Position numbers and translations under genes: made by a program
Part shown: positions 1-64,000 of the stretch, one piece after another
Numbering within the stretch: the first letter of the stretch is position 1
How the letters are laid out: every line of letters begins with the position of its first letter
IMG/VR virus record: IMGVR_UViG_3300046003_007892
Coordinates: 1-64,000 of that record
DNA length: 64,000 nt
Reading direction: 5' to 3' (one strand)
The notes under the pieces: model-generated
Databases searched by the model: none
The model's input: only the letters and a program-made list of their open reading frames with translations
Told to the model about the DNA's origin: nothing

Positions 1-850
1 CATTGAGGTCCCAGCCTACGGTATCCCAGCCCGGAACTCGGCGCAGTCCATCGTCGAGTTGGATGCGCATGCCAGAAGACAAGGCAGTCGGGGTGCTCTG
101 AAGCTCACGGATACCGTTCACGGATACGGTCGCCACGATGTTGAGGATGGGGGTCGGGTCGAACGTGACCTTTCCTTCAATGATCTTTTTCAGATTACCG
201 TAGCGATAGGTCTCGACGACGGCGTCTTCGACCGGAGGCGCATAGAGGTTGACGTGGTTCGCGCCAGAGCGAAGGAAGGCCTCATAGGGGATGCCGTCAA
301 CGAAAACGATGATCTCTTCATCGTCCACGCTGAACTCGTCCAGCGCGTCGGGCAGAGGAAACTGTGCGGTCGTGCCGTCAGCCGTAGTCGTCAGCGAATC
401 CGCTGACAGGACCAGGGCGGGAATCATGCGCGGGTTATCGCCGAACCAGTGATACTGCTGCGGGTTGGCAAGCTTGTCGATGTCAATGGGCGGGGCCCAA
501 GAGTAGAAATCACCAGCGAACAGTCTGTCATGGTTGTCCACGATGGCACCGTTGGAGCGAAGGTGCCCGACCAGATCAGAATAGAAGAGCACGCGGTCGA
601 TGGCGGTCTCGCCGCCCACCATGGTGGCTTCAAGCTGGTAGAAAGCACGCTCGGCTGTTTGCTCCGAGATGTAGAAATCCTTCTCCGCATCGAAGTACGA
701 TGGCACCTGCCCAACGTATCCGGTGAGGGACACTGCTTTGCCGGGCTGGAATGCGTGATCGACGGTTGCACCGAAGAACTTGGTCAAGTCCTCAGTGCGC
801 AGACGGGCGGGGAGGAGATCGATGAAACGACGCTTGTTTTGCTTAGCCAT
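1..850 (-). CDS. Virion structural (baseplate/tail) protein, runs off window start
   Basis: Missing from ORF track (no stop in window). ATG at 850, 5 nt after TAAATA; MAKQNKRRFIDLLPARL...; frame at window edge reads ...PGWDTVGWDLN; follows baseplate genes. Middle of frame not fully checked. Confidence 0.6.
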   Translation of the reverse strand, partial: MAKQNKRRFIDLLPARLRTEDLTKFFGATVDHAFQPGKAVSLTGYVGQVPSYFDAEKDFYISEQTAERAFYQLEATMVGGETAIDRVLFYSDLVGHLRSNGAIVDNHDRLFAGDFYSWAPPIDIDKLANPQQYHWFGDNPRMIPALVLSADSLTTTADGTTAQFPLPDALDEFSVDDEEIIVFVDGIPYEAFLRSGANHVNLYAPPVEDAVVETYRYGNLKKIIEGKVTFDPTPILNIVATVSVNGIRELQSTPTALSSGMRIQLDDGLRRVPGWDTVGWDLN

Positions 851-855
851 GTATG

Positions 856-861
856 TATTTA
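856..861 (-). promoter_or_regulatory. Late promoter TAAATA (second copy 881-886)
   Basis: T4-like late -10 element 5 nt before ATG. Confidence 0.6.
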
Positions 862-910
862 CCACCCCATTAAGGTCGGGTATTTAGCTAGGCTGAACAG
901 CGTCGTTTCT

Positions 911-3900
911 TTACTGCCACTTCCTGATCTTGAGGTTCGAAGCCGTATTGGAGTTGATGATCACGACGTCATTGACCTGGGCGGTCGAGAGGAAGATTTC
1001 ATCCGAACGACAGCGGACCTCGAAACCATCACCGAAGCTCGACGACGATTTGCGGGGAACGACGACAACCGAGCCGATCACGCCAGCGAGTTGCTGGTGG
1101 ATGTAGGCTGCGAGTTCCGTGTAGTAGAAAGTCTCACCGAAGTCCCACATCTGAACGTTGAAGTAATCATTTACGGCGCGGATGACGCGGGACTTGATTT
1201 CACCATCTGAAAGGGTGGTGTTTTCAAGCTTCACGACCTTGAACTGTGCGCTGAGGTCTTCTTCGGCTCCGAAGAGAAACTTGTATTGAACAGGGCGCCA
1301 AACAATCTCGTCGGAGAACATTTTGTAGTTGTTGAACTCGCTGAGCGCAATACGGAGATCGAGTTCGCTCGGGGGGAGAGGGAGATCAGCCTTTTTCGCG
1401 CCATTGGCCACCCACTGGCGCGTGACGTAGTCGTATTCCGACGTCAGGACAAATATGTCGATGATGTTGGTCTTGGACGGGTCGATGCGATGATCAGACG
1501 GGGCGTAATGCTTCCACTGGAAATTGATCGGGTATTGAGCAGGCGTCTTGGATTCGTCGGCCGTATACCAATCGATTGCTACGTTCGGTCCTCTGCCCAG
1601 TGCGAAACGATAAGCCTTGGACGTCATCAGGCCATCCACCGGGGACCAGCCCGAAGTTGTCATCTCGAAGAAGTTATTGGCCGTGCCGTCTGCTATCGAG
1701 GTCGAGTCTGGAAGCTGGAACGCGACGGTCCCAATAGGCGGCGTGGCGGCCAGCCGACGTGTGCTCGTTTCGTACACCGTCATGGTATAGTAGGGCAGGA
1801 ATCGGCCCTCGGCGTTTCGAGCCCAGAATAGGTATTTGGACTCCGGCGATACGGCATTAGAGTCAGCAACAACGCGGGCGAAAGTGTCGGGTTGGTCCGG
1901 CACGCCGTCCTCATCAGAGTCGATGAACGCTACTCCGACACGGAGGGGTTCAGCATAGCCGTCCGTGTAATGGATGAGGTTGGTGATCGAGAGATCGAAC
2001 GGGCGGTCGAGACTACGTCCCGTGCCGAGGTTGATGTCCTCGTTGACGGACATGACGCGCACTAGGTCTTGCTTCTGCAATCCGGTGTTGCCGTCTACGG
2101 CCTTGGCACCGTCGAAATACCATTGAACATTCCCCTGGCTCTCGAAGATATAGCGGAGACCAGCGGTGGTGATGCGCCACAGGTCACTGCTCACGTAATC
2201 GACGGTCATGATCTTGATTGTCGTTGACGTGATGGCCTCGTCTGTGGTGAGGGCGGGCGGGCCAATCATCCACGTTCCGGTTGCGAACTCGTACAGGATG
2301 GTGAAGGACGTGTTGTCCAGCAGCTTCTGCTCGATGTCAGCCAACGCCGAACTGGTCAAAGTTGAGTTGAAGCGCGGTATGATGCGCTCGACGCCCACTG
2401 TGGCCGGGACCGGCTTGGAGAAAGTCACGCCCTTACGGCCAGCACTCGGCTGAACTGTGATGTCACCATCGTCGATATCGACAATGCTCAACCACTCGCG
2501 GCCATCAGGCTTCAGGGCGACCAGTGCGCCGGGCTTCAGGGTCGGGCGAATAGCATGCGAGGAACCCACGTTGGCGAACCAACCCGTGCCGGAGATCGAA
2601 GAAGAGGTGGTGGGTCGGATTTCCATATCGGATGGAACTTCCGGGATGGCGGTCGTGGGGCGCATCATGGCCTCAATGGCGTAGTTTGAAGTCGATTGGC
2701 GGCGCAGCGCGGGCTGGATGTAGATCGCGACCATTTCGGCAGGCGTGCGGCTAAGCGACAGAGGAACCTCAACCGAGTAATCGTCGAACTCCTTGTAGAA
2801 CATTCCGTCGTCAGAGAATACGTTGGTGTCCTGGTAGTTGCCCGTGGGGTCGTTGAGGTCGATGAAGCGCGAATGGCCGGAGTAGATGCGATTCACCGCC
2901 TTCATCTTGACTGCCAGATTGGATTGCAGGGGGAAGGTGTTGTAGTCCTCACCCGAGACCATGCGGTTCTGGGTCGCGTAAACAGTCGGTGCGCGACGAC
3001 GGATTTGCTCGTCGGTCTCGCGCGGCGTCGAGTTCGTCACTGTTTCCTGGAGGGAGAAAGTTACCAGAAGGGTGCGCGGAATGCCACGGCGGTTCACATA
3101 AGGAACCGGGATGGTGACGCGGTCGATGTCCTGCGGCCGAATAGTGTAGCGTTGGCCATTCGAGACCCGATACCAGACGCGGATGTTGCCCACCGGGGCG
3201 GCACCGAAACGACCATCGGAGAAGCGGATGCTGATGCGGTCGTCATCTCGGGTCACGACCGAGAAAATGTTGCGGACAGTCGGCGGGAGGCTGTTGAAGG
3301 TCGTGTTTTCGCTAACGATGGCGGGGACCTTGGACCATTCGGTCGTGATCGCACCAGCGTCCGAGACGGTCTGAACCCAGACGTCGCTCTGGTTGATGTT
3401 GGAGACGTCGATGTCGATGAGTTTGTTCTCGACCGGAACCGGGACGTTGATGGTTTGGCGGCTCATCCGTCCCTGCTTGAAGTGAGCGAAGAAACCAGAA
3501 TTGGGAGACGCGTTTCCGGCGCCGTCCGTGCGGTGGAAGAGGTGGAAGGCAGCGTCGGGGTTGGGAGTCCGCTCAAAGAAACCTTGTGTCTCGTCGAAAT
3601 CACCGTTGCAGATTTCAAAATCCATGCGGTCGCCACCAGCCTGTGCGGTGAAGCCAGCGTTGATCTGCGAAGTCTTGCCGTTGATGCGATAGAGTTGAGT
3701 TCGGGCTCCGCCGATGGTAGCCGCCTTCAGGGGCTGACCGAACTGATTGTTCTGAACGAACGCGTTGTTCATGATCAGGGTGAAGCGTTCGTACCAATCC
3801 GGGTCGTCGCTGTTGTTCCACTGAACGGCGGTGTTGGACAGATTGACCCCGTAACCGTCAATGACGTCGTCGTCCGTCTGAATTTCGACGATCTTGAGCA

Positions 3901-4249
3901 GACCGCGAGCGGGCTGGTTACGGCGCGGGTTGTATGACAGGAAACGAGCAAGGCGAAGGATGGATTCGCGGCTCTCGGCGGTTTCGAGAAAGTTCTCCCG
4001 AGCGTTGATGTCAGTCTTGAACGCCAGGGTTCCAGCGAGCCAGGACAGGAGGTCGATGATGAAGATGAACTCCTGGGATTCAATCCAGTCGTTGAAATCT
4101 TCCGGGTAGTTGATCTGAATATACTCACGCAGGGCGCGGTTGATCGACGCCGGGTCTGAGGCGTTGAAGTTCACCTGCGTGAACGCACGGTAGATGACCT
4201 TCCAGTCGGCTCCGCTAAAAATTTCTGACTGTCGAAGGGCCTGGGACAT
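911..4249 (-). CDS. Baseplate wedge subunit (T4 gp6-like), 1112 aa
   Basis: N-term ...EDFNDWIESQEFIFIIDLLSWLAGTLAFKTDINARENFLETAESRESILRLARFLSY; FSDGRFG; RRAPTVYATQNRMVSGEDY typical of gp6/baseplate-J-like wedge proteins. Confidence 0.85.
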   Translation of the reverse strand: MSQALRQSEIFSGADWKVIYRAFTQVNFNASDPASINRALREYIQINYPEDFNDWIESQEFIFIIDLLSWLAGTLAFKTDINARENFLETAESRESILRLARFLSYNPRRNQPARGLLKIVEIQTDDDVIDGYGVNLSNTAVQWNNSDDPDWYERFTLIMNNAFVQNNQFGQPLKAATIGGARTQLYRINGKTSQINAGFTAQAGGDRMDFEICNGDFDETQGFFERTPNPDAAFHLFHRTDGAGNASPNSGFFAHFKQGRMSRQTINVPVPVENKLIDIDVSNINQSDVWVQTVSDAGAITTEWSKVPAIVSENTTFNSLPPTVRNIFSVVTRDDDRISIRFSDGRFGAAPVGNIRVWYRVSNGQRYTIRPQDIDRVTIPVPYVNRRGIPRTLLVTFSLQETVTNSTPRETDEQIRRRAPTVYATQNRMVSGEDYNTFPLQSNLAVKMKAVNRIYSGHSRFIDLNDPTGNYQDTNVFSDDGMFYKEFDDYSVEVPLSLSRTPAEMVAIYIQPALRRQSTSNYAIEAMMRPTTAIPEVPSDMEIRPTTSSSISGTGWFANVGSSHAIRPTLKPGALVALKPDGREWLSIVDIDDGDITVQPSAGRKGVTFSKPVPATVGVERIIPRFNSTLTSSALADIEQKLLDNTSFTILYEFATGTWMIGPPALTTDEAITSTTIKIMTVDYVSSDLWRITTAGLRYIFESQGNVQWYFDGAKAVDGNTGLQKQDLVRVMSVNEDINLGTGRSLDRPFDLSITNLIHYTDGYAEPLRVGVAFIDSDEDGVPDQPDTFARVVADSNAVSPESKYLFWARNAEGRFLPYYTMTVYETSTRRLAATPPIGTVAFQLPDSTSIADGTANNFFEMTTSGWSPVDGLMTSKAYRFALGRGPNVAIDWYTADESKTPAQYPINFQWKHYAPSDHRIDPSKTNIIDIFVLTSEYDYVTRQWVANGAKKADLPLPPSELDLRIALSEFNNYKMFSDEIVWRPVQYKFLFGAEEDLSAQFKVVKLENTTLSDGEIKSRVIRAVNDYFNVQMWDFGETFYYTELAAYIHQQLAGVIGSVVVVPRKSSSSFGDGFEVRCRSDEIFLSTAQVNDVVIINSNTASNLKIRKWQ

Positions 4250-4257
4250 ACTTTTCC

Positions 4258-4653
4258 TTAGAATTCTGGATTGTTGAGGCGGGCAGTTTCCCGACGCTCG
4301 AAGTCGATTGCGAAAGTTTCCACGACATCGAGCGGGATGAAGTCGAGTTCAATCGCTACCCGGATGCCCTGATCTTGGTCGGTGACGTTGACGTTGATGA
4401 CGCGGACGCGAGCGTCTTCCTGACAGACCCGGACAGCCTCAGAGATGATGCGGTCGCGGAGATCGTTGGTGTAGGGTTCGAACAACCAATCCCATATGCG
4501 GCAACCCCACGAAGCTCTCATCACCCGGTCACCCACACGAGTGTGGAAGTGATTGCCGAGGTCGCGCTTTATGAGTTCGACGTCATAGTGGACCCAGTTG
4601 CGAGTCTTTGCCTCACCAACCGTGCTGAATCCCTTGAACATCTTACGTGCCAT
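4258..4653 (-). CDS. Baseplate wedge protein, gp25/GPW-like
   Basis: DVELIKRDLGNHFHTRVGDRVMRASWGCRIWDWLFEP...EDARV pattern; adjacent to gp6-like gene. Confidence 0.85.
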   Translation of the reverse strand: MARKMFKGFSTVGEAKTRNWVHYDVELIKRDLGNHFHTRVGDRVMRASWGCRIWDWLFEPYTNDLRDRIISEAVRVCQEDARVRVINVNVTDQDQGIRVAIELDFIPLDVVETFAIDFERRETARLNNPEF

Positions 4654-4677
4654 CAATAATCCCCGAAGCTATGTCGG

Positions 4678-4721
4678 TATTTATTCCCGCATAAACTCCA
4701 GAGATTTGAACCCGCTAAATA
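4678..4721. promoter_or_regulatory. Divergent late promoters TAAATA (4678-4683 minus; 4716-4721 plus)
   Basis: Motif on each strand facing the baseplate operon and the hydrolase. Confidence 0.6.
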
Positions 4722-4726
4722 TGGGC

Positions 4727-5464
4727 ATGCGCGAACACATCGACCTCGTTGATCAAGACTTCGAAGACCTCGTAGAGGCAGACCTGAGACGATTCCTGGC
4801 TGCGGCCGGTGCGGCAGGCTTGATCGCTGGCGGAGCCATCGCGGCTCATAAGGTCGGTGGAGACAAAGCCGAAGTTTCTCGGGATTGGACCGAAGACGAT
4901 ATGCCGATTTTCGGCGATGGGGATTGGGGTGGGCCCGAAGAAGAACAGGTCCGTCTGGCTCCTAGTCGCGGGGGCGCCCTGCATAGCGAATACACCGCCC
5001 GTGACACCGCCTATCTCGCAGCCACGATCTGGGGCGAGGCCCGGTCGGAAAAAGCTCTGGGGATGCGAGCCGTGGCACACGTGATCATGAACCGCGCCCG
5101 ATCACAGCGGTGGGGAAGCTCCCTTGAAGAGGTGGTCCGCCGCCGCAAGCAATTCTCGTGCTGGAACTCGAACGATGACAACCGCGCCAAGATCAACCGC
5201 ATGGCCCAGATTGATCGCTATCTAAAATCCCAGCCAGAGGGTTACGAGCGGTGGCTGGCAAAGTTCCAACGCAGCGACGAATATCCCGAGTATCTGTTGT
5301 GGCTCCAGGCCAAGAAAATCGCCCGTGACGTCGTGGCCGGAAACACCTCCGACATCACCGATGGCGCGCTCTTCTACCACACGACAGCGATCAACCCATA
5401 CTGGGCTCCGACCATGACACCCATCAAGACCATCGGGAACCACACCTTCCTCACCGACCGTTAA
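4727..5464 (+). CDS. Cell wall hydrolase, SleB/Hydrolase_2 family
   Basis: LAATIWGEARSE, VIMNR, QFSCWN, GALFYHT, IGNHTF motifs; start reassigned to ATG 5 nt after TAAATA. Confidence 0.85.
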   Translation: MREHIDLVDQDFEDLVEADLRRFLAAAGAAGLIAGGAIAAHKVGGDKAEVSRDWTEDDMPIFGDGDWGGPEEEQVRLAPSRGGALHSEYTARDTAYLAATIWGEARSEKALGMRAVAHVIMNRARSQRWGSSLEEVVRRRKQFSCWNSNDDNRAKINRMAQIDRYLKSQPEGYERWLAKFQRSDEYPEYLLWLQAKKIARDVVAGNTSDITDGALFYHTTAINPYWAPTMTPIKTIGNHTFLTDR

Positions 5465-5470
5465 AATGGT

Positions 5471-5498
5471 TTGACCAAACTGCTCGTCGTGGTAGTAG
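5471..5498 (+). promoter_or_regulatory. Sigma70-like early promoter
   Basis: TTGACC-N16-TAGTAG, 7 nt before ATG 5506. Confidence 0.5.
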
Positions 5499-5505
5499 CG
5501 CGGCC

Positions 5506-6507
5506 ATGAGCAAACTTCGAACAGGTGACGAACTTCGCCGCTTCCTAGCGGATGAATCCATCAAGACCATGATGGTGTTCGCCGATAGCTGGAAGCTCCT
5601 GCGCTACATGCAGGACGAGCTTGCGCCGCGCGTGGGGGACTACCTCGTCCGAGGTGGTCTAATCGTGGACATCAACACGTGGACTGTCGGGGTCTCGGAC
5701 CCGAACTGGCCGGTTGTGCGTCGCCACCCCGTGGCCGATTTCGCCAGCAAGACGGCCCGCAACCATTACGTCGATTCCCATCGTCCCAAGATCGAACTCG
5801 ACTTCGAGCGGCGGCATCAGGGTCGCAAGCTCTTCCTCGATTCCTTGGTCGCCGCCATGGATGAGCGAGCGCGAATGTGGTTCCGCGAGAGCCCCTCCGA
5901 GATCGTGCAGGACTGGCTCGGCCTCGACATGCACCCCGGCAAGCTGTCCGATTTTCAGGACTTCACGGGGGTGCGCTTGGATGCGTGGTATTTCCTCGGC
6001 ATTCTGACCCGCTGCCCCCAGCACACCGACGAGTTCATGAACTTCGTGCTCGGGCCGTTCGCGAGCAAGCTCAAAGCCATGGGTCTGGGTTTCGACGAGC
6101 GCAATCGTGCGTTCAACATCCACGGCTTCATGATGCTCTTGGAGGCGTTCGACATCGACTGCATCCCGTCAGGGGTGAAGCGGGAGTTCTACGAGACCCT
6201 ACTGAACCGGTTCAACGATGAGTGGGCGCGCGAATCCATGGCTGGCGACTTGGACGGTGGCGAGTCCGCAGCCCGTGTGGTCTTCTTCTCCATCCTGGCC
6301 GACGTGATCGAACCGACGCTGTCGGGCCCCTCGACATCCGAGATCGCCACCATCGTGGACACCATCATGGCCGCCAACCCAGACAAGGTCGCGCTGGCGC
6401 GTGATGACCAGCGCATCGTTGGTTGGTTCATCGGTCAGGTCAACAAGGCCTCCGAGACCAAGCTCGACGCCCACACCGTCCGCAACCTCATTCTCGAACG
6501 GCTCTGA
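5506..6507 (+). CDS. Protein with C-terminal GatB/YqeY domain
   Basis: C-term IVDTIMAANPDKV...IVGWFIGQVNKASETKLDAHTVRNLILERL matches GatB tail. Confidence 0.7.
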   Translation: MSKLRTGDELRRFLADESIKTMMVFADSWKLLRYMQDELAPRVGDYLVRGGLIVDINTWTVGVSDPNWPVVRRHPVADFASKTARNHYVDSHRPKIELDFERRHQGRKLFLDSLVAAMDERARMWFRESPSEIVQDWLGLDMHPGKLSDFQDFTGVRLDAWYFLGILTRCPQHTDEFMNFVLGPFASKLKAMGLGFDERNRAFNIHGFMMLLEAFDIDCIPSGVKREFYETLLNRFNDEWARESMAGDLDGGESAARVVFFSILADVIEPTLSGPSTSEIATIVDTIMAANPDKVALARDDQRIVGWFIGQVNKASETKLDAHTVRNLILERL

Positions 6508-6525
6508 CGCCAGAAACGACCCACC

Positions 6526-7233
6526 ATGTCCACTCGTTCCTATATCGGAAAAGTCGAAAACGACGGCAGTGTGCGCTACATTTACTGCCACAGTGACGGC
6601 TACATGTCGCACAATGGTGTCTTGCTGTTCTTCTTCTACAGTGACCCGAAGAAATTGGATAAACTCCTCCACGAGGGAGATGTAAGCAGTCTCGGAGCGG
6701 AGATCGGCAAGAAACACGGATGGGACCAACACTCCTGGAATGAAGACAGCGGGATTCCCGTAACGTGGTCGAAGTTCTACGCTCGTGAACGCGGCGACGC
6801 CATGAGGAGATGGTCTCACCCGAGCGAGCAGGAGTTTTGGGCCAAAAGTGACGAAATCCCTTACCTGTTCAAGGACGGGGAATGGTACAGCGAGGATTCT
6901 GGTTGGCCCAAGACGCCCGAAAACACGGTCAAGTTCTCACTCCGAGACCATCTCGGCAAATGCATGGTCAAATGCAGCTATGACGGGGGAACTATCGGAC
7001 TGTCCGATATTGCCTTCTATGAGATCACCGACCCGGAAGACTACGAGGAGGGCGAGAAATCCGAATACGAGGTCGCCGTCGAAGAGGCCCCTCACGGCTC
7101 GATCTTCCTCAAAGACATATTCGATTTCTGCGAGAAAGAACGGGTCAAGCCCAGGTGGTCAGGAAACTACAACGACATCCACATGACGCTTTCCAAGAAA
7201 GCCATGACGAAGTTCGTCCTTCTGCACTGCTAG
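6526..7233 (+). CDS. Conserved phage hypothetical protein
   Basis: MSTRS...IYCHSDGY N-terminus common in phage hypotheticals. Confidence 0.7.
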   Translation: MSTRSYIGKVENDGSVRYIYCHSDGYMSHNGVLLFFFYSDPKKLDKLLHEGDVSSLGAEIGKKHGWDQHSWNEDSGIPVTWSKFYARERGDAMRRWSHPSEQEFWAKSDEIPYLFKDGEWYSEDSGWPKTPENTVKFSLRDHLGKCMVKCSYDGGTIGLSDIAFYEITDPEDYEEGEKSEYEVAVEEAPHGSIFLKDIFDFCEKERVKPRWSGNYNDIHMTLSKKAMTKFVLLHC

Positions 7234-7742
7234 GCGCCCATCTCCTCGAAATCCAGCAGGACCCACTTCGTGAGCGTCTTGGTATCGACCGGGAGCTTGA
7301 GGCAACGGTCGGCGTCGGTGATGCGCCGCAGTGCGTCACCGCGATAGTGGTTGACGACCTTCGAGCCGTTGCGGACTGCTCTTTTCACCGTCAAGCCGCC
7401 GATCTTAGAAATCTGGGTGATCTCCCCAACCTCCAACGCATGACTGGAGTTTCCGGCCGGGACCGAATAGGTCACCCAGTCGCCGATCTTGAGTTCTCTC
7501 TCTGACATGTCGGTGACGGGCTCAATCATGGCCGTCCCGTTGATGTCCACGTATTCGATATCCCGATATGGGAATGACTTCGCTTCAACTCCGAAGCCCC
7601 AAGCAACGAACACCACCGATGAAGAGTATGATCTCCCCATCAAATGACCGATCTTGCCTTTATGCTTACCAGATGTTGAAGTGACTTCGGGGTAGGGGAG
7701 TTCACTTTCGTGAGGAACTTCTTGGAATTGCCATTGACGCAT
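7230..7742 (-). CDS. Hypothetical protein
   Basis: 170-aa ORF convergent with upstream gene. Confidence 0.6.
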   Translation of the reverse strand: MRQWQFQEVPHESELPYPEVTSTSGKHKGKIGHLMGRSYSSSVVFVAWGFGVEAKSFPYRDIEYVDINGTAMIEPVTDMSERELKIGDWVTYSVPAGNSSHALEVGEITQISKIGGLTVKRAVRNGSKVVNHYRGDALRRITDADRCLKLPVDTKTLTKWVLLDFEEMGA

Positions 7743-7787
7743 GAGAGAAGTCTACTTGTCGATGGGAGTAACCTTCAATATTTTTGC

Positions 7788-7815
7788 TTGACCTCAGTCC
7801 AGAAACTTGTAAAGT
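7788..7815 (+). promoter_or_regulatory. Sigma70-like early promoter
   Basis: TTTTTGC-TTGACC-N16-TAAAGT; SD GAGGAG before ATG 7839. Confidence 0.55.
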
Positions 7816-7838
7816 AAAGGCGAACAGAGGAGAACGTC

Positions 7839-8519
7839 ATGGGTCGTCGCGCGCACAACAACCATTTCGACACCGGCAAGACCAAGACGACCTCGTGGGG
7901 CTCTCAGGAAGCCATCGCCCTGTGCGGCGAGGCCTGGACCTTCCGGGGTGGCGTCGTCACCGACGAAGCTCGCGTCTCCTGCTCGAAATGCGCCAAGCTC
8001 CTCGCCCAGCAGAAAATGGGGCCCGACTTCCCCGTGCGGGTCGAGAAGATCGAGCACAAGGGATATCGGTTCGCCTACGCGGCCTACCTCAACGACGAGC
8101 ACATCGGCTACATCGTCTACGACGGCGGCTACGCGAGCGGTCGCTGGTATATTGCCGCCATCCGCCTCAATGCCGGGGACGCCATCGACATCGGCCACCA
8201 GTTGGACGACCAGCACGCCCGCTACCCGAAGGCCGTGCCGTATCGGTCCAAGGAAAACGCCATGCTGGAGATTCCGGCCTTGGCCGCCGCCGAGCGTCTC
8301 AAGACCACGCCGACGCTCATCCGCGAGCAGGCCGAGTGGGAAATCGAACTCGAACGCCGGGGCAAAGAAAACGCCCGCAAGAAAGCGGAAGCCGCGCAGG
8401 CCCGCGAGGAGACCGCGATGGGCTTGCAGGAGATCATCGCCCTTCAGGAGGCCGGGGCCATCTCCCTGTCGAACTTCCAGATCACCGCGCTCCAGAACGC
8501 CCTTAAGGCCTGCCTCTGA
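7839..8519 (+). CDS. Hypothetical protein
   Basis: SD, GC3-rich codon usage. Confidence 0.7.
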   Translation: MGRRAHNNHFDTGKTKTTSWGSQEAIALCGEAWTFRGGVVTDEARVSCSKCAKLLAQQKMGPDFPVRVEKIEHKGYRFAYAAYLNDEHIGYIVYDGGYASGRWYIAAIRLNAGDAIDIGHQLDDQHARYPKAVPYRSKENAMLEIPALAAAERLKTTPTLIREQAEWEIELERRGKENARKKAEAAQAREETAMGLQEIIALQEAGAISLSNFQITALQNALKACL

Positions 8520-8917
8520 TGTTCTGCACCAAGAAAAATGCGGTCGCGCTCGTCCGCCTGATGCAGTTGACCAAGGATACCGGTCGAAACATCGGACGAG
8601 GGGAGGACCGGCGCCTGCTGGCCCCCATCTCGCGCATCTGGCTCGACTACGTCTGCCGCGACGAGATTGTTGTCCGATATGAAAAGCGAGGCGACCGCTA
8701 CAGCCTCGATTTCCTGGAAGCATATCTGGAGTTCAATCGGGAACATCAGACGAAGGACATCAGGACCGTGTCGTGTGGTCAGGTTGAGCGCATCATGGCC
8801 GAAGGCTGGTGCGCCGTCGTCCGCAATGGGAAACCGGTCCAGGTCAGTGGTGATCTCCAAAAGATGGAATGCGACCTCTCGAAGCTCATCCTGTGCGGGG
8901 ACCTGGAGGTCTCGTGA
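8519..8917 (+). CDS. Hypothetical protein
   Basis: TGATG coupling to upstream gene. Confidence 0.65.
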   Translation: MFCTKKNAVALVRLMQLTKDTGRNIGRGEDRRLLAPISRIWLDYVCRDEIVVRYEKRGDRYSLDFLEAYLEFNREHQTKDIRTVSCGQVERIMAEGWCAVVRNGKPVQVSGDLQKMECDLSKLILCGDLEVS

Positions 8918-9396
8918 GCGTCTACACGTGGATGAACGATTTGGGCCGGGATGCGAAGCGCGAGGAATACGGGGCGCACGCCTCGTTGTGCCGTGAACTC
9001 CGCCACGTCCCCGCCTATCGGATGAACGGCTGGCGGGGTATGCGGGGCGAGACGCTTGGGGAGGCCGTCGTCGATAGCCTGCACCGCCACCATTCCGTCT
9101 TCAAGTTCCTCGTCGTGGTCAAGTTCGAAGAATCCCTGCGGGTCCACAACGCGTGGGCTGGGGCACCGGGCGTCGATCTCATAAAGGCGTTCAGCGACGT
9201 CGGCTATCGACCGGCCGAATGGACCTCGCTGCACGACGACCAGTACGGCTACATGCTGTTCTCGATGAGCCGAGACGCCATGATGGCCAAGATGCTTTAT
9301 GAATACGGACCCGACGTTTCGATATATAAGCTGTCGGAGTGGAGCACAAATCGCTGGGCTGCGACCGTTATACTTGACGACGACCCCGACATCTAA
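8914..9396 (+). CDS. Hypothetical protein
   Basis: GTGA overlap start (MSVYTWMND). Confidence 0.65.
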   Translation: MSVYTWMNDLGRDAKREEYGAHASLCRELRHVPAYRMNGWRGMRGETLGEAVVDSLHRHHSVFKFLVVVKFEESLRVHNAWAGAPGVDLIKAFSDVGYRPAEWTSLHDDQYGYMLFSMSRDAMMAKMLYEYGPDVSIYKLSEWSTNRWAATVILDDDPDI

Positions 9397-9899
9397 GAAT
9401 AGATTCGACTCCTGTTCTCCAGACTCTGTATAGTCCGACTCATTGGTGCTCAGCACCCATAAATCGCATCCAGGGCCGGATAGATCGCGGTGGGGCCCGT
9501 CGCAAAGCGTTCAAGACAGTCGGCACACACCGGGTGGACACGCAGGCAGGATGGCCAACGAGACGGAGGGTCGTGGTTGACTCAACTGGCCGAGGAAGGC
9601 AGGCGCATAACCGAGAGGCGCGCGGACCACGATCAGACGGCTGCTCGGCGCGATCTCGCGCGAAAGGCACTATGCAAAGAGGAGGGCTCTGTCCACTGGT
9701 TGACATCCCTCCGCGCATCTCGGGTTCTCTGAACGCCTGGGATGCGTTGCTTGAAACTTCAATGTTTCATAACCGTTTGACCACTTAAGAAGCTCGCCGG
9801 GGCGCAACGACGGCAGATTAATTCACCCTGCGTGAAATCTGACCGATACTCGTGGAGGCCCCGATTACAGGAGGAAGCTTGGTCGGGAATGGGCTGTTC

Positions 9900-10190
9900 A
9901 TGCTGGTATCGGGAAACCGCCAGCCGTCTGTAAAAAGTCACCGCAGCTATCAGACTAATCGACTCAGGATTAGATATTCTCTCCCTGTTGATGACTTCCT
10001 ACGTGGAGTTCTCAACGGGGGGAGAATACGCTGACGATCTAGGATTAGTATAAGGGATTGATAGTCTATAGGATATCAGCTTGCTTGTTCTTGATGTCCT
10101 ATAAGACATAGCTGGTGTCTCAAGCGAACGAGCATAGCGAGTGAGACGAGCACCAGCAGGGGGTGTGAGTGAAACGAAACCCCCTCTGAT
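9900..10190. other. Non-coding AT-richer, hairpin-containing segment; candidate replication origin
   Basis: No credible ORF in 9397-10190; ~40% GC at 10021-10080; GCGAACGAGCATAGCGAGTGAG and GAGTGAAACGAA bulged hairpins. Confidence 0.3.
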
Positions 10191-10667
10191 CTAAAGGCCA
10201 AAATGTTTCGGAAACAACGCGACAAGGTCTCGGGCCCAGTCCATGAGTTCTTGGTCGGAACCCCCAGCTTGCTGGGGCTCTAGCTTGACGATCTCTCCTC
10301 GATGCCCAATCCTCGGGTTGAGATGCGGAGCGATCTTGTTCGGACCCCACTCCGGGTCATTGAACTTTGATTGTGCGAACGCCTCCGGGTGAACACCGTT
10401 GATGTCTACGGCGAGACCAGCATCGTTGACGCACCAGATATGATCTACGTCACCATCCGGGCTCATCTCGGCATGGATGGGCCAGCCTGTTTTTTCATTT
10501 ACGGCCACGGCGAGGTAGCCGCATCCTCCGGTGCTGAAGGTTGAACGGACGAAGTTGTCGATGCCGTGCTCGGGCTTCCATTCGTCGTAGGTGGCCTCGT
10601 CGTCGCCATGGTCCATCCACGGTCGGGCGGCCTCCATGATCGAGCGCATATCGGGGAAACGAGCCAT
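10191..10667 (-). CDS. Putative virion-packaged papain/transglutaminase-fold protein
   Basis: TAAATA 4 nt before ATG; MRSIMEA; GGCGYLA, HIW, DING = Cys-His-Asp triad pattern. Confidence 0.55.
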   Translation of the reverse strand: MARFPDMRSIMEAARPWMDHGDDEATYDEWKPEHGIDNFVRSTFSTGGCGYLAVAVNEKTGWPIHAEMSPDGDVDHIWCVNDAGLAVDINGVHPEAFAQSKFNDPEWGPNKIAPHLNPRIGHRGEIVKLEPQQAGGSDQELMDWARDLVALFPKHFGL

Positions 10668-10671
10668 TCGA

Positions 10672-10677
10672 TATTTA
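10672..10677 (-). promoter_or_regulatory. Late promoter TAAATA
   Basis: 4 nt before ATG 10667. Confidence 0.6.
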
Positions 10678-10762
10678 TTCGAATTCGGTGAACTAAAATA
10701 TTGCACGCCCGTTGGGAGTCCCCTTATGGTCTGAGGGTGAACTTATGGAGTTTTTCACACAA

Positions 10763-10957
10763 ATGACCGTTACCACCTACACCTCGGCCTCGCGCGGCGT
10801 CACCCTGACCATCGCGAACATGCCCACCCCGCACATCGAGAACGCCGTCGCCAAGATCAAGACGTCGGCCGCCACGCTGACGGAATCGCAGGTTGCCACC
10901 CTGGCCGCCCTGGAAACCGAACTGGGCACCCGCGACGACCGCACCGTCGCCGCTTAA
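10763..10957 (+). CDS. Small hypothetical protein
   Basis: GGAG SD, followed by terminator. Confidence 0.6.
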   Translation: MTVTTYTSASRGVTLTIANMPTPHIENAVAKIKTSAATLTESQVATLAALETELGTRDDRTVAA

Positions 10958-10989
10958 TCTACCCACCTCGCCTAATCGGGGTTCGACTA

Positions 10990-11020
10990 GGGCTCGCGGC
11001 TTCGGCTGCGGGCCCTTTTT
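10990..11020 (+). terminator. Intrinsic terminator
   Basis: GGGCTCGCGGC-TTCG-GCTGCGGGCCC-TTTTT. Confidence 0.85.
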
Positions 11021-11022
11021 AC

Positions 11023-11050
11023 TTGACAAGGTTCGAGACCCTCCTATCTT
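11023..11050 (+). promoter_or_regulatory. Sigma70-like early promoter
   Basis: TTGACA-N16-TATCTT, 6 nt before ATG 11057. Confidence 0.55.
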
Positions 11051-11056
11051 GCGGGG

Positions 11057-11212
11057 ATGACCGAGAACCTCACCTCCAAAGAACGTGTCGCCTTCCGGGC
11101 CGCCAAGGAAACCGTCGCGAGAACGCAGGCGATTCTGGCCCTGCGCACGGCCCGGAACAAGACCAACGTTTTCGCCGCGCGCGGAATGGCGTGGATGGAA
11201 CAAGCCCTGTGA
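11057..11212 (+). CDS. Small hypothetical protein (51 aa)
   Basis: MTENLTSKERVAF...; directly after promoter; below ORF-track cutoff. Confidence 0.55.
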   Translation: MTENLTSKERVAFRAAKETVARTQAILALRTARNKTNVFAARGMAWMEQAL

Positions 11213-11217
11213 GGGGA

Positions 11218-11223
11218 TAAATA
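11218..11223 (+). promoter_or_regulatory. Late promoter TAAATA
   Basis: 4 nt before ATG 11228. Confidence 0.6.
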
Positions 11224-11227
11224 CCGG

Positions 11228-11386
11228 ATGAAGAAAGACGAATTCGAAAAGATTCGTGCGGAGGCGCATCGAAAGATCGCTGCCCGCAATGGCAACCTCA
11301 ACGAGGGGGCTGAAGAACCTGCGCCCAAGATGGTGGTCTTCGAGACCGTGGACGACTTGATGAAATCGTCTCGAAAGGGTTCGTGA
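11228..11386 (+). CDS. 52-aa antitoxin-like peptide
   Basis: MKKDEFEKIR...KMVVFETVDDLMKSS; C-term resembles DinJ/RelB tail; GTGA overlap with toxin-like gene. Confidence 0.5.
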   Translation: MKKDEFEKIRAEAHRKIAARNGNLNEGAEEPAPKMVVFETVDDLMKSSRKGS

Positions 11387-11988
11387 GATTTTCTGAGTTC
11401 GGCACCACCCGCATCCTGGCGTCAACCCGCTATCTGAAGAACGTCGCGTTTTTCCTGCGCGGCTACCCGACGATGGACAAGACCCTGACGGCCTTCCTGA
11501 AGGCCAAGGTCGCCAACCCAACGCAGCCCATGGGAGCCAAGGACACACCGTTCACGGGCGGCGTCCTGAAGGGTTTCTGGCACGTCCACCTCATCCACGG
11601 CAAAGTCGTCCTCGTCTACGACTACCGGAACGGAGCCCTGTGCCTCTACGACGTCGTCGAGCACAACGATTTCGAATCAGAGGTCAGGCAGCACAATCTG
11701 GCCAACTATATCGCGGCGGCCGATCTAGAACCCCTCGTCGGCGACGAGGATGAAACCGAGACAGGTCTCGCGCCTCGGGATACCAAAGAGATCGAAGAAC
11801 TTTTCTACATGATGGCCGTCGAAGAGCGCGACATCATCAACGCGGCGATTGCCGGAGACCCCGCAGACCTCATGGAGTTCGTCAAGCTCACCATCACTGC
11901 CGACGAGGCCACGTTCATGGCCGCCATGGGTGGACAGCAGGGTCTGGCGCAAGCTCTCCAGAAAGTCGTCAAGAGCCTCGGCTACTAG
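11383..11988 (+). CDS. RelE/YafQ-family mRNA interferase-like protein with acidic C-terminal extension
   Basis: KDTPFTGGVLKGFWHVHL...VVLVY...LYDVVEHND matches YafQ signature. Confidence 0.65.
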   Translation: MRFSEFGTTRILASTRYLKNVAFFLRGYPTMDKTLTAFLKAKVANPTQPMGAKDTPFTGGVLKGFWHVHLIHGKVVLVYDYRNGALCLYDVVEHNDFESEVRQHNLANYIAAADLEPLVGDEDETETGLAPRDTKEIEELFYMMAVEERDIINAAIAGDPADLMEFVKLTITADEATFMAAMGGQQGLAQALQKVVKSLGY

Positions 11989-12126
11989 GCGTGCCGCCTA
12001 ACCTCCTGGAAGGCCGCAATGACGGCTTCCGCCACGTCTTCCGCACTGTCGGTGCACAGGGTGGTCATCGAAGCGATGACAAAGGCCACCGCCTCGATTT
12101 CCTCTGGCGTGGGGTCACTCGAACCT

Positions 12127-12399
12127 TCACTCATCTTTCGATGATATCAGCCCGTCTTCGCCTGCGTCAAAATATTCGCTAACGAAGCGGGCGCGCTGCT
12201 CCTGCATGGTCGGCTCACCGAACCATTTGCGCGGATTACCACAGCAGTAGGAGGAGCAGGATTGGGGATGAACGGCTCGCTGTCGTGCAGCGCGTTCTAT
12301 GTCGGACTCAGCCGTATACCAACGGTTCTGACGGAGCCAGTTGTCCACTCGCGCGATCTCGCGCTGGCGGGCGTGTCTTCTGTATTCTCGGTTTCGCAT
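12127..12399 (-). CDS. Conserved small basic hypothetical protein
   Basis: CSSYCCGNPRK...TMQEQR motif; start uncertain (12399-12429). Confidence 0.6.
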   Translation of the reverse strand: MRNREYRRHARQREIARVDNWLRQNRWYTAESDIERAARQRAVHPQSCSSYCCGNPRKWFGEPTMQEQRARFVSEYFDAGEDGLISSKDE

Positions 12400-12476
12400 G
12401 TTGACCATCCACATGCCAAGGCGCCCCAAACGGGCGGCAAGGCGGGATAGGAGGGTCAGTGTTGCGCATCACGTAT

Positions 12477-12728
12477 TTACGCTCGTTGTTCTTGGGAGAC
12501 GCCGGGTTCTCCCCAAACGATCAGTTTCTGATAGTCGGACCACTGATGCATCACCATCAAGGGTATGGTGGCGTCATGGCCGAGCATGCTCAGCAGTCCC
12601 TTCTCCTCAAGGTGTTTGAGAATCTCGGGATTGTAGTCGGAGGGCGGCGAGCCTCGGGCGATGCCGTCAAAGACGCGCACCTCTTCGGCGTTGCAGCCCA
12701 TATCAACGGCGGGATGAGTTCTGTCCAT
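12477..12728 (-). CDS. Hypothetical protein
   Basis: ORF from ATG 12728. Confidence 0.5.
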   Translation of the reverse strand: MDRTHPAVDMGCNAEEVRVFDGIARGSPPSDYNPEILKHLEEKGLLSMLGHDATIPLMVMHQWSDYQKLIVWGEPGVSQEQRA

Positions 12729-12731
12729 GGC

Positions 12732-12737
12732 TAAATA
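12732..12737 (+). promoter_or_regulatory. Late promoter TAAATA
   Basis: Upstream of the AAA+ ATPase gene. Confidence 0.5.
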
Positions 12738-12776
12738 TACCACTAACCCATTAAAGCGCAAGTGGAAAAAGCATTC

Positions 12777-14507
12777 ATGAAGATTTTTGAATTCGCACGC
12801 TCAGAAGACCGTGGCCTCGCAAACGTTCGGAAGCATTTTGTTGCAAAGATCGGCGAGCTTGACCGGATTGGCGGCCCCTCTCGCGTGTTTGAGATCGAAG
12901 GAACCGATCAACTCGGTGCTCTCTACTTGCACAAAGACGGTATCCTGGCCATCGGACTGGCTTGGGAAAAAGATCAACACCAGAACCTCGGCATTTCCAC
13001 CGTCTACGTCTGGCCCAAGTATGACCCCAATGACCCGGCTCCCTATGCTATCGATATTCCTCTTGACCTTTCCTTTGAACAGTATAAAGATGCGCTAGTC
13101 GATCTCGTTCGCCATCCACAACTTGGCGAAGTATTGATTTCCGGCAACAGCAAAAAGATCACCGAAATGGCCCGTCGCTCCACCGAGAGTGAATTCGTGC
13201 AGATGTGCGTCTCCATGTATGGCGACAAAGCCCGCGCACTTACGATGCCGGAGATGATGGCCTGCGCGGCTAAGAACGACGTCCAGATTCCCGGCAGCGT
13301 TCGCGGCAACGTCAACCTCAAGGTCGATGCTCACCACTGGAACCTCTCGGGTCGTGAAAACGCCGGGGACAGCGCGGACGCATCCTTCTCGAAGTCACAG
13401 GGCCCGCTGGAGCCCGCTCCCGAGATGGACCCGGATGTCGCCGCTCTGAAGACCGTGCAGGGCGTGGCCCGCATGACTTCGCAGGGCAAGGTCTACCTGT
13501 TCGGCCGCAAGCCCAACGGCGCCTTCTTCAAGATTCCCGGCATCGAGCACATCATTCCGCAGCTTGAACGCCTCCTGGCCCGCGCTCTGCCGGGCGGCAA
13601 CGAGCACTCCATGGACGAGCAATACGAAATGCTCGCCGACCGAGTGAACCTCGTCGCGGGTGGCGAAGCCTCCTTCATCAAATCCCTTCTGATCACCGGC
13701 GCCCCGTCGTCGGGCAAGACCTTCACGGTTCTGAAAACCATCAAGGCTCTCGGTCTCCAGGAAGGCCGCGACTTCATCATCAAGAAGGGTCGTATCACCA
13801 CCCTGGCCATGTATCGGACCCTGATCGAACAGGTGAACGGCATGGTGATCTTTGACGACTGCGACAGCGTCGTTGAGGACAAGAACGCGATCAACATGCT
13901 CAAGGGCGCGCTCGACACCGACCCGGTGCGCGAAATCTCCTACGACGTTCAGGGCACGGTCAACACCGCCGTCATGAGCGCGGAGGTCCGCAACGAATAC
14001 GTGAACGTCATGTCGCGCGTTCTGCGCGGTGAGCCCGAGGACGGCGATCTCGAACAGTTCGTCCGTAAGGTCATCAAGCCCAAGAAGGAGCCGAAGGATT
14101 TCGACGGACTCTGGGACCCCTACCAGCACGATTTGTCGGATGACGAACTCCTGGAGGAAGTCCAGAACTACATGGTCAACCACCTTCCGAACAAGATCGA
14201 CTTCAAGGGCCGCATCATCTTCATCTCCAACATGGCGGAAGAAGACTGGGACACCGCGATCATCTCGCGCGCCTTCTACATGAACATGGACTTCCGTTCG
14301 GATGAAATGATCGACTACATCGACAAGATCAAGCAGCACATCAAGACGCCGTCGCTGTCTGAGGAAGAGAAGCAAGAAGTCATGGACTACATCCGTGATC
14401 TCTACGTCACGGGCAAGCTGAAGCGCGACGTCAACTTCCGTCTCGTCCAGCAAGCCTTCGATCTTCGTCTGACTTCGAATTGGAAGAAGATGATCGCTAT
14501 GCTATAA
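12777..14507 (+). CDS. AAA+ ATPase with N-terminal extension
   Basis: Walker A GAPSSGKT, Walker B MVIFDDCD, FKGRIIFISN, ISR. Confidence 0.85.
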   Translation: MKIFEFARSEDRGLANVRKHFVAKIGELDRIGGPSRVFEIEGTDQLGALYLHKDGILAIGLAWEKDQHQNLGISTVYVWPKYDPNDPAPYAIDIPLDLSFEQYKDALVDLVRHPQLGEVLISGNSKKITEMARRSTESEFVQMCVSMYGDKARALTMPEMMACAAKNDVQIPGSVRGNVNLKVDAHHWNLSGRENAGDSADASFSKSQGPLEPAPEMDPDVAALKTVQGVARMTSQGKVYLFGRKPNGAFFKIPGIEHIIPQLERLLARALPGGNEHSMDEQYEMLADRVNLVAGGEASFIKSLLITGAPSSGKTFTVLKTIKALGLQEGRDFIIKKGRITTLAMYRTLIEQVNGMVIFDDCDSVVEDKNAINMLKGALDTDPVREISYDVQGTVNTAVMSAEVRNEYVNVMSRVLRGEPEDGDLEQFVRKVIKPKKEPKDFDGLWDPYQHDLSDDELLEEVQNYMVNHLPNKIDFKGRIIFISNMAEEDWDTAIISRAFYMNMDFRSDEMIDYIDKIKQHIKTPSLSEEEKQEVMDYIRDLYVTGKLKRDVNFRLVQQAFDLRLTSNWKKMIAML

Positions 14508-14514
14508 GGCATAG

Positions 14515-14883
14515 ATGACCAGAGACGACCTCAATCTGTGGAAACGCATCACCGACACGGTTCGCCGTCTCGGTGATCGTTCGCGTCCAGACCCCCATCC
14601 AACTGCGCCACTGCACGTCAAGCCACCTCATCCTCGCTCACACCCCGCCCATGCGAAAACCCTCGACCTTCACGGCATGACGCTCGACCAAGCCCACCGG
14701 GCAGTGAAGGTCTTTGTCAGGGACGCGAAGGGCGAGGGAACCAGGGCCGTCTTTGTGATCACGGGCCGCTCTGGTCAAATCCGCGAGGAATTCTTGGACT
14801 GGGTCGAGCACATGCCAGCGGTAGAGAGGAGCCAGATGCTTCCGAACCGTGGCTCCTTCCGTCTGCTCCTCAGCCCAAAATGA
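14515..14883 (+). CDS. Smr/MutS2-domain endonuclease
   Basis: TLDLHGMT...VFVITGRSG; N-term DLNLWKRITDTV like alphaproteobacterial Smr proteins. Confidence 0.85.
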   Translation: MTRDDLNLWKRITDTVRRLGDRSRPDPHPTAPLHVKPPHPRSHPAHAKTLDLHGMTLDQAHRAVKVFVRDAKGEGTRAVFVITGRSGQIREEFLDWVEHMPAVERSQMLPNRGSFRLLLSPK

Positions 14884-15397
14884 GGGCCTTGTAGCGGTTG
14901 GCGAAGGGAGCGAACTCCTTCATTTTCACCGCATTCCACGGCACCTTCTCCACAGAGAGCATCCGCTTCGCGACCGCGATGGCGACGACGGCGTCTTCGA
15001 CCGTGCGGAGCGCGTCTTCGTCCATGGTATCGACGACCAGCTTGCCGTCGAAGAGATCGCTGACCATCTGAAAGAGGGCCGGGTCTTCCAGGTTCGAGTT
15101 GTTGAAGTGTAGGCGGATGAAGGCCAGCATGCCGTCGCTGACCAGATAGAGTTCGGCGAGAAGGGGCTCGACCTCGATCTTGAAGGCGGCCTTGTAGTCG
15201 CTCTTCACCTGCGTTGCCTCTGCATGGGACATGCCAGCAACGTCGGGCTCGACCTTGGCGGCCTTGATCTGCTCGTTGACCTCGATCACGAGTTTCTGGC
15301 GAGCCACGAGTTCGGCGTAGCGGTCGGGAATTCCGTTCAGTGAATCGTAGTCGCCCCCGATCAGGGACCCGAGGAGTTTGCGGCGGTCGTAGGTCAT
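14870..15397 (-). CDS. Hypothetical protein, paralog of 15405-15845
   Basis: Shared VSDLFD...DA..AI....LS...F.NRY..LIL C-terminus. Confidence 0.7.
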   Translation of the reverse strand: MTYDRRKLLGSLIGGDYDSLNGIPDRYAELVARQKLVIEVNEQIKAAKVEPDVAGMSHAEATQVKSDYKAAFKIEVEPLLAELYLVSDGMLAFIRLHFNNSNLEDPALFQMVSDLFDGKLVVDTMDEDALRTVEDAVVAIAVAKRMLSVEKVPWNAVKMKEFAPFANRYKALILG

Positions 15398-15404
15398 GGG
15401 GTCC

Positions 15405-15845
15405 CTAAGCGGAGAGAATGAGGTCTTGGTAGCGTTCTGAGAACGTGTCCCAGTGCTTGAGTTTCGCGGGGTCGAAGGTGACCCTATACAGGCTCAGCAG
15501 AACCCTGGTGGCGTAAATCGCCATGGCGGCGTCGGAGTAGTTGGACATCGCGGACATCGCGTCCTCGATTGTGAGCCCTTCTTTCCATCGCAGCGGATGA
15601 TCGGGGTTGTTGAACAGGTCGCCGACTTCCTGCTTCGTGGTTTCGGTCGCCTCGCCATCGAACTCATTGATGATGATGTCGAAGAACGCGTTCAGGCTCT
15701 CGTAGAACGCGATCTCGGCAGTCTCGCACCCCGCGACGTCGTCAGCGTCGGTGGCTTTCCAGGCCTGGAAAACAGCGTGTGCCGTAATCGTAGCGTCATG
15801 GAGACGGCGGTATTTGTCGGCTTGAGCGGAGGCGTTCTGGGTCAT
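15405..15845 (-). CDS. Hypothetical protein, paralog of 14870-15397
   Basis: VGDLFN...DAAMAI...FSERYQDLIL. Confidence 0.7.
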   Translation of the reverse strand: MTQNASAQADKYRRLHDATITAHAVFQAWKATDADDVAGCETAEIAFYESLNAFFDIIINEFDGEATETTKQEVGDLFNNPDHPLRWKEGLTIEDAMSAMSNYSDAAMAIYATRVLLSLYRVTFDPAKLKHWDTFSERYQDLILSA

Positions 15846-16037
15846 GCTATTCCCTTACAATGGTGCACCGAAATCGTCAATGAAAAGGTTGACGGTTGAT
15901 TCTGACGTGATAAGACAGCCCGGCTATCTGCGATGCAATAGCGATATGAGACATACGCATCAGTATCGATCTCTGCACAATATCACTTGTGCGCAACCAA
16001 GGAACACCATGAACCCATAACGCCCGGAGTCTATCCG

Positions 16038-16379
16038 ATGCCCAAGCACGCCCTGCGCCGCAACATGATCGTCTACACCGTGGATTCCGGCAACGGTTTC
16101 TGGTCCCCCTATGGCCGCGTCATCCGATGCGTCGGAGACTACGAGGTCGAGATCGTGGACGTTACCCGCCACGTCCAAATCTATGACGTCGCCGATGTAA
16201 TGATCGTCCACAACTACAAGGGGATGTGGCAGAACCCTCACAGCGATCTCCGCCAAGCCTACCCGGTCTGGATTCCGATGCCGAGCCTTCGCAAGCTCAA
16301 GCAGATGGCCTCTGGATACAATCCCCAGGTCTTCAAGAAGAACCGCAAGAGGCTTGCAAAGCAAAAGTCTGAAGAGTAG
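16038..16379 (+). CDS. Hypothetical protein
   Basis: GGAG SD before ATG 16038. Confidence 0.6.
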   Translation: MPKHALRRNMIVYTVDSGNGFWSPYGRVIRCVGDYEVEIVDVTRHVQIYDVADVMIVHNYKGMWQNPHSDLRQAYPVWIPMPSLRKLKQMASGYNPQVFKKNRKRLAKQKSEE

Positions 16380-16388
16380 AGTGGCGGA

Positions 16389-16685
16389 ATGTCAAAGATC
16401 GAATACACTCCCAGCATCGGCCGCAAGGTGTCCGGGTTCGAGGTCCACTCCGGCATGCAGGACCCGAGCGAGATGGAGACCATCCGTTGGGTGGTGGCCG
16501 CCGAAGCCGACGACCGCGCCGGAGCCATCCGGGAGATGGAACGCATCATGATCGAACGAGTCGGCGTCACGCCGATGACGCCTCGTGAGCGCGCCGACGC
16601 CATCGCGGCCTACCAGGGTGGTCCCCTTCGGGTTGTCGAAAACACGGTGCGGCTCGTTCACGCCGCAGGGTTCGTCGAGGAATAA
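16389..16685 (+). CDS. Hypothetical protein
   Basis: Operonic ORF with SD. Confidence 0.6.
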   Translation: MSKIEYTPSIGRKVSGFEVHSGMQDPSEMETIRWVVAAEADDRAGAIREMERIMIERVGVTPMTPRERADAIAAYQGGPLRVVENTVRLVHAAGFVEE

Positions 16686-16740
16686 TTCGCAAACCAGAGA
16701 CGGCGTGGATATACTCGGGGCTCTACATTTTGGAGCCTAC

Positions 16741-17022
16741 ATGTTTCGTCCCCTACTCGACCGCGTCCTGGTCAAAACCGCTGACCCCGAATCCATCTCC
16801 AAGGGTGGCATCATCATCGCGGAGACCATTCAGGGCAAACCCCAAGAAGGCACCGTGGTCTCGACCGGCCCCGGCATCTACGAAGGCGGCGTCTTCAAAG
16901 AAATCTCCGTCAAGGCTGGCGACCGCGTGCTGTTCAACAAGCTCGCCGGTTCGGAAGTCAAGGTTGATGGCGACACCTTCCTGCTGATCGAAGACAAGCA
17001 AATTCTGGGCGTGCTGGCCTGA
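16741..17022 (+). CDS. groES: Co-chaperonin GroES
   Basis: RPLLDRVLV...SKGGIII...KPQEGTVVSTGPG...VKAGDRVLF..AGSEVKVDG...ILGVL. Confidence 0.95.
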   Translation: MFRPLLDRVLVKTADPESISKGGIIIAETIQGKPQEGTVVSTGPGIYEGGVFKEISVKAGDRVLFNKLAGSEVKVDGDTFLLIEDKQILGVLA

Positions 17023-17729
17023 TGCCCAACCTCACCATCCTGACCGGCGCAGGCATATCCGCCGAATCCGGCATCCAGACCTTCCGCGACGGTGGTGGGC
17101 TCTGGCATGAGCACGACGTCATGAAGGTCGCGAGCCTCAAGGGGTTCGAAGCCGAGCCCGATCTCGTGCATGCTTTCTACAACCAACGTCGTCAGGATGC
17201 GCAGACCGTTCATCCCAACGACGCCCATCATGCCCTTGCCGAACTCGAAGAGGCGTGGGCAGACAAGGGTGCCTTCCTGGTCATCACACAGAACGTCGAT
17301 GATCTTCATCGCCGCGCCGGAACCAAGAACATCGCCCACATCCACGGAGAGATCGACAAGGTGATCTGTCGTTCCTGCGAACACGCCGAGGTGACGACCA
17401 ACGATGTCGATGCCTCAACTGTGTGCGGGAAGTGCGGGGCCGCGACGATGCGGCCGGACGTCGTCTGGTTCGGGGAGATGCCCAAGTATCTCAACGAGAT
17501 CGAGACCGTTCTGGACAACACAGACATCTACGTCACCATCGGGACGTCAGGCTCCGTCATGCCCGCCAGCCTTTTCGCCGAGGTGGTCAAGCAGGCCAAC
17601 CCGGCTGCTGAGGTGATCGAGGTCAACATCCAGCCCACCAACGCCCCCGTCTATACCAAGGTCATTGATGGTACTGCCAGTCGAGGGGTTCGAGAACTGG
17701 TTGACTATCTGGTAGAAAAATACGCATAG
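17022..17729 (+). CDS. cobB: Sir2/CobB NAD-dependent deacylase
   Basis: LTGAGISAESGIQTFRD, ITQNVDDLH, HIHG, CxxC..CxxC, RPDVVWFGE, IGTSG. Confidence 0.92.
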   Translation: MPNLTILTGAGISAESGIQTFRDGGGLWHEHDVMKVASLKGFEAEPDLVHAFYNQRRQDAQTVHPNDAHHALAELEEAWADKGAFLVITQNVDDLHRRAGTKNIAHIHGEIDKVICRSCEHAEVTTNDVDASTVCGKCGAATMRPDVVWFGEMPKYLNEIETVLDNTDIYVTIGTSGSVMPASLFAEVVKQANPAAEVIEVNIQPTNAPVYTKVIDGTASRGVRELVDYLVEKYA

Positions 17730-17736
17730 GGCATCG

Positions 17737-18087
17737 ATGACCAATGTGCTTGACCTTCGCAAAGATTCTGTCGAAGTCTCTGTCGAGATAGTGAGGACGC
17801 CCGCGCCTTCACTACCGATCCCTCTGATACCCCCGGCCAAACGCAGGTCGTTTTTTCGAATGCGATATCGTATCGTCCGGGACAACTATCGGGGATACGA
17901 AGCCCAAGCCAGAGCTTGGTGGTCGCCGGTTTGGGCCCAACTAGGGAAGGACGGCGAATTTGGCGTGAACACCAGTTCCTCCGTCGAAGAGGCTGAAGGA
18001 CGTATCTTGGAATGGGTTCGCAAACGTGTCGAAATAGCTGAGCGTCGGCGTCAAGGTGGCGTCGTGAAATACGTGGAGTTCGATTGA
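17737..18087 (+). CDS. Hypothetical protein
   Basis: Operonic ORF. Confidence 0.6.
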   Translation: MTNVLDLRKDSVEVSVEIVRTPAPSLPIPLIPPAKRRSFFRMRYRIVRDNYRGYEAQARAWWSPVWAQLGKDGEFGVNTSSSVEEAEGRILEWVRKRVEIAERRRQGGVVKYVEFD

Positions 18088-18536
18088 TCTACTTCCTCGA
18101 CTGCGAGTTCGACTCCTTTGGTGGTCGTCTCCTCTCAATAGCGTTGGTGCGCCAGGACGGCCTACCCCTCTCTCTGGTTATCTGGAAAGAGGGCGAGACC
18201 CTGACGCCGTGGGTGACCACAAACGTTGCCCCGCATTTCTATGCTGACCCGCACAGCCGTGAAGTCGAGCGCGCCGACGTCCCCAACGAGCTTGCCAAGT
18301 TTCTGCGTGGTGATTTCCAGCCCGTCATCGTTTCCGACTGGCCGGACGACATCCGGTATTTCTGCGAGTGCACGATGGTGGCGCCGGGGCAGATGATCGC
18401 CCTGAGCGACATCACTTTCCGAATGCTGAAGGTGCAGAGCTACCCGACGACCGTGCCGGGCGCAGTTCAGCACAATGCCTACTGGGACGCCATGGCGTTG
18501 CGGGAAGCCCTCGCTCCTGAGGGCGGCTGGGCTTAA
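18084..18536 (+). CDS. DEDDh 3'-5' exo(ribo)nuclease, Rv2179c-like
   Basis: FLDCEF...LLSIALV...DW..D...HNAYWDA. Confidence 0.8.
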   Translation: MIYFLDCEFDSFGGRLLSIALVRQDGLPLSLVIWKEGETLTPWVTTNVAPHFYADPHSREVERADVPNELAKFLRGDFQPVIVSDWPDDIRYFCECTMVAPGQMIALSDITFRMLKVQSYPTTVPGAVQHNAYWDAMALREALAPEGGWA

Positions 18537-18895
18537 ACGTTCTTCAGTCCGGGCGTCGGGCCGTTAACGGAACGGAACTCCGCGTCATCGGCAGGAATCG
18601 AGCCATCGGCATCGGTGTGAACGAGCATCAGGCGACGCATGACCTTCATCGTATCCTGCTGACCCATACGGACCAGCGACACGAAGGCTTTGCCCATCTG
18701 TTCGAGTTCCCAACGGTTGAGTTGCTCTTCGTTGTTCTGGACGATCTTGCGCCAACCACGCAGGAAATATTCCTCGTTGTCGATAGTGGGGAAGAACCCC
18801 ATTACGATACGGGCGTTGGTGGAGCTACGACCTTCGAGGGGCTCCCCCAGGACGTTGCCTTCAGCTTCGTTGATGATGTCGCGCATGGTCTTCAT
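18533..18895 (-). CDS. Putative internal head protein
   Basis: MKTMRDIINEAE; TAAATA 5 nt upstream. Confidence 0.6.
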   Translation of the reverse strand: MKTMRDIINEAEGNVLGEPLEGRSSTNARIVMGFFPTIDNEEYFLRGWRKIVQNNEEQLNRWELEQMGKAFVSLVRMGQQDTMKVMRRLMLVHTDADGSIPADDAEFRSVNGPTPGLKNV

Positions 18896-18900
18896 GAACA

Positions 18901-18916
18901 TATTTAGCGATAAATA
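18901..18916. promoter_or_regulatory. Back-to-back late promoters TATTTA-GCGA-TAAATA
   Basis: Each element 5 nt before an ATG (18895 minus, 18922 plus). Confidence 0.75.
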
Positions 18917-18921
18917 CCGAA

Positions 18922-19698
18922 ATGAAAACCTATGCCGATATCCTGGTCGAAAGCATCATGGGCACCACGCCCGAATACACGCCTCGCTACCGTGAGGTGC
19001 CAGTCTACGACAAAAACGGTACGCTGATCGGGTTCAACAATGTGACGCCGTTCTCGTCTCACGCCGCAGAGGTTTTGCGTCACAACGACATCGATTTCAC
19101 GAAACAGTATATGAACCAGGGTGGCACCCTGACCTATTTCAATCTTGGCCCGAACAACATCGCGACGTTCTCCCCTGACCTGGAAACCATCTCGCTGCTG
19201 ACGCGCCCGGATTCCTACCAGCCCCTGAACGAGATGGAGGCACCGGCCGATTTTGATAGCTGGTTCGGTGGCAGCGCAGCCACCGAGCCGAACGGTGCGC
19301 CGATGGTTTTCTATCACGGTGTCCCCCACGTCTACGCTGGCTTCGACCGGTTCTCCGATCATCCCATGGGCCATTTCTTCACCTCCGACCCCGACTACGC
19401 TCAGCGGTATGCGGAGAAGCCGATCAACGATGACGAAGAAGATGACACGGGTGCCATCTATCCCGTCTACCTCTCGCTCAAGAACCCGCTCGTCATTAAC
19501 CCTGAGGACAAGGACGGCGTTGGTGACTATTCCCATCACAAGCACACCGCCGAAGACATCCGGGCGGGCGGCTATGACGGGACGATGATTCGTTATGCGG
19601 ATGGTGAGGTCGAGGCCATGGTGATCGACGCGGACCAGATAGTCTCGGCCGTGTCCGCGCGCAAGCCCACCAACCCGTCTCCGATGTCGCGTGGTTGA
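18922..19698 (+). CDS. Putative virion-packaged ADP-ribosyltransferase-like protein (ART-PolyVal-like)
   Basis: MKTYADILVES N-term; VFYHG, FFTSDPDYAQRYA, YPVYLSLKNP, GYDG. Confidence 0.7.
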   Translation: MKTYADILVESIMGTTPEYTPRYREVPVYDKNGTLIGFNNVTPFSSHAAEVLRHNDIDFTKQYMNQGGTLTYFNLGPNNIATFSPDLETISLLTRPDSYQPLNEMEAPADFDSWFGGSAATEPNGAPMVFYHGVPHVYAGFDRFSDHPMGHFFTSDPDYAQRYAEKPINDDEEDDTGAIYPVYLSLKNPLVINPEDKDGVGDYSHHKHTAEDIRAGGYDGTMIRYADGEVEAMVIDADQIVSAVSARKPTNPSPMSRG

Positions 19699-19871
19699 CA
19701 GCGGACGCGACCGGTCCTAGACATAAATTCAGTTCCCCAAAAGGGAGCACCGAGTTCCTTCGCGGGAACGTTCACCGACAGTCACTGCGGGTGTTTTTCA
19801 AGGGACCGCTCGTTCTGACTGTCGGTGAATCCCTTAGGCCGGGGGCCACCGTCTTCTTTCGTCCGTGGTGA

Positions 19872-20738
19872 CTATCCCGGACCTACGCCCAGCCGCCGTG
19901 CAAGTTCGACGGTGAACTTCTTGACCGCAACGCGGTATCTCTTGGGCGCGTGTTTCTTCAGGTCTCTGAAGAAATCAGGCGTAGTGAATGGTCCCAAATA
20001 GAACCCCTTTCGCTGCGATAGACCGCAATACTGCTTCACTGAACTAGACAGAGACGGTTTACGGCTGCCCTCACTGGCGAGGTCCCATAACTGCAAGAAC
20101 TCCTCAACGCAGGAACCGATAGTGGGGTCGAACTCAATGGGCGACGTGTGGTAGTCGGGGCCAAAATCGCTGTATTTCTTTTTTCTTTTTTCCTGATCAG
20201 CATGCTGGATGATCTCCGTCTGGACCATGTGCCGAAGCTCGTGGACGAGCGTCGAGGTGATTTCGTTCAGGGCATACTCAATGTCCTGAGCATGGGTGCG
20301 ATGCGTGGGATAGTCACGGAGGAACGGCGGAGCCAGCGGATAAAGGGACAGGACTTTCTTCTCGTCCTCCCATGAGCCCCTGAGACGTTCCTGGTCGGTC
20401 CAGTAAAGCAAAAGGGTGATACCCTTAACTTGTGGCGTGCGGCTGGTGTAGGACGCCCCCATGCCATCTGTGTCCATCGGGATGCGGTAGGCGGTCACGT
20501 TGCTGGACGGTTCGAACGGACTCTTGGTGACAACAACGCCGAACTCGTCACACAGGGCCTTCAGCGTAGCTTTTTGCTCAGCCACAACATCGGCCCGGTG
20601 GCTTCGTTTTCGGAGTTGGTCGCTCGCCCACCAGAGCATATCTCGGCGGAGAAGATGGGTGATTCGCGCGAGCATTTTGGGCGGAACCTCGACCAGCCCC
20701 TCCGTCAGCCGCATGGCGTTCATCTCGTCTATCCGCAT
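19872..20738 (-). CDS. Putative packaged zincin-like metalloprotein
   Basis: TLVHELRHMVQ (HExxH); TAAATA at 20743-20748, 4 nt before ATG. Confidence 0.6.
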   Translation of the reverse strand: MRIDEMNAMRLTEGLVEVPPKMLARITHLLRRDMLWWASDQLRKRSHRADVVAEQKATLKALCDEFGVVVTKSPFEPSSNVTAYRIPMDTDGMGASYTSRTPQVKGITLLLYWTDQERLRGSWEDEKKVLSLYPLAPPFLRDYPTHRTHAQDIEYALNEITSTLVHELRHMVQTEIIQHADQEKRKKKYSDFGPDYHTSPIEFDPTIGSCVEEFLQLWDLASEGSRKPSLSSSVKQYCGLSQRKGFYLGPFTTPDFFRDLKKHAPKRYRVAVKKFTVELARRLGVGPG

Positions 20739-20965
20739 CCCATATTTAGCTGTTGCTCGGGCCCTCGCTGCCTGATATCAGGGCCGGGCAACTAGGCGAG
20801 ATTTGTCGGTTGTGCCGCGCGTCGTGCCTCATGACGCGCAGGCCGTCGCCCGCTGACACATCTCGTCTGGGTGTCTCTTGAGCAGAGGGGAGGGTAGGCG
20901 TGCCCGTCGCGCCTGCCCTCCTACTCAAATATTGAGACGCCGTGCTGACTTCAGTATTATGACTG

Positions 20966-21334
20966 ATGTCTTGGCGAACCCTCTCCCCACGTTCCTATCC
21001 CGGCTACAAGAGACCTGAGGATATTTTCGATCTCGATATGCTCATCGCGGCCAACTGCTACGAGGGCATCTGCAAGGTTCTCGCAGACCGTCTCCCCCAC
21101 GCCATCGTGACCAAAGGCACGGGCACGCTGGAGGACGTCGAGCGCATCCTTGCCGAACTCTCCTCTAACCAGGAGATGTTCAAGGGCGAGTGGAGCGCGT
21201 TCTCGTATTCGCTCGGGACCCACTACAACTACCAGACCCGCACCGTCACGGAGCGGGGGCGGTGTGTCTGGCTCGGATTTGCCGATGAGCGGGACGCCAT
21301 GCAGTATCGGCTCATGATCGCGGTGGACCAATGA
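20966..21334 (+). CDS. Small protein, FxDxxDAxxF/YxL C-terminal family
   Basis: ends GFADERDAMQYRL. Confidence 0.65.
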   Translation: MSWRTLSPRSYPGYKRPEDIFDLDMLIAANCYEGICKVLADRLPHAIVTKGTGTLEDVERILAELSSNQEMFKGEWSAFSYSLGTHYNYQTRTVTERGRCVWLGFADERDAMQYRLMIAVDQ

Positions 21335-21492
21335 TCAAGATCGGAGACATGGTGCACGTAGAGATCAACGGTTCTCTGATCTTCCCAGAACCTGTCCCGG
21401 TGCGGGAAATCTTCGAGACCGAGGTTGACATCTGGGTGTTTGTCGGCGACAGCAAGTCAGGCGTTCTGTTGGAGAACATCATAAAGGTCTGA
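21331..21492 (+). CDS. Small hypothetical protein (53 aa)
   Basis: ATGA overlap; MIKIGDMVHVEING... Confidence 0.55.
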   Translation: MIKIGDMVHVEINGSLIFPEPVPVREIFETEVDIWVFVGDSKSGVLLENIIKV

Positions 21493-21493
21493 G

Positions 21494-21736
21494 ATGCGCC
21501 GAACCGGACGCTATGTGGGAGTGGACAAGGGCGTTGTTTCGTGTCCCCACAAGGTCAACGTAGAGGACCGGCGCGACTACGACGTCTACACGAAGTTTAT
21601 CCGCGATAACTGTCGGCGGGGAAACTGGTCCAAGGTTTGCTACCGAAAGGTAGACAGAGTGGCGTTCTTTGACTGTGTCACATACCTGTTCGCCGACGAA
21701 CAAGACGCGATGACCTTCAAGCTAGCCTTTGGCTAG
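21494..21736 (+). CDS. Small protein, FxDxxDAxxFxL family
   Basis: ends FADEQDAMTFKLAFG. Confidence 0.65.
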   Translation: MRRTGRYVGVDKGVVSCPHKVNVEDRRDYDVYTKFIRDNCRRGNWSKVCYRKVDRVAFFDCVTYLFADEQDAMTFKLAFG

Positions 21737-22480
21737 TAGCTCGGCCGCCGTATCGCGAATGGATTGCGCCACCGGGTCGTTCGCCATGGCGAAGTGCTCG
21801 ACCATGTGTTCGAGTTCGAACTTGTTGAAGCCGCCGCGCTTGCTCAGACCGGCTTCCCAGTCTGCCGTCGCCTTGGCCTTCATGCGGGCCTCGCGGGCGT
21901 CGCTGATCTCGCGGTAGGTGGGCTGACGGGCACCCCAGGCCTCCATGGCGCGCGGCAGACGGTTGAGCATCTCCCACTCGTCCACGCCTTCGGCCTTCAG
22001 CCATGCGCGGGCCCGGCGTTGAACGACGAGGTGTTCGTAGCCGAACTTACCGCGAAGCATCGGGTGATCGACGGGCTCTTCCCACACCATGGTGCCGTCT
22101 TCGAGCGTCTTGTAGCCAGTCTCGAAGCGGGGATAGAAATCGATGGCGTTGCCGCCGCCGTTGAACAGAACCGTACCGAGGGCTTCCTTGCCCCGAGCCC
22201 GGAACGCCTTGATGGCAAGCTCGTCGCTGCCTTCACCGAAGAGCTTGACGATCTCTGCGCGGATTTCCTCGCTCTGCATGTCGGCCAGGAGGACGCGTCC
22301 GTGCTTGAAGGTCTTGATCGCCGACATGCTCGACGACCGCGAACCCGTCCACGCATTCAGGCCCTGGCCCAGATACAGGATGTTCTCGGGCGAGCGCATG
22401 AGGACGCGCACCTTATGGGCATAGCCGATGCCGGAGACGATCTTGTCGCCGTGCTCAGTCCTGACGAATTCAACGGTCAT
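21722..22480 (-). CDS. Hypothetical protein
   Basis: Coupled operon 23315-21722. Confidence 0.7.
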   Translation of the reverse strand: MTVEFVRTEHGDKIVSGIGYAHKVRVLMRSPENILYLGQGLNAWTGSRSSSMSAIKTFKHGRVLLADMQSEEIRAEIVKLFGEGSDELAIKAFRARGKEALGTVLFNGGGNAIDFYPRFETGYKTLEDGTMVWEEPVDHPMLRGKFGYEHLVVQRRARAWLKAEGVDEWEMLNRLPRAMEAWGARQPTYREISDAREARMKAKATADWEAGLSKRGGFNKFELEHMVEHFAMANDPVAQSIRDTAAELLAKG

Positions 22481-23055
22481 AGCGACATCGACCCCGATTG
22501 ATCGATCATCGGCATCGTGGGCACCAGACCGGGCCCGCGACGCGCGAGGTCGGCGGCGGCCCGATGGCGAGCCGTGCTGCGCTCCCGCACACCCATCCAG
22601 AAATCGAACATGAGACGGTTGCGATATTCTTCGATGGCCATGATGGCGGGGTTGGTCTTGCGCTCGTTACCCCTCACCTTGAGGGCCGTGGCGGTCGATT
22701 CGAGTTTGGCCGTCTCGACGCCGATCAGGATGGAGATCGCCTGAAGGTTCTCCAGCGTGGCGCGCGGCAGCCCGGCGCCGAACGGCGAGGCCTCGACATC
22801 CGCCAGTCGTTTACCCTGACGGGCGAACTCGTGGTAGAGCGAGGAGAAGTAGTCGCCCGCCCACGCGGCGTGACGGTTGATGGTTTCGATACGGAGGACG
22901 AACTCGCGGTTGGCGCGCTTCCACGCCTCGAAGGTATCCGTGGGCCAGCCGACATTGATCGACCGATCATCGCTGATGCCCTCCATGAGGGCCATCAGTT
23001 GTGCGGTGCGGTTGTCCTCTTCGGACAGCCAGTCAGCGTAATCGATGTCGGTCAT
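22477..23055 (-). CDS. Hypothetical protein
   Basis: ATGA coupling. Confidence 0.7.
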   Translation of the reverse strand: MTDIDYADWLSEEDNRTAQLMALMEGISDDRSINVGWPTDTFEAWKRANREFVLRIETINRHAAWAGDYFSSLYHEFARQGKRLADVEASPFGAGLPRATLENLQAISILIGVETAKLESTATALKVRGNERKTNPAIMAIEEYRNRLMFDFWMGVRERSTARHRAAADLARRGPGLVPTMPMIDQSGSMSL

Positions 23056-23315
23056 CCGATCAGTCCCGTGTTGTAAGCGCGGCGAGCGTGGAAGTAGACG
23101 GTCTCGCGCTCGGCGTGGTTGTCGATTTCAGTGAAGGTCGGGTTCGAGCCGACCGACATCCGCTTGGCTTCGCCGAGGTCTTCCTTGGCGTCCACGCGAA
23201 CGAACCATTGGTTCTTCGTCTGCCCGCGTTCGAGTTCACGAATGACCAGACCGGACTTCGTCCGTTTGGCGATGAAGCGGTTGCCCGCGATCTCACTGAA
23301 GCTGCGCTCGGTCAT
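23052..23315 (-). CDS. Hypothetical protein
   Basis: ATGA coupling. Confidence 0.65.
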   Translation of the reverse strand: MTERSFSEIAGNRFIAKRTKSGLVIRELERGQTKNQWFVRVDAKEDLGEAKRMSVGSNPTFTEIDNHAERETVYFHARRAYNTGLIG

Positions 23316-23497
23316 TTTTCTTGCCCATCATCGGAAGCGATATCCCAACCCTGTTGGGACGGGCGACCCGACTGCGGCACGTCAGACGAGCGGGCAAGAC
23401 GGCCCATCATCTTACCACGAGGCGCGTCCTCATAACGCTCCACGCGGCGAGCCTTTCGGCGTTGTTCGGTACGGGTTTTCGACTTGGACATTCGTAT

Positions 23498-23569
23498 AGC
23501 ATAAACGACAGGATTGACTTGTCAAGTAAATAATCGAGTTTGACAAAACCATAATCGTCGGGATAGGTT
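23498..23569. promoter_or_regulatory. Divergent sigma70-like promoters
   Basis: Minus TTGACA(23520-25)-N16-TATGCT; plus TTGACA(23540-45)..TAGGTT 5 nt before ATG 23575. Confidence 0.55.
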
Positions 23570-23574
23570 GCGGC

Positions 23575-24255
23575 ATGTCCGATGCCAAAGCCCGCACACG
23601 TCTCCGCAAGCTCCGTGATGAGGTTGCCGCCCTGGTTGGGTCAGGGGGCCAGACCGACCCCGCGCCGCTGTACGCGGACCTCCGGGCCATCATGGGCGGC
23701 GGGCGCGCGCATCGCGACGACACCACTGGCTTCGACGAACCCTTGATTCGGGTTCTGGGCTGGAACATCAAGCGGCATATGTTCGACAATTTCCGCATCC
23801 TTCACGACTGCAAGAAACCTGATCGGGCACAGTTCCTCGAACTCGATGACGGCGGCAATAGCGGCGTCATGACTGTGCTCTGGATGGAGGAGACCCTTTT
23901 CCCGGACTGGCTCAATGAGAGTGCCACGTCATGGAAGACCGAGTGTTCGATTGATGCGAGGTTGCTGTCGGGCGAGGAAGTCTACCTCCTTCGCCTCATG
24001 GCTGAGAAGATTTGGTCCCGGAACATGGCGAGCGATGGCTGGGCGTCTTGTCATCTGCGGACCAACATCGATCAGTGCCGCCACGTCAGTGTCCAGCCCC
24101 GCATCTACGTCGAGGACCGACCCAACTACGCTGCGCTGGCGGCGAAGCAAAACGCCTATGCGCTCACCATCGCAGACGTATTCCGCAAGGAAGTCCCGCA
24201 TCTGGTCGCCTCGGCACCGCGCATCATGGCGATCTTCGACAAACTCAAATACTGA
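23575..24255 (+). CDS. Hypothetical protein
   Basis: 226-aa ORF after promoter. Confidence 0.7.
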   Translation: MSDAKARTRLRKLRDEVAALVGSGGQTDPAPLYADLRAIMGGGRAHRDDTTGFDEPLIRVLGWNIKRHMFDNFRILHDCKKPDRAQFLELDDGGNSGVMTVLWMEETLFPDWLNESATSWKTECSIDARLLSGEEVYLLRLMAEKIWSRNMASDGWASCHLRTNIDQCRHVSVQPRIYVEDRPNYAALAAKQNAYALTIADVFRKEVPHLVASAPRIMAIFDKLKY

Positions 24256-24396
24256 CACGGGCTCGCGGGCCTGTTAGGTTCGATGAGGTTGCCGCGAACC
24301 TGAATCGCGGCGTAGAGGAGGTAGCTGGGCGAGGCCTTGCTATGTCCAATGAGCGGGGCGGCTCGGCCGGGCTGCCCCACTCGACCTAAATATGAG

Positions 24397-24825
24397 ATGC
24401 GAAATCTCATCCTCCTGGTTGAATACTACGAGGCGTCCATGACGCCAGAACAACTTGAGGCCCAAGCGCGAGGCTACGAGGGCGCCATTCAGAACGAACG
24501 CGCTTCCGATTTCGACTGGAAATTTGTTCCAGACTTCCCGCTTGAGAAAGTGCAGTTCCAACCCGGCGACGGTGGGACGACCCCGGAAGGATGGGCGGAC
24601 TTTCTCCGCGACGAAATCAAGATGTGGGACGAAGAAGAAGGTCAACCAGATCGCTTCAACGATCTCCTTGAAGAGCCCATCCGGGAAGCAATCATCGTCC
24701 ATCTCGGTGAGGACGGCATGGGCTATTTGTGGGACGGCTGCCACCGCACAGGGGCAACCGCGACGAAGGGGCTGCCGACCATTGCTGCCATCGTCGGCAC
24801 CCGCAAATCCGATTTCTGGACCTAG
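24397..24825 (+). CDS. ParB/sulfiredoxin-like domain protein, putatively packaged
   Basis: MRNLILLVE; AIIV...YLWDGCHR...TIAAIV; TAAATA 24387-24392. Confidence 0.6.
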   Translation: MRNLILLVEYYEASMTPEQLEAQARGYEGAIQNERASDFDWKFVPDFPLEKVQFQPGDGGTTPEGWADFLRDEIKMWDEEEGQPDRFNDLLEEPIREAIIVHLGEDGMGYLWDGCHRTGATATKGLPTIAAIVGTRKSDFWT

Positions 24826-25175
24826 AAACCCTCGCCCTCTATGGCGAAGATGAACTCACCGTGGCGGAGCCAGAAAGCGAACGCGGCGGCCCGGTCTGCA
24901 AAACCAGAGCACCGATAGACGTTACTTCCAATGGCCTCCAGGAGACCGTAGCTTTCGAAGATTTTCGGGTGCGCGACCATTCGGTAGTAGCACGTCGGGT
25001 GTGCCTCTTGGAAACCGTTCTCCGAACCAATGCGGCTGTCTCCGCCCCGCAGACACCAAACGTCAAACTCGCCCACCTTGCGAGCGGCCACGAAGGCGTC
25101 ATACCGTTCATAGAGGGCATCGCGGTCCCGACCGTCCGAATTGACGCCGAAGAGATCGTCACTAAAGCGGCTCAT
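24822..25175 (-). CDS. Small protein, FxDxxAxxF family
   Basis: GFADRAAAFAFWL. Confidence 0.6.
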   Translation of the reverse strand: MSRFSDDLFGVNSDGRDRDALYERYDAFVAARKVGEFDVWCLRGGDSRIGSENGFQEAHPTCYYRMVAHPKIFESYGLLEAIGSNVYRCSGFADRAAAFAFWLRHGEFIFAIEGEGF

Positions 25176-25177
25176 GG

Positions 25178-25372
25178 TCAGAGTTCGGGATAGTCGTCGC
25201 TGGCCCGCAGCCCCTTGGCGACTAACGGGACCAGGGAACGTTTCAACCCGCTGGCTCGCCGCGTGCTGGCCAGTTCCTCGCCAACCGCACGAATGAGGGC
25301 CTCGTGGATGATGCGCTGGGCCTCCGCCAAACTAGCGTTGACGCGAGCCATGTCCGTCTTGGGCTGGCTCAC
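25178..25372 (-). CDS. Small hypothetical protein
   Basis: GGAGG SD, GTGA overlap. Confidence 0.55.
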   Translation of the reverse strand: MSQPKTDMARVNASLAEAQRIIHEALIRAVGEELASTRRASGLKRSLVPLVAKGLRASDDYPEL

Positions 25373-25872
25373 AGTCCAGCCTCCTCGGGCGTGGTGTGGT
25401 TGTAGATCACGACGCCGACCGGGGTCAGGGTATAGAGCTTGCGGTTCGGTTTGCCGGACGACCAGCGCAGCAGCCCCTTGTCGATCAGGGCTTTGATGGT
25501 GCGGGCATCGGTGCGGGATTCCCTCGACGATTGGGCACTGCCGTGGAACCGGATGATCGCGCGCAGCATAGGCTTGGTGCACTCCGCCTTCACGATGGGG
25601 ACCAGCTTGGCTTCGGCTTCCGCGACGATGGCGTCTCGGTCGCGGGCACCCCAGGCCGCGTCCCGGAAGAGGGTGTATTCTTCGATGGCGTTGAACATCC
25701 GCTGCTGAGCAGAGACGAGGGCTTCCATGGATACCGGCGCGAACCTGCTTTCGTCGGCGAACAGGGCTTGGGCTTGGGCCATCCCGGCGTTCATGACGTC
25801 CTGGGGAATGCGCGCCAGACGGGCCGCGTTGTCGGCTTCGATGCGGTCGAAAATTTTCTTGGTATCGGTCAT
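25369..25872 (-). CDS. Hypothetical protein with C-terminal winged-helix-like segment
   Basis: TIKALIDKGLLRW...YTLTPVG. Confidence 0.6.
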   Translation of the reverse strand: MTDTKKIFDRIEADNAARLARIPQDVMNAGMAQAQALFADESRFAPVSMEALVSAQQRMFNAIEEYTLFRDAAWGARDRDAIVAEAEAKLVPIVKAECTKPMLRAIIRFHGSAQSSRESRTDARTIKALIDKGLLRWSSGKPNRKLYTLTPVGVVIYNHTTPEEAGL

Positions 25873-25931
25873 GTGTTTCTCCTCTGGAGCCAACATATAA
25901 GTCGCTCTTAAATTATGTCAAGTAAATTCTA

Positions 25932-26357
25932 CTATCGGAGGCCGAGAGCCTTCATGAGGGTCAGGACGGCTTCCCCCCGCACGGTGTCGGGGTCATCCTT
26001 GGGGTCCGCGTAGGGGGACAGGACCAACAGGGCTTGCTCGATGTCCATCGACCGCTTGGGGTTGGACAGAACCGAGTTGCAGACGGCGGCCAGGACGGCA
26101 CTGCGGGCGGAATCGACGAGGTTCGAAGCGATCATGGCCGTGCCGATTTCTCGACTGAACTTCGGGTCCTTCATGGAATCGTAAGCCTCGCCCGCCATGC
26201 GCTGCAAGGCACCCAGCGAAGGAACGTCCGGGACGTCTTCGAAGTATCCGTCCTCGTCGGAGGCCTTACAAATCCTGGCCAGATCGGGCAGGATTTCGAT
26301 CAGCGAGACCGAAAGGGAAACCGAAACAGGGATGCGATTCTTGGACATGTCGGACAT
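25932..26357 (-). CDS. Hypothetical protein
   Basis: AGGAG SD before ATG 26357. Confidence 0.65.
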   Translation of the reverse strand: MSDMSKNRIPVSVSLSVSLIEILPDLARICKASDEDGYFEDVPDVPSLGALQRMAGEAYDSMKDPKFSREIGTAMIASNLVDSARSAVLAAVCNSVLSNPKRSMDIEQALLVLSPYADPKDDPDTVRGEAVLTLMKALGLR

Positions 26358-26411
26358 TGAGTTCTCCTTCAAACCCAAAATAGGGCAAAGGGGGAACTTG
26401 TCAAGCAAATA

Positions 26412-26606
26412 TCACCAGAGCAGCATGAGCTTGAGTGCCTGTGCTGCCGTCACATCTTTGACTGTCCAGTAATCTGCGACTCCGGGCCATATGATCAGGG
26501 TGTCGTCAAACGGTATGTCGAGATGGTGAAACAGTTTACGGATGACGGAAAGCTCTCCGTATAGGTCCATGACCGTTATGCCGTCCGAGTCAAGCTTGAT
26601 ATCCAT
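26412..26606 (-). CDS. Small hypothetical protein
   Basis: TTGAAA-N17-TATACT promoter (26613-26641) 6 nt before ATG. Confidence 0.55.
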   Translation of the reverse strand: MDIKLDSDGITVMDLYGELSVIRKLFHHLDIPFDDTLIIWPGVADYWTVKDVTAAQALKLMLLW

Positions 26607-26643
26607 CTTGACAGTATAGACTATCGAGAGATGAATTTCAAAA

Positions 26644-26719
26644 TGGCGTCCCGAGCAGGGCTCGAACCTGCGACCTCATCCTTCGGAGGGATGTGCTCTT
26701 CCAACTGAGCTACCGGGAC
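26644..26719 (-). tRNA. tRNA-Arg(CCG)
   Basis: Cloverleaf, loop CTCCGAA, CCA encoded. Confidence 0.92.
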
Positions 26720-26743
26720 TTGAGGCGTCACCCTCGAAAAGAA

Positions 26744-26819
26744 TGGATGGGGCGGTAGGGGTCGAACCCACAACCGACGCATTCAAAGTGCGTTGCTCTA
26801 CCAGTTAAGCTACGCCCCA
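26744..26819 (-). tRNA. tRNA-Gln(TTG)
   Basis: loop CTTTGAA, U1-A72, CCA encoded. Confidence 0.92.
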
Positions 26820-26843
26820 CCAGGGGTGGTCCTGAGCACTTTG

Positions 26844-26916
26844 CTGGGGAGATAGGTCTCGAACCTATAACCGCCCGATTCAGAGTCGGGTGCTCCACCA
26901 GTTAAGCTACTCCCCA
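26844..26916 (-). tRNA. tRNA-Gln(CTG), no encoded CCA
   Basis: loop CTCTGAA, U1-A72; 17-bp flanking inverted repeat. Confidence 0.9.
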
Positions 26917-26937
26917 GCAAAATGCTCAGGACCGAAA

Positions 26938-27012
26938 TGGCGATCACGACGGGTTTCGAACCCGTGGCCTGCGCATCGACAGTGCGCTGCTCTACCCCTG
27001 AGCTACGTGACC
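26938..27012 (-). tRNA. tRNA-Asp(GTC)
   Basis: loop CTGTCGA, CCA encoded. Confidence 0.9.
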
Positions 27013-27013
27013 G

Positions 27014-27089
27014 TGGCGACCTTGACGAGGTTCGAACTCGCGACATTCGGATAGACAATCCGACGCTCTACCAGTTGAGCTACAAGGCC
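27014..27089 (-). tRNA. tRNA-Asp(GTC)
   Basis: loop TTGTCTA (U37), CCA encoded. Confidence 0.88.
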
Positions 27090-27116
27090 GTCGTAGATGA
27101 AGAACAATGTCCTTTG

Positions 27117-27190
27117 CTGGGATGGAGGGATTCGAACCCCCGACCCTCGGTTTCGTAGACCGATGCTCTAATCCGCTGAGCTACACCCCA
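27117..27190 (-). tRNA. tRNA-Arg(ACG), no encoded CCA
   Basis: loop CTACGAA; 12-bp flanking inverted repeat. Confidence 0.9.
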
Positions 27191-27215
27191 GCAAAGGACA
27201 TTCCTCTTTTAGTAA

Positions 27216-27291
27216 TGGCGTAGCTAGGAGGGCTCGAACCTCCAACCTTCAGATTCGTAATCTGATGCTCTTCCAGTTGAGCTATAGCTAC
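27216..27291 (-). tRNA. tRNA-Arg(ACG)
   Basis: loop TTACGAA, CCA encoded. Confidence 0.92.
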
Positions 27292-27406
27292 ATTGTTCCT
27301 TTCGTGAACAAAACTTGTGATGGTTGCCGGGAGGTCGGTGCCCAGATTGGCACTACACCGACTTCCCGACTGTTCTGCCCGGTGCCGCTGCGCAGCGACT
27401 TTGGGC

Positions 27407-27442
27407 AAAGAAAAACCCGCCCCGGCCTGAGCCGAAGCGGGT
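27407..27442 (-). terminator. Intrinsic terminator (attenuator) upstream of tRNA array 1
   Basis: ACCCGC-TTCGGC-TCAG-GCCGGG-GCGGGT followed by TTTTCTTT. Confidence 0.8.
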
Positions 27443-27479
27443 GTTTCTAATCCTGTAGACCTAGACCGAGGATTTGGCC

Positions 27480-27587
27480 TTAGCAGCCGCCTCCTTGATC
27501 ACCATTGTCCACACGACGAGAAACCCCGCAACCGCGTTGGCGGTCCCGTTGCTGTCGATCTCGGCGTTGGTTGATGGTGTAGGTCAT
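27480..27587 (-). CDS. Leader peptide of tRNA array 1 (35 aa, MTYTINQRRDRQQRDRQRGCGVSRRVDNGDQGGGC)
   Basis: 8 nt after TATAAATA; 12 consecutive Gln/Arg/Asp codons matching array tRNAs; antiterminator pairing. Confidence 0.8.
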   Translation of the reverse strand: MTYTINQRRDRQQRDRQRGCGVSRRVDNGDQGGGC

Positions 27588-27595
27588 GATGTAAC

Positions 27596-27603
27596 TATTT
27601 ATA
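27596..27603 (-). promoter_or_regulatory. Late promoter TATAAATA (full T4 consensus)
   Basis: Exact match, drives leader 1. Confidence 0.7.
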
Positions 27604-27622
27604 CAGATGGTTCGAAAAGACG

Positions 27623-27940
27623 TCAATAAGAAAATTTCTGCCGGGCGATTTTTCTGCGGCGAAGTATGGCGTGGGCCTCGACGGGGTGCGGAAACGCTGG
27701 CATCCCTTCCCTTCTCACAAATCGAATCTTTCCTTCGGGGGTCAGGTAGAAAAAGTTCGCGCCGCCACGCCTGACAAGTGCAGCCTCGGTCAACTTTTTC
27801 AATGCAGCAAGGATAGTCTCGGCAGTCAGACGATGTTTCCCCAACGCGTCGATTACCTTCTTCAACTCTCCTACGGACGTGGCTCTCGAATCATGAAGTG
27901 CGTGCCCGACAATACGCTGATTTTTTGATAGCTTAATCAT
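27623..27940 (-). CDS. Small basic winged-helix-like protein
   Basis: ILAALKKLTEAALV...FYLTPEG. Confidence 0.5.
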   Translation of the reverse strand: MIKLSKNQRIVGHALHDSRATSVGELKKVIDALGKHRLTAETILAALKKLTEAALVRRGGANFFYLTPEGKIRFVRREGMPAFPHPVEAHAILRRRKIARQKFSY

Positions 27941-27978
27941 GACTACATAGTAGATGACGGAACGGTCGTAGTCGAAAT

Positions 27979-28461
27979 TTAGATTGGACGAATCGCCCCC
28001 TCGGGGTTCACGATCATGATCTCGCCTCGGGGACCATCGGACATCCAGCCCTCGGCGCCAGTCTCGGCCAAATGTGCTGCCACGTCCATGTGCCCGTGCT
28101 CGGGGTCTCCAGTCAGTGCGAAGGCGAGTTCGTAATAGGTCCGGGCGTCGGTGATGTCATAGAGGGTCAGGTCGCGGGTGGTCTCGTAGGAGAGAACCCG
28201 TTTACGGCCCTTATAGTAGGAATCGCCCTGGTTCGCCCATCCGGCCCATTCCTTGGCCGCGCCGTCGTCAATGGTGAACCACGCGCATGGCCCGTTTGGG
28301 ATTTCGAAGTCGGTTGGGTTGTCGGTGCCGTGATGAAGGACGGTCCCAGCAGGCAAGACTTTCTTGGGGAAGCGGCTCAGTGGCCAGCGGTCATCAGGCG
28401 CGCGCTTCTCTTCGTCGAAGGCATCCAAGGGGTCTTTGAAGGCGATCTCGCTGTATCTCAT
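27979..28461 (-). CDS. Putative packaged ART-like protein
   Basis: MRYSEI; LPAGTVLHHGT...AWFT...A..WA...GEIMI. Confidence 0.5.
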   Translation of the reverse strand: MRYSEIAFKDPLDAFDEEKRAPDDRWPLSRFPKKVLPAGTVLHHGTDNPTDFEIPNGPCAWFTIDDGAAKEWAGWANQGDSYYKGRKRVLSYETTRDLTLYDITDARTYYELAFALTGDPEHGHMDVAAHLAETGAEGWMSDGPRGEIMIVNPEGAIRPI

Positions 28462-28673
28462 TGGCCGACTCTGGTTCGACCCTTGTTGCCGGGCTCAACG
28501 GCCGGAAGCTGATACGTGCTGTCGTTCATTAGCGCACAGACATGGAAGGCCACGCTCTCTGAGGCGAACTCCGCGATGGGAATGCGGGACAGGCTCGGGT
28601 TGTCGATGATACCCGCCGCCACGCCGGGGCGAAGGTCGTTGTTCTTGGCCAGGATGACGGAGTATCTTTTCAT
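28458..28673 (-). CDS. Small hypothetical protein
   Basis: ATGA coupling. Confidence 0.55.
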   Translation of the reverse strand: MKRYSVILAKNNDLRPGVAAGIIDNPSLSRIPIAEFASESVAFHVCALMNDSTYQLPAVEPGNKGRTRVGQ

Positions 28674-28680
28674 CAGATAT

Positions 28681-29016
28681 TTAGGTTGGGCGGAAGGTCT
28701 CGTCCATCCATGCCAAGGTAATATCCCGCGAAGCCTTGTCGGCGTCTCCGGTCACCGTGATCTCTTCGACCACGAGCTTGGATTCTGGTCCCCATATTTC
28801 CCAGACGGTATCGTCGGCGGTGGCTTCCCGGAAGACTGCTGCGATTTTCCAGTCCGATGCCTCGATCTCCACGTCGTGCGCCCCACGAGGGTCCCTCCTG
28901 GAATCGATTTTAAGAGTGAACTCGACGCCGTTCGAGCGAAAGCCGAACCCTCGTCCGTTGGCTACTCCCATCGCCAAGGCGAAAGCGGTTCGCACAATAA
29001 TCCTGGCGTCGATCAT
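28681..29016 (-). CDS. Hypothetical protein
   Basis: Coupled ORF; ends RDITLAW like neighbour. Confidence 0.6.
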   Translation of the reverse strand: MIDARIIVRTAFALAMGVANGRGFGFRSNGVEFTLKIDSRRDPRGAHDVEIEASDWKIAAVFREATADDTVWEIWGPESKLVVEEITVTGDADKASRDITLAWMDETFRPT

Positions 29017-29426
29017 TCGGCTTCCATCTCGGCGATCATCGGGAAGAGGGTGATGTCGCGCTCAAATCGGTCCCGGTCCCCGTCGAACTTCAAGATCATC
29101 AGGGGACCGTGGAAGGTCGTGGTTCCGTCCGACTGCGCCCGCATTCCATACAGGGTTCTGCGCCCCATTCTCGGGACGGTAAGGAGGGCGTCGTGCGGCC
29201 CAGCCGTCCAGCCGTCGAATGGGATGCCAAGACCGAGCGTCGCTTGCCAGTAGAACTGCCCCTGGTCGGTGTCGATGCTTCGCGACAACCGAACCCGCAG
29301 GCCAGATCGGGAATTGTTTTTCAGAACCTCAGCATGGTAGTCGCCCCCGCTGGCCTCGAACCACGCACTGGGCTGATTCCAGACATGCTGCCACACGCGG
29401 GCAATGAGGCGCCCCATCGGGCTCAC
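29013..29426 (-). CDS. Hypothetical protein
   Basis: Coupled ORF; ends FERDITLF. Confidence 0.6.
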   Translation of the reverse strand: MSPMGRLIARVWQHVWNQPSAWFEASGGDYHAEVLKNNSRSGLRVRLSRSIDTDQGQFYWQATLGLGIPFDGWTAGPHDALLTVPRMGRRTLYGMRAQSDGTTTFHGPLMILKFDGDRDRFERDITLFPMIAEMEAE

Positions 29427-30274
29427 AGGAGTCGCATACCGCCCATCGACGCCGCCATGGCTTCGGCGAGAAGGCTGTCGAACTCCGACTTGGCGCCGGG
29501 GTCGGTGTCGAGACGGGACATGATCTCGAACGCCTTGTTGACCTTGCGGGTCTCATCGTTCTCTTCGAGGTTGGGCCCGTTGAAGTAGAAGGTCGAGCCC
29601 TCGTCGTCGATGTCATAGGCGGACGCGAAACCGAGGTCTTCGCGTTTGCACGAGAACAGATCGGACGGGCGGAACCCCTGCGCGTTGACCTTGTTCAGCG
29701 GGTTCTCGGGGTCGTCGTTCCACGCCAGCTTGACCTCGACAGCTTCGCGGGCAGTCGGGGTGCAGACGATTCCGTGGTAGTCCGACGAACTCACGCCGCC
29801 CTTGTAGGACATCGAAACCCGCCAGCGACGTTCGCCGGGCCCGGCCTTGGGATACGGCTTGCCCTCGGGGTCGCACTCGGACATCAGAACTCCGTCTTCG
29901 TTGACGTGTTCGCCATCGGCGTCCTGAAGAACCGTGCCGCTGAGATAGACGCTGCCGCTATCGTATTCGTGCAGCTTGAGGACGATGTCGTCCAAGCGGA
30001 TGAGGCGATTGATTTCCTCGCGGGCGTCGGGGAGGACGGGCGTGAGGCGAACGGCCTTGGGCCAGTGACGACCCAGAACAGTTTCCAGCTTGGCGGCGGT
30101 GCGGGCGCGGAAGCGGTTCCAGTCCTTGGCGATACGCTGCTGACGCTCTTCCTGATCGCGATTGCGGCGACCATCGGCGGCCAATGACAGGGTCTCGCCC
30201 AGATCGTAGAAGAGGACACTGCCCTCGACTGCGGCGGCGAGGATGAGGCGGGTGGCGGCTGTGTAGTTGCGCAT
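29423..30274 (-). CDS. Hypothetical protein
   Basis: TTGACA-N16-TAATGG promoter (30281-30308) 6 nt before ATG. Confidence 0.7.
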   Translation of the reverse strand: MRNYTAATRLILAAAVEGSVLFYDLGETLSLAADGRRNRDQEERQQRIAKDWNRFRARTAAKLETVLGRHWPKAVRLTPVLPDAREEINRLIRLDDIVLKLHEYDSGSVYLSGTVLQDADGEHVNEDGVLMSECDPEGKPYPKAGPGERRWRVSMSYKGGVSSSDYHGIVCTPTAREAVEVKLAWNDDPENPLNKVNAQGFRPSDLFSCKREDLGFASAYDIDDEGSTFYFNGPNLEENDETRKVNKAFEIMSRLDTDPGAKSEFDSLLAEAMAASMGGMRLL

Positions 30275-30313
30275 ACGAGACCATTATCTCGTATCCCGAA
30301 CATGTCAACTATT

Positions 30314-30835
30314 TTAGCGCGCCCAACAGGCGTCCACGAAGGCAACGTCATCAGCCATCAAGGGTTTCTGGTCCTCGCCGAGCGGGATAGCTCGAACTTG
30401 AACGGGACCCATGAACCTCTGGACGGCAGCCGCGATCTTGGCGGTCATGGCTTCCAGGGGTTCGCCATACTGCTCCTGAACGGCCAGCCGAATGTCGTCA
30501 TCCGACATCCCCTCGTAGTCACCGTCCGTCATCCAAATCTCGCCGTAGCAATGCGTGCGGGACATCTGGAGCCGGTAGGCTTCGTTGTGGATGTCGAGAC
30601 CGGCGTGATCGCAAATGACGTCATGGGCAAGACAGCACCCGTCGCCGATGACGATCTGACCGTCTTTCATCAGAACGCCAGCGGCGCCCTGTGGATATCG
30701 GGCATTCCATTCCGCCTTGGTCGGCGCGAGGCAGATGACGGTCTTGCGATTATCACCGGGATTCAGGATTCGGTCCTGGTACACGATAGCCTCGCCAAGG
30801 ATACTCTCGACGATGATGTCAGCGTAGGTTTTCAT
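30314..30835 (-). CDS. Putative internal head protein
   Basis: MKTYADIIVES N-terminus, near-identical to that of 18922. Confidence 0.65.
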   Translation of the reverse strand: MKTYADIIVESILGEAIVYQDRILNPGDNRKTVICLAPTKAEWNARYPQGAAGVLMKDGQIVIGDGCCLAHDVICDHAGLDIHNEAYRLQMSRTHCYGEIWMTDGDYEGMSDDDIRLAVQEQYGEPLEAMTAKIAAAVQRFMGPVQVRAIPLGEDQKPLMADDVAFVDACWAR

Positions 30836-31692
30836 TTATTGGCCACGATGTGCTCGACGAAAGAAGTTATATGGGGCTTGAGCGGAGTCCCCAGTACCCA
30901 AGAAGCGAAGCAGTCGGCCCAGAACTCACCAAAGTTGTTTCTCGAATAGTCTCTCGGGAATGCGCCGGGGTCATTTTGAAGACACCAGTTGTATCGGTCG
31001 TTCAGGTGCACTCGGCAACCAGGGAAGCGGTACTCAAAACGATGGCCGAATTCGTGAATGATAGCGTGGATAAGGAACGGGTCGTTGGTGCTCGGCACAA
31101 GCCAAACATTATCTCCGGCGTAGTCGTAGTAACCGCCAACGCCGTGCCGGGTATGCTTGACACTAACGTCAACCGACATGAGCCAGCCCACCCCCTTGGC
31201 CTCCATGTAGCGACGCGCCGCATTGAAGCATCGCACCATCGCGTTTTTGTACGACTCGGAAATGCCATCACCATAGAAGATTATCTTAGTCTGACCAACG
31301 TCCACGGTCTCGACTTCTACGTTTGGGTCATTCGGGTCCAGGTCATTGAAGTAATCTGTGCCCTTAACGTATGGGAAGTTTACGGCCGGACGGTTCTTGC
31401 CTCCACGGCTCGTGATCTCGCGTCCCGCGCTATTCTGACCAGTGTTCTGACCAGTGTTCTGACCAACGTTGGAATAGTTTGAACCGCCATATTCTACGCC
31501 GTTGACAGTGACTGACCCCAACGCGCCGATAGATATGTTTACTCCGCCAACCTGGAACGATTGAACACTGCTTTCGCCACCAGTATGAGCGTATTCATTG
31601 AGGTGCTCGTCTGTGCAACAGCTACAACGAATTTCCGGTGCCTGGGACGTTTCGACGATGGCTAGGGATTTTCGTATATCGGAGTTGTCCAT
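30832..31692 (-). CDS. Putative packaged zinc metallopeptidase (lethal-factor-like fold)
   Basis: IIHEFGHRFE...YSRNNFGEFWADCF; TAAATA 31697-31702, 4 nt before ATG. Confidence 0.7.
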   Translation of the reverse strand: MDNSDIRKSLAIVETSQAPEIRCSCCTDEHLNEYAHTGGESSVQSFQVGGVNISIGALGSVTVNGVEYGGSNYSNVGQNTGQNTGQNSAGREITSRGGKNRPAVNFPYVKGTDYFNDLDPNDPNVEVETVDVGQTKIIFYGDGISESYKNAMVRCFNAARRYMEAKGVGWLMSVDVSVKHTRHGVGGYYDYAGDNVWLVPSTNDPFLIHAIIHEFGHRFEYRFPGCRVHLNDRYNWCLQNDPGAFPRDYSRNNFGEFWADCFASWVLGTPLKPHITSFVEHIVANK

Positions 31693-31696
31693 CCGA

Positions 31697-31723
31697 TATT
31701 TATCACGGCTTGGTGGCTAAATA
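31697..31723. promoter_or_regulatory. Divergent late promoters TAAATA
   Basis: Each 4 nt before ATG (31692 minus, 31728 plus). Confidence 0.7.
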
Positions 31724-31727
31724 TTCG

Positions 31728-32324
31728 ATGCGAGAGTTCCTCAACATCCTGGCCGAAAACAGAGCCCAACCCTTTCCTGGTCTCACCCCGGAGTTCCTCG
31801 CCAAGCTGCGCGAGATTCGACACCAGTGCCGCATCGACAACGGCGGGGGCGGGTCATGCCACCTCGTCTCGGAATGGCTCGATGACGAATACGGATGGGA
31901 CCGTGTCAGCGGCACCTACACGTCCGCCGACTATCAGGACGTCGCTATCACGGGCCACCTCTGGAACCTCTTGCCCGATAACAGCATACTCGATGCAACG
32001 GCCGATCAGACCGGCGAGGGGCACGACATCCGAGTCATCCACCCCTCTGACCCCGAGTACCATCGCTATCGCCCCGAGTGGTATCCAGATTTCCATCCCG
32101 ATCACGAGGATTTCGAGAAATTTTGGGCTGAATATCAGCCGCTCAGTTTCCCCCACTACGACGGGAGCAAATATCCGAAGTTTTCTGGCGAGGACGACTA
32201 CACGGGTCAGAACCGTCTGCGGGACGAGCGCGGTGACTATTGGTGGTCAACCGACAAGGAACAACTGGCTCGCTATCACGACGAGCAGCAGCGCGAATAC
32301 GATTGGAAGCGCGGACAGTTCTAG
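31728..32324 (+). CDS. Putative packaged papain/transglutaminase-fold protein
   Basis: MREFLNILAE; GGSCHLVSEWL, GHLWN, ILDATADQ triad pattern. Confidence 0.6.
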   Translation: MREFLNILAENRAQPFPGLTPEFLAKLREIRHQCRIDNGGGGSCHLVSEWLDDEYGWDRVSGTYTSADYQDVAITGHLWNLLPDNSILDATADQTGEGHDIRVIHPSDPEYHRYRPEWYPDFHPDHEDFEKFWAEYQPLSFPHYDGSKYPKFSGEDDYTGQNRLRDERGDYWWSTDKEQLARYHDEQQREYDWKRGQF

Positions 32325-32782
32325 TAGTAGTCGTACCCGCTGCCACCGCTGCTGTTGTTCGATTCCCTCATCGAGCCCCTGACCAGCGCGATGAGCCACA
32401 TGACAATCCAACCCGCGACGTAGGCGACAAAGGTCGCGACGAGCCCCGCGAAAAACCATCCCCAGAATTTCGGATAGATGGTCACGAGTCGAATGAACCC
32501 GACGATTGCGCCGATCACCACGGCTCCGACGACGGGAGCCATGAGGTTTAGTCGCCCCCATTTACCCTCGTCACCGGAATCGACAATGAAGTCGGCGAAG
32601 CGGGCGACCGGATTGACGAACGGTTGTTTGGGCTCTGGTTCCTCGACCACGGCGGGCGGCTGGAAGTTATCGTCCATCGAAACCATCGACGTGGGGGCAG
32701 GCTCAGCGACAATGACGTCCCGACCACGTTCATCCTTGGAGAAGACGAACCCTTCTTGCTTGCGCGATGCTTTTCCCATCAC
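32321..32782 (-). CDS. Membrane protein
   Basis: Two hydrophobic C-terminal helices. Confidence 0.7.
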   Translation of the reverse strand: MMGKASRKQEGFVFSKDERGRDVIVAEPAPTSMVSMDDNFQPPAVVEEPEPKQPFVNPVARFADFIVDSGDEGKWGRLNLMAPVVGAVVIGAIVGFIRLVTIYPKFWGWFFAGLVATFVAYVAGWIVMWLIALVRGSMRESNNSSGGSGYDYY

Positions 32783-33169
32783 CTGCCACTATACCGTGCA
32801 GTTTTTTCGGTCAACCGATATCTTCGCGAAACGAAGAACGGCCCCCGAAGGTGCGCACCAACGGAGGCCGTCACAACCGACGCGGACGTGCTGCGGTCAC
32901 CAAGCGGCAGAGATCAGAAGCCTATCCGATCAAGCCCATGACGTGTCTGCAAGAGCGCGCCGCCCCCAACAGAATCCGCCTGATTGTGCATGGAGCCCAC
33001 CAGCCTAAGCGGGCCTCCCTTACGCGGGCAAACAATCCCGTTCCACCTAAGCCCGTTAAAGGCTGACCCTTGAGGATGACCGTAGTCTCCTGTCGGACTG
33101 ACATCTCGCCAGGGCGGTGCTGCAAAACACTTTCGCCGGTCTGGGTGGCCACCCTCGCCGACGAAATAA

Positions 33170-33703
33170 TCAGAGTCCGAGTTCTACTATGGCGGCGTGG
33201 AACTCCGCAATACGTTTCTTGTATGGCTCAAGGGCAATCGTCGGGTAACCGGCCAGTGCCGCCTTGGCGACCTGTTTCTCGGTGAAGAGGCCGACCCAGC
33301 CAAGGAAGTTGAGGTGATCGTATTGTTCTTCCAAGATGCCAAGCTCATAGCCGATATCGAAGAAAGCTTGATCGCCATCGAATGGAAATACCGGATGGCG
33401 GTCTGGAACCTCAACGATATATCGGCAGTCCGACACGTAGATGCCGTCGTTGAAGATCATGCGGAAGACGTCGCGGTCGATTTCGTTGTTGAAAAAGAAC
33501 CGAGCCCCCACCCAGGTGTAGTCTTTACCAAAGACCCATCCGCATAGTTCGTGGGTTTTCGTCCATTCATGGACGGGCTCACGTGTATAGTCGAAATACG
33601 GGTAGCCCATATTTGACAGGAATTGCGCCGCCGTCGAGCCCATGTTTGGGCGGTGGGCTTCCTGAATAGCGGACTTCATTTGCGACAAGGGTGGCAGGCT
33701 CAC
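33170..33703 (-). CDS. Hypothetical protein
   Basis: GTGA overlap start; FFFNNEIDRDVFRM. Confidence 0.6.
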   Translation of the reverse strand: MSLPPLSQMKSAIQEAHRPNMGSTAAQFLSNMGYPYFDYTREPVHEWTKTHELCGWVFGKDYTWVGARFFFNNEIDRDVFRMIFNDGIYVSDCRYIVEVPDRHPVFPFDGDQAFFDIGYELGILEEQYDHLNFLGWVGLFTEKQVAKAALAGYPTIALEPYKKRIAEFHAAIVELGL

Positions 33704-34209
33704 AGCCGACGCCCCCGAAGGTCCATGACCTGATAGCCGAGCAGACTGGCTTTCGCGGCGCATTCTTCCGAACGAATGCCCGCCCAACCGAAATCGTAGT
33801 CGATGACGCTGACCTCGGAACCCAACGCCTTCATGTCATCGTAGAAATCGTCTAGCTCCTGGCCGGTGGGCTCGAACACCCAGCCAGATTTTCGCAGCGG
33901 CGCCGCGAACGGAATATTTTTCCTGATAAGGGGCCCCAGCATAAGGGCCCAACGGTTCTCGAATCGCTCGGCGACCTCCTGGGACTGGAAAAAGAACTCC
34001 GAATTGAACTGGTAGTATCCGGGTTCGAGTTCCTCGGCCGCGCTCATCGCTTGCTGCATTGCCGGGCTCCGCAGCGTGACGACATACCAACCAGCCGCAT
34101 TGAGGGCATGGACCCCCAACTGCCCGCGAAGCCTCGGGGCTATACCGCCCCGCTGCTCCAGGTAGGCATTGATGGCGTCGTTGCCGAATGGAACGGTCGA
34201 GCGGCTCAT
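33700..34209 (-). CDS. Hypothetical protein
   Basis: Coupled ORF. Confidence 0.65.
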   Translation of the reverse strand: MSRSTVPFGNDAINAYLEQRGGIAPRLRGQLGVHALNAAGWYVVTLRSPAMQQAMSAAEELEPGYYQFNSEFFFQSQEVAERFENRWALMLGPLIRKNIPFAAPLRKSGWVFEPTGQELDDFYDDMKALGSEVSVIDYDFGWAGIRSEECAAKASLLGYQVMDLRGRRL

Positions 34210-34502
34210 TTGCCAGCTATGTCGAAGATGGAAATCATTTCGCCTTGGGGGAGATCACGGGTCACGGTGCGATTCAAGACCTCCTCAATGGCCCGTTCCA
34301 TGGCGAAGTTGGTCTCGTAGACGGACGTGCTCCGGTTGGGCTGACCGTCCAGCCATTTCTTGGCTTCGATCAAGACGGCGGTGACGTCGCTCGCGTAGGT
34401 GATGAGGTCATGGATATCCCCGGCCTCTTCGGGCGTCGTGTCCGGGCTCGCGGCGAACCCGGACAGGCGCGCGACCACGGCAGAGATGTCGTTCTTGGCC
34501 AT
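34206..34502 (-). CDS. Hypothetical protein
   Basis: TGATG coupling (MAKNDIS). Confidence 0.6.
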   Translation of the reverse strand: MAKNDISAVVARLSGFAASPDTTPEEAGDIHDLITYASDVTAVLIEAKKWLDGQPNRSTSVYETNFAMERAIEEVLNRTVTRDLPQGEMISIFDIAGK

Positions 34503-34687
34503 CAGGATTTCATCCTCTGTTCGAACGCGTTCAGGTCGGCTTCCAGTTTCGCCATCCGCTCTTCGGACGTCAGCATAGGCGGAACCACAAGATTGGGCTC
34601 GTAGGTTTGTCGCACCCATGGGGACCGGACAGGAGGGCGGTTCTGCGAACGCTTCACCGCGAGGTTCATCATCGCGAGACTGGTCAT
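34502..34687 (-). CDS. Small hypothetical protein
   Basis: Fills operon gap, coupled. Confidence 0.5.
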   Translation of the reverse strand: MTSLAMMNLAVKRSQNRPPVRSPWVRQTYEPNLVVPPMLTSEERMAKLEADLNAFEQRMKS

Positions 34688-34688
34688 G

Positions 34689-35036
34689 TCAGGTATCCAC
34701 GTTGTAGCGGAGTTTGAACTCGACGGCGTCCTTGGCGTCCTCGAAGGCGATCACGTAACGGTCTTCGATCTCGTTACCCAGGTTGTCCTCGGGTTCCAGA
34801 GTCTGATATTCCGCCATGACGAAATCACCCTTGAGGATTTCTTTCGCGTGGAGTTCGCCGATCATCGCCGAGTATCCGCCATGGTAGACGATCACGCCGT
34901 GCACTAGCGTCCAACCGAGGGCCGCCATGTGCAAAACCGCTTGAAGATCGCCGCGCGCCTCGGATAGTTCCCGCACGGCGGTGCGAGTTCTGGCGAGTTC
35001 GTGCTCGCAGTCCGAAAGGGCGGCGGTACGTCTCAT
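34689..35036 (-). CDS. Small protein, FxDxxDAxxFKL family
   Basis: ends AFEDAKDAVEFKLRY; ATGA start. Confidence 0.65.
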   Translation of the reverse strand: MRRTAALSDCEHELARTRTAVRELSEARGDLQAVLHMAALGWTLVHGVIVYHGGYSAMIGELHAKEILKGDFVMAEYQTLEPEDNLGNEIEDRYVIAFEDAKDAVEFKLRYNVDT

Positions 35037-35260
35037 CGCTGACGAATCACAAAGACTTCGGAGGCCGAGTCCTGCCAGACGTAGTAGTGCTCGCCGGGCG
35101 TGTCGCGCATCTTCTCGCGGCCGAACCACTGATAGAGGTCCGTGCCGTCGAAGCGATAGAGCTTCAGTTCCGTCCAGGAGTTCTTCGGCATCTGATTGTA
35201 GGCCGCCTGTTCGAGTTCAGGAACATGAGTGCGGGCGGCGTCTTCGACTTCAGTAAACAT
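35033..35260 (-). CDS. Small hypothetical protein
   Basis: GGAG SD; TTGACG-N16-TATCTC promoter 35282-35309. Confidence 0.6.
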   Translation of the reverse strand: MFTEVEDAARTHVPELEQAAYNQMPKNSWTELKLYRFDGTDLYQWFGREKMRDTPGEHYYVWQDSASEVFVIRQR

Positions 35261-35320
35261 GGGAGTCTCCATTTCACGACAGAGATACCACAAGTTGGTT
35301 TACCGTCAAGTAAATAGGGT

Positions 35321-35884
35321 ATGCGCTACTTCAACATCTTTGAATCAAAATCGGCTCCGCTCTACCACGGAACCGATCTCCTGTTGTTGGCTGCCATCGT
35401 GCAGGGGAACTTTCTCCACAAAGGCATCAACTGGGGGAGGCCTGGGGAACCCAACGGGCCTCGCCTGACCCGCAACTACGGCACGGCATACTCCTTTGCC
35501 AACGACAACGAGTTTGGCATGGGCGGGGTCCTAGTGCTCGACCAGATGAAGATCGCGCAGCGGTATCGCATTCAACCCTACGCCGACGTGGATGCCTCTG
35601 GAGAGCGTTGGGTTAACGAATTTGAAGAGGTGCCGATCACGAGTGAGATCGGCCCGCTGAATCGATATCTGATTTCGATCAATGCTGACCCGGCCCACAT
35701 CCAGACGGTGATGGCGGACGAAGACCTCATGGGGCACCGCTGCGCGGAAGCCAGCCATTGCATTTCGGAAACGTTCGCGACCTACGAGGAGTGCCACGAC
35801 GCCCTCGATCATCTCCTGAAACACCCGATGCTCAACCGGATGGTCCCGCGAGGCCGAGATACGCCGCTGGGTTGGCGGGTCTAA
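35321..35884 (+). CDS. Putative packaged ADP-ribosyltransferase-like protein
   Basis: MRYFNIFES; LYHGT, RLTR, EFEE; TAAATA 35311-35316, 4 nt before ATG. Confidence 0.6.
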   Translation: MRYFNIFESKSAPLYHGTDLLLLAAIVQGNFLHKGINWGRPGEPNGPRLTRNYGTAYSFANDNEFGMGGVLVLDQMKIAQRYRIQPYADVDASGERWVNEFEEVPITSEIGPLNRYLISINADPAHIQTVMADEDLMGHRCAEASHCISETFATYEECHDALDHLLKHPMLNRMVPRGRDTPLGWRV

Positions 35885-35886
35885 TG

Positions 35887-35920
35887 CAAAACGCCCTCCC
35901 GGCCTGACCGGAAGGGCGTC
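35887..35920 (-). terminator. Intrinsic terminator after large ncRNA
   Basis: GACGCCCTTCCGG-TCAGG-CCGGGAGGGCGT-TTTG. Confidence 0.75.
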
Positions 35921-35924
35921 ACCA

Positions 35925-36868
35925 ATGGACACGGCGGGGAGAATCGAACTCCCTGACGGATATGCGTCAGCGTCATTTCGCTCACCAGCCAGGATGCTTA
36001 TCCAGACTGACTTCCACATCCTCGCCGAACGTGAAGAGGGAGGATTCTCACCTCGGCCCCCGGTTTCCAAAACCGGTGCTCTCCGACCGCTCAGGTTTGT
36101 CCTGTGGGGAGTTTCGAACCTCCGTCACCAGCCTCGCCGTTGCGTCCCGTCCCCTTTCTCACGACCCGCGACGTCGCTACACTTCAGTTCCGACTCTGAG
36201 CTACCTCAACCTAGTATGACCGGGGGATTCGAACCCAACCCCGAAAGGCCTTACGACCCCGGTGTCCACCGTGGCGGGCTCGCCATATCCCTTCGCCGCC
36301 CCGCAGCCTAGGGGAGCGACGACCGCAGCCGGTCAATTCCTTATGCCCATTCGGGCAAATTCGCGTGGAAGGCTCGCCCCTTGGTGCCAAGGAACATTCG
36401 AACGCCCACAAACAGACCGCCCTCCGGGAGCCGTTCCCCGCGCGCGGCGGGTCAGATGTCCTACACTGCTGGCGGAACCCTCCTAGCACCGGAGAGAACG
36501 TTCAGCGAATTATCGGAACGGAGCAGTTTAGGCTTACGCGCGCTATCTTGATAGGGAGGCCTGGGGACTCGTATGTTCACCCGAGGTTCTTTAAGGTCCC
36601 CCGCATAGGGGCCCATCCATCCTGTTATCCGTCCTCAACTGAAAGACGGGTGTTCGACGCCCGACTCCCAATACTGTTGCCCGTTCGGGCGAAATGATGC
36701 TGCTCGGGGGACTTGCACCCTTCTCTGGCTTTCTCGGCGGCAGCTTTCCCGCTTCGTCTACCAGAACCTTACACTGACCCCCAGGTTCCCTGAGGCGAGG
36801 CGTCCTATGCCTCCTTACGCTGCTCTCCACCGCATGCGGTTCGGAGCGGCGCGTGCAGCCGACCAACG
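35925..36868 (-). ncRNA. Large (~950 nt) structured ncRNA candidate with several tRNA-like modules (GOLLD/ROOL-like?)
   Basis: Own promoter and terminator, no credible ORF, many hairpins, 5 T-loop-like motifs, 3' T-arm plus CCA. Confidence 0.7.
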
Positions 36869-36873
36869 CCTTC

Positions 36874-36902
36874 TACCTACTCGGGACTGCGTTGCCTGTC
36901 AA
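36874..36902 (-). promoter_or_regulatory. Sigma70-like promoter of the large ncRNA
   Basis: TTTTTGC-TTGACA-N17-TAGGTA. Confidence 0.6.
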
Positions 36903-36919
36903 GCAAAAACTTTCGACCA

Positions 36920-37195
36920 TCAGCAGAACCGCAGGCGATATTTGGCGAGATCGAGATCGCAGTCGAAGCACATGATGAACTGCGACCAGGGCACGACCGG
37001 AGCCATGCTGGGCTTCCACACCGGTCCCGTTTGCACGCCGGGGAGCGCGATGCTGTTCTCGATGCACCAAAGCTGAGCCTCTTTGGTCAAATCAGCAACA
37101 AGGCTGATGACGTCGATGCGCAACCCGTCGTTTTTCTCCAAGAGGACGATACGGCCAGCAACAACCTCGAAGTTGGTGATCATCGAAGCCGTCAT
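36920..37195 (-). CDS. Small protein, FxxxxDxxxY/FxL family
   Basis: ends CFDCDLDLAKYRLRF. Confidence 0.6.
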   Translation of the reverse strand: MTASMITNFEVVAGRIVLLEKNDGLRIDVISLVADLTKEAQLWCIENSIALPGVQTGPVWKPSMAPVVPWSQFIMCFDCDLDLAKYRLRFC

Positions 37196-37521
37196 AGGAA
37201 GAGCATCTGGAACAGGACGGCCTCCGCCGCCGTATTGAAAGAAATCAGGCCAACCTGCGCCGTTTTATACAGATCGGAACCACGATCATTATAACGTTCG
37301 TGCATATTCCGGTCGTTGTAAAGTTTCACGACACAGACATAGGCGGAAAACTGCTCGTTGGCCACGATGAGTTCGTGGACCTCCTTCGCGACGGTGAAGT
37401 CGCGAGAATGCGGAAACCGGCGCAGCTTTGGCGCCAGCGTCACCTCGAAAGGCAGAGGGTAGATGACGTCGCGCAGGAACCCCTTATCCCGCCGCCAGTT
37501 CGCTGACCAGTTGGGGTTCAC
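37192..37521 (-). CDS. Small protein, same C-terminal family
   Basis: ends SFNTAAEAVLFQMLF. Confidence 0.6.
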   Translation of the reverse strand: MNPNWSANWRRDKGFLRDVIYPLPFEVTLAPKLRRFPHSRDFTVAKEVHELIVANEQFSAYVCVVKLYNDRNMHERYNDRGSDLYKTAQVGLISFNTAAEAVLFQMLFL

Positions 37522-37525
37522 GGGT

Positions 37526-37789
37526 TCAGAAACCCCTGCGGATGTCGCGCCGACCGCCCATCACCCGAACGAAGGTCGAGCCCACGAAGGTCAGGATGCA
37601 GAGGAAGAAAACGGCGAAGAAAATGCCGAAGACGATCTCAGGACCCGAATACGGCACCAGGGTTTTCTGACCCGTGCAGACGTTGACGAACTCTCGCCCT
37701 TCCAACAGGGGTCGTTCGATCATGCACGAAGCCTGATTGAGGTTCAGGGTCGAGGACTGGCCATCGACGATGATAGGTGCGGTTTGCAT
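37526..37789 (-). CDS. Small membrane protein
   Basis: IVFGIFFAVFFLCILTFVG helix. Confidence 0.65.
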   Translation of the reverse strand: MQTAPIIVDGQSSTLNLNQASCMIERPLLEGREFVNVCTGQKTLVPYSGPEIVFGIFFAVFFLCILTFVGSTFVRVMGGRRDIRRGF

Positions 37790-37792
37790 GGT

Positions 37793-38140
37793 TCAGGTCT
37801 CCGACGTGTAGGTGATCGTAAGGTAGGACTGGCCGTCGTCGTCATAGACGAGGGCGTGATGGCTCACACACGCGAACCGGAACGTCCGACCCTTGTAGGT
37901 GATTTCGGCCGCCATGAAACCCCGGAGGGCCTCGGCGTTGATGTAGTTCTCGTCCAACGAGACGTAGATGTTCTGATCGTTCGCGATGACGGTGTTGTTC
38001 CGCACCGAAATCGACAGTGCGTCGCCGATCACCTCGGCGTAGGCACCCAAGAGCGACCGGTCGCGAAAACGAGCGAGCGGCATCCGGGCGACCAGGGCGT
38101 CGTAAACGTCATCCACGATGACAGCGTCGAGATTGATCAC
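37793..38140 (-). CDS. Hypothetical protein
   Basis: GTG start just after upstream stop. Confidence 0.6.
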   Translation of the reverse strand: MINLDAVIVDDVYDALVARMPLARFRDRSLLGAYAEVIGDALSISVRNNTVIANDQNIYVSLDENYINAEALRGFMAAEITYKGRTFRFACVSHHALVYDDDGQSYLTITYTSET

Positions 38141-38142
38141 GA

Positions 38143-38529
38143 TCAGGACTCCGGCAGATTGATGAGCTTGTTCAGGATGGGAATCGGCAACGTCCACTGT
38201 CCAATCCAGTGTTCGACCGTGGCCTCCGCCCGGCAGAACGGGATGATGACCAGATGGTTGGAGAAATCATCGGTGTCGAGCAGGCGTTGCAGAATGCGGG
38301 CACGTGTCGCCGGGGTCATCGCGAAATAATCGACGACAATCACGAACTCGCTCGGCGTTTCCTGCGGGTCCCGAAGGCACGCGACGGGCCCGATGGCCCC
38401 CAGGTCAGCGATCATCTCCGGCACGTTCGCGGGCTCGACATTGATAGCCACCGGCCGCCGCATGATCGGCAGGGTGGTGAACTGGGCACCCAGAGCAGAG
38501 AGAAGCGTCAGTTGGGTTTGGGTAAGCAC
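38143..38529 (-). CDS. Hypothetical protein
   Basis: AGGAG SD; TTGACA promoter at 38576-38581. Confidence 0.65.
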   Translation of the reverse strand: MLTQTQLTLLSALGAQFTTLPIMRRPVAINVEPANVPEMIADLGAIGPVACLRDPQETPSEFVIVVDYFAMTPATRARILQRLLDTDDFSNHLVIIPFCRAEATVEHWIGQWTLPIPILNKLINLPES

Positions 38530-38583
38530 GGGTCTCTCCTGTTGAGTTGACCCCTTGTAACCTAATCGCCGAACTTGTCAAGT

Positions 38584-38620
38584 AAAAGAAAACGCCCCCG
38601 GTGAGAACCGAGGGCGTCTT
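38584..38620 (-). terminator. Intrinsic terminator
   Basis: ACGCCCTCGGT-TCTC-ACCGGGGGCGT-TTTCTTTT. Confidence 0.8.
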
Positions 38621-38642
38621 GATGTTCATCCGCTGGGATGCT

Positions 38643-39119
38643 TTAGGGTTTGCGACGGTCGTTGGGGTTACGGTCGAAGTACGGGCTCAAAGCCCCGTCA
38701 GTCGGCGAATACTTGTCGAAATCGAGATGGCCGTCACGACGATACCAAGGACCCATGGAGCAATAGTCCCAAATTTGGGCGGTGGTGTGATTTAGGTCCC
38801 TCGCCATGCCTTTGCACATGTCGAATTCTTGTCGTTGACTGTAACGGCTATTTCCGTCTTCGTCCGTTTCAAAGGCCCGCACCAGCCTGACGAAGTCCGG
38901 GTGGTTCTCGATGTCGGGCATGTAACGGCTGAAGTTGTAACGTTGACCCCAATCGTTGCTGTTGTCTTCGAAATCGTTTCTGAGCGTATCAGCCGAATTC
39001 GGAAACTGATCAGACTGCTTCTTCGTAGTCCGAATGCCAAAGACTTGGTCAGTGCCGAAACCCAAGAATTCGTTCAGCTTGGTTTCCGTGATGATGTTCA
39101 TATATTTGCGAATCGACAT
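38643..39119 (-). CDS. Putative internal head protein
   Basis: MSIRKYMNIITETKLNE; TAAATA 39145-39150. Confidence 0.65.
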   Translation of the reverse strand: MSIRKYMNIITETKLNEFLGFGTDQVFGIRTTKKQSDQFPNSADTLRNDFEDNSNDWGQRYNFSRYMPDIENHPDFVRLVRAFETDEDGNSRYSQRQEFDMCKGMARDLNHTTAQIWDYCSMGPWYRRDGHLDFDKYSPTDGALSPYFDRNPNDRRKP

Positions 39120-39213
39120 AGTCGTGGGCCCTCAAGTTTGATGTTATTTATCAAACTGCGTTCGCTGGCGTGCAAAGGGCGTGGGGACTAGATTTCCTGA
39201 CGCGGCCCCGAAC

Positions 39214-39414
39214 TTACGGAAGGCTGCGTTCATGAAGAGAACGGTCATTGCAACGACGCCGCTTCCCCAACCAGGACCCATCGCCGCAAACACGCCACCT
39301 TTTCCCCTTCTTGCGCTCGTAAAGGAACCGCCCCCGCGCGTTGATCGCGGATGGAACCACCATGACGCCGTCCTTCCAAGAGGAGGCGAATGGGACCCAG
39401 ACCAAATCAATCAT
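39214..39414 (-). CDS. Small hypothetical protein
   Basis: MIDLVWVPF resembles neighbour MMAELVWLPY. Confidence 0.5.
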   Translation of the reverse strand: MIDLVWVPFASSWKDGVMVVPSAINARGRFLYERKKGKRWRVCGDGSWLGKRRRCNDRSLHERSLP

Positions 39415-39628
39415 TGGGGCCGAACTTGAGCATGTATTCAGTATAGCGGGCCACGGTCAGAGACATCTCGACGATATAGGTGGTCGGCTGTCCATGAAGA
39501 CGCGTGATGCGATGATCATGGTAATTGTCGCTGATGAAGGCGGCCCGCTCGTCGGACCTGGGCGGGCACTGCCACCCAAAGGGTACGTGGGAAATGACAT
39601 AGGGGAGCCAGACGAGTTCAGCCATCAC
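39407..39628 (-). CDS. Small hypothetical protein
   Basis: Coupled ORF. Confidence 0.55.
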   Translation of the reverse strand: MMAELVWLPYVISHVPFGWQCPPRSDERAAFISDNYHDHRITRLHGQPTTYIVEMSLTVARYTEYMLKFGPND

Positions 39629-40125
39629 CCAACGGCCAAATAGGTTGCTAGGCCTTTTTCGCGTGCTTGGTCAAAAATAGGTCCTGCTTCGAACGTGATC
39701 TTCAAACAATGCAAACGTGTCGTTTCAATGATTACGTCATGAAACTCCGTCTTGAACATGCCGAATATTTCACCATCAATAGAGACAATAATGTCAACCT
39801 TGTTGAGACGCTCTGAAGAGTATCCCCAATGACTCCCTATACTGAAGGACAAGTGAAATTCTGATATTTCTTCATTATCGAACTTCTCTATGGCTTCCGA
39901 TATCATCAGGTCATTTGGATACCCATTTTCGTCGGACAGATAAAGTCCTGGGAATATCAACGTGATTTCTTTGGATGTCACGCCTAGATAGCGGTCTACT
40001 TCCTGAGTAGGCTTGGTAGTGTTATCCAAACCAATGGCGGCTCCTGGCCTGTATACAGTGGGAGCGGGTAGCTTCGGGTCGAGCTTGGAAATAAGTCTCG
40101 TAAGAAAAGCATCTTCGAGCGTCAA
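39625..40125 (-). CDS. AT-rich hypothetical protein
   Basis: TTGA overlap with HNH stop; 22/60 GC at 39841-39900. Confidence 0.55.
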   Translation of the reverse strand: MTLEDAFLTRLISKLDPKLPAPTVYRPGAAIGLDNTTKPTQEVDRYLGVTSKEITLIFPGLYLSDENGYPNDLMISEAIEKFDNEEISEFHLSFSIGSHWGYSSERLNKVDIIVSIDGEIFGMFKTEFHDVIIETTRLHCLKITFEAGPIFDQAREKGLATYLAVG

Positions 40126-40667
40126 TGAGAAATCTTCTTCCATCTTTTTTTCACGGCCACGTCAGAGCAGCCGAGCATCTCAGCTATCTTAACCATGGAG
40201 AGACGAGACATCAAATTAGGAAGATCGACCGAGTCCCAGTCCACCTTGCCTTTTCGCTGCCCGGCACACGCGACGGAACATGTGATCTGGTGGGCGGGTT
40301 TGGGCCCGGAGCAAATCGGGCACGGCACCGGCTCTTCGGCGTAGAGGGATTTGTAGTCGGCGAACCTCTCGTCGAATGACGGAGGATTCTCCGGTACGTC
40401 CAATATGCCGTCGTGAACTTCCCGGTGGCAGTTCGCGCAGAGGAGAACGCATTTCTTCAACTCGGCCACGATCTTCGGCCAGGACGCTGGATTCCTCCGC
40501 ACCGTTCCCAACGCGAAATCCTTGGCGGTTGGGTCCAGGTGGTGCAGTTCCAATGCAGATACTGTTCGATCATATGAGCAGATCGCACAGCATCCACCCA
40601 TGGCCTCGACGATGCGTTCTTTGGTGCGGCGTCGCCAACTCTTTACCGCTTCTGAGCCTTTGGACAA
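40122..40667 (-). CDS. HNH endonuclease (free-standing) with C-terminal Zn-finger/HTH
   Basis: GGCCAIC...LELHHLDP...KCVLLCANCHREVH; GGAGGT SD before TTG; TAAATA 40701-40706. Confidence 0.85.
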   Translation of the reverse strand: MSKGSEAVKSWRRRTKERIVEAMGGCCAICSYDRTVSALELHHLDPTAKDFALGTVRRNPASWPKIVAELKKCVLLCANCHREVHDGILDVPENPPSFDERFADYKSLYAEEPVPCPICSGPKPAHQITCSVACAGQRKGKVDWDSVDLPNLMSRLSMVKIAEMLGCSDVAVKKRWKKISH

Positions 40668-40740
40668 GAAAAATACCTCCGAGCCGAAGTGGCCCAAAGG
40701 TATTTATCTTCGTGTAATCAAACCTATGACGGTTCGAGAA

Positions 40741-40829
40741 TGGCTCCTAGTTGAGGAATCGAACCTCACTCGTTAGCCTCGCGGCCTACAGGGTAACAAC
40801 CTGCCCGCACACCTTGTGCGTTACTAGGA
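40741..40829 (-). tRNA. tRNA-Asn(GTT) with atypical long variable arm
   Basis: loop TTGTTAC, U1-A72, GGCC-GCGA-GGCT variable hairpin, CCA encoded. Confidence 0.75.
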
Positions 40830-40861
40830 ATAGCGATGCCCCGAAAGGCATCAGAGATAAG

Positions 40862-41173
40862 CTGGGCAGGCAGGGCTCGAACCTGCGACATTTCGATTCG
40901 CTTGTTCCCATGTTCCCATGGGCGCGGACTATATCTTCACCCTCAGCATTACCTGTTAGGGGCTGGGTGCTGTTTGGTCGTTATCGGGTTTGGCTCCCTC
41001 AGACCTAGTCTCTACACCTTCCGAAATACTCAAGGCCTTCTTTCGGCTCGGCTCGGGATTGCCACCGCCATTACGCGAGAGGTTTCCCCGAATTCTCCCA
41101 GATTTTCAACCTCAGTTTCCCGAGGAAGTGTCCATTGAACAGTCGAACGCTCTACCAACTGAGCTACAACCCA
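40862..41173 (-). tRNA. tRNA-Asn(GTT) split by group I intron (exons 41138-41173, 40862-40898), no CCA
   Basis: Exons join to a canonical 73-nt cloverleaf with loop CT-GTT-AA. Confidence 0.9.
40899..41137 (-). mobile_element. Group I intron, 239 nt, no ORF
   Basis: P GAATTCGGGGAAAC, Q AATCCCGAGC, R GTAGAGACTA, S AAGATATAGTCC; P1 with U.G at 5' splice site; terminal G. Confidence 0.92.
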
Positions 41174-41326
41174 GCTTATCTCTGACTTGGCGTCCCCCCT
41201 CCCGCCATCACCTGTTGGTGTCTGCGCGGTCGGAGGAACATGGTTGCCCCCGACCATGAGAAACCTTGCTCTCATGGTCGGGAGGGTTTTCTTGCCCTCC
41301 CCCGTAAAGGGGGTCCGGCACGAAGA

Positions 41327-41557
41327 TTAAACGTCGGTCGCCTTCCTGTGATTCTTGAAATCGCGTCCGCGTTCCTGAATGACGGTTGCGTCGAGTTCGG
41401 TTCCGAAGGCCTCAAGGACCGTCCAACCTCGGCTCCACTTGCCGTCTTCCTTGAGATCAACGAGGCCGTCCTGGATGGCCCGTTCAGACGGAATCCAGGA
41501 GACTTGACGTGCGCCGTTGCGCTCCAGTGTGCATTGTTTTACAGTCTCCCTTCTCAT
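41327..41557 (-). CDS. Small hypothetical protein within tRNA array
   Basis: AAGGA SD, 76 aa. Confidence 0.55.
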   Translation of the reverse strand: MRRETVKQCTLERNGARQVSWIPSERAIQDGLVDLKEDGKWSRGWTVLEAFGTELDATVIQERGRDFKNHRKATDV

Positions 41558-41601
41558 CTGATAGTCCTTTCGTAAGACTTCACCACCATGGTGAAGAATA
41601 G

Positions 41602-41676
41602 TGGAGGCGCAGGGTGGTCTCGAACCACCGACATGCAGAATATGAATCTGCCGCTCTACCCCTGAGCTACTGCGCC
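41602..41676 (-). tRNA. tRNA-Met(CAT), probably elongator (Ile2 not excluded)
   Basis: loop TTCATAT, G1-C72, CCA encoded. Confidence 0.85.
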
Positions 41677-41729
41677 GTATTCCTTTTGCTGCCGCCCCAG
41701 CATCGAAACACTGGGACGGCGGCGAAACT

Positions 41730-41893
41730 TGGTGGACGTGCCAGGAATCGAACCCGGACAGTTGAGTTTCACCCCAACCGCATTACCCGGACGGACCCCG
41801 CCTCTGACTGTCTCCGGGTTCGCGACCCCTCGGACATCCTCGGACGAGGCACTCCGCCTCTATCAAACTCAACGGGTATCCCCGTCTACGCCC
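41730..41893 (-). ncRNA. 164-nt tRNA/tmRNA-like RNA with Ala identity (G3.U70, A73, CCA)
   Basis: GGGCGT/ACGTCC-A-CCA acceptor, T-arm CCGGG-TTCGATT-CCTGG, 8-bp stem enclosing ~95-nt insert. Confidence 0.6.
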
Positions 41894-41898
41894 GTAAA

Positions 41899-41974
41899 TG
41901 GTAGGCCCGGACGGGTTCGAACCGCCGACATTCGGTGTGTAAAACCGACGCTCTCCCAACTGAGCTACAGGCCC
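41899..41974 (-). tRNA. tRNA-Val(TAC)
   Basis: loop TTTACAC, CCA encoded. Confidence 0.92.
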
Positions 41975-42087
41975 TCAGGTCACCCTGAAAATCTCCCAGT
42001 GATTACCCCACCGCTTGGTCGGCAACCTCCGCCGCTGGGAGCGGCCTCTCTGACTGTCGCCATCCTGGCGCCGGTCGTATTCTTGTG

Positions 42088-42164
42088 TGGTCGGCGAAGG
42101 TGGGTTCGAACCACCGACCTTTCGATTATCGGTCGAATGCTCTAACCAACTGAGCTACTCGCCG
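42088..42164 (-). tRNA. tRNA-Ile(GAT)
   Basis: loop CCGATAA (C33), CCA encoded. Confidence 0.88.
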
Positions 42165-42205
42165 TCACACAAACTGAGCTTTGATGCTCCTGACCTCGCC
42201 ACGTC

Positions 42206-42270
42206 TGGCTGTCCGGCGAGGGTTTCGAACCCTCCGCGCCTTGCCTGTCGGCCACCTAGGGACCAGACAG
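42206..42270 (-). ncRNA. 65-nt tRNA mimic lacking an anticodon arm
   Basis: 9-bp CTGTCTGGT/GCCGGACAG stem, T-arm GAGGG-TTCGAAA-CCCTC, CCA. Confidence 0.5.
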
Positions 42271-42345
42271 TCAGGAACATCTCTGCTAAGAACCCTTCCG
42301 CTTCTTCCCTCGCAGCTTACGAGGGCGTCCCCTTGGGATTCGAAA

Positions 42346-42410
42346 TGGCGGGGCGCCCGGATTTGACCCGGAGATCGTTCGCTTCAAGCGGGGCATCGCA
42401 ACCTAGCCCC
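42346..42410 (-). pseudogene. Degenerate tRNA-like element
   Basis: CCA end, T-arm with GTCAAAT loop, truncated D-arm, weak stem around TGA. Confidence 0.4.
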
Positions 42411-42452
42411 TAAGCTTGTGACCTTCCCCCTACGGGGCACACACCGATGAAA

Positions 42453-42527
42453 TGGTAGTCGAGGGTGGGATTGAACCACCGACCTTCGCCTTATCAAGAC
42501 GCTGCTCTCCCGCTGAGCTACTCGACC
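42453..42527 (-). tRNA. tRNA-Ile(GAT)
   Basis: loop TTGATAA, CCA encoded. Confidence 0.88.
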
Positions 42528-42532
42528 GCACG

Positions 42533-42607
42533 TGGTAGGTCTGGAGGGTTTCGCACCCCCGACCTTTGCAATGTCAATGCAACGCTCTCCTCCTGAGCTA
42601 CAGACCC
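42533..42607 (-). tRNA. tRNA-Val(GAC)
   Basis: loop TTGACAT, T-loop TGCGAAA, CCA encoded. Confidence 0.88.
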
Positions 42608-42702
42608 ATACCACATGGAAACTATCCCCCGACGACCCACAGTGCAGGCCGTCTATTCAAGACCCCGAGGGATGGGGTCCCGGAAGCGCGAGGCTTCCGA
42701 AA

Positions 42703-42777
42703 TGGTGGCCACAGGTGGTCTCGAACCACCGACACCCGCATTTTCAGTGCGGTGCTCTACCCCTGAGCTACATGGCC
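42703..42777 (-). tRNA. tRNA-Phe(GAA)
   Basis: loop CTGAAAA, CCA encoded. Confidence 0.92.
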
Positions 42778-42779
42778 GT

Positions 42780-43070
42780 AGACATAATCCTGGTCACCCT
42801 TACCGCTCACCATTGGGCCTCCACCTGGGGGCTTCAACGCCAAGCCGGGGGATTGAACCCCGACAGATCATGTCCGTATCGGAACACGCCAACAGACCAC
42901 CAGCGAAGAAGGGATTCGAACCCTTCTGCCTCCCCCTTCGCCACCGTTACTGCCGAAACAGCCAAGGCATCGAACCTTGTCGGGTTTGGGTGCGCCGTGC
43001 AACGCTCTTGGTCAGTTCAAGGCCTTTGGACCGCCTGTAGGCGATCTGTTGGCGAGTTCCGATAGTCTTC
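42780..43070 (-). ncRNA. Structured RNA candidate between tRNA-Tyr and tRNA-Phe
   Basis: 22-bp stem (43043-43064 with 42877-42898) enclosing two T-loop hairpins; third T-loop hairpin 42846-42862. Confidence 0.55.
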
Positions 43071-43082
43071 ATATGTATTCAC

Positions 43083-43166
43083 TGGTCGGCAGAGTAGGAT
43101 TCGAACCTACGCGCCTTTCAGAGCGGGGTTACAGTCCGCCGGTTTCAACCACTCACCCATCTGCCG
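43083..43166 (-). tRNA. tRNA-Tyr(GTA)
   Basis: loop CTGTAAC, long variable arm, CCA encoded. Confidence 0.9.
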
Positions 43167-43187
43167 ATAAGTGAATACATACTGCGT

Positions 43188-43262
43188 TGGCAGGAGAGGA
43201 GGGATTTGAACCCCCGACCTTCGGTTTTGGAGACCGCTGCTCTACCACTGAGCTACACTCCT
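43188..43262 (-). tRNA. tRNA-Trp(CCA)
   Basis: loop CTCCAAA, CCA encoded. Confidence 0.92.
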
Positions 43263-43320
43263 ATGTCAACGCATCGTCTTCGTCTTGTTCTTTCGTTCTG
43301 TTCTCCGTTTCGATGACTGC

Positions 43321-43349
43321 AACCTAGTCGAGGTGTTTGGGGCAGTCAA
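43321..43349 (-). promoter_or_regulatory. Sigma70-like promoter directly ahead of tRNA array 2
   Basis: TTGACT-N17-TAGGTT. Confidence 0.55.
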
Positions 43350-43512
43350 CAACTTTTTTCGATTTTGTTGAATATTTTCGAGGACTTACTCAACTGTACT
43401 CAACGTATACTTCGTGCGTTCTTCGCCTTTACTTGGCGGATACTTGCTGGTTCTTTGTGACTTCAAACTGCCAAGGCATTTGTTGTCGGGGTCCCTGTTG
43501 GGTTTCGGCCAT

Positions 43513-43548
43513 AGAAAAAGGCCGCTCCGGTTTTCCGGGGCGGCCTTT
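43513..43548 (-). terminator. Intrinsic terminator (attenuator) upstream of tRNA array 2
   Basis: AAAGGCCGCCCCGG-AAAA-CCGGAGCGGCC-TTTTTCT. Confidence 0.85.
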
Positions 43549-43572
43549 GTATCTCTGGAGCGGGGTGGGTGT

Positions 43573-43668
43573 TTAGATCGACACCCCATCACGTCCATGC
43601 ACAAAAGCCGCGCCCGGAATATTCCAGACGACGTTGTTGTTCACAAACATGATATAGTTCTTGCTCAT
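43573..43668 (-). CDS. Leader peptide of tRNA array 2 (31 aa, MSKNYIMFVNNNVVWNIPGAAFVHGRDGVSI)
   Basis: 6 nt after TAAATA; 14 consecutive codons for N/Y/I/M/F/V/W matching array tRNAs; 17-bp antiterminator. Confidence 0.85.
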   Translation of the reverse strand: MSKNYIMFVNNNVVWNIPGAAFVHGRDGVSI

Positions 43669-43674
43669 CACTCT

Positions 43675-43680
43675 TATTTA
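43675..43680 (-). promoter_or_regulatory. Late promoter TAAATA
   Basis: GCTAAATA, drives leader 2. Confidence 0.65.
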
Positions 43681-43703
43681 GCAAACTGGCTCGCGGCAGT
43701 CAA

Positions 43704-44216
43704 TTAAAAACGTCCAAAATCGTAATTTTCTTGCGATTTCATATATCTGGCTGCGCTGATGGCCTCTCTGGTGCCGGAATAGGTGTAGGTCCCCCGTCTG
43801 GTCACGAAGCTGAGTTGGCGTTCGAACGACGAGGGGTCGATGGTGTATTGCGGAATGATCATGACGTAGGGACAGACCTGGAAACCCACGCCAAGCATCA
43901 GGTTGTAGTCTCGCTTAAGTTCGGCCCCGAGTTCGTAGACCATGTTGCGAAGGATGTCGTAGTCGTATTCGGGCCGGTTCCGTCGCGGTCCAAGGAGATC
44001 GTAGTCGATGCTAAACCGGCAAGCGAGAGGTCTTGTGCACGCCTCGATGACTGAGCGGCGCACGTTCTTGACGGGCGCGGTCATGATGAAGTCGGCATGC
44101 GGGACGAGTTCGGGATAAACGTCGAGGACGCCGAGGGTGAGTTCGCGAGCCAGTTTGACCAGATAGGGGTCGTGGTTAGCGATTTGATCACAGTTCTGAA
44201 CTAGCTGGTGCTGCAT
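43704..44216 (-). CDS. Miniature T4 gp23/gp24-like capsid protein paralog (170 aa)
   Basis: IANHDPYLVKLAR; ELGAELKRD; CPY...IDPSSFERQLSFVTRRG recall gp23 N-arm, spine helix and C-terminus. Confidence 0.5.
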   Translation of the reverse strand: MQHQLVQNCDQIANHDPYLVKLARELTLGVLDVYPELVPHADFIMTAPVKNVRRSVIEACTRPLACRFSIDYDLLGPRRNRPEYDYDILRNMVYELGAELKRDYNLMLGVGFQVCPYVMIIPQYTIDPSSFERQLSFVTRRGTYTYSGTREAISAARYMKSQENYDFGRF

Positions 44217-44253
44217 CTGATAAGAATACCAGAGCGGCCATCGCGAACCCTAA

Positions 44254-45474
44254 TTATAGAGCAATGGCTCCATTGCGGTCGAACGCCTGAACGATGGTGA
44301 CCTCCATGGGCCCGCCTTTGAGAATGAACTCGTGCTCGTGGTTGAACGCGTTGTCGAGTTCCAGATAGTCGAGCCCGCAGATAATCTGATCGGGCTGAGC
44401 GGTGATCTGGAGGACGACGCCGAACTCACCATCGATCTCGGAATCCTTCCAACGGTTCTGGCTCATGATCTGGCCCATGAAGTTGTCGTCTCCGACGTTG
44501 GCGTTCCTGGCGAAACCATCGGCGACGTATTGCTCGGTCGTCCAGCTTGACGGCCGACCCCACGATATCGACAGCGTGTGGTTGCCCGTCTCGACAGCCT
44601 GCGCGAAATTGTTGTGCGCATCCGAGAAGAGCAGACCCCGATACAGGGTGATGGGCTGGGTCGGCCGAACCGGGAGGGCGAGGAGTTCGTCGATGTAGGA
44701 CTGATGGAGCGGCCACACCTTATTGTTCTTCGCCCATTTCACCACGGCGGTCTTGAGGATTTTCGTCAGTCGGGGCTGCCGGGCTTCCGTAAGGCTCTCG
44801 TCCAGATTTTCGTCGGGGTCATAGGAGATTTTCTCCGCCGTCCATGAGGCGAGCTTGGATTGGAAGATCACACCACGGGGTGCCGACAACCGGCTCGGGT
44901 CATGGAGGTCGTTGAACCAGACACCATCCACGCCCATGACGTCTTCGGCGTAGACGGTCAGGATGAGATCGAGGGGCGAGGTGTCGATGCGGGTCTGCAT
45001 GCAGCGATCTGCGAGTTTCTGGGTCCCGGTCATCCCCGTGGGGATTTCCTTGATGATGATGTCCTCGTTGTATTCGGGGTCCGACTCGGCCTCGGCCTCT
45101 TCGCGGGTATCGAAGACGAAGGCGACTCGGCCATCCATCTCCTCGTCATACCAGGAGACCTGATACTGGGCCTTGGCCTCCGCGTATCCGTTCTCGATTG
45201 CCCATTGCCGAATCTGCGCCTCTTGCCTCTTGCCCACCTTGTGGGCGTCGAGGAAGACGTTGCCGGGCTTGGTCATCTCATAGGTGTCGCCGCCCACGAA
45301 GCCCCGCGCGATTCTCCGCCATGCGTTGGGATGAAGGGAAACAGAGAGGCCCGCACCCTCGTAGGAATCCGCGCGCTTGTCAGTGGCCGTCATGGAGCCG
45401 ACGTGCCAGAGTTTACGGAACGTGCGGGTCTTCAGCGGGGCAGCGGTCTCGAAGAGGAAGGCGGCATAATCCAT
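44254..45474 (-). CDS. Putative packaged two-domain ADP-ribosyltransferase-like protein
   Basis: C-domain LYRG, SSWT, EHE (R-S-E clade); N-domain LWHVG..GLSVS; TAAATA 45479-45484, 4 nt before ATG. Confidence 0.7.
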   Translation of the reverse strand: MDYAAFLFETAAPLKTRTFRKLWHVGSMTATDKRADSYEGAGLSVSLHPNAWRRIARGFVGGDTYEMTKPGNVFLDAHKVGKRQEAQIRQWAIENGYAEAKAQYQVSWYDEEMDGRVAFVFDTREEAEAESDPEYNEDIIIKEIPTGMTGTQKLADRCMQTRIDTSPLDLILTVYAEDVMGVDGVWFNDLHDPSRLSAPRGVIFQSKLASWTAEKISYDPDENLDESLTEARQPRLTKILKTAVVKWAKNNKVWPLHQSYIDELLALPVRPTQPITLYRGLLFSDAHNNFAQAVETGNHTLSISWGRPSSWTTEQYVADGFARNANVGDDNFMGQIMSQNRWKDSEIDGEFGVVLQITAQPDQIICGLDYLELDNAFNHEHEFILKGGPMEVTIVQAFDRNGAIAL

Positions 45475-45481
45475 GCCGTAT

Positions 45482-45781
45482 TTAGGCGGCCCGGCGACGG
45501 CCCTGCATCAGATTGTGCTTGGGCGCGAAGGCGGTGTGGTCTCGGCGCGGGAGACCGAGGCGGTCGGCCTTCCCCAAGACGGCGTTCTTGGTGCAGCCCA
45601 ATTTCTTGCCGATATCGATGGCCAGGAGGTCGGCAGCCCAGAGATCGCGAAGACGTTGGACCCGCTCGGGGTTCCAGAACTTCGCCGCCTCCCTCGCCGC
45701 CAGCTTGACCGCCCGCTCGGCGAGAATGACATCCCAGTCAACGATCTTTTCAACGAAGCGACCGTTCTCACGCTGCTGCAA
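45482..45781 (-). CDS. gcrA: GcrA-like cell-cycle regulator (N-terminal DNA-binding domain)
   Basis: WNPERVQRLRDLW...IGKKLGCTKNAVLGKADRLGL. Confidence 0.85.
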   Translation of the reverse strand: MQQRENGRFVEKIVDWDVILAERAVKLAAREAAKFWNPERVQRLRDLWAADLLAIDIGKKLGCTKNAVLGKADRLGLPRRDHTAFAPKHNLMQGRRRAA

Positions 45782-46238
45782 AGCCGAAGTCCCCTGCCAC
45801 CATGCGGAACGCCACCGCGTCCTTCACTGATCTGAAGTTGAGGATGACGCTGCCGTCTCCCATCCAAAAATTCTTGATCACCTTGGGTGAATATCCGACA
45901 ACCTCCAAGCACCAATCGAGGCCATCACCCAGTCTGGCCTCGGGCGGCATGCACACCATAGCGTTGGTCAGGGCAGGAACCCTGACCAGAACCCTCGACA
46001 TGGTGATCTTGCATCGGTCGGGGTCGTCGGGGATGGCCTCGTAGGCGCCGATCAGCCAGATGGGTTTGTCGCACGACGGGTCGTAGGCTCCGTCATGGCG
46101 TCTCCATTTTTTACCGGGCTCGACACCAGTTGGGTAGGTGGCACTATACTCGGGCAGATAGCCGAAAGCGGAATTGAGATTCGCCATGCATCCTAGACGG
46201 ATTTTGGGCAACCGGCTCAGATAGGGGTCATTCTCCAT
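45768..46238 (-). CDS. Hypothetical protein, FxSxxDAxxFxM family
   Basis: YSATYPTGVEPGKKWRR; ends NFRSVKDAVAFRM. Confidence 0.65.
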   Translation of the reverse strand: MENDPYLSRLPKIRLGCMANLNSAFGYLPEYSATYPTGVEPGKKWRRHDGAYDPSCDKPIWLIGAYEAIPDDPDRCKITMSRVLVRVPALTNAMVCMPPEARLGDGLDWCLEVVGYSPKVIKNFWMGDGSVILNFRSVKDAVAFRMVAGDFGFAAA

Positions 46239-46277
46239 AGCGGTCCCTATACCAGAGGGATTATTTTTGGAAAGTGG

Positions 46278-46306
46278 TTGACCGAATATTTCTCATTCGC
46301 TAGATC
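46278..46306 (+). promoter_or_regulatory. Sigma70/73-like promoter
   Basis: TTGACC-N17-TAGATC, with GCTAGATC matching the Caulobacter-type -10. Confidence 0.6.
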
Positions 46307-46330
46307 GGTCTGGCATTCTGGAGAGAAGCG

Positions 46331-46702
46331 TTGAGCTATACCGGTTGGGAACTGCCGCCCGAAGAACGAGCGCGCCTGCTGGGCGTGTTCGCCCCCACAT
46401 ACCCAGACGTCGTCGCCCACCACATCACGCTCCGGCTGGGTGGCAAGCCAGATGTTCTTCCCGAAGCCACGACCGCCACCGTGATCGGCGTGACCGACGA
46501 TGGCGTCGGACTGGAAGCCCTGATCGTCGAGATCGCTGGCACGACTGAACGCCCGGATGGGAAGACCTACCACATCACATGGTCGGTGGACCGCGCGGCC
46601 GGGTTCGCACCCAAGATGGCCGCAGGCCTGATCAACACTCACGGCTGGCGAGCCGTGGAGCCGACCGATATCAACATCTCACCGAGGTTCTTTGCTCAAT
46701 GA
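46331..46702 (+). CDS. 2H phosphoesterase
   Basis: Two HxT motifs (HHITL, YHITW). Confidence 0.75.
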   Translation: MSYTGWELPPEERARLLGVFAPTYPDVVAHHITLRLGGKPDVLPEATTATVIGVTDDGVGLEALIVEIAGTTERPDGKTYHITWSVDRAAGFAPKMAAGLINTHGWRAVEPTDINISPRFFAQ

Positions 46703-46878
46703 CTCGATACGTCCTCAAGACCAACAACACCCGCACGGCCATGATCAAACTTGGCGGCATCGAAGGCGTTCGTATCGTCGGAGGGGTTGGCGCCCTGGTC
46801 GTTGAGGTCCATGCTCTGTCCATCCGCAGCGTGAATCGCACGCTCGACGGCTACGGTGAATTGGTCGCCCAACAATGA
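46699..46878 (+). CDS. Small hypothetical protein
   Basis: ATGA coupling on both sides. Confidence 0.55.
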   Translation: MTRYVLKTNNTRTAMIKLGGIEGVRIVGGVGALVVEVHALSIRSVNRTLDGYGELVAQQ

Positions 46879-47342
46879 AGATTGAATACCTTCACGGAGA
46901 CGCCCTAGAGGGACCCGAAACGGTCATCATACAGGGCTGCAACGCGCAAGGTGCCATGGGGTCAGGTTTTGCTAAAGCGATCAGGGACCGTCATCCCGAA
47001 GTCTACGACGGGTATCGGGCAATTTACGAACGTCAGGGTAATCGACTCCGACTCGGACAGGTCATCACCGTGGATGTGGGTTCGCGCATCTTCGCCAACG
47101 CCATCACCCAAGAGTTCTATGGACGCGACCCTGACGTCGTCTACGTCTCGTATGACGCCATGGCAGCAGCGTATGAGGAGATGGACCGCATCGCAATCAG
47201 TGCTCGGGTGGGGGAAGAGCCGCCTCGTTTCGCAATGCCTCTCATTGGGGCTGGGCTTGCAAACGGAGACTGGTCCATCATCGCCGCCATTATTGAAGCC
47301 AAGGCGAAGAACTTTGTCCCTGTCGTCTATCGTTTCCCATAA
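46875..47342 (+). CDS. Macrodomain (ADP-ribose-1''-phosphate processing type)
   Basis: GD.L...IIQGCNAQGAMGSGFAKAI...MPLIGAGLANGDW. Confidence 0.9.
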   Translation: MKIEYLHGDALEGPETVIIQGCNAQGAMGSGFAKAIRDRHPEVYDGYRAIYERQGNRLRLGQVITVDVGSRIFANAITQEFYGRDPDVVYVSYDAMAAAYEEMDRIAISARVGEEPPRFAMPLIGAGLANGDWSIIAAIIEAKAKNFVPVVYRFP

Positions 47343-47670
47343 CGCAAACCCGGCCCTCAAGGGTTATCGAGACCTCACGGGCGACGGGCGCATCCTCCTG
47401 GTCTTCAATGACCATCTGTGCCCGATCACGCCCAAATACCGGGCTGAGATCGTGCTGGAATACAACGCCGCCGACGCCGAGCCATGGTTGCGGATAACGA
47501 AGAACCGGTACGGCAAGGACGACATCTTCGCGTATCTGCGCGACCTCGGCTTTGAGGTATCGAAGAGCATCCTCCATCTTGACGATTTCGGCATCGGTCA
47601 CATCAAATATTCCGAGGCCATGTTGATGGCCCTCGTCATGTATTCACCATCTGAAGAAGAAATAAGTTGA
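47314..47670 (+). CDS. Hypothetical protein
   Basis: 3' part of track ORF 46951-47670; start uncertain. Confidence 0.5.
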   Translation: MSLSSIVSHNANPALKGYRDLTGDGRILLVFNDHLCPITPKYRAEIVLEYNAADAEPWLRITKNRYGKDDIFAYLRDLGFEVSKSILHLDDFGIGHIKYSEAMLMALVMYSPSEEEIS

Positions 47671-47696
47671 CGGAAGCCTTGCCGTCCTGCTAAATA
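47667..47696 (+). promoter_or_regulatory. Hybrid promoter of NAD operon (TTGACG..GCTAAATA)
   Basis: -35 hexamer plus a -10 that is also the late TAAATA box. Confidence 0.55.
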
Positions 47697-47752
47697 GGCT
47701 CATCAGCATCGGGATAGACCCAACGCTGACCAGAGCTTAGTGGGATTCACTT

Positions 47753-48904
47753 ATGGCACCGAACACCAGCGCATCGCCCGCGCACGACCTCGCCGTTTTC
47801 ATTGGCAGGTTCCAGCCGTTTCATAACGGCCACCTTCACGTCATTCTTCAGGCCCTCCTGTTCGCCCGTTACGTGCTGATCGTCATCGGCTCGCACGACA
47901 TGGCGCGTCGGCCTGATCACCTTCCCTTCACCAGCGACGAACGTCGTGACATGATTCTCGCGGGCATCCCCGCCGAGTTCCACGACCGCATCCGCTTCGC
48001 CTACGCGGAAGACTTCGGCAACATGACGATGTGGACCAGCAACGTCCGCCGCATGGCCGAGGTAGTCCTGGCCGAGACCGCCTTCCCCAAAGACGTCAAC
48101 GACTGCTCGGTCACCCTGATCGGGCACAAGAAGGACAACTCGTCCTTCTATCTGTCGGCCTTCCAAGACTGGGAGACCATCGACGTCGCCAACCACGAGA
48201 ACCTGTCCGCGACGCCGATGCGTGAGAAATATCTCAACGCCGACGAGGGCGAAGTCGCCGAGTTCTTCCGAGACGCCGCCATGATGATGCCCAAGGGCAC
48301 CGTGGACTGGCTCAAGGCCTTCATGGTCTCGCGCTACTATCGCGAGATGGTCGCCGAATGGCAGTTCATGAAGGACTACCTGCGCCCCTACCTCGCGCTG
48401 CCGTATCCGCCCAAGTTCGTCACCGTGGACAACGTCGTCATCTTTGGCGACAAGGTTCTGCTGGTCCTCCGCAAGGGCTACCCGTGCAAGGGCCTGTGGG
48501 CTCTGCCGGGCGGCCACCTCAACGACGACGAGAACGTCATCACGGGCTGCCTGCGGGAACTCAAGGAAGAGACCAAGCTGAAGGTCCCCGAGGCCATCCT
48601 GCGCGGCAGCATCATCGGCGAGCCCAAGGTCTACGACAATCCCTACCGGTCGATGCGGAAGCGGACCATCACGCACGCCGTCCTGGTCCACATCGTTCCG
48701 AAGATTCCGACGCGCCAGGATGGCACGCTGGAAACCGACCCGGACAAGATCAGGGCCGCTCTGGCGCCGCCGAAGATCAAGGCGTCGGACGACGCCAAGA
48801 AGGCCCAGTGGGTTCCCCTGCACGAGATCAAGCGCAGTGAACTCATGGAAGACCACTGGCAAATCATCCAAGAGATGCGCCAGCGCATCCCGGCAGACAA
48901 GTAA
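47753..48904 (+). CDS. nadM: Bifunctional NMN/NaMN adenylyltransferase - Nudix ADP-ribose pyrophosphatase
   Basis: IGRFQPFHNGH; WALPGG..DENVITGCLRELKEET Nudix box. Confidence 0.93.
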   Translation: MAPNTSASPAHDLAVFIGRFQPFHNGHLHVILQALLFARYVLIVIGSHDMARRPDHLPFTSDERRDMILAGIPAEFHDRIRFAYAEDFGNMTMWTSNVRRMAEVVLAETAFPKDVNDCSVTLIGHKKDNSSFYLSAFQDWETIDVANHENLSATPMREKYLNADEGEVAEFFRDAAMMMPKGTVDWLKAFMVSRYYREMVAEWQFMKDYLRPYLALPYPPKFVTVDNVVIFGDKVLLVLRKGYPCKGLWALPGGHLNDDENVITGCLRELKEETKLKVPEAILRGSIIGEPKVYDNPYRSMRKRTITHAVLVHIVPKIPTRQDGTLETDPDKIRAALAPPKIKASDDAKKAQWVPLHEIKRSELMEDHWQIIQEMRQRIPADK

Positions 48905-48915
48905 GGGCCCCGACC

Positions 48916-50280
48916 ATGATCAACTTCGATTTCGCCAAGCGGGCCTACGATCACAGCTTCAAGATCGACCCCATCATCCGGTTCCTGTCGGACACGGATT
49001 TCTACAAGCTGTTGATGCACCAGTTCATCTACCGGAACTTCTACAACACGACGGTGTCCTTCCAGGTCTTCAACCGGTCGGACTCCGTGCTGCTCGCGAC
49101 CGAGATCGACGAGGCCGAACTCCGCGCCCAACTCGACCACGTTCGCACCCTGAAATGGGAGCAAAACGAACTCAACTACCTGAAGGCCCAGGAGTTCTAC
49201 GGCAAGCGGGACCTGTTCTGCAACGCCTACCTGGACTACCTCCAACACAGCTTCAAGCTCAGCGACTACGATCTGGAGATGACCGCCAACGGTCAAATTC
49301 TGCTGACCTTCAAGGGCACGTGGGTCGAGGTCACCCTGTGGGAAATCTACGCGCTGGCGATCATCAACGAGATGCGCTACCGCCGCAAGATGGCCCTGAT
49401 GACCAAGATGGGTCTCGACGTCATGTATTCGCAGGCCAAGACCAAGGCCTACCGGAAGGCCAAGAAGCTCGCCCGTCTGGCCAACCTGAAGATCACCGAC
49501 TTCGGCACCCGTCGCCGTCACAGCCATCTCTGGCAGGAATACATCATCCTCCTCTACCGGGACATCCTCGGCGACCGCTTCATCGGCACGTCGAACGTCT
49601 ACTTCGCCATGAAGCACGGCCTGAACGCCATCGGGACCAACGCGCACGAGATGCCGATGGCCTACGCCGCCATGGCCGCCGCCCACGGTGGTTCGGACGA
49701 AGAAATCCGGGAGGCTCAATACAAGTTCCTCCGGGATTGGGCGGCCGATTATCGCGGCGGTCTTCAGGTCTTCCTTCCCGACACCTTCGGCACCACCCAG
49801 TTCCTCAAGGGCGCCCCGCTCTGGCTGAAGGAATGGCGCGGTGGTCGCCCGGATTCCAAGAAACCCATTCCGGGCGGCGAGGAACTGATCGCCTACTGGA
49901 AGGAACACGACGAGGCCATCGAAGAGAAGCTGATCGTTTTCGCTGACGGCCTCGACGTCCGCATCGACGGCTTCGAGCCCAACGGCGAAGACATCACGGC
50001 CATCTATGAACACTTCGAGCCCACGGGCGTCGGCCACACCTACGGTCTGGGCACGATGGGGACCTGTGACTTCCTCGGCTGTCACCCCGACGATACCGAC
50101 GACGTCCAGATCATGAAGCCGATCTCGCTCGTCTGCAAACTCAGCGAAGTTGAAGATGTCCCGGCTGTCAAGCTGTCGGACAACTACAAGAAAGCGACGA
50201 GCGCGAGCCCCGAAGAGGTCGCCCGCTATCGTGCGATCTTTGGTCACGAGGGGATGGAGAACATCCCCGTCCAGGTCTAG
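48916..50280 (+). CDS. pncB: Nicotinate phosphoribosyltransferase
   Basis: DTDFYKLLMHQ, DFGTRRRHS, GTNAHE, PDTFGT, RPDS, AVKLSDN..KATS. Confidence 0.93.
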   Translation: MINFDFAKRAYDHSFKIDPIIRFLSDTDFYKLLMHQFIYRNFYNTTVSFQVFNRSDSVLLATEIDEAELRAQLDHVRTLKWEQNELNYLKAQEFYGKRDLFCNAYLDYLQHSFKLSDYDLEMTANGQILLTFKGTWVEVTLWEIYALAIINEMRYRRKMALMTKMGLDVMYSQAKTKAYRKAKKLARLANLKITDFGTRRRHSHLWQEYIILLYRDILGDRFIGTSNVYFAMKHGLNAIGTNAHEMPMAYAAMAAAHGGSDEEIREAQYKFLRDWAADYRGGLQVFLPDTFGTTQFLKGAPLWLKEWRGGRPDSKKPIPGGEELIAYWKEHDEAIEEKLIVFADGLDVRIDGFEPNGEDITAIYEHFEPTGVGHTYGLGTMGTCDFLGCHPDDTDDVQIMKPISLVCKLSEVEDVPAVKLSDNYKKATSASPEEVARYRAIFGHEGMENIPVQV

Positions 50281-50330
50281 TTGTAAAGAAAAACATTGCC
50301 AGATGTGAAATCTGGAGTAAGGACAATATC

Positions 50331-50948
50331 ATGAGAACCCATCCGAAAAAGTTCGTCGTCTTCGTTGATACCCAAGGCGACTTCGTCTTCCGCAACGGCA
50401 AGCTGCCGGTCGCCGATGCCGAGAGCATCCTGGCCGACCTTCTTCGCTATGCTTCTGAACTCAGCCCCGACGAGGTCGATGGCGTGCTGTTCACCTTCGA
50501 CACCCACGAGCGGGAGACCTACATGGGTTCGCCCGAGAACCTCGGCAATCCCGACGCGGGAGAGCCCGGTTTCGACATCCACTGCGAGCGCGGCACGCCG
50601 GGCTGGGAGAATGTCGTCAACCCCCGGCTGATCGATTCCCGCATCCCCGTCTACACGCTGGAGAAGGGCGTGTTCGACATGTGGGCCGAAGACAATATCG
50701 AAGTTCACGGCGAGCAGATGTATGCGCCCAAGAACCGCGACGCCTTCATCGCCCGCTTCCTCACCGAGGGACAGACCGTCGAGGTTGTCGGCGTCGCCGC
50801 CGACTTCTGTGTGAAGTGGGCCGTGGACGGCTTCGTCAAGCGGGGCTTCCATGTCGTGGTCCCCTCGGAACTCACGCGAGGCATCATTCGCCAAATCGAT
50901 CAGGTGGTCGAGGAAGACTACGCGGAAGGTTCGGTCACCGTCATCTAA
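50331..50948 (+). CDS. pncA: Nicotinamidase (isochorismatase family)
   Basis: VDTQGDF, DTH, HCERGT.GW, KG, VGVAADFCV. Confidence 0.9.
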   Translation: MRTHPKKFVVFVDTQGDFVFRNGKLPVADAESILADLLRYASELSPDEVDGVLFTFDTHERETYMGSPENLGNPDAGEPGFDIHCERGTPGWENVVNPRLIDSRIPVYTLEKGVFDMWAEDNIEVHGEQMYAPKNRDAFIARFLTEGQTVEVVGVAADFCVKWAVDGFVKRGFHVVVPSELTRGIIRQIDQVVEEDYAEGSVTVI

Positions 50949-51038
50949 TACTTGACGAGAATAGAACCTGTGTTAGTTGGTGTTCAACAGGTGGGTTCCA
51001 AGGGGGTGCCCACCGCAACCAGAAGAGATTTTTCTTTC

Positions 51039-51587
51039 ATGTTTGACATCAACGAAGGCGACCGCACCCTTCTCATCATCGACGGTTCGAACCTGTATTC
51101 GGCAGCCAAGTCCCTCGGTCTGGAACTGGACTTCAAGAGGCTCCTGTCCGCCGTCAAGGAAGAGGGCCGCCTTGTTCAGGCCAAATACTATACCGCGATC
51201 TCGGCCGACCCCGAAGAGTTCTCCCCCATCCGGGGTCTGGTCGATTTCCTCGACTACAACGGCTACTCGCTGGTCACCAAGCCCATGAAACGTTTCACGG
51301 ACTCGCAAGGCGTCTTGCGCACCAAGGGCAACATGGACATCGAGATGGCGGTGGACATGGTTCGGATGGCCGACCACGTCGATCACATCATTCTGTTCTC
51401 CGGCGATGGCGACTTCCGCCGCGTTGTTGAGGCCGTCCAGGAGAAAGGCGTCCGCGTCACGGTCGTCTCGACCATGAAGAGCCAGCCGCCCCAGATCGCC
51501 GACGAGCTTCGTCGTCAGGCCGACTGCTTCCTCGATCTCACCACCCTGGCCGCCGTCATTGGCCGGACACCGCCCGCCCCGAAATAA
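51039..51587 (+). CDS. NYN domain LabA/DUF88 protein
   Basis: IDGSNLY, KGNMDIEMAVD, LFSGDGDF, ELRRQAD.F.DL. Confidence 0.9.
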   Translation: MFDINEGDRTLLIIDGSNLYSAAKSLGLELDFKRLLSAVKEEGRLVQAKYYTAISADPEEFSPIRGLVDFLDYNGYSLVTKPMKRFTDSQGVLRTKGNMDIEMAVDMVRMADHVDHIILFSGDGDFRRVVEAVQEKGVRVTVVSTMKSQPPQIADELRRQADCFLDLTTLAAVIGRTPPAPK

Positions 51588-51644
51588 TTTTGTCTCCGTC
51601 ATAGATTTTTGGTAAACGAAAATCTCAACAGCAAAGGTTAACGA

Positions 51645-52346
51645 ATGATTCGTTCCACTCTCTTCGCGGTTCTCGCCGCATCCGCTTCCCTTCTGGCTTC
51701 GGCCGCTTCGGCTCAGGACAACCTGTCCTTCAACGTCGGCGTCACCTCCGACTATGTGACGCGCGGTTCCAGTCAGACCGGCCATGACGCCGCCATTCAG
51801 GGCGGCGCCGACTATGTGTTCGGCGACAGCGGCTTCTACGTCGGCGCATGGGGCTCCACCGTCGATTTCGGCGATGGCACCGATGCCGAACTCGACTACT
51901 ACGGTGGCTACCGCACGGTGGCGGCGGGTTGGGGTCTCGACTTCGGTCTGGCCTCCTACAACTACACCAACGCCCCGGCCGACATCGACATGGTCGAGGC
52001 CCTCGTGACTGCCACCCGCACCTTCGGGACGGTCGGCACCACCTTCCAGGTCGCCTACTCGCCCGACTACTTCAACATCGGCTCCGAAGGCGTCTGGCTC
52101 GAAGCCGGGGCCACCGTGCCGGTCGCCGACCGTCTGACCCTGTCGGGCTCCGTGGGCGCCCAGATCGTCGAAGAGCAGGGCTTCGGCAATGCCTCCTATG
52201 AGACCTGGAATGTCGGGCTGGGCTACAAGCTGACCGACAATCTGTCCGCCGATCTCCGCTACACGGGCAACAACCTCCGCGACACCGATTTCGGCGCCGA
52301 TTTCGCCGACGACACGGTCGCGTTCACCATCAACGCGGCCTTCTAA
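51645..52346 (+). CDS. TIGR02001/TorF-family outer-membrane beta-barrel
   Basis: Signal peptide; TSDYVTRGSSQT...AIQGGADY...YVGAWGSTVDF...ELDYYGG; C-terminal Phe. Confidence 0.85.
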   Translation: MIRSTLFAVLAASASLLASAASAQDNLSFNVGVTSDYVTRGSSQTGHDAAIQGGADYVFGDSGFYVGAWGSTVDFGDGTDAELDYYGGYRTVAAGWGLDFGLASYNYTNAPADIDMVEALVTATRTFGTVGTTFQVAYSPDYFNIGSEGVWLEAGATVPVADRLTLSGSVGAQIVEEQGFGNASYETWNVGLGYKLTDNLSADLRYTGNNLRDTDFGADFADDTVAFTINAAF

Positions 52347-52358
52347 GGAAAAGCGCAG

Positions 52359-53021
52359 ATGACCGATTTCTTCCAAGCAATCTCGACGGCGGCGGCAGCA
52401 ATGACCCCGCTGGAAATCTTCGCGACGGTGACGTCGGCCCTCTGCGTGTTTCTCGCAGGGAAGCGGAAGGTGATCAACTACCCCATCGGTATCGTGGGGA
52501 CGATTGCCTTTTTCTTCTTCTTCTGGAACGTCGGCCTCTACAGTTCCGCCATCCTCCAGGTGTTCTTCACCGCCGTTCAGTTCTACGGCTGGTGGTACTG
52601 GCTCAAGGGCAACAAGGGCACTCCTCCCCCGATCACGCGGGCAAACCGCAACTGGTTGATCGGGGGCGGGGTGGCCGCCATCGTCGGAGCCTACGCGCTG
52701 TCGCTGATCACCGGGGCCTTCAACGCCAACATGGCGTTCGCTGACGCGGTCATCTTCGGCCTCAGCGTGGTCGCCCAGTTCTTCATGGACCGCAAGAAGC
52801 TGGAAAGCTGGCTGGTCTGGGGCGTCGTCAACGTCCTGTCCATCTATGTGTACGGCAGCCAGGGTCTGGTCCTGACGACCGTCCTCTACGTCGCCTTCCT
52901 CGTCCATGCCGGTTACGGCTGGTGGCAGTGGTATCGGGAGTGGGAGGTACGCACCCGTAGCGAAGCCGAGACCAAGCGGGTCTGGCAGAACGCCGACGCC
53001 AGCAAGGGAACTGTGGTCTGA
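52359..53021 (+). CDS. pnuC: Nicotinamide riboside transporter
   Basis: NYPIGI, QFYGWWYW, SVVAQFFM.RKKLESWLVW..VN. Confidence 0.92.
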   Translation: MTDFFQAISTAAAAMTPLEIFATVTSALCVFLAGKRKVINYPIGIVGTIAFFFFFWNVGLYSSAILQVFFTAVQFYGWWYWLKGNKGTPPPITRANRNWLIGGGVAAIVGAYALSLITGAFNANMAFADAVIFGLSVVAQFFMDRKKLESWLVWGVVNVLSIYVYGSQGLVLTTVLYVAFLVHAGYGWWQWYREWEVRTRSEAETKRVWQNADASKGTVV

Positions 53022-53022
53022 T

Positions 53023-53259
53023 ATGAGTGCAGTCGAGATTGCTCGGAACCACAAGACCCTCCAGGTCGTGGACAACCTTGGCAACGAGTTTACCCTCTAC
53101 TGCAACGGCGGGGAAGTCATGGTAAGTCTCGTGGAGGTTCCGAAGGCCAAGGGGGAGGAGGCGGAGATCGGCCGCACCTTCCTCGATCTCGACACCCTTG
53201 AAGTCGTCCTCATGGAAGCCTTGGATTTCGTCCGGTCCAAGAATCCAAAGCTTCCATGA
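53023..53259 (+). CDS. Small hypothetical protein
   Basis: ATG 1 nt after pnuC stop. Confidence 0.55.
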   Translation: MSAVEIARNHKTLQVVDNLGNEFTLYCNGGEVMVSLVEVPKAKGEEAEIGRTFLDLDTLEVVLMEALDFVRSKNPKLP

Positions 53260-53314
53260 TTTGCTTGACAAGTATTCCGGCCGGGTTCATATAGAGCCAA
53301 CACGGAGGGCCACC

Positions 53315-53596
53315 ATGACTGACCGCAACGAACTCGGAATCTTCGACGCATCTTCTGCGCCGGAGGACAACTCGGTCTTCTATGCGCTCGTCGATGACGG
53401 CAAAGTCTGGGGGCCGCTGACCTACTGGTCGGAAGGAACCTGGAACGCGCGCGCCTTCCCCGACCACCCGACCATGTTCGCCGACGATGAGGGCCACGGT
53501 ATCGACGCCGGGTCGTTCGTCGGCTGGGCTCCCACGCTGGTGGAAGTCGAACAGGCAAAAATCCTCTACGACCGTGCCACCGGAGAAGTCCAATGA
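53315..53596 (+). CDS. Small hypothetical protein
   Basis: GGAGGG SD; TTGACA promoter at 53265. Confidence 0.6.
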   Translation: MTDRNELGIFDASSAPEDNSVFYALVDDGKVWGPLTYWSEGTWNARAFPDHPTMFADDEGHGIDAGSFVGWAPTLVEVEQAKILYDRATGEVQ

Positions 53597-53802
53597 CCCC
53601 GTTCGTGTCCCAGTATGGCGAGCCCCATCCCCGCGCCTCGACGTGGCACTGGCAGGAGATCGAAGGCGGACAGGCGACCGGCAACGGCGGGACCGTTCGG
53701 GGCTCGACCGAGATGGAAGCCCTCGACCGCTTGCGCGAAGAATATCCCGGCATCGGTGCCATCAAGTGGGTGAAGCGGGTCGCTGCTCCCCCGGAGAACT
53801 AG
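53593..53802 (+). CDS. Small hypothetical protein
   Basis: ATGA coupling. Confidence 0.55.
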   Translation: MTPFVSQYGEPHPRASTWHWQEIEGGQATGNGGTVRGSTEMEALDRLREEYPGIGAIKWVKRVAAPPEN

Positions 53803-54852
53803 ATGTTCGTTAAGCCCAAGATCGGTTTCCTGCTCGGCAAGTTCTTGCCGCCCCACAACGGGCACAAGTTCCTGTGCGAGTTCGCCCGCCAGTATTGTGA
53901 CCATCTCGTCATCCTCGTCGCCACCCTTCCGAGCGAGCCCATTCCTGGCCGCCTCCGCTACGAGTGGATGAAGGAGATGTTCCCCGACTGCACGGTCGTG
54001 TGGACCAACGAAGTCCTCCCGCAGGAACCGAAGAACGACCGCGATGGTCAGTTTTGGGAAACGTGGAAGCAGGAAATCGCCAAGGCCATGCGGGCGCACG
54101 CCCGCACGTTCAACGACGGCATGGGCATCGGCGGCTTGCCGTGGAAATGGCCCGACGTCGTGTTCGCCTCCGAAGACTACGGCCACAAGCTCGCGGCATC
54201 GGTCGGTGCCCGGTTCGTCCCCTGCGACATCGTCCGTCAGGCTGTCCCGATCTCGGGCACGCGTGTGCGGGCCAACCCGGAACTGGAATGGGAGTTCCTC
54301 CCGGACGTCGTCCGCCCCTACTTCGTCAAGCGCGCGGTGGTGTTCGGGCCGGAGAGCACGGGCAAGTCAACCCTGGCCGCAGAACTCGCCGCGCACTTCA
54401 AGACTACCCTGGTTCCCGAATACGGCCGGACCTACACCGAGGCGTTCGGCTCCGACGTTGGACCCGAAGACCTCAAGAACATCGTAGCCGGACACGTCGC
54501 CAGTGTGGCGGCTGCCAAGCGGCAGTGCAAAACCCGCGTCCTGATTGAAGACACCGACCCCGTCATGACCGCCGTGTGGTCCGACATGCTGGTCGGCGAA
54601 CGGGACCCGTGGTTCTCCGAGTATCGCGACCACGCCGACATCTATCTGTTGTGTGACGTCGATATCCCGTGGGTCAATGACGGCACTCGCTATTTCGAGA
54701 ACGATGAAGATCGCCGAAGATTTTTCGCCATCTGTGAAAAAGAACTTCAAGATCGTCGCGTTCCCTATGTTGTCATTCGGGGCGATAGAAAAGAACGACT
54801 GCGTCTTGCCATCGACGCCGTGCAGGGGTTATATGGTGCACCGATAATCTGA
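53803..54852 (+). CDS. nadR: NadR-type NMN adenylyltransferase / ribosylnicotinamide kinase (no HTH)
   Basis: GKFLPPHNGH; GPESTGKSTLA; VPEYGR; DTD; DIPWVNDG.R. Confidence 0.92.
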   Translation: MFVKPKIGFLLGKFLPPHNGHKFLCEFARQYCDHLVILVATLPSEPIPGRLRYEWMKEMFPDCTVVWTNEVLPQEPKNDRDGQFWETWKQEIAKAMRAHARTFNDGMGIGGLPWKWPDVVFASEDYGHKLAASVGARFVPCDIVRQAVPISGTRVRANPELEWEFLPDVVRPYFVKRAVVFGPESTGKSTLAAELAAHFKTTLVPEYGRTYTEAFGSDVGPEDLKNIVAGHVASVAAAKRQCKTRVLIEDTDPVMTAVWSDMLVGERDPWFSEYRDHADIYLLCDVDIPWVNDGTRYFENDEDRRRFFAICEKELQDRRVPYVVIRGDRKERLRLAIDAVQGLYGAPII

Positions 54853-54862
54853 CGGGCACCCG

Positions 54863-55177
54863 ATGTCGATCTCTGCGCCTCCTATCCGGTTCTGGAAACC
54901 AATCTCGACGGCCCCCCGTCTACCGCGTTCGCCCGGCCACGGCTTCGGGCCCCTGATTGGACTGTTCGTCCCCTACAACCCAGCCCGTTTCTCCCAGGAG
55001 AAATGCTGGGACGTCGGGTACTGGTGCGAACACCACAAATGCTTCCGCTTCACTGGTGACGATGGCCCCAATGACATGCAGCCCACGCACTGGTGCGAAA
55101 TCGATTTTCCTGCAATTGCCCCAGAGGACTATGCCGGGCAGGGTGTATTGGCCACCGGGGGCCAAGATGGGTTGTGA
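54863..55177 (+). CDS. DUF551-like small protein
   Basis: WKPISTAP...PTHW. Confidence 0.6.
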   Translation: MSISAPPIRFWKPISTAPRLPRSPGHGFGPLIGLFVPYNPARFSQEKCWDVGYWCEHHKCFRFTGDDGPNDMQPTHWCEIDFPAIAPEDYAGQGVLATGGQDGL

Positions 55178-55715
55178 TATCCACGCCTTCATCGAGAGGC
55201 AGATGCCTGACGGGTCATGGACGACCCAGTTCAAGATCGACGGCATCACGTTCGATGATTACATCGAGCGCAAGATCGCAGACGGGACCGCCCAGACCGT
55301 GACCGGGACGTCAGACGATGATGAGGCCCGCGCCCGCTTCCGCGCCATGCTAGAGGCGATGGACCCAGATGAGGCGGTGGCCAAACTGGGTGATCAAATC
55401 AAGCCAAACTTCGTGATGCCTGAACCTTTTGAATGGCGCCACTATGCGTTCTTCTACGCCATTGCGGGCGTGCGGGGTCGCGGGGGTCCGCAGTTCTGGG
55501 AGCCCCGAGGCGTGCCCCCCGACGTGTCCGTCGAGACCGCCGACTATATCGAAAGCTGGAACGCAGATGGTCACACCCATAGCTGGCAGATGCTGTCCGA
55601 ACTCCTGGCCGAGCCCGGCATGAAAGAGTTCGAAGCCTATTATGCCGCCTTCGAGGAGATCGCCTCCAAGGTGGACCCGACCTGCACCCGCCTCGTTTAT
55701 TTCTTCGACAACTAA
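55167..55715 (+). CDS. Conserved phage protein (MGCDIH...FFDN)
   Basis: MGCDIH start, AGVR, HTHSW, LVYFFDN end. Confidence 0.75.
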   Translation: MGCDIHAFIERQMPDGSWTTQFKIDGITFDDYIERKIADGTAQTVTGTSDDDEARARFRAMLEAMDPDEAVAKLGDQIKPNFVMPEPFEWRHYAFFYAIAGVRGRGGPQFWEPRGVPPDVSVETADYIESWNADGHTHSWQMLSELLAEPGMKEFEAYYAAFEEIASKVDPTCTRLVYFFDN

Positions 55716-55724
55716 GAGGGCCCC

Positions 55725-56285
55725 ATGGGCTGCGACATCCATATTGCTTTCGAGATCAAGCGCGAGAAGGGGTGGGAACCCCTGCTGCCCGTCATCATTG
55801 AAGACATGTGGGATTTCATCGACGAAAAAATCGCCGATGGAACCGCCCATACCCTGACCGGCACATCGGACGATGACGAGGCCCTTGAGCGATTCAAGGC
55901 CTATCTGAAATCCATGCCTCCCGAAGAAAAGCTGGAGAAGTTCGCCTACCACGAAAAAGTCCGCCTCAGTTTCGGATGTGGGTACGACCTTCGTGGACGC
56001 GACTACGAGTTCTTCACCAGTATCGCGGGGGTGCGGTCCTATAACGAAGACCACAAAATCATTTGGCAGCCTCGTGGCGTCCCGGATGACGTCTCGCCTC
56101 TTGTGAAAAAAGAAATCGATTACTACGACTGTGATGGACACTCGCACAGTTGGCAGATGCTGTCCGAACTCCTCAATGAGCCCAGGATAGCTGCGCGACA
56201 TCCTCACAAAATGAAACCCTTGCTGGAAATCGCCAAGATGGGAGACCCGGAGAAAATCCGCATGGTCTACTATTTCGACAACTAA
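55725..56285 (+). CDS. Tandem paralog of previous gene
   Basis: MGCDIH...AGVR...HSHSW...MVYYFDN. Confidence 0.75.
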   Translation: MGCDIHIAFEIKREKGWEPLLPVIIEDMWDFIDEKIADGTAHTLTGTSDDDEALERFKAYLKSMPPEEKLEKFAYHEKVRLSFGCGYDLRGRDYEFFTSIAGVRSYNEDHKIIWQPRGVPDDVSPLVKKEIDYYDCDGHSHSWQMLSELLNEPRIAARHPHKMKPLLEIAKMGDPEKIRMVYYFDN

Positions 56286-56354
56286 ACGGGGGCGGGAAAT
56301 TAATTGCTTGACAACACACTTCTCTGTGTTCTAATGCCCAAGAAGGAGAAGTAA

Positions 56355-56894
56355 ATGTTTGTCAAGGCCAATGAACTAGCCGCCGTCCTCAACGAGTCCG
56401 AAACCGGCAAGATGAGCGTGGGGGTCTACACCGACACCATGTCCGCCGCCGCGCTGGGCAAGCTGCTCGACGCCGAGGTCGTGGATACGGATTCGTTCCA
56501 GCCCCGCGACGGAAGGCTGGTCATCGACTGCACCGATGCCGTCACCGACGACATGGACCGCAAGCGGGAAATCTATGCCGCCATCGACCGAGCCGCGCTC
56601 TACAGCGGGGTCTGCACGGCGGTGTTCGCCTTCAGGCAAAGCTACGATCTCGGTGCCGCCTCGAACCGCATCATCAACTTCACGATGCGGCGCAGGGGAC
56701 GGCCGAGCCGGGTTGACCCCGAGAAAGTCATCAACGCCCTTCGGGGGACCACTCCTGGCCCGCTCGTGCTCGCCAACATCGAACGTGGCGCCATGACCGT
56801 GGTGGGCAAGGAGTTCGGCCTGACCCGCGCCCGCGTCTCCCAGATCGTTCAGGACTACGTCGCGTCCCAGCCGAAGCCCCGGAAGGCCAAGTGA
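56355..56894 (+). CDS. Protein with C-terminal sigma-r4-like HTH
   Basis: MTVVGKEFGLTRARVSQIV. Confidence 0.65.
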   Translation: MFVKANELAAVLNESETGKMSVGVYTDTMSAAALGKLLDAEVVDTDSFQPRDGRLVIDCTDAVTDDMDRKREIYAAIDRAALYSGVCTAVFAFRQSYDLGAASNRIINFTMRRRGRPSRVDPEKVINALRGTTPGPLVLANIERGAMTVVGKEFGLTRARVSQIVQDYVASQPKPRKAK

Positions 56895-57058
56895 TGCGGC
56901 GCCTGAATCCCACCCATATACGAAACGAAACGCTCCGAAGGGCCGGGACCATCAACACCGTCATGACTGGCGTCTACCTTAGCGGCGCCGGTCATGGCTT
57001 CGTTTGCGGCGTGATCGCCACCCTGGCGGTCGTCGGCATCGTTGCGCTCATTTTCTGA
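56894..57058 (+). CDS. Small membrane protein (54 aa)
   Basis: TGATG coupling at both ends; hydrophobic C-terminus. Confidence 0.5.
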   Translation: MRRLNPTHIRNETLRRAGTINTVMTGVYLSGAGHGFVCGVIATLAVVGIVALIF

Positions 57059-57702
57059 TGGGCGGCGCAGTAAAGGTCGCCTTTCGGCTCCACGACGGCA
57101 CGGTCACGGCTGACACCCGGTGGACGAACGCGGTCCCCCACAAGCTCACGGACCCAATGTTAGTGGCCGACGACGCAGAATACTTGCGCGAATACGCGTA
57201 TGCGGAATCCGACTATCGGAGCAACGGTGAGGACGTTACGGTCTCACCGACCGGATACGGTCTGATCGTCGTCGATGCCATCACGCACACCATTTACAGC
57301 GGCAACGGCTACTGCACGCCGGGTGAGCACAACGCCTCGACGATCATGAGAAATACCCGGCAGGACCCAGAAGCGTTCAAGCTCTGGGACCAGATGATGC
57401 GCGAAGGCCGCCTGTCGGTCTATCGTTTCTTGAGCGGCGGCGTGCGCGAACCCTATCCGGGCTTCGCGGCCGATTCGCCCCTCACCGTCACAGAAGAGGC
57501 CCGTTCCATCTACCATTTCGAGGAGCGGGCGAACGAGTACACCACGGTCGTCATCAGCCTCGCGCCATGGACGGTGCGGCGGTTTAGCATGACGCCCGAT
57601 CTCGAAATGCTCAATGCCCTCGTCGAGGGGGGCTTCCCCCTGACAGACCTGGACCGGCTGGCGTGGAATCACTGGTTCCGCGACCAAGAAAACGAAAACT
57701 AA
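57058..57702 (+). CDS. Hypothetical protein
   Basis: TGATG start MGGAVKVAFR. Confidence 0.65.
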   Translation: MGGAVKVAFRLHDGTVTADTRWTNAVPHKLTDPMLVADDAEYLREYAYAESDYRSNGEDVTVSPTGYGLIVVDAITHTIYSGNGYCTPGEHNASTIMRNTRQDPEAFKLWDQMMREGRLSVYRFLSGGVREPYPGFAADSPLTVTEEARSIYHFEERANEYTTVVISLAPWTVRRFSMTPDLEMLNALVEGGFPLTDLDRLAWNHWFRDQENEN

Positions 57703-57713
57703 AGGGACCACCC

Positions 57714-58868
57714 ATGGCGACCAAGACACCGTCGAAAAAATCTTTGATGATTCCGAACTCGCAGTGGCGGGTGATGGAGGACGTCGAAATCCGGCACTGG
57801 GCTGAGCCGGGCGGGAGCAATGGGATGGGTTCGGCGAAATCGCGTGCCGTGAAAGTCCTGACAGCGACCATTCCGGCAGGCACGGTCCTGACCGTGATCG
57901 GCAAGTTCACGGCCTTCAGCATTCTCGGCGAGGGCATCACCTTCCCGGCCCAGACCACCGACGCGCTCATCAAGCACGACTTCGGAGCCCTCCGGGATGA
58001 GTTCAACTACAGCGTCGGTGCCCCCGGCTACCGCTTTCATCCCCGCTACCAGGGCATCCAGCTATGGCCGGAGACCGACGACAAGGGCGTCACCTACATC
58101 GAACTCCCCTACGCGGAACTCGCCCCCTATCTGGAACAGGTCGGCGAGCCCGAGCGTCAAACCTTCTGGGTCATTCGCGACGCGGCCACGGGCGAATACT
58201 ATCGCACGACGCGCTGGCTCGGCTACATGACCGACGCCAAGACGAACTGCACCATCAACGTCACGCCGGGCTGGAAGCCCCGTCAGGGCTATCCCTACGA
58301 GATGGAGAAGACGACCGGCAAGGCCAAGAAGCACACCGATCTCGGCAAGATCAAGACGACGATCATGAACTTCACCGGCTATTTCGCCGGGCTGGACCGC
58401 GTCGAGACCAAGGACTGGTTGGAGCGCGACCGTACATCGTCCGGCGACGACACGTGGCCGTTCATCGATACCCTCGAAGCCGTCCAGATCGACAAGATGA
58501 CCAAGGAAGAAATCCAGGTCATCCCGTTGGCTCCGTGGCGCGAACGCAGCCTACGCCTCCGTCGCCTGACGGCCGAGTTCGGCTCCAGTGTCCGCAAGGT
58601 CTTCGACGATCTGGACAAGAAAGGCGTGCTGGCCGACTTCCCCTACATGATCGCCTTCAGGAACCCGAAGGGCTTCACTGACGTCCAGGTCGCCGACATC
58701 GAGGCAGCGGTGAAGACGAGCGGTATCAAGGGCAAGAAAGCCAAGGACGTGAACAGCTACGCCATCGCGGCCAAGTCGTTCTCGCCCGTGCTCGCCACCG
58801 CGCTGTCCAGTCAGGGAATCGAGGGAAAGATCATCTCGACCTCGACCCTCGAAGAAGCCACCGCGTAA
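57714..58868 (+). CDS. Hypothetical protein
   Basis: Strong GC3 codon bias, SD. Confidence 0.75.
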   Translation: MATKTPSKKSLMIPNSQWRVMEDVEIRHWAEPGGSNGMGSAKSRAVKVLTATIPAGTVLTVIGKFTAFSILGEGITFPAQTTDALIKHDFGALRDEFNYSVGAPGYRFHPRYQGIQLWPETDDKGVTYIELPYAELAPYLEQVGEPERQTFWVIRDAATGEYYRTTRWLGYMTDAKTNCTINVTPGWKPRQGYPYEMEKTTGKAKKHTDLGKIKTTIMNFTGYFAGLDRVETKDWLERDRTSSGDDTWPFIDTLEAVQIDKMTKEEIQVIPLAPWRERSLRLRRLTAEFGSSVRKVFDDLDKKGVLADFPYMIAFRNPKGFTDVQVADIEAAVKTSGIKGKKAKDVNSYAIAAKSFSPVLATALSSQGIEGKIISTSTLEEATA

Positions 58869-58904
58869 TTTGACAGCAGCCCAGACTGGAAGCCACAATA
58901 GCGA

Positions 58905-59315
58905 ATGGTCTACGTGATCTTCTTCGCCCTTGTGGTCGCCGGTCTGGGCTCGCTCATCTGCGCAGTCATGGCCGCTTACTATCTTGTGAAGATCGCAGCG
59001 ATGTCGGGCGAAGAGGTCCAGGTCGCCTATGATAACGGTGCCCGCTGGCCGCATCAGTGGATTCGCTACGTGGGCACTCCCCTCTATCAGGAGGGGCGGA
59101 AGAAAAAGATTTCGCGAATGATGGCCCGCAAGCGCATCGCCCGCATCGGCATCGACCGCTACGGGAAGAAGATCATCCTCATGGAGACCTTGAAGGCGAT
59201 GGAGGGGCGGCTGGAAGCCTCAGGGAAGCCCGCTGAGCCCATTCGCGTGGATTTGCCTCCCGTGGGCCCACCCGAGCACTATTACGGCGTCTGGCGGCTC
59301 GACAAGGGCCTCTAG
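58905..59315 (+). CDS. Membrane-anchored protein
   Basis: N-terminal hydrophobic helix; TTGACA promoter near 58870. Confidence 0.65.
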   Translation: MVYVIFFALVVAGLGSLICAVMAAYYLVKIAAMSGEEVQVAYDNGARWPHQWIRYVGTPLYQEGRKKKISRMMARKRIARIGIDRYGKKIILMETLKAMEGRLEASGKPAEPIRVDLPPVGPPEHYYGVWRLDKGL

Positions 59316-60292
59316 GAGGACTTCTGGGGCCCCGGCCAGTTGTCGTGGCGGATGATGTCCTGGAACTCTCCGTAGATGGGAACCACCGAGTCCGCGATCA
59401 GAGGCGAGTCCATGCTCTCCGGGATGGTCAGCATCGCGGTGAAGTGTTTGATATCTTCGGGATGGCGGCGGGTCAGGGCCTCGATCTCGTTCCGGGCCCA
59501 ACGCTGCTTCCAGCCCAACCGTTCGGCATTGACCCAGGTCGTCAACCGAATGGACACCGCTTCGCCCTTGATCGCGAACGGATTATCGACCGGGATGTCG
59601 ATCACGTTCGTCCCGGAGCGGTCGCTGATGACCCGAACCCGCATGCCGGATTCCCAGGTGTCGTGGGTGGACATGTAGTTGCCCAGGAGGAGGCCGTCGC
59701 GGAACGGCATCATGCAGCCGAAGTCCCCGCGCTTCTGGCTCACGAACGCGAACAGGGGGACGAGCATGAGGAGTTCAGGCAGACCTCCCATCAGGCACTG
59801 AACTGGCTTGCTCTCGCAGGCGCCGCGCTCAATCAGGCGTTCCAGCACATGCTTGGCGAAGGTGAGGTTGCACGAGATGTCGTCGATGACGACGCGGTGG
59901 CGGTCGCAGATGAGCCGCATGTATCGGACCTCAACGATGTCCTCGTCGAACTCCCGTTCATCCTCCATCGACTTCAGCTTGTGGGTGGTGGCCGACAGAT
60001 AGAAGAAGCCGTCAACGTCCGACAGCACGCCTTCGAAGCCCGCGACACGAACCCGTGTGTGATGCGTCGAGACCACGTTGAGGGTTTCGGCGACGCGGGC
60101 GATCAACTGCCGCCGAACCTTTTCGACTGTGGTCTTCGAGAGCTTGGGATGCTTGTCGAACAGGGGCCACGTCAGTTCCTGCATGAGCTTGGCGACTGCG
60201 AAGCGACCATCCTTCCGCGCCGTCGCGTTGTCCTTGCGACGGAGGTTCCGAAGTTCGTCCCTCACGTATCCAATTGTCAGGCGATCAGGCAT
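59312..60292 (-). CDS. Hypothetical protein
   Basis: TTGACA-N17-TAACCA (60299-60327) 6 nt before ATG. Confidence 0.75.
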   Translation of the reverse strand: MPDRLTIGYVRDELRNLRRKDNATARKDGRFAVAKLMQELTWPLFDKHPKLSKTTVEKVRRQLIARVAETLNVVSTHHTRVRVAGFEGVLSDVDGFFYLSATTHKLKSMEDEREFDEDIVEVRYMRLICDRHRVVIDDISCNLTFAKHVLERLIERGACESKPVQCLMGGLPELLMLVPLFAFVSQKRGDFGCMMPFRDGLLLGNYMSTHDTWESGMRVRVISDRSGTNVIDIPVDNPFAIKGEAVSIRLTTWVNAERLGWKQRWARNEIEALTRRHPEDIKHFTAMLTIPESMDSPLIADSVVPIYGEFQDIIRHDNWPGPQKSS

Positions 60293-60323
60293 CCATACTG
60301 GTTAAGGATGCCCGATCTCCTTG

Positions 60324-61022
60324 TCAAGCAATTTGAGCCCTGGGTTTATTTTTTGAACCCTTCTTGGGACCGGTAGTGCTGAACGGCGTGGTGGTGATTT
60401 TCTCCATCGACCAACCTTTCTTAAGCCGAACAGAGAATGCGGCCGGGCTGCATCCTAGCTCGCGCGCCCACGCGGCTTGCGTCAGGTTCTTCCCGTCATA
60501 TTCGATGCTTTTCGATGGACCGAGGGGCCGCCCCTGCTTGCTCTTGGGTTTGTTCAAGGCTTCCTCAATCGACCAGCCGCGCAGGAGACGATTCGGTATG
60601 GTGCCGCGATTGAAGCCCTTGGTCTTGCCCCACTGGGTCCTGTTCAGGGTCTCGTCATCGACCGTGATCATGTTCGCGCTCTTGCGAAGTCTCTGAACGC
60701 GTTCTGGGCTCTCACCGAGTGGCGTGGTGATTGCCTCCTCGGTCGTCCATCCGCGCCCCAACCGGGAACGAATAACCTCGCCGCCGATGCCGTAGCGGTC
60801 GCCCCAGTTGGGCGTTGACATCGTCTCGCCGTTGAATGTCAGAAGGCTTGTGGCGTGCCAGGGGTCATGGATGAGGGAGTCGGGACGGAACAGGCGATCT
60901 CCCCGCATGCCGCGCCGCCAACGGATATACAGGGTGTGGCGGTGGATGCCGGTTTCGCGAGCCCACTCGGAGAGGCCTTGCGTTTTGCCCTCGTGGGCAA
61001 CGAGGATTTTCAATGCGGGCAC
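60324..61022 (-). CDS. Protein of four tandem HNH-associated DNA-binding repeats, no nuclease domain
   Basis: Repeats of (Y/F/H)xGxTxxLxxWAxxxG...RLxxGWSxExA. Confidence 0.7.
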   Translation of the reverse strand: MPALKILVAHEGKTQGLSEWARETGIHRHTLYIRWRRGMRGDRLFRPDSLIHDPWHATSLLTFNGETMSTPNWGDRYGIGGEVIRSRLGRGWTTEEAITTPLGESPERVQRLRKSANMITVDDETLNRTQWGKTKGFNRGTIPNRLLRGWSIEEALNKPKSKQGRPLGPSKSIEYDGKNLTQAAWARELGCSPAAFSVRLKKGWSMEKITTTPFSTTGPKKGSKNKPRAQIA

Positions 61023-61043
61023 TCAATATCTCCAAAAAATAAC

Positions 61044-61066
61044 ACCCTCCGGGCATAGCCCGGAAG
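61044..61066 (-). terminator. Hairpin/terminator after nadE
   Basis: CCTTCCGGGC-TAT-GCCCGGAGG followed by GTGTTATTTTT. Confidence 0.5.
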
Positions 61067-61097
61067 GTATCATTTCGTCTACCAAAAAATGGATGAC

Positions 61098-62126
61098 TTA
61101 TCGAGCCGAAGGCGGCACGAACAGACGGAGGTCGAGATCGTCGATAGCCTGAAGGCGCGGCATCATGGGGTGGTCGAAGTTGAGCGGGTTCTTGCGCTTG
61201 AACCAGCTTCCGCCGATGCGGCCGGTGACGTTATTGAAGATCGTCAAATCCTTCGAGTTGCCGAGCTTCAGGGCGGCGCGCAGACGAGCATCGTCCATCG
61301 GGCCGGTCGTGCTTTCGAGGACATCCTGAATGGCCAGGACCATCAGGTCCCATTCCAGATAGGTGGCGCCGAGTTGGGCTTCATCGCCACCCGCAAGAAC
61401 GGCCAGACCATCGGTCGGCGTCGCGCGCCACGTCGCTTCCGGCACGCCGAGACGACGAGCCAGCGCGGGGACTTCCCACGATTTCAGCAGCGACTGGATG
61501 GGGGCCACGTCGCCGACGTCGCCGTGCACGGTCCAGAACCCGGCAACGAGTTCCGACCAGTTGTCGGTCGAGGCCACGAAACCACGGAGCTTGCGGGCCC
61601 AGTTGTAGAGGGTGATCATCCGCAGACGGGCCCGGACGTTGCCGCGACGAACGCGGACTTCCTGGTCGGGGTCTTCCTCGTGGGCGAGATCGAAATCGCC
61701 GAGGCTCTTCAGCGTCGCGTCATAGAGTTCGGTGAGATCGACGTTCATGTGTTCGAGGCCGAGGGCCCGGCAGGTTTCGATGCCGCGTTCGGTTTCCTCG
61801 GGGTTCTGGTGGATGGGCAGCGTGAAGCCGATCACCCGGTATCCGGCACGTTTGAACAGCGCAGCGACAACGGCCGAATCGACGCCGCCCGACATGCCGA
61901 GCACGACGGTTTCGGTGCCGGTTTGGATGCGGTAGCCGGTCAGACGATGGACCAGCGAGTCCATGATGAAGGTGAGGCTGTGCTCTGGGAGGTAGCGACC
62001 CTTGACGATCTGCGCGTCCAGTTGGGCGGCGAACCAGGGGCTGAGGGTGTGGAGGTTATTTTGGCGGCTGAGATCGAGGATGTCAGCGCGGAGGGCGGCG
62101 TCAGCCACCGGTATTCTGAAGGTCAT
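61098..62126 (-). CDS. nadE: NH3-dependent NAD+ synthetase
   Basis: VLGMSGGVDSAVV, GNVRARLRM, STDNWSELVAGFWTVHGD; start 62126 or 62141. Confidence 0.9.
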   Translation of the reverse strand: MTFRIPVADAALRADILDLSRQNNLHTLSPWFAAQLDAQIVKGRYLPEHSLTFIMDSLVHRLTGYRIQTGTETVVLGMSGGVDSAVVAALFKRAGYRVIGFTLPIHQNPEETERGIETCRALGLEHMNVDLTELYDATLKSLGDFDLAHEEDPDQEVRVRRGNVRARLRMITLYNWARKLRGFVASTDNWSELVAGFWTVHGDVGDVAPIQSLLKSWEVPALARRLGVPEATWRATPTDGLAVLAGGDEAQLGATYLEWDLMVLAIQDVLESTTGPMDDARLRAALKLGNSKDLTIFNNVTGRIGGSWFKRKNPLNFDHPMMPRLQAIDDLDLRLFVPPSAR

Positions 62127-62196
62127 AACAAATCCTGCCATGTATGGCGGCGGTCGGGTCTATCCCAGTTGCCGTGCAAGCACTCTACGCCCGCCG

Positions 62197-62454
62197 TCAC
62201 GGCTTGACAATATCTTTGTTCAGTTTCAGCCGAAGTTTTGCTTCCTCGACCTCGCTGTCCAGCGTGAGGATGAGGAGGTGCTCGCAATCCGATTGGTACT
62301 CCTTTGCCCGCCTATAGGGTTTATTCATCCCCGAGGATGGTTTTGCTTCAATGGTGTAGTCGAACAGCACGCCGTCCAGCATGGTGAAGACCTCGGTGAC
62401 CTCTTTTAGGTCGTCGCACCAGAACCGATGAATGAAACGCTGTGAGTGCTGCAT
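62197..62454 (-). CDS. Small hypothetical protein
   Basis: ends LDSEVEEAKLRLKL. Confidence 0.55.
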   Translation of the reverse strand: MQHSQRFIHRFWCDDLKEVTEVFTMLDGVLFDYTIEAKPSSGMNKPYRRAKEYQSDCEHLLILTLDSEVEEAKLRLKLNKDIVKP

Positions 62455-62455
62455 C

Positions 62456-62791
62456 TCAGATACCCAGCAAGGCGTTGACCTCGACGAGAATGTCTTCGCG
62501 AGGACGGCCCAGTATGGTGCGAGCCAGGGCGGCTACTTTGCCGCCCATGTAGATCGAGCCCAGCATCTGAGCCGAAATGTCATGACAGATGATAGGAGAC
62601 CATTGCCCCGAGGTTCCAATCCAGAACACACTGGAGTTCTCTCCGGGGACGTTGTGCTCGACCCAGAGACCGTCTTCGCGCTCAACCCGGTGGAGGCTCG
62701 TCCGCTTCCACAGGTTTGGAGTTTCGCGGAACGATTTCTCCAGAGCCGCACAGATTGGCAGGCTCTGTTGGTTGAGTTCTTGGTTGGTCAT
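62456..62791 (-). CDS. Hypothetical protein
   Basis: Operonic ORF. Confidence 0.6.
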   Translation of the reverse strand: MTNQELNQQSLPICAALEKSFRETPNLWKRTSLHRVEREDGLWVEHNVPGENSSVFWIGTSGQWSPIICHDISAQMLGSIYMGGKVAALARTILGRPREDILVEVNALLGI

Positions 62792-62888
62792 TTGGTGCCC
62801 CGAAAGAGAACCCCTTTTAGAGGAACCATCCGGGTACTGTCAAAATGCTTTTATAGCAGTCGCCAACCAAATCCTTTATAGTTTCCCC

Positions 62889-63179
62889 ATGTTTCAAACC
62901 CAACGCATGGCCACACCGGCTGAACTTGAAATCGCCACCCTCCTGTTCGAGCGGGCCCTTGAGGAGCATCGCATCGAACATAAACTGGCGCAGAAACGGC
63001 GCACGCCGTTCTGGGAATATCGAATGATCGTGTCTGGTATCGACCTCACCATCTCGCAGATGGGGCGGCGTGGAAACATCACCTGCGAGGACTGGAGATT
63101 CGTTGGCAACATGGTCGAGTTCGACACCGAGAGCCAGTTCTCCAAAGACCTCACGAAGGTGATGTTCCTCCTCACCTAG
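62889..63179 (+). CDS. Small hypothetical protein
   Basis: TATAGT 6 nt before ATG; ends FSKDLTKVMFLLT. Confidence 0.6.
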   Translation: MFQTQRMATPAELEIATLLFERALEEHRIEHKLAQKRRTPFWEYRMIVSGIDLTISQMGRRGNITCEDWRFVGNMVEFDTESQFSKDLTKVMFLLT

Positions 63180-63604
63180 GCATTTTTCACCAGATATTCG
63201 ATGCGGTGCTGGACAGCGATCTGGGCCTTGCGGATGCCAAGCACGGCGGCCTGCTGATAGGCCTCGTCCTGTGCATACAGCCACGGGTCAAACAGGCAGC
63301 CCCGGACAAACGGAAGAGCGGTGAACCCATCGGTGCGCTTCAGCGGAGCGTTCGAAACGCCGCCGATGAGAGTGCCGAACCCAGTGATGCTCTGAAGGAA
63401 GTTGTGGATGTCGATCAGGGTGTTGATCATCTGGTCGTTGATGGCCACGAGGCGGCCGGTGCCGTCGAGACCCCGGAACATGACGCGCTGGGCCCGCTCG
63501 ATGATCTCGTAGTCATCCAGCAGGGCGACCAGCGTGGCCCCCATGCCGTTCACGGTGTAGAACTCGATGCGGCCATTGGCGGGGTCGATGTTGATCGGGG
63601 TCAT
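63176..63604 (-). CDS. Hypothetical protein
   Basis: ATGA coupling. Confidence 0.65.
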   Translation of the reverse strand: MTPINIDPANGRIEFYTVNGMGATLVALLDDYEIIERAQRVMFRGLDGTGRLVAINDQMINTLIDIHNFLQSITGFGTLIGGVSNAPLKRTDGFTALPFVRGCLFDPWLYAQDEAYQQAAVLGIRKAQIAVQHRIEYLVKNA

Positions 63605-63795
63605 GCGGCTTCCTCCCGGATGTCGAGCCAGTGGTCTGCGTCGAGAGCACCGTCCGAATAGATGATGAGTTCACGCCCGTTCGACAGGGTGATGCGAATG
63701 CCGTGCGAGACCATCGGGTTTCCCTCGACCTCCACGGCGGTGATGGTCTGGCCGACGATGGACTGGCCAGCGGCGGTGTCTGCTGCGTTGGCCAT
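63601..63795 (-). CDS. Small hypothetical protein
   Basis: Operonic ORF. Confidence 0.6.
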   Translation of the reverse strand: MANAADTAAGQSIVGQTITAVEVEGNPMVSHGIRITLSNGRELIIYSDGALDADHWLDIREEAA

Positions 63796-63798
63796 TCC

Positions 63799-63999
63799 TT
63801 AGCCCTCCCAAATGGTGCGGCCGATCACGGCGCCTTCGGGGGCGACGCGGACGCCCTGTTCGTCCAGATAGACGCACTTCCCGTCGATCTTGACGACGAT
63901 GTCCTGAATCATTTCTCCAGGCTCGTCGGTGCGGAAGGCGAAGGGACCGGTGACGATCTCGGTCTGACCCTTGTCGTTGTAGCGTTCACCTTCGACGAG
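63799..63999 (-). CDS. Partial ORF entering from window end
   Basis: Open frame ...LVEGERYNDKG...RTIWEG* with GC3 bias. Confidence 0.55.
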   Translation of the reverse strand, partial: LVEGERYNDKGQTEIVTGPFAFRTDEPGEMIQDIVVKIDGKCVYLDEQGVRVAPEGAVIGRTIWEG

Positions 64000-64000
64000 T

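What the first reader, a model, noticed from the sequence alone, without database searches (positions are those of the whole stretch)
35887..36902. ~950-nt stand-alone structured ncRNA built from tRNA-like modules
Seen: a sigma70-like promoter (36874-902) and a terminator (35887-920) bracket ~950 nt with no credible ORF. The minus strand has repeated GCCC-GAAY-GGGC hairpins, many short stems, T-loop-like motifs (GGGTGCAAGTCCC, GGGTTCGAATCCC, GGAGGTTCGAAACTCC, GAGGTGAGAATCCTC, GGGAGTTCGATTCTCCC), an embedded Pro(TGG)-like arm CCGGT-TTTGGAA-ACCGG (~36055-80), and a 3' cloverleaf-like end with CCA at 35925. Known: giant ornate RNAs (GOLLD, ROOL) occur in phages near tRNA genes and have unknown function. 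Inference: a GOLLD/ROOL relative or a new class, possibly a multivalent tRNA decoy.
Basis: partly seen in the sequence, partly recalled or inferred. Interest (0 to 1): 0.8.

Follow-up and report, generated by a model that had tools for sequence, protein, structure and literature searches.

The report
Orphan tRNA-operon-like noncoding unit in jumbo phage
A jumbo phage carries a roughly 980-base non-coding transcription unit that looks like a duplicated, largely decayed tRNA operon ending in one well-folded tRNA-like RNA; it is not a relative of the giant GOLLD or ROOL RNAs, and nothing like it was found in any other genome.

Summary
The sequence features are present at the stated coordinates. 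35885-36920 has no coding potential. It lies between a TTGACA-N17-TAGGTA promoter and a strong intrinsic terminator on the minus strand. That promoter type occurs exactly once more in the window, in front of the real tRNA array.

- Rfam gives no GOLLD, ROOL, tmRNA, RNase P or intron hit, even at E<=10.
- Folding energy of the whole region is no better than shuffles.
- No homolog was found in phage GenBank records or IMG/VR. Covariation therefore cannot be tested.
- The nearest relative (83% nt identity in the flanking gene) lacks the region.

What is there:
- Two diverged tandem units of about 525 nt. The first 125 nt are 70% identical (z=5.7).
- Four tightly packed tRNA-derived modules in the 3' 350 nt. 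One resembles a D-armless tRNA-Pro(UGG) (18.4 bits, below the 29-bit threshold).
- Only the last module (35925-36029) looks maintained. It has a canonical T-arm, a 7-pair acceptor stem, an encoded CCA and an exceptionally well-defined fold.

The only polymorphisms among near-identical phage copies are two slippage indels in the unstructured parts.

Best reading: a degenerating tRNA-type operon with one surviving tRNA-like RNA. Interest is modest.

The parts
36875..36902 (-). Promoter P_A: TTGACA, 17-nt spacer, TAGGTA, with an A/T-rich stretch just upstream. Predicted transcription start near 36868.
   Evidence: Exact TTGAC-N18-TAGGT occurs only here and at 43349-43322, in front of the real tRNA array. 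The generic sigma-70 scan did not call it.
36755..36868 (-). Leader copy A: the 5' part of the transcript, and the first copy of the internal duplication.
   Evidence: 36885-36761 aligns to 36355-36240 at 70% identity over 112 columns. Local score is 51, against shuffles of 28.5 +/- 3.9 (max 43), z=5.7. A hairpin is kept in both copies with 1 double and 2 single compensating changes and no broken pair. Its own fold z-score is -0.36.
36708..36720 (-). M1: T-loop-like motif GGG-UGCAAGU-CCC, with a stem of only 3 pairs and no acceptor partner found.
   Evidence: Read directly. It is a paralog of the M2 T-loop (direct repeat D5). The same UGCAAGU loop occurs in an uncalled tRNA-like element of the relative L013.
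36679..36690 (-). Hairpin h1, GCCC-GAAC-GGGC.
   Evidence: One of only two GCCCGAAYGGGC sites in 64 kb (repeat D3).
36410..36460 (-). Decayed copy of the M5 3' end plus terminator (t_A), followed by UGUUUGU. It no longer forms a stable hairpin.
   Evidence: Short matches lie on the same ~520-nt diagonal as the leader duplication: 36428-36418 with 35902-35892, and 36451-36445 with 35938-35932. Fold z=+1.17.
36344..36372 (-). Position equivalent to the promoter in unit B (TTCCAC-N15-TGGGCA). Not a credible promoter. It overlaps hairpin h2, GCCC-GAAU-GGGC (36356-36345).
   Evidence: Alignment of the two units; motif search.
36236..36340 (-). Leader copy B, the second copy of the duplicated 5' segment.
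   Evidence: nhmmer with the two-copy profile finds only these two copies in the window and in the relatives' loci.
36212..36275 (-). M2: a small tRNA-like module with T-loop GGG-UUCGAAU-CCC flanked by ACCGG/CCGGU. It has no CCA.
   Evidence: (weak T-arm hit). Fold z=+0.37.
36097..36211 (-). M3: a degenerate tRNA-like module. Its 5' part resembles the phage's own tRNA 5' halves (GGUUGAG-GU-AGCUCAG...). 58 nt separate it from a T-like hairpin, GGAG-GUUCGAAA-CUCC. It carries the 5-nt deletion polymorphism at 36138-36142.
   Evidence: (T-arm hit at E=0.13). Fold z=+0.40.
36030..36093 (-). M4: a tRNA-Pro(UGG)-like module. It has an intact 5-pair anticodon stem with a 7-nt loop UUUGGAA, a 4-pair T-stem, and an acceptor stem with 6 of 7 pairs. 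There is no D-arm and no CCA.
   Evidence: Rfam tRNA model: 18.4 bits against a threshold of 29. nhmmer with a profile of the phage's own tRNAs: E=9e-4 over 64 kb. Fold z=+0.47.
35925..36029 (-). M5: a well-folded tRNA-like RNA.
- Acceptor stem UUCGGCG/CGCCGUG, with one U-U mismatch.
- A 7-pair stalk carrying two hairpins in place of the D and anticodon arms.
- A canonical T-arm, GGGAG-UUCGAUU-CUCCC.
- Discriminator U and an encoded CCA.
   Evidence: Fold z=-2.75 (2 of 200 shuffles). The MFE structure holds 53% of the ensemble, and only 1 of 3652 windows of 105 nt in the 64 kb exceeds that. T-arm and acceptor geometry. 14 of the phage's 16 tRNAs also encode CCA. The best non-self hit of a model of M5 is a tRNA-Ser(GGA) of relative L013, at 14.4 bits and E=0.21.
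35887..35920 (-). Intrinsic terminator t_B: a 14-pair G+C-rich hairpin followed by UUUU. It is oriented for minus-strand transcripts and abuts the stop codon of the convergent 187-aa gene (35321-35884, plus strand).
   Evidence: -26.5 kcal/mol, z=-4.6.
36138..36142 (.). 5-nt deletion polymorphism (CAACG on the RNA strand), seen in copies from samples 3300042892 and SRR27335584.
36546..36547 (.). 1-nt insertion polymorphism in a GCGCGCG run. It segregates independently of the 5-nt deletion, giving 3 haplotypes.

Best explanation
This is a third tRNA-operon-type transcription unit of a jumbo phage. The phage is distantly related to Sinorhizobium phage Phosso and Agrobacterium phage Atu_ph07.

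Proposed history and mechanism:
1. The unit arose by tandem duplication of a ~525-nt cassette: promoter, leader, tRNA(-like) gene(s), terminator.
2. The two copies then degenerated in complementary ways. The upstream copy kept the promoter and lost its terminator. The downstream copy lost its promoter and kept the terminator. The pair is therefore now read as one ~980-nt RNA.
3. Host sigma-70 RNA polymerase starts near 36868 and stops at the hairpin at 35920-35887.
4. Most of the transcript is relaxed or decaying sequence. This covers the 5' ~590 nt and modules M2-M4, which are tRNA relics lacking a D-arm, a proper T-stem or CCA.
5. The last ~105 nt (M5) is the only part that looks maintained. 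It is a tRNA-like RNA with a 12-pair acceptor/T-arm minihelix and an encoded CCA. RNase P and 3' trimming should release it exactly as they release the phage's tRNAs. It cannot decode, because it has no 7-nt anticodon loop.

What is shown: the non-coding status, the promoter and terminator anatomy, the duplication, the tRNA ancestry of M4, the fold quality of M5, and the absence of homologs in the collections searched.

What is inferred: transcription, processing, and the assignment of parts as decayed or maintained.
For: - Non-coding.
- The promoter is of the same exact type as the one in front of the real tRNA array, and that type occurs nowhere else in the window.
- Strong terminator oriented for the minus strand.
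- Same strand as both tRNA arrays, and located between them.
- Modules are packed 1-6 nt apart, like the phage's own tRNAs.
- tRNA ancestry: M4 scores 18.4 bits on the Rfam tRNA model and E=9e-4 with the phage's own tRNA profile. There are weaker T-arm hits for M2, M3 and M5, and T-loop motif enrichment.
- Internal duplication.
- The decayed terminator copy is no longer a stable hairpin.
- M5 fold quality. M5 encodes CCA like 14 of the 16 real tRNAs.
- M2-M4 and both leader copies fold no better than shuffles.
- The only differences among near-identical phage copies over 8-12 kb are two slippage indels. Both lie in parts without structural signal; none lies in M5, the promoter or the terminator.
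- The closest relative lacks the region. Homology stops at the end of the flanking gene.
- The upstream 91-aa gene is an ORFan.
- Gaps inside the real tRNA array, in relative L013 and in a Klebsiella phage also hold uncalled tRNA-like modules. Such relics are therefore ordinary in phage tRNA islands.
Against: - A 1-kb stretch of useless DNA is unusual in a phage genome. The promoter and terminator are intact, which may mean the whole unit is under selection.
- The MFE z-score test is insensitive here. The group I intron and some real tRNAs of the same window also score near 0. Lack of thermodynamic signal therefore does not prove lack of structure.
- There are candidate long-range pairings. 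One is 14 nt at 93% complementarity between 36702-36689 and 35981-35968. Another is 12 nt between 36268-36257 and 35937-35926.
- A hairpin in the duplicated leader is kept by compensating changes. This hints at constraint outside M5.
- Transcription and processing were not observed.
- M5's boundaries were chosen by me, which flatters its fold statistics.
Confidence: 0.5

Rival explanations
1. It is a precursor of several functional tRNA mimics. The long transcript is cut at its tRNA-like modules into small RNAs, or it acts whole as a multivalent mimic. These would titrate host tRNA-targeting defence nucleases or tRNA-handling enzymes. For example, M4 would offer an intact Pro(UGG) anticodon stem-loop as bait.
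For: - M4 keeps a perfect 5-pair anticodon stem and a canonical 7-nt loop while having lost the D-arm.
- M5 has the full RNase P / CCA-enzyme recognition surface.
- The promoter is of the tRNA-array type, so the unit would be expressed together with the tRNAs.
- Phage tRNAs are known to counter anticodon nucleases and PARIS (PMC10264068, PMC11464382).
Against: - No conservation in any relative or collection.
- M2-M4 fold no better than shuffles.
- M3 tolerates a 5-nt deletion in natural populations.
- No tRNA-repair gene or defence-related gene was recognised among the 20 neighbouring ORFs.
- Known counter-defence uses real, chargeable tRNAs, not armless relics.
Confidence: 0.2
2. It is a single giant ornate RNA of a new class, analogous to GOLLD or ROOL. 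The whole ~980 nt would fold into one elaborate architecture, possibly oligomeric, with embedded tRNA-like elements like the tRNAs sometimes found in the GOLLD linker.
For: - Its size and phage origin match, and it sits between two tRNA islands. GOLLD and ROOL are often near tRNA islands, and GOLLD linkers sometimes hold tRNAs (PMC12286853).
- It has its own promoter and terminator.
- There are two candidate long-range helices.
- The RNA strand is G-rich.
Against: - No hit to any Rfam family, including GOLLD and ROOL, at E<=10.
- The whole-region MFE equals that of shuffles.
- The region is two diverged tandem repeats rather than one integrated design.
- Natural indels are tolerated.
- It is absent from the nearest relative, and no homolog was found anywhere. 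GOLLD and ROOL were defined by wide conservation and covariation.
Confidence: 0.08
3. It is inert spacer DNA or a long 3' UTR. The region would be read only as the tail of the upstream minus-strand gene cluster (36920-40143), or not at all. The promoter match and M5's fold would be leftovers without present function.
For: - No terminator separates the 91-aa gene stop (36920) from the region.
- The -10 element is weak, and the generic scan misses the promoter.
- The region is an orphan and carries indel polymorphisms.
- Several metagenome assemblies break inside it.
Against: - The exact promoter type is shared only with the real tRNA array.
- The terminator is very strong and correctly oriented.
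- M5's fold definition lies in the top 0.03% of windows, and it retains CCA.
Confidence: 0.15
4. It is a protein-coding gene or a pseudogene of one. This could involve frameshifts or readthrough.
For: ORFs of 74-128 aa exist in several frames.
Against: - All have negative codon scores.
- No Pfam or PHROGs match.
- tblastn with the relatives' neighbouring proteins finds nothing convincing.
- Two frame-breaking indels segregate in nature.
- Public gene callers call nothing there.
Confidence: 0.02

Closest known systems
[quoted passage not shown]
   Same: - Encoded with or between tRNA arrays and on the same strand.
- Uses a tRNA-array-type promoter.
- Modules are tRNA-sized and tightly packed.
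- The last product has the tRNA-type acceptor/T-arm and CCA needed for tRNA-style maturation.
- Function unknown.
   Different: - This unit contains no canonical tRNA at all.
- It is ~980 nt long with a 590-nt non-tRNA-like 5' part.
- It shows an internal tandem duplication.
- No sequence similarity to T4 RNAC or RNAD was tested, because no reference sequence was available in the tools.
GOLLD RNA (Rfam RF01998)
   Same: A large (>800 nt) phage-borne non-coding RNA, near tRNA islands, sometimes with tRNAs embedded (PMC12286853).
   Different: - No match to the covariance model, which captures GOLLD's universally conserved 3' domain.
- No conservation and no covariation evidence.
- No thermodynamic signal.
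ROOL RNA (Rfam RF03087)
   Same: A large RNA of phages and prophages, often near tRNA islands (PMC12286853).
   Different: - No match to the model.
- ROOL is about 580 nt with multiple conserved pseudoknots, and none could be established here.
Canonical tRNA (Rfam RF00005), including class II tRNA-Ser
   Same: - M4 aligns over the anticodon and T arms.
- M5 has a canonical T-arm, acceptor stem, discriminator and CCA.
- M5's closest match is a relative's tRNA-Ser(GGA).
   Different: - M4 scores 18.4 bits against a threshold of 29 and lacks a D-arm.
- M5 has no 7-nt anticodon loop and replaces two arms by a stalk with two hairpins.
- ARAGORN calls none of the modules.
tmRNA tRNA-like domain
   Same: In M5, an acceptor stem plus T-arm joins a long helix where the anticodon arm would be, and the molecule ends in CCA.
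   Different: - ARAGORN and Rfam find no tmRNA.
- Position 3-70 is C-G, not the G-U needed for alanine charging.
- There is no plausible tag reading frame.
- Only 55 nt lie inside the stalk.

Membership tests
GOLLD RNA (RF01998) | Match to the family covariance model (conserved 3' domain). | tested here: not met
   No hit at the gathering score on 64 kb. No hit at E<=10 with relaxed filters on 1.6 kb or 0.67 kb.
GOLLD RNA (RF01998) | Encoded in phages or prophages near tRNA islands. | tested here: met
   The genome is a jumbo phage. The unit lies between tRNA arrays at 26644-27291 and 40741-43262.
GOLLD RNA (RF01998) | Elaborate secondary structure supported by covariation across many homologs. 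| not testable with these tools
   No homolog found. Only near-identical copies exist.
ROOL RNA (RF03087) | Match to the family covariance model. | tested here: not met
   no hit.
ROOL / GOLLD | RNA-only homo-oligomeric nanocage. | not testable with these tools
   Needs cryo-EM or native gels (PMC12286853).
tRNA (RF00005) | Score at or above the gathering threshold (29 bits), or an ARAGORN call. | tested here: not met
   The best hit is M4 at 18.4 bits. ARAGORN finds nothing at default settings, and only incoherent calls at 60-90% thresholds.
tRNA (RF00005) | Four-arm cloverleaf with a 7-nt anticodon loop. | tested here: not met
   M4 lacks the D-arm. The M5 loops are 4 and 6 nt. M2 and M3 give no cloverleaf.
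tRNA-like RNA processed as a tRNA | Acceptor stem stacked on a 5-pair T-stem with a 7-nt T-loop, a discriminator base and 3' CCA. | tested here: met
   M5 only: GGGAG-UUCGAUU-CUCCC, then CGCCGUG-U-CCA, pairing with UUCGGCG. Actual processing was not observed.
tmRNA | tRNA-Ala-like acceptor stem (G3-U70), a tag reading frame, and a model or ARAGORN match. | tested here: not met
   Position 3-70 of M5 is C-G.
Group I / group II intron | Match to the intron covariance models. | tested here: not met
   No hit in the region at E<=10. As a positive control, the same scan finds a group I intron at 40906-41155.
Intrinsic (rho-independent) terminator | Stable G+C-rich hairpin followed by a U run on the transcribed strand. 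| tested here: met
   35920-35887, -26.5 kcal/mol, z=-4.6, followed by UUUU. The simple scan did not list it.
Sigma-70-type promoter | -35 and -10 hexamers at 16-18 nt spacing. | tested here: inconclusive
   The -35 is perfect, but the -10 matches only 2 of 6 consensus positions, and the generic scan missed it. The same TTGAC-N18-TAGGT architecture precedes the real tRNA array and occurs nowhere else.

The most novel reading that the evidence does not exclude
The unit is an expressed ~980-nt phage RNA, or its processed products are functional, above all the 105-nt M5 RNA with a tRNA acceptor/T-arm, CCA and a non-tRNA body. It would work as a new kind of tRNA mimic. It would engage a tRNA-binding host factor, such as a tRNA-targeting defence nuclease, a CCA-adding or processing enzyme, or the ribosome, to the phage's advantage. 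It would be a lineage-specific invention made from duplicated tRNA genes.
Probability: 0.1. Interest if true: 0.7.

Novelty: new variant of a known kind. Interest (0 to 1): 0.3.

Why it matters
If the best reading is right, this is a snapshot of how phage tRNA islands turn over. Whole promoter-to-terminator cassettes duplicate and decay in complementary ways. They leave behind tRNA-shaped RNAs that no longer decode. That is useful for annotation, because such units are not genes for giant RNAs and should not be called tRNAs. It also bears on how new tRNA-like regulators might arise.

If instead M5 or the whole transcript is functional, it would add a lineage-specific tRNA mimic to the phage-host conflict over tRNAs. 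At present nothing beyond one phage lineage supports that.

Tried and rejected
1. Rfam at the gathering score and at E<=10 on three nested ranges. Only a sub-threshold tRNA hit appeared; the other hits (atpB, a human lncRNA fragment, FMN, DnaX) are noise.

2. ARAGORN with introns up to 1200 nt, tmRNA mode and lowered thresholds. It gave only mutually overlapping, incoherent calls.

3. The idea of a tRNA split by a large intron. It came from the real intron-bearing tRNA-Asn in the same window. No matching 5' half or acceptor partner was found and there is no intron model hit, so it was rejected.

4. Homolog hunting, all negative:
- blastn against 50,697 phage records at E<=1e-5 and E<=10. The 21-nt hit in Caulobacter phages is a terminator-like hairpin after a tail tube gene.
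- Synteny through the 187-aa neighbour. Its homologs at 57-69% identity and about 90% identity have no such region next to them.
- Synteny through the 91-aa neighbour, which is an ORFan.
- Spurious ORFs of the region used as mismatch-tolerant probes. IMG/VR returned only the same phage.
- The exact 28-mer of the M5 3' end in GTDB genomes gave no hits, so M5 is not an attP-type copy of a host tRNA end.
- A degenerate 18-base pattern from the duplicated leader in IMG/VR. The 12 extra loci are unrelated coding sequences.

5. A covariance model of M5 searched against the window and the relatives' loci, with filters on and off. No second copy was found.

6. A protein-pseudogene origin. tblastn with the relatives' neighbouring proteins found nothing.

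7. Sliding MFE z-scores. These are uninformative, because real tRNAs and the group I intron in the same window also score near 0 unless delimited exactly.

9. I did not fetch the whole Phosso or Atu_ph07 genomes to look for analogous units. At about 40% protein identity a single-sequence model would not recognise them.
Full report
**Context.** The window is the first 64 kb of a 240-kb IMG/VR contig (L002 is identical over 29321-41881). The genome is a jumbo phage. Its 1112-aa baseplate wedge protein is 43% identical to that of Sinorhizobium phage Phosso and 40% identical to that of Agrobacterium phage Atu_ph07. The window holds 16 tRNA genes in two minus-strand arrays, at 26644-27291 and 40741-43262. 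The finding lies between them on the same strand. Nearly all neighbouring genes are ORFans.

**Checking the observation.**
- The 1036 bases between the stop of a 91-aa gene (36920) and the stop of a convergent 187-aa gene (35884) are non-coding. All ORFs inside have negative codon log-likelihoods, while the flanking genes are clearly positive. None hits Pfam or PHROGs. Public gene calls on the two contigs that span the region whole leave it empty.
- The terminator is real and strong: a 14-pair hairpin followed by UUUU, z=-4.6. It is oriented for minus-strand transcripts.
- The promoter has a perfect -35 but a poor -10, and the generic scan missed it. However, the exact architecture TTGAC-N18-TAGGT occurs only twice in 64 kb. 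The second site is at 43349-43322, directly upstream of the real tRNA array, and both sites follow an A/T-rich stretch. I take this as good indirect evidence that the unit is transcribed like the tRNA operon, from about 36868 to 35887. That gives roughly 980 nt.

**Is it a known RNA?** No. Rfam finds the tRNAs and a group I intron elsewhere in the window, but nothing in the region at gathering thresholds. At E<=10 the only meaningful hit is a sub-threshold tRNA match at 36031-36093: 18.4 bits against a threshold of 29. GOLLD, ROOL, tmRNA, RNase P, OLE, raiA and the intron models give nothing. ARAGORN finds nothing credible under any setting.

**Is it conserved?** Not in anything I could reach.
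- blastn against 50,697 phage records gives only T-loop-sized matches or chance matches.
- The convergent 187-aa gene has homologs at 37-69% identity, plus a cluster at about 90%. None of the contigs I could fetch (L003, L004, L005, L013) has the region beside that gene. In the closest one (L013, 83% nt identity), similarity stops exactly at the end of the gene.
- The upstream 91-aa gene has no homolog among 5.8 billion proteins.
- I used the spurious ORFs of the region as mismatch-tolerant probes. IMG/VR returned only the same phage. JGI metagenomes and GTDB genomes returned nothing confirmed.

**Is it structured?**
- The MFE of the whole region is no lower than that of shuffles: z=-0.45 on the minus strand and -1.59 on the plus strand.
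- In sliding 120-nt windows, only the terminator window and the window over 35960-36079 stand out.
- This test is weak in this G+C-rich genome. The group I intron and several real tRNAs also score near zero when not delimited exactly. Delimited real tRNAs score -3.9, -3.1 and -0.25.
- Delimited modules give a clear split. M5 (35925-36029) scores z=-2.75, and its MFE structure holds 53% of the ensemble. Only 1 of 3652 windows of 105 nt in the 64 kb exceeds that value.
- M2, M3, M4 and both leader copies score between 0 and +0.5.

**Anatomy.** The 3' 350 nt are four modules packed 1-6 nt apart, as the phage's real tRNAs are.
- M4 (36093-36030) is recognisably tRNA-derived. A profile of the phage's own tRNAs hits it at E=9e-4. 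It has a perfect anticodon stem and a UUUGGAA loop (anticodon UGG), a 4-pair T-stem and 6 of 7 acceptor pairs. It has no D-arm and no CCA.
- M3 starts like the phage's tRNA 5' halves but has 58 nt before a T-like hairpin.
- M2 is a ~50-nt element around a GGG-UUCGAAU-CCC loop.
- M5 has the only canonical T-arm, a 7-position acceptor stem with one mismatch, a discriminator U and an encoded CCA. 14 of the 16 real tRNAs also encode CCA. Its D and anticodon arms are replaced by a 7-pair stalk bearing two hairpins with 4- and 6-nt loops, so it cannot decode.
- A covariance model of M5 finds, as its best non-self hit, a tRNA-Ser(GGA) of relative L013 (14.4 bits, E=0.21). That suggests, but does not prove, descent from a class II tRNA.
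- The T-loop consensus GTTCRANNC is enriched about tenfold in the region.

The region is an old tandem duplication.
- 36885-36761 (the -10 element plus the first ~110 nt of RNA) aligns with 36355-36240 at 70% identity. The score exceeds all 300 shuffles, z=5.7.
- Short matches on the same ~520-nt diagonal link 36451-36418 to the M5 3' end and terminator at 35938-35892.
- The two T-loops at 36720 and 36236 are paralogs.
- The upstream unit keeps the promoter, while its terminator copy has decayed (z=+1.17). The downstream unit has lost the promoter and keeps the terminator. The result is one long transcription unit.
- One hairpin of the duplicated leader is kept in both copies, with three compensating changes and no broken pair. 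With two sequences this is only a hint.
- No further copy of the leader exists in the window, in the relatives' loci or, by a degenerate pattern, in IMG/VR.

**Population data.**
- Copies of this phage from five or more samples are identical to the window over 8-12 kb, except for two indels. Both are inside the region: a 5-nt deletion at 36138-36142 in M3, and a 1-nt insertion at 36546 in a GC repeat. They occur in three haplotype combinations.
- Both look like replication slippage. Both lie in parts without structural signal. M5, the terminator, the promoter and the duplicated leader are untouched.
- Several assemblies also end inside the region, at 36442, 36673, 36744 and 36781-36789. I cannot explain this without reads.

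**Wider pattern.** The gaps inside the real tRNA array also contain T-arm plus acceptor modules, some with CCA, that no program calls. The array of relative L013 does too. So does a Klebsiella phage array that shares a 22-nt T-arm match with M5. Uncalled tRNA-like relics are thus a normal component of phage tRNA islands. T4's tRNA region likewise yields two small RNAs of unknown role (PMC3014915).

**Conclusion.**
- The interpretation as a GOLLD/ROOL relative fails its one testable defining feature.
- The 'new class of giant structured RNA' has no positive evidence beyond size and location.
- The best-supported account is a duplicated, complementarily degenerated tRNA-type operon. Its last gene, M5, survives as a well-folded, CCA-ended tRNA-like RNA, probably matured by RNase P and 3' trimming. 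The remainder is leader or relic.
- I put this at about 0.5. A functional multi-mimic or decoy precursor is at 0.2, an inert spacer or 3' UTR at 0.15, a novel giant RNA at 0.08, and a coding origin at 0.02.
- The decoy idea draws on real biology: phage tRNAs counter anticodon nucleases and PARIS (PMC10264068, PMC11464382). Nothing here tests it.

Noticed in passing
window 40860-41175 (minus strand): A tRNA-Asn(GUU) gene is split in its anticodon loop by a ~238-nt group I intron. Rfam Intron_gpI scores 50.1 bits at 40906-41155. The exons match the phage tRNA profile at 41171-41136 and 40899-40862. ARAGORN misses this tRNA. An HNH endonuclease gene (40122-40697) lies ~170 nt downstream, outside the intron.
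   Followed up: partly
window 40741-40829 (minus strand): An 89-nt tRNA with selenocysteine-like or 'allo-tRNA'-like geometry but a GUU (Asn) anticodon. It has an 8-pair acceptor stem, a 6-pair D-stem with a 3-nt loop, a long variable arm, a 5-pair T-stem and CCA. It folds cleanly (z=-2.6) and scores 25.5 bits on the tRNA-Sec model. tRNAs with non-canonical acceptor/T-stem geometry (8/4, 9/3) are reported from bacteria and their phages (PMC5389517). It might recode Asn codons.
   Followed up: partly
window 41677-41898, 42165-42452, 42778-43082 (minus strand): The gaps inside the real tRNA array hold at least six extra T-arm plus acceptor modules that no program calls as tRNAs. Their T-arms start at 42979, 42925, 42862, 42372, 42234 and 41757. 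Three end in CCA. One (around 42925) is a bare 41-nt acceptor/T-arm minihelix.
   Followed up: partly
window 43322-43349 (minus strand): The likely promoter of the main tRNA array is TTGACT-N17-TAGGTT after a long A/T-rich stretch. It is the only other exact TTGAC-N18-TAGGT in the window, which suggests a phage- or host-specific -10 variant.
   Followed up: partly
window 36442, 36673, 36744, 36781-36789: Contigs from several independent metagenome assemblies (JGI 3300046002 and 3300042889; Logan SRR35488121 and SRR27335584) end inside the region. Pairs from the same sample overlap by only 9-41 nt. The cause could be local population heterogeneity or coverage loss. It is unexplained without reads.
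   Followed up: partly
window 36689-36702 and 35968-35981: A 14-nt stretch just upstream of hairpin h1 is 93% complementary to the second hairpin inside M5, 707 nt away. About 0.1 such pairs are expected by chance in 1 kb. It could be a long-range pairing or a relic of an inverted duplication.
   Followed up: no
window 36811-36817 (minus strand): A strong Shine-Dalgarno-like AAGGAGG lies in the 5' leader, with no start codon at a usable distance.
   Followed up: no
L013 8550-9344 (minus strand): The tRNA array of the closest relative also contains uncalled tRNA-like genes. One is His(GUG)-like with an odd T-loop (GGCAGAG). Another is a ~90-nt element with a CCGG-UGCAAGU-CCGG T-arm; the same loop is seen at window 36720-36708.
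   Followed up: no
L037 (Klebsiella phage KP13-26, 72950-73040): Between the annotated tRNA-Tyr and tRNA-Asn lies an unannotated tRNA-like module. Its T-arm and first acceptor bases are identical to 22 nt of M5. ARAGORN does not call it.
   Followed up: partly
window 41325-41555 (minus strand): A small ORF (~75 aa) followed by very stable hairpins (z down to -5.8 at 41180-41299) sits inside the tRNA array, between tRNA-Met and the intron-bearing tRNA-Asn.
   Followed up: no

What the first reader, a model, noticed from the sequence alone, without database searches (positions are those of the whole stretch)
40862..41173. Group I intron in the anticodon loop of a phage tRNA-Asn(GUU)
Seen: exon 1 (positions 1-36, ending ...CTGTT) and exon 2 (AATCGAA...CCCAG) join into a canonical tRNA-Asn. 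The 239-nt insert has P/Q/R/S core motifs, P7 (GAGACTA/TAGTCC), a P1 in which exon UGUU pairs with intron GACA giving the U.G splice-site pair, and a terminal G. Known: tRNA group I introns are established in cyanobacterial/plastid Leu(UAA) and fMet, Azoarcus Ile and Agrobacterium Arg(CCU) tRNAs, while phage group I introns usually sit in protein genes. Inference: a self-splicing tRNA intron in a phage is rare. It could also keep the anticodon loop unformed until splicing.
Basis: partly seen in the sequence, partly recalled or inferred. Interest (0 to 1): 0.85.

Follow-up and report, generated by a model that had tools for sequence, protein, structure and literature searches.

The report
Self-splicing intron in phage tRNA-Asn
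A jumbo phage carries an asparagine tRNA gene split in its anticodon loop by a 239-base group I (self-splicing type) intron; this is a known kind of element in a host (phage tRNA genes) where it has hardly been reported, although related unannotated examples turn out to exist in other jumbo phages.

Summary
On the minus strand, 41173-41138 (36 nt) and 40898-40862 (37 nt) join into a canonical tRNA-Asn(GUU). The 239 nt between them (41137-40899) match Rfam Intron_gpI at the family threshold (50.1 bits against 50, E 9e-10).

All expected helices form with standard pairs: P1 to P9, P9.0 and an extra hairpin after P7. The 5' splice site is a U.G pair (exon UGUU / guide GACA) and the intron ends in G. 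Intron-less phage tRNA-Asn genes align straight across the junction.

The window is the first 64 kb of a 240-kb jumbo-phage contig related to Agrobacterium phage Atu_ph07 and Klebsiella Rak2-like phages. A second metagenome holds the same intron.

- Bacterial tRNA group I introns now number 21 classes, including Asn interrupted one base earlier.
- I found unannotated tRNA group I introns in cultured Klebsiella and E. coli jumbo phages.
- Several large viral contigs carry one in tRNA-Asn.

Most likely this is a selfish, self-splicing intron with no homing endonuclease. Splicing itself is untested. It is a new member of a known kind, of moderate interest.

The parts
41138..41173 (-). tRNA-Asn(GUU) exon 1 (nt 1-36: acceptor UGGGUUG, D arm, 5' anticodon stem UUCGA, loop CUGUU)
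   Evidence: ARAGORN on joined exons; contiguous alignment with intron-less viral tRNA-Asn genes
40899..41137 (-). Group I intron, 239 nt, no ORF
   Evidence: Rfam RF00028 50.1 bits, E 9e-10; all helices form standard pairs; family covariation
40862..40898 (-). tRNA-Asn(GUU) exon 2 (nt 37-73: AA, 3' anticodon stem UCGAA, variable loop, T arm, acceptor CUGCCCA, discriminator G73; CCA not encoded)
41129..41141 (-). P1: exon U33-G34-U35-U36 (41141-41138) pairs with guide GACA (41132-41129); U36.G is the splice-site wobble pair; loop CAAUG
   Evidence: the guide covaries with the exon across relatives (UGUU/GACA, CUGU/GCAG, UCAU/GUGA, GGACU/GGUCC, CUCU/GGAG)
41110..41125 (-). P2 hairpin CCUCGG-GAAA-CUGAGG (GNRA tetraloop)
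   Evidence: also present in the free-energy fold
41097..41101 (-). P3 5' strand CUGGG (partner CCCAG at 40963-40967)
41052..41092 (-). P4-P5 domain: P4 UUCGGG/CCCGAG (41087-41092 / 41052-41057), J4/5 GAAA, P5 41062-41082, J5/4 CAA (the classical P and Q motifs)
   Evidence: invariant columns of alignment A1
41017..41051 (-). P6 with apical GAAGG...GAGUA motif shared with relatives
41006..41012 (-). P7 5' strand G-(A)-GACUA (R motif; holds the guanosine-binding G-C pair and a bulged A)
40976..41005 (-). Extra hairpin between P7 and P3' (P7.1-like): GGUC...GACC with inner GGG-AGCCAAA-CCC and GAUAA
   Evidence: Motif GAGG(A)GCC..CC.AUAA shared with L006 and the Burkholderiales tRNA(CAU) introns, and with the Asn.4Ug and Lys.2Ug seeds of Williams 2020, whose Phe.2Ug and Leu.1Ug seeds carry the hairpin with a looser motif
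40963..40967 (-). P3 3' strand CCCAG
40938..40962 (-). P8 (with AA bulge and one bulged U, where relatives have an A-U pair)
40926..40931 (-). P7 3' strand UAGUCC, preceded by J8/7 AAGAUA (S motif)
40900..40925 (-). P9.0 (GC 40925-40924 with GC 40901-40900) enclosing P9 hairpin 40907-40922 (CCCAUG-GGAA-CAUGGG)
   Evidence: P9.0 covaries in relatives (GC/GC, AGG/CCU, UUU/AAA, AAG/CUU)
40899..40899 (-). Terminal G (omega G), last intron nucleotide
41174..41185 (-). 5' leader UCAGAGAUAAGC, complementary to the 3' trailer; extends the acceptor stem
40851..40861 (-). 3' trailer CUUAUCUCUGA, pairs with the leader (13 continuous pairs counting C-1:G73)
40671..40705 (-). Terminator-like hairpin, probable end of the transcription unit (after the neighbouring 89-nt tRNA at 40741-40829)
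   Evidence: a consensus scan only

Best explanation
This is a genuine group I intron of the bacterial tRNA type, sitting between U36 and A37 of a jumbo-phage tRNA-Asn(GUU) gene. Proposed mechanism (inferred, not shown): the minus-strand tRNA cluster is transcribed. The exons pair in the anticodon stem (UUCGA/UCGAA) and in a 13-bp leader-trailer helix. The guide sequence GACA pairs with exon UGUU to form P1. Free guanosine bound in P7 attacks after U36. P9.0 then places the terminal G (40899) in the same site, and the exons are ligated to give the loop CUGUUAA. RNase P, 3' trimming and CCA addition complete the tRNA. The intron has no ORF and no homing endonuclease gene nearby, so it is most likely a selfish or neutral passenger. 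It probably reached this site by retargeting of its guide sequence (reverse splicing or recombination) from a related intron in another tRNA.
For: Shown:
- Rfam group I match at threshold, E 9e-10.
- The joined exons form tRNA-Asn(gtt).
- Intron-less homologues align contiguously across the junction.
- All 11 helices form standard pairs in this sequence.
- In a 12-sequence alignment with phage and bacterial relatives, RNAalifold recovers P3, P4, P5, P6, the P7.1-like hairpin, P8 and P9; 26 of 42 predicted pairs show double compensatory changes.
- The guide sequence and P9.0 covary with the exon and with the 3' end in each lineage.
- Only one splice-site choice satisfies both U at -1 and G at omega, and it is the one that gives GUU.
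- The window keeps every invariant column of the 12-sequence alignment A1. In a separate 16-sequence alignment it differs at 5 of 70 columns conserved at 85% or more, inside the family range of 1-18.
- An independent metagenome contig carries the same intron.
- No homing endonuclease domain is present in neighbouring ORFs.

Inferred: the catalytic steps, by analogy with the Azoarcus and Anabaena pre-tRNA introns, and the role of anticodon-stem pairing (Zaug et al. 1993, as cited in PMC3984707).
Against: Splicing was not observed; no transcript data were available. The Rfam score (50.1) sits on the threshold and is far below that of relatives (80-108 bits). P8 has lost one base, leaving a bulged U. 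P1 is only 4 bp and I found no P10. The free-energy fold is not better than shuffles (z = -0.69), although that test is insensitive for pseudoknotted ribozymes. The nearest relative found is only 68% identical over 199 aligned columns, so no lineage-specific covariation could be measured.
Confidence: 0.85

Rival explanations
1. The intron is a decaying relic that no longer splices, so the gene is a tRNA pseudogene and the phage relies on the host tRNA-Asn or on the neighbouring 89-nt tRNA(GUU).
For: The Rfam score sits at threshold, against 80-108 bits in relatives. One base is deleted in P8. A second GUU tRNA lies 32 nt downstream. The orthologous tRNA-Asn of Agrobacterium phage Atu_ph07 carries a 46-nt insert too short to be a ribozyme, which may be a dead insertion.
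Against: All helices, the U.G pair, the terminal G, P9.0, both GNRA loops and all invariant core positions are intact. The deviations fall inside the family range. The exons show no decay: 92% identity to intact tRNA-Asn genes and a single U-U mismatch in the acceptor stem.
Confidence: 0.1
2. The intron is a regulatory device: splicing, and so the supply of phage tRNA-Asn, depends on a phage or host factor or on guanosine nucleotide level. This would time Asn decoding or act together with the long-arm tRNA(GUU).
For: Only circumstantial. tRNA-Asn(GUU) is repeatedly the interrupted gene in large phages. A long-arm tRNA(GUU) sits beside an intron-containing tRNA in both this phage and Klebsiella phage Muenster.
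Against: No evidence of any factor. The same intron family sits in other tRNAs (CAU, Phe, Lys, Leu) and in protein genes of phages, as expected of a mobile element rather than a dedicated regulator.
Confidence: 0.04
3. Chance resemblance, mis-assembly, or a protein-coding region.
For: Mechanical ORFs overlap the region (40836-41138 +, 41030-41275 -).
Against: E 9e-10 for the ribozyme model; exact exon junction against intron-less genes; an identical intron in an independent contig.
Confidence: 0.01

Closest known systems
Azoarcus pre-tRNA-Ile(CAU) group I intron and the 'Ile2.5Ug' class (subgroup IC3)
   Same: Same insertion point (after nucleotide 36), and the 3' exon also starts AAUC. It has a short P1 with a U.G pair, a P2 with a GAAA loop, the same P4/P6/P7 core sequences (AAUUCGG.GAAACC, GGCAA..CCGAGCC, GAAGGUGUAGAGACUAG), P9.0 plus a terminal G, and no ORF.
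   Different: The guide is GACA instead of GUG(A), matching GUU instead of CAU. The window intron has an extra hairpin between P7 and P3' that the Azoarcus sequence lacks, interrupts a different tRNA, and has a phage rather than a bacterial host.
Bacterial 'Asn.4Ug' tRNA introns (Williams 2020, bioRxiv 10.1101/2020.01.27.920355; seed Pam37.Asn.4Ug)
   Same: Same tRNA isotype, and the same extra hairpin with the GAGGAGCC..CC.AUAA motif. I also found this class in the genome collection (L022, labelled Pacearchaeota; L051, Omnitrophota; L123) and in large viral contigs (L006, L175, L177).
   Different: Those introns lie one base earlier (after U35; guide GCAG pairing with CUGU). The window's lies after U36 (guide GACA). 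The nearest one, L006, is 68% identical over 199 aligned columns.
Phage group I introns in protein genes (T4 td, nrdB, sunY and relatives)
   Same: Self-splicing group I ribozymes carried by phages. Relatives of the window's core sequence also sit in phage protein genes (L004-L020; Vibrio phage terminase).
   Different: Those interrupt coding sequences and often carry homing endonuclease genes. A 2014 review states that all phage introns known then were in protein genes despite the many phage tRNA genes (PMC3984707).
Lak megaphage tRNA introns (Devoto et al., bioRxiv 10.1101/356790)
   Same: Introns reported in tRNA genes of very large phages.
   Different: They are described as 'enigmatic' and placed with eukaryote-type tRNAscan rules; the passages I read do not call them group I. 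The one Lak-A1 match I examined is a sub-threshold group I core (46 bits) that is not in a tRNA.

Membership tests
Group I intron (Rfam RF00028) | Covariance-model score at or above the curated gathering score | tested here: met
   50.1 bits against 50; E 9.2e-10 over the 64-kb window. Borderline in bits.
Group I intron (Rfam RF00028) | Conserved core: P3-P8 with the P3/P7 pseudoknot, and the P, Q, R and S sequence motifs | tested here: met
   All helices form standard pairs. All invariant columns of alignment A1 are kept. 26 of 42 consensus pairs show compensatory change across relatives.
Group I intron (Rfam RF00028) | 5' splice site after a U that forms a U.G wobble pair in P1 with an internal guide sequence | tested here: met
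   U36.G with exon UGUU / guide GACA. The guide covaries with the exon in five tRNA contexts.
Group I intron (Rfam RF00028) | Terminal G before the 3' splice site, positioned by P9.0 | tested here: met
   G at 40899; P9.0 GC/GC lies directly upstream and covaries in relatives.
Group I intron (Rfam RF00028) | Guanosine-dependent self-splicing | not testable with these tools
   Needs in vitro transcription with GTP and Mg2+, or RNA from infected cells.
Bacterial tRNA anticodon-loop group I introns (the 'IC3' tRNA introns; Williams' gpI_bact_tRNA set) | Lies in the anticodon loop, and removal restores a 7-nt loop and a canonical tRNA | tested here: met
   The loop becomes CUGUUAA and ARAGORN calls tRNA-Asn. 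It is the only U(-1)/G(omega) solution among the eight possible positions. Intron-less homologues exist.
Bacterial tRNA anticodon-loop group I introns (the 'IC3' tRNA introns; Williams' gpI_bact_tRNA set) | Exons held by the anticodon stem in place of a P10 helix | tested here: inconclusive
   A 5-bp anticodon stem UUCGA/UCGAA is available and I found no P10 pairing by eye on the sequence. Its role in splicing is inferred from Anabaena work cited in PMC3984707.
Bacterial tRNA anticodon-loop group I introns (the 'IC3' tRNA introns; Williams' gpI_bact_tRNA set) | Strict subgroup IC3 architecture | tested here: inconclusive
   The core sequences match IC3 tRNA introns such as Azoarcus. However, an extra hairpin lies between P7 and P3', as in the Asn.4Ug, Lys.2Ug, Phe.2Ug and Leu.1Ug seeds. 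No subgroup classifier was available.
tRNA-Asn | Anticodon GUU, discriminator G73 and a U1-A72 first pair in a class I cloverleaf | tested here: met
   ARAGORN structure. 57-67 of 73 positions are identical to 17 intact viral tRNA-Asn genes. Charging by AsnRS is not testable here.

The most novel reading that the evidence does not exclude
Group I introns may have colonised the tRNA genes of jumbo phages and megaphages repeatedly, with tRNA-Asn(GUU) and tRNA(CAU) as hot spots. They would move between anticodon loops by retargeting the 4-nt guide sequence: CAU after nt 36, GUU after nt 35, GUU after nt 36. In this reading they are retained because they matter in the phage-host contest over tRNAs, for example by gating or protecting the phage's own tRNA-Asn supply, in concert with the long-variable-arm tRNA(GUU) genes found beside them. 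The Asn-after-U36 site appears to have been colonised at least twice by unrelated intron lineages.
Probability: 0.12. Interest if true: 0.7.

Novelty: new member of a known kind. Interest (0 to 1): 0.45.

Why it matters
Reviews of bacterial group I introns note as a puzzle that phage introns sit only in protein genes, although phages carry many tRNA genes (PMC3984707). This locus shows that the gap is one of annotation rather than biology. So do the unannotated relatives I found in cultured Klebsiella (Muenster, KP13-7, RCIP0023, phiKp_21) and E. coli (Turkey5, TH47) jumbo phages and in contigs of 59 to 543 kb.

There are three practical consequences:
- Phage tRNA counts and codon-supply analyses miss intron-split genes, and intron-aware tRNA finders mis-name them.
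- The cultured phages offer a ready system for testing tRNA-intron splicing during infection.
- The series CAU/GUGA, GU|U/GCAG and GUU|/GACA is a clean natural example of guide-sequence retargeting.

Tried and rejected
- Near-identity search of 4 kb around the locus against 50,697 phage records found only tRNA-Trp matches, so there is no close cultured relative.
- The free-energy fold gave z = -0.69, which is uninformative for a pseudoknotted, GC-rich ribozyme.
- ARAGORN with introns allowed places the intron by eukaryote-like rules and gives Arg(GCG) here and Tyr(GTA) for L006. I rejected both because they violate the rule of U at -1 and G at omega.
- In the metagenome pattern scan, 4 of 6 hits (L160-L163) are chance matches without the intron's 3' core; only L158 and L159 are real.
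- I suspected that L006 (543 kb) was a Lak megaphage and that the Lak 'tRNA-Tyr intron' was this element. L006 has no near match in the phage collection, and the Lak-A1 match is sub-threshold and not in a tRNA. The link is therefore unsupported.
- I looked for a homing endonuclease in neighbouring ORFs and found none.
- The 89-nt neighbour tRNA has no match in the phage collection by blastn.
I used my own pair counts in Python rather than typing a long structure string.
- The table of Williams 2020 is an image, so I could not check whether an 'Asn.5Ug' class is already listed there. The seed alignment holds only Asn.4Ug.

Full report
**What is there**

Read on the minus strand, 41173-40862 is TGGGTTGTAGCTCAGTTGGTAGAGCGTTCGACTGTT | 239 nt | AATCGAAATGTCGCAGGTTCGAGCCCTGCCTGCCCAG. 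ARAGORN finds no tRNA in the precursor. On the joined exons it finds a canonical tRNA-Asn(gtt): a 7-bp acceptor stem with one U-U mismatch, the anticodon stem UUCGA/UCGAA, the loop CUGUUAA, discriminator G73 and no encoded CCA.

Rfam's group I intron model matches 40906-41155 on the minus strand at 50.1 bits (gathering score 50). The E-value is 9.2e-10 for the whole window and 1.2e-11 locally. It is the only group I match in the 64 kb.

**The splice junction**

Among the eight possible positions in the loop, only one has a U before the 5' site and a G before the 3' site. That choice gives GUU.

Seventeen IMG/VR contigs hold an uninterrupted tRNA-Asn whose 27-nt anticodon arm equals the joined exons. 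Overall they match 57-67 of 73 positions. L143 aligns 6957-6992 to window 41173-41138 and 6993-7038 to 40898-40853, so it is contiguous there but 239 nt apart in the window. Agrobacterium phage Atu_ph07 has a tRNA-Asn 92% identical to both exons.

**Anatomy of the intron**

I assigned these helices, and each pair is a standard pair:
- P1: exon UGUU with guide GACA, including the U36.G pair.
- P2: CCUCGG-GAAA-CUGAGG.
- P3: CUGGG/CCCAG.
- P4: UUCGGG/CCCGAG.
- P5 and P6.
- P7: G-(A)-GACUA with UAGUCC.
- An extra hairpin between P7 and P3'.
- P8.
- P9.0: GC/GC directly before the terminal G.
- P9: closed by a GGAA loop.

In a 12-sequence alignment with phage and bacterial relatives, the window keeps all 56 invariant columns. 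RNAalifold independently recovers P3, P4, P5, P6, the extra hairpin, P8 and P9, and 26 of 42 predicted pairs show changes on both sides.

The guide sequence tracks the exon in every lineage: UGUU/GACA, CUGU/GCAG, UCAU/GUGA, GGACU/GGUCC and CUCU/GGAG. P9.0 varies in a compensatory way: GC/GC, AGG/CCU, UUU/AAA and AAG/CUU.

In a separate 16-sequence alignment, the window differs at 5 of 70 columns conserved at 85% or more. Other members differ at 1-18 of theirs, and none of the five positions lies in P7 or J8/7.

Weak points:
- The Rfam score is at threshold, while relatives score 80-108 bits.
- One base is deleted in P8, leaving a bulged U.
- P1 has only 4 bp, and I found no P10.
- The free-energy z-score is uninformative.

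**Which phage**

The window equals positions 1-64000 of IMGVR_UViG_3300046003_007892 (240,363 bp). L014 is 100% identical at the same coordinates. A 79-kb contig from another metagenome (L009) is 99.94% identical over 9.25 kb and carries the same intron.

The window encodes a baseplate wedge protein (PHROG 10646, E=0) and NAD-salvage enzymes. The wedge protein is 43% identical to that of Sinorhizobium phage Phosso, 40% to Agrobacterium phage Atu_ph07, and about 36% to Serratia, Erwinia, Klebsiella and Vibrio jumbo phages. It is therefore a Rak2-like jumbo phage, probably of an alphaproteobacterium; that host assignment is inferred.

Seventeen tRNA genes, all on the minus strand, lie in two clusters.

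**Relatives of the intron**

A core-motif scan of IMG/VR gave 17 loci. Most have the intron in protein genes. L006, a 543-kb contig, has it in tRNA-Asn(GUU) after U35.

Further scans found:
- Asn-after-U35 introns in L175 (469-kb contig, 92.8 bits) and L177 (58.7-kb contig, 90.1 bits).
- tRNA(CAU) introns in L165 and L170.

Cultured phages carry them too:
- Klebsiella phage Muenster and its relatives have a 104-bit intron in tRNA(CAU), with no feature annotated there.
- E. coli phage Turkey5 has a 95-bit intron, followed by an HNH endonuclease gene.

In bacterial genomes the same core occurs in Leu(UAA), CAU, Arg, fMet, Phe, Lys and Asn(after U35) tRNAs. The metagenome scan found two more Asn-after-U36 introns, L158 and L159.

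In a maximum-likelihood tree the window's intron sits in a clade (support 82/87) with the Asn-after-U35, CAU and Phe introns. Its nearest neighbour is L006, at 68% identity over 199 columns. L158 and L159 fall in the other clade, so this site was probably colonised more than once (most inner branches are weakly supported).

**Literature**

- Hausner et al. 2014 state that all phage group I introns known then were in protein genes, despite the many phage tRNA genes (PMC3984707).
- Williams 2020 raised the number of bacterial tRNA-intron classes from 4 to 21. The seed alignment includes Pam37.Asn.4Ug, which has the same extra hairpin.
- Devoto et al. reported 'enigmatic' tRNA introns in Lak megaphages. 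I could not tie those to this family.
- Four further full-text searches found no report of a group I intron in a phage tRNA gene.

**Mechanism and verdict**

The most likely account is an ordinary guanosine-initiated two-step self-splicing reaction that yields tRNA-Asn(GUU). The intron has no ORF, and neighbouring ORFs have no endonuclease domain. It is most likely a selfish passenger that reached this site through a change of guide sequence.

The structure and the junction are shown here; catalysis is inferred. I rate this a new member of a known kind. The host (a phage tRNA) and the exact site (Asn, after U36) are unusual and barely documented.

Noticed in passing
window 40741-40829 (minus); also L001 1854-1937 and L158 about 3420-3700: An 89-nt tRNA with the Asn anticodon GUU but a long variable arm (class II shape). 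It has a 5-bp D stem, U1-A72, G73 and an encoded CCA, and lies 32 nt downstream of the intron-split tRNA-Asn. ARAGORN calls it Asn; Rfam gives only a weak tRNA-Sec match (25.5 bits). A similar 84-nt long-arm 'tRNA-Asn' follows the intron-split tRNA(CAU) in Klebsiella phage Muenster. In metagenome contig L158, a long-arm tRNA(GUU) is itself split after U36 by a group I intron. Which amino acid these tRNAs carry is unknown.
   Followed up: partly
window 26843-26916, 27116-27190 and 40862-41173, with about 20 nt of flank each: The three tRNA genes that lack an encoded CCA are Gln-CUG, one Arg-ACG and the split Asn. All have the acceptor UGGG.../...CCCA plus G73, and all are flanked by inverted repeats that continue the acceptor stem for 17, 12 and 13 bp. 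The 14 CCA-encoding tRNAs have no such flanks, and neither do 17 related intron-less viral tRNA-Asn genes. This may be an RNase III-type processing stem or a cassette boundary.
   Followed up: partly
L003 999-1117 (Agrobacterium phage Atu_ph07, MF403008 about 323.9 kb): An unannotated tRNA-Asn(GUU), 92% identical to the window's exons, carries a 46-nt insert after U35 that is far too short to be a ribozyme. The insert looks like a tRNA minihelix: stem AGAGGC/GCCUCU plus a T-arm-like UUCAG-UUCGAUU-CUGAA.
   Followed up: partly
L001 1457-1765 (Klebsiella phage Muenster), L002 (phiKp_21), L164 753-1060 (E. coli phage Turkey5): Cultured jumbo phages carry unannotated group I introns (Rfam 104 and 95 bits) after nucleotide 36 of a tRNA(CAU) gene. 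An HNH endonuclease gene lies nearby downstream in Muenster (after the intervening long-arm tRNA) and in Turkey5.
   Followed up: yes
window 41249-41300: Two adjacent strong hairpins (GACCATGAGA...TCTCATGGTC and GGGAGGG...CCCTCCC) lie between a small minus-strand ORF (41327-41557) and the split tRNA. They score as terminator-like on the plus strand only.
   Followed up: no
window 48916-50277 and 53803-54849: The phage carries NAD-salvage genes: a nicotinamide phosphoribosyltransferase-like gene and a nicotinamide-nucleotide adenylyltransferase gene (PHROG E 1e-65).
   Followed up: no
L022 (JAGVXA010000008.1, labelled Candidatus Pacearchaeota): A tRNA-Asn(GUU) with a group I intron after U35 sits in a MAG labelled as archaeal. 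Williams 2020 suspected that similar cases are bacterial scaffolds binned wrongly.
   Followed up: no

What the first reader, a model, noticed from the sequence alone, without database searches (positions are those of the whole stretch)
41730..41893. Mini-tmRNA-like RNA with alanine identity but no tag reading frame
Seen: acceptor GGGCGT/ACGTCC with G3.U70, A73 and CCA; T-arm; stem TTGAGTTT/AAACTCAA closing ~95 nt that carries two copies of AGAGGCGG.GT..GTCCG. At 164 nt it is about half a tmRNA, and I see no ANDEN-type tag. Known: G3.U70 is the AlaRS determinant shared by tRNA-Ala and tmRNA; alphaproteobacterial tmRNA is two-piece and permuted, unlike this. Inference: an alanylatable decoy for SmpB/EF-Tu or a peptide-releasing rescue RNA without tagging.
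Basis: partly seen in the sequence, partly recalled or inferred. Interest (0 to 1): 0.65.

Follow-up and report, generated by a model that had tools for sequence, protein, structure and literature searches.

The report
Anticodon-less alanine tRNA-like phage RNA
A giant freshwater phage carries in its tRNA gene array a 164-base tRNA-like gene that should accept alanine but has no anticodon; it is an oversized, insert-bearing relative of the little-studied 'tRNA-like-domain-only' tmRNA mimics of phages, which may interfere with the host's ribosome-rescue system.

Summary
At 41730-41893 (minus strand), 5 nt after tRNA-Val, lies a 164-nt gene. It has a GGGCGU/ACGUCC acceptor (G3.U70), A73, encoded CCA and a canonical T-arm. 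An 8-bp helix capped by a 95-nt GC-rich insert replaces the anticodon arm. ARAGORN and Rfam call neither a tRNA nor a tmRNA. It is the only G3.U70 RNA in the 240-kb phage record, which has no tRNA-Ala, tmRNA or SmpB.

The idea is not new in kind. Mycobacteriophage DS6A has a published 'TLD-only' tmRNA, and I found about 20 more unannotated 68-106-nt minis in phage contigs. These share one plan, an invariant G3.U70 and a covarying T-stem.

This element is the largest and most divergent of them:
- It lacks the tmRNA UUCGAC/GGAC motifs.
- It has no credible tag frame.
- It has no relatives beyond identical copies in lake metagenomes.
- Its insert is complementary to its own T-arm and 3' acceptor, so the predicted lowest-energy fold masks the tRNA-like domain.

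Best reading: an RNA matured like a tRNA, chargeable with alanine and unable to decode, acting on trans-translation as an SmpB/EF-Tu decoy. That function is inferred, not shown. Rivals are a tRNA scaffold carrying a functional insert, or a rearranged relic.

The parts
41887..41893 (-). 5' acceptor strand GGGCGUA (p1-7). G3 pairs with U70. A7 is either mismatched with C154 or bulged.
   Evidence: Sequence. Rfam tmRNA alignment treats A7 as an insertion and pairs G8 with C154.
41873..41886 (-). D-region GACGGGGAUACCCG (p8-21). It can form a CGGG-GAUA-CCCG hairpin, or act as an unpaired D-loop analogue with a GG doublet. Position 8 is G, not U.
   Evidence: 23 of the 24 tRNAs of this phage have U8. 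The closest D-region among the minis is L193, ACGGGUAUCGCC.
41865..41872 (-). 5' strand UUGAGUUU (p22-29) of the 8-bp helix that replaces the anticodon stem (P2-like).
   Evidence: Sequence. The helix is kept in the constrained fold.
41770..41864 (-). 95-nt GC-rich insert (p30-124). It holds the hairpin GAGGC-GGAGU-GCCUC, the tandem GUCCGAGG words, a longer hairpin at p69-116, and the two AGAGGCGG copies at 41846-41861 and 41790-41805.
   Evidence: No Rfam match. No other copy or antisense target in the 240-kb record.
41807..41840 (-). Segment of the insert (p54-87) that is complementary to the junction, T-arm and 3' acceptor strand (p133-160) of the same RNA.
   Evidence: RNAduplex gives -37.1 kcal/mol; 15 of 2000 dinucleotide shuffles are as good. 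This pairing is the basis of the alternative MFE fold.
41762..41769 (-). 3' strand AAACUCAA (p125-132) of the 8-bp helix.
41758..41761 (-). Junction CUGU (p133-136). Full phage tmRNAs have GGAC here and nearly all minis end in AC.
41741..41757 (-). T-arm CCGGG-UUCGAUU-CCUGG (p137-153).
   Evidence: With the acceptor it forms an exact 25-mer found only in phage or metagenome contigs and in 0 of about 185,000 bacterial genomes.
41730..41740 (-). 3' acceptor strand CACGUCC, discriminator A73 and encoded CCA (p154-164).
41899..41974 (-). Upstream neighbour tRNA-Val(UAC). Its CCA ends 5 nt before G1 of the element.
41691..41723 (-). GC-rich spacer hairpin between the element and tRNA-Met. No U-run follows it, so it is not terminator-like.
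41602..41676 (-). Downstream neighbour tRNA-Met(CAU). The array runs on to a terminator-like hairpin at 40671-40705.

Best explanation
The element is a phage gene for an anticodon-less tRNA-like RNA with alanine identity. It is of the same kind as the 'TLD-only' tmRNA of mycobacteriophage DS6A. It differs in that the helix standing in for the anticodon stem carries a 95-nt structured insert.

Proposed course, all steps inferred:
1. It is transcribed with the tRNA array.
2. RNase P cuts it 5 nt after tRNA-Val, and it ends in its encoded CCA.
3. Host AlaRS charges it through G3.U70 and A73.
4. With no anticodon and no tag frame it can neither decode nor tag.
5. It competes with host tmRNA for SmpB, EF-Tu and AlaRS, or enters stalled ribosomes unproductively. 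Either way it damps tagging and degradation during infection.
6. The insert can pair with the RNA's own T-arm and 3' acceptor strand. It may therefore switch the tRNA-like domain between a masked and an exposed state.

Shown here: the anatomy, the array context, uniqueness of G3.U70 in the record, absence of a tRNA or tmRNA call, and the existence of a conserved class of similar phage RNAs. Inferred: processing, charging, SmpB binding and the effect on trans-translation.

My confidence splits as about 0.75 that it is a genuine, matured, non-decoding tRNA-like RNA, and about 0.3 that its role is in trans-translation. The figure given is for the whole statement.
For: - Anatomy: acceptor with G3.U70, A73 and CCA, a T-arm, and an 8-bp helix in place of the anticodon arm.
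- Placement: it sits exactly like a tRNA gene in the array. It is the only G3.U70 RNA among the 24 tRNA genes of the record, which has no tRNA-Ala.
- Position 8 is G, whereas 23 of 24 phage tRNAs have U8. Rfam's tmRNA model aligns end to end with GA..GGAU..C in the D-loop region.
- None of 304 internal deletions yields a tRNA at ARAGORN's default threshold.
- Precedent: the DS6A TLD-only tmRNA, and a similar molecule that inhibits tmRNA (PMC4131195, PMC11915505).
- A class exists:
  - 8 distinct 82-102-nt minis sit in a conserved slot of one podophage clade.
  - Further minis turned up in acceptor-motif scans.
  - G3.U70 is present in 18 of 18 aligned minis.
  - 7 of 12 acceptor and T-stem pairs have compensatory changes; 0 of 500 shuffles reach the covariation score.
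- A model built from those minis without this element (R1) finds DS6A's element at 32.5 bits (E 7.5e-5). It ranks this element first in the window at 24.5 bits (E 0.004).
- The exact T-arm/acceptor 25-mer is absent from about 185,000 bacterial genomes. It is shared with phage tmRNAs and phage minis.
- Phage tmRNA tags end in hydrophobic residues such as LAA or VA. The only open frame here would end in GPSG.
Against: - The conserved tmRNA TLD motifs are not kept. Full phage tmRNAs with the same acceptor have GGUUUCGAC at the 5' side and GGAC before the T-stem. This element has GACGGGGAUAC and CUGU.
- Rfam scores are far below gathering.
- The R1 and R2 alignments use inner pseudo-acceptors, not the real 5' end. 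R2 scores it at 27.6 bits, barely above tRNA-Phe at 25.6 bits.
- The same acceptor is common in bacterial tRNA-Ala: 77 of 121 motif hits. The acceptor alone therefore does not point to tmRNA.
- The predicted MFE (-73.6 kcal/mol) is not the tRNA-like fold (-67.1). The gap of 6.5 kcal/mol compares with 0-2.8 for 19 other minis and 7 tRNAs of this phage.
- No sequence variation exists for a covariation test: four other lake metagenomes hold identical copies.
- No RNA-level evidence was available.
- No SmpB gene is in the record, though the record is only about 45% complete.
Confidence: 0.35

Rival explanations
1. Natural tRNA scaffold. The functional part is the 95-nt insert, acting as a protein-binding or sponge RNA. 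The acceptor and T-arm module serves only to recruit RNase P, 3' trimming and the CCA enzyme and to stabilise the RNA. Alanine charging would be incidental.
For: - The insert sits on an extended anticodon-type stem, which is the geometry used in engineered tRNA scaffolds (my own knowledge).
- It carries repeated words: AGAGGCGG twice, GUCCGAGG in tandem, and GACAGUCAGAG, which is shared with the next spacer.
- Neighbouring spacers also hold structured RNAs containing T-arm-like hairpins (z = -3.9 for 42778-43082).
- The element is 60-100 nt longer than every other mini.
Against: - The insert has no Rfam match.
- It has no second copy or antisense target in 240 kb, and no homologue anywhere.
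- The repeats are only weakly significant (p about 0.02-0.03).
- A pure scaffold gives no reason to keep G3.U70 and A73, which are invariant across the mini class.
Confidence: 0.22
2. Relic. A tRNA-Ala or TLD gene rearranged by duplication or inverted duplication inside a fast-evolving tRNA array. It is transcribed and perhaps processed but has no selected function.
For: - Inner pseudo-acceptor strands and a weak internal direct repeat.
- A 34-nt segment complementary to the RNA's own T-arm and acceptor, as an inverted duplication would leave.
- The MFE is not the tRNA-like fold, unlike all other minis.
- It is an orphan with no diverged relatives.
- T-arm-like debris lies in adjacent spacers.
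Against: - The acceptor, T-loop, discriminator, CCA and array spacing are all intact.
- The 8-bp closing helix is perfect.
- The sequence is identical in five independent lake metagenomes. That shows recent spread, not constraint.
Confidence: 0.2
3. A real but aberrant one-piece tmRNA. Translation would resume at GCG (p37-39), after UAGAG, and add a 24-residue tag ending in GPSG before UAA at p109-111.
For: - Frame 1 is open up to the UAA at p109-111.
- The UAG-NN-GCN spacing resembles the E. coli resume context UAGUC-GCA (my own knowledge, not tested here).
Against: - The putative resume codon lies inside the stable GAGGC/GCCUC hairpin.
- There is no PK1-like pseudoknot match.
- The tag end GPSG is unlike the 29 phage tmRNA tags seen, which end in LAA, LLA, VA or AA.
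- An open frame of 36 codons is unremarkable in GC-rich RNA.
- ARAGORN finds no tmRNA.
Confidence: 0.05
4. An ordinary tRNA gene interrupted by an intron or insertion that is spliced out to give a decoding tRNA.
For: - A neighbouring tRNA does carry a group I intron.
- Some splice choices would leave 7-nt loops, for example UUGAUAA or UUGUGAA (sequence).
Against: - 95 nt is far below the size of the group I intron next door (about 240-250 nt) and has no RF00028 match.
- 0 of 304 deletion variants are called tRNA at ARAGORN's default threshold.
- The D-arm lacks U8 and has a 4-nt loop.
- G3.U70 would clash with any non-alanine anticodon.
Confidence: 0.03
5. A dedicated alanine donor for a reaction off the ribosome, such as an aminoacyl-tRNA transferase acting on the cell envelope or on proteins. 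Lacking an anticodon would keep it out of translation.
For: AlaRS needs only the acceptor helix, and some transferases recognise mainly the acceptor and T-arm (my own knowledge). G3.U70 is invariant across the class.
Against: No candidate transferase was identified near the element or looked for across the record. There is no precedent in phages.
Confidence: 0.05

Closest known systems
TLD-only tmRNA of mycobacteriophage DS6A (JN698994 28478-28560; tmRNA Website entry cited in PMC4131195 and PMC11915505)
   Same: - Phage-encoded, one piece, acceptor with G3.U70 and A73.
- A T-arm with the same UUCGAUU loop.
- A helix in place of the anticodon arm, and no tag frame.
- Missed by standard annotation: there is no feature in the GenBank record.
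   Different: - DS6A is 83 nt with a short capped helix. It keeps GGUGGUCGAC and GCAC, and its MFE is the tRNA-like fold.
- This element is 164 nt with a 95-nt insert, GACGGGGAUAC and CUGU, an A7 mismatch or bulge, and a competing fold.
- DS6A does not encode CCA (its tail is ACUA); this element does.
Unannotated 68-106-nt TLD-like minis in IMG/VR and metagenome phage contigs (for example L002/L146, L139, L136, L177, L193, L154-L163)
   Same: - Common plan: 7-bp acceptor with G3.U70, then a 9-12-nt D-loop analogue with GG, a helix closing a variable insert, a short junction, the T-arm, and A73-C74.
- Several share the exact T-arm/acceptor 25-mer.
- Many sit where tRNA genes sit.
   Different: They are shorter, almost all end the junction in AC, and they fold natively as a TLD. 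One clade shows conserved synteny and covariation. This element has no relatives and no covariation data.
Full-length tmRNAs of large phages, including permuted (two-piece) genes in XacN1, X1, CcrBL9/CcrSC/BL47 and a 455-kb IMG/VR phage
   Same: The same kind of acceptor and T-arm. L004/L005 differ at only one position of the 25-mer. They are carried by jumbo phages, sometimes next to tRNA genes.
   Different: They are about 290-440 nt, with pseudoknots, GG-UUCGAC and GGAC motifs, and tag frames ending in LAA, VA or AA. This element has none of these.
CDS-less organellar tmRNAs (jakobid mitochondria, Mallomonadaceae plastids; PMC11915505)
   Same: A TLD without a tag reading frame, presumed still to work with SmpB.
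   Different: They are organellar and about 65 nt, with no insert. Their mechanism is equally unknown.
tRNA-Ala
   Same: The acceptor GGGCGUG/CACGUCC with A73 and CCA is common in bacterial tRNA-Ala (77 of 121 motif hits). AlaRS identity elements are shared.
   Different: This element has no anticodon loop, no U8 and no canonical D-arm. It is not called by ARAGORN or by RF00005.
Stable non-tRNA RNAs encoded in the T4 tRNA cluster (species 1 and 2, rnaC/rnaD). Recalled from my own knowledge, not checked here.
   Same: Small stable RNAs of unknown function, co-transcribed and processed with phage tRNAs.

Membership tests
tmRNA (RF00023 / RF04321) | tRNA-like domain: 7-bp acceptor with G3.U70, discriminator A, CCA, and a T-arm | tested here: met
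   Sequence. The Rfam alignment matches the T-arm and 3' acceptor almost letter for letter.
tmRNA (RF00023 / RF04321) | Conserved D-loop motif GG-UUCGAC and GGAC before the T-stem | tested here: not met
   The element has GACGGGGAUAC and CUGU. Full phage tmRNAs with the same acceptor have GGUUUCGAC and GGAC.
tmRNA (RF00023 / RF04321) | mRNA-like domain: resume codon after PK1, and a short tag frame ending in hydrophobic residues plus a stop | tested here: not met
   The only frame (GCG at p37 to UAA at p109) ends in GPSG and starts inside a hairpin. The 29 phage tags seen end in LAA, VA or AA. ARAGORN finds no tmRNA.
tmRNA (RF00023 / RF04321) | Score at or above Rfam's gathering threshold (47 bits) | tested here: not met
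   RF00023 scores 5.4 bits (E 3.1). RF04321 scores 12.7-15.2 bits.
tmRNA (RF00023 / RF04321) | Binds SmpB and is alanylated | not testable with these tools
   No RNA-protein or charging assay is available. No SmpB gene is in the 240-kb record.
TLD-only tmRNA-like RNAs (DS6A type and the phage minis found here) | Plan: acceptor with G3.U70 and A73, a D-loop analogue with GG, a helix replacing the anticodon arm, a T-arm, and no tag frame | tested here: met
   Table of 20 minis alongside this element. G3.U70 is present in 18 of 18 aligned minis.
TLD-only tmRNA-like RNAs (DS6A type and the phage minis found here) | Junction ending in AC directly before the T-stem | tested here: not met
   17 of the 20 minis end the junction in AC. 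This element has CAAC followed by an extra UGU.
TLD-only tmRNA-like RNAs (DS6A type and the phage minis found here) | Recognised by a covariance model built from other members | tested here: inconclusive
   R1 gives 24.5 bits (E 0.004), the top hit in the window, against 18.8 bits for the best tRNA. The same model gives DS6A 32.5 bits. The alignment uses an inner pseudo-acceptor, however. R2 gives 27.6 bits against 25.6 bits for tRNA-Phe.
TLD-only tmRNA-like RNAs (DS6A type and the phage minis found here) | The tRNA-like fold is the minimum-energy fold | tested here: not met
   The gap is 6.5 kcal/mol here, against 0-2.8 for 19 minis and 7 tRNAs of this phage.
Canonical tRNA (RF00005), including tRNA-Ala | Cloverleaf with U8, a D-arm with G18G19, and a 7-nt anticodon loop | tested here: not met
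   No ARAGORN or RF00005 call, even at E up to 10. Position 8 is G, and the D hairpin has a 4-nt loop.
tRNA interrupted by a group I intron | An intron with a group I core whose removal restores a tRNA | tested here: not met
   No RF00028 match in the insert, whereas the neighbouring intron is detected. None of 304 deletion variants is called a tRNA at the default threshold.
Y RNA-like YrlA (RF02553) | A Ro-binding stem formed by the RNA ends plus an internal tRNA-like module, with a Ro/TROVE partner | tested here: not met
   13.8 bits against a gathering score of 69, and that alignment spans the next tRNA. The ends here form an acceptor with CCA. No TROVE protein is in the record.

The most novel reading that the evidence does not exclude
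Phage anticodon-less alanine tRNA-like RNAs form a widespread, functionally coherent family that reprogrammes ribosome rescue. They would block tagging by the host tmRNA-SmpB system, or add a bare alanine. Stalled chains could then be released untagged by other factors, possibly including this phage's own domain-1-less RF1-like protein. This 164-nt member would add a regulatory module: an insert that reversibly masks its own T-arm and acceptor, making it a switchable decoy.
Probability: 0.12. Interest if true: 0.8.

Novelty: new variant of a known kind. Interest (0 to 1): 0.55.

Why it matters
TLD-only tmRNA mimics are known from a single phage (DS6A) and a few organelles, and their biology is essentially unstudied.

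This analysis shows that standard annotators miss such genes. ARAGORN, Rfam and the GenBank records all fail to report them. It also shows they are common in phage contigs: at least about 20 distinct sequences, one clade with conserved synteny, a covarying T-stem and an invariant G3.U70.

That makes a concrete question testable: do phages switch off, or bypass, the host's trans-translation tagging with a small chargeable RNA?

The present element is the most elaborate member. It is about twice the usual size and has an insert that can pair with its own tRNA-like domain. If that is a switch, it would be a new way of regulating a tRNA mimic. If it is a relic, it documents how tRNA arrays of giant phages decay and rearrange.

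Tried and rejected
1. Intron hypothesis. 304 internal deletions gave no tRNA call at ARAGORN's default threshold. At an 80% threshold any anticodon appears, which is uninformative.
2. Natural variation for a covariation test. Four other lake metagenomes hold the element with zero differences. The neighbouring 406-aa protein finds only the identical 79-kb contig.
3. Host inference from the T-arm/acceptor motif. The exact 25-mer is in no bacterial genome. The relaxed motif hits tRNA-Ala and tRNA-Val of many phyla and says nothing about the host.
4. Derivation from a full tmRNA by deletion. The insert shows no meaningful similarity to three full tmRNAs with the same acceptor or to the BL47 tmRNA.
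5. Shared 'tmRNA then tRNA-Met' gene order with Caulobacter jumbo phages. The order is similar, but the tRNA sequences are only about 55-70% identical, so I do not rely on it.
6. Antisense targets or extra copies in the 240-kb record: none.
7. Y RNA reading: no Rfam support and no Ro protein.
8. TGA recoding.
   - Prompted by an in-frame TGA at a Trp position in the phage's RF1-like gene.
   - Code 4 opens overlapping frames everywhere, as expected for GC-rich DNA.
   - A conserved exported-protein homologue aligns without stops.
   - I therefore name no alternative code.
9. Covariance models R1 and R2 as discriminators. They rank the element first, but by small margins and through inner pseudo-acceptors.
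10. The 703-aa ORF at 50973-53084(-), used as a taxonomic probe, proved to be antisense to real plus-strand genes.
11. Mao et al. 2009 and the T4 rnaC/rnaD literature could not be retrieved.

Full report
**Setting.** The window is the first 64 kb of a 240,363-bp IMG/VR virus record. The record is linear, and CheckV rates it about 45% complete, so this is a very large phage. Nearly identical DNA occurs in several lake-water metagenomes. The similar proteins found among cultured phages belong to Caulobacter jumbo phages of the genus Bertelyvirus. An exported-protein homologue at 51645-52289(+) is 36% identical to CcrBL9 gp342. The host is not established. The element lies in a minus-strand tRNA array spanning 43262 to 40741. 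That array ends at a terminator-like hairpin at 40671-40705.

**Observation.** I read the minus strand of 41730-41893; p is the position in the 164-nt RNA.
- p1-6 GGGCGU pairs with p155-160 ACGUCC, giving G3.U70.
- A73 and an encoded CCA follow at p161-164.
- The T-arm is CCGGG-UUCGAUU-CCUGG.
- An 8-bp helix, UUGAGUUU/AAACUCAA, closes 95 nt.
- The insert holds two AGAGGCGG copies.
- The seventh acceptor pair is either an A.C mismatch or, with A7 bulged, G8-C154. Rfam's tmRNA model aligns it the second way.
- G1 lies 5 nt after the CCA of tRNA-Val(UAC), the usual spacing in this array.
- 22 of the phage's 24 tRNAs encode CCA, 23 have U8, and none has G3.U70. The record contains no tRNA-Ala.

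The feature is therefore real and not a chance arrangement. ARAGORN calls nothing here, and Rfam at gathering thresholds calls nothing either.

**It is not an ordinary tRNA, with or without an intron.**
- RF00005 does not match even at E up to 10.
- Position 8 is G, and the D region is a CGGG-GAUA-CCCG hairpin or an unpaired GG-containing loop.
- None of 304 internal deletions produces a tRNA at ARAGORN's default threshold.
- The insert has no group I signature. The genuine group I intron in the tRNA at 40861-41173 is detected.

**It is not a standard tmRNA.**
- RF00023 aligns end to end but scores only 5.4 bits. RF04321 scores 12.7-15.2 bits over the T-arm and acceptor. The gathering score is 47.
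- Full tmRNAs with the same acceptor have GGUUUCGAC after the acceptor and GGAC before the T-stem. This holds for L138, L140, L142 and the permuted L004/L005. The element has GACGGGGAUAC and CUGU.
- The only open frame runs from GCG at p37 to UAA at p109. It begins inside a stable hairpin and would end in GPSG. The 29 phage tmRNA tags I collected end in LAA, LLA, VA or AA.

**Precedent and a wider class.**
- The tmRNA literature records one phage 'TLD-only' tmRNA, in mycobacteriophage DS6A. It notes that a similar molecule strongly inhibits tmRNA, perhaps by titrating SmpB. CDS-less tmRNAs are also known in some organelles (PMC4131195, PMC11915505).
- The exact 25-mer of the T-arm plus acceptor is absent from about 185,000 bacterial genomes. 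It occurs in phage and metagenome contigs, in full tmRNAs and in short TLD-like genes of 68-101 nt.
- One podophage clade is related to the Streptomyces Beephvirinae. It carries such a mini directly after a phrog_8424 gene, in the slot where cultured relatives have a tRNA array.
- A relaxed acceptor scan of IMG/VR gave 29 tmRNAs, 10 tRNA-Ala and 30 uncalled hits. At least 13 of the uncalled hits are further minis.
- All share one plan: acceptor, a 9-12-nt GG loop, a helix closing a variable insert, a junction that usually ends in AC, the T-arm, and A73-C74.
- In an 18-sequence alignment, G3.U70 is invariant and 98.6% of cells pair. Seven of the 12 acceptor and T-stem pairs show compensatory changes, and 0 of 500 shuffles reach the covariation score.
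- DS6A's element is at JN698994 28478-28560 and is unannotated. A model built only from the podophage-clade and metagenome minis finds it at 32.5 bits.

**Where this element fits.** It follows the class plan but is an outlier.
- It is 164 nt, against 68-106 nt for the others.
- Its junction is CUGU.
- The seventh acceptor pair is imperfect.
- It has a 95-nt insert.

Model R1 ranks it first in the window at 24.5 bits (E 0.004), with the best tRNA at 18.8 bits. R2 gives 27.6 bits against 25.6 bits for tRNA-Phe. Both alignments use inner pseudo-acceptor strands instead of the true 5' end. I therefore count this test as inconclusive.

**Unexplained feature.** Positions 54-87 of the insert are complementary to positions 133-160, which cover the junction, T-arm and 3' acceptor.
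- The duplex energy is -37.1 kcal/mol. Shuffled inserts give -28.1 +/- 3.1, and 15 of 2000 are as good.
- As a result the unconstrained MFE (-73.6 kcal/mol) is a long hairpin that hides the tRNA-like domain. The fold constrained to form the acceptor and T-arm is -67.1 kcal/mol.
- Nineteen other minis and seven tRNAs of this phage have gaps of 0-2.8 kcal/mol.

This could be a switch, self-masking, or the scar of an inverted duplication. There is also a weak internal direct repeat (p about 0.03).

**No comparative or expression evidence.** Four further lake metagenomes carry the element with no differences. No diverged relative exists in IMG/VR, the JGI metagenome contigs or the phage collection. 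No RNA run holds it. The record has no second copy and no antisense target.

**Other translation genes in the record.** There is no SmpB, AlaRS, RtcB or Ro gene. There is an RF1-like gene lacking domain 1. It has a PxT-type PPT motif and GGQ, and lies outside the window at about G000 93104-93784(-). It has an in-frame TGA where RF1 has Trp. General TGA recoding is not supported. The possibly related Caulobacter jumbo phages carry unannotated permuted tmRNAs with the tag VNAANDNDVVVSTMTSVKLAA.

**Conclusion.** The element is best described as a new, insert-bearing variant of the TLD-only tmRNA-like RNAs of phages. It is very probably matured like a tRNA and chargeable with alanine, and it cannot decode or tag.

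Its most likely role is interference with, or an unproductive shortcut of, trans-translation, as an SmpB/EF-Tu/AlaRS decoy. That rests on analogy, and several points weaken it: the missing SmpB-site motifs, the competing fold and the lack of relatives. The serious rivals are a tRNA scaffold for a functional insert and a rearranged relic.

Noticed in passing
RF00028 matches 40906-41155 at 50.1 bits, right at the gathering score.
   Followed up: partly
window 40741-40829 (-); outside the window G000:C1:83023-83116, 83131-83217 and 141056-141146: tRNA-Asn (89 nt), two tRNA-Lys (94 and 87 nt) and tRNA-Cys (91 nt) carry long variable arms, which is unusual for these isoacceptors. Caulobacter phage CcrBL9 also has an 87-nt tRNA-Lys(CUU).
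   Followed up: partly
window 42778-43082 (-): A 305-nt spacer in the tRNA array folds far better than shuffles (z = -3.9). A 25-bp stem (42877-42901 with 43040-43064) encloses T-arm-like hairpins, one of them stacked on a 7-bp acceptor-like stem. This may be another tRNA-like non-coding RNA. It has no Rfam family, and the record has no Ro/TROVE gene.
   Followed up: partly
window 42165-42452 (-) and 41975-42087 (-): Two further array spacers. The first holds two T-arm-like hairpins (z only -0.8). The second shares the word GG(A/C)GACAGUCAGAG with the element's insert (p about 0.02).
   Followed up: partly
outside the window: G000:C1:139655-139730 (+): A tRNA with anticodon CUA (amber suppressor type; ARAGORN labels it Pyl). 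I did not test whether TAG is recoded.
   Followed up: no
outside the window: G000:C1 about 93104-93784 (-) (L167:1426-2106): An RF1-like release-factor gene lacking domain 1, with a PPT motif and GGQ. It has an in-frame TGA at the position of a conserved RF1 tryptophan. The 183-aa part downstream of the TGA scores 65 bits to PF00472.
   Followed up: partly
window 50973-53084 (-) versus 51645-52289 (+): The 703-aa minus-strand ORF is an antisense artefact. The real genes are on the plus strand and include homologues of the CcrBL9 exported protein and a PnuC-like transporter. Long ORFs in this GC-rich phage need checking.
   Followed up: yes
L007 (AP018399 about 37.2 kb), L010 (OQ427096 about 121 kb), L257/L251/L252 (CcrBL9, BL47, CcrSC about 149 kb): ARAGORN calls permuted (two-piece) tmRNA genes with normal tags in cultured jumbo phages XacN1, X1 and three Caulobacter Bertelyvirus phages. 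No feature is annotated over the stretches I fetched in XacN1, X1 and CcrBL9; I did not check the BL47 and CcrSC annotation.
   Followed up: partly
L243:1501-1583 (JN698994 28478-28560): The published TLD-only tmRNA of mycobacteriophage DS6A has no feature in the GenBank record. It lies between gp33 and the DNA pol III gene.
   Followed up: yes
L008 about 520-650 (Pectobacterium phage phiTE, JQ015307 about 105.6 kb): An unannotated tRNA-like sequence of about 130 nt, next to tRNA-Cys and tRNA-Leu. It has the acceptor GGCAATT/AATTGCC, a canonical T-arm and a long insert in place of the anticodon arm. It has C3-G70, so no alanine identity.
   Followed up: no
L148-L153 (for example L148:2307-2620): In several contigs of the podophage clade, a tRNA-Tyr gene with its own acceptor end is inserted exactly at the 3' end of the mini, replacing its terminal CA. 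This suggests the slot is a hotspot for tRNA gene gain.
   Followed up: no
L006:12002-12122 (-): A tRNA-like RNA of about 120 nt, directly after tRNA-Val(UAC) in another phage's tRNA array. It has the same T-arm/acceptor 25-mer but A3-U70 (GGACGUG/CACGUCC) and an extra T-arm-like hairpin near its 5' end.
   Followed up: no
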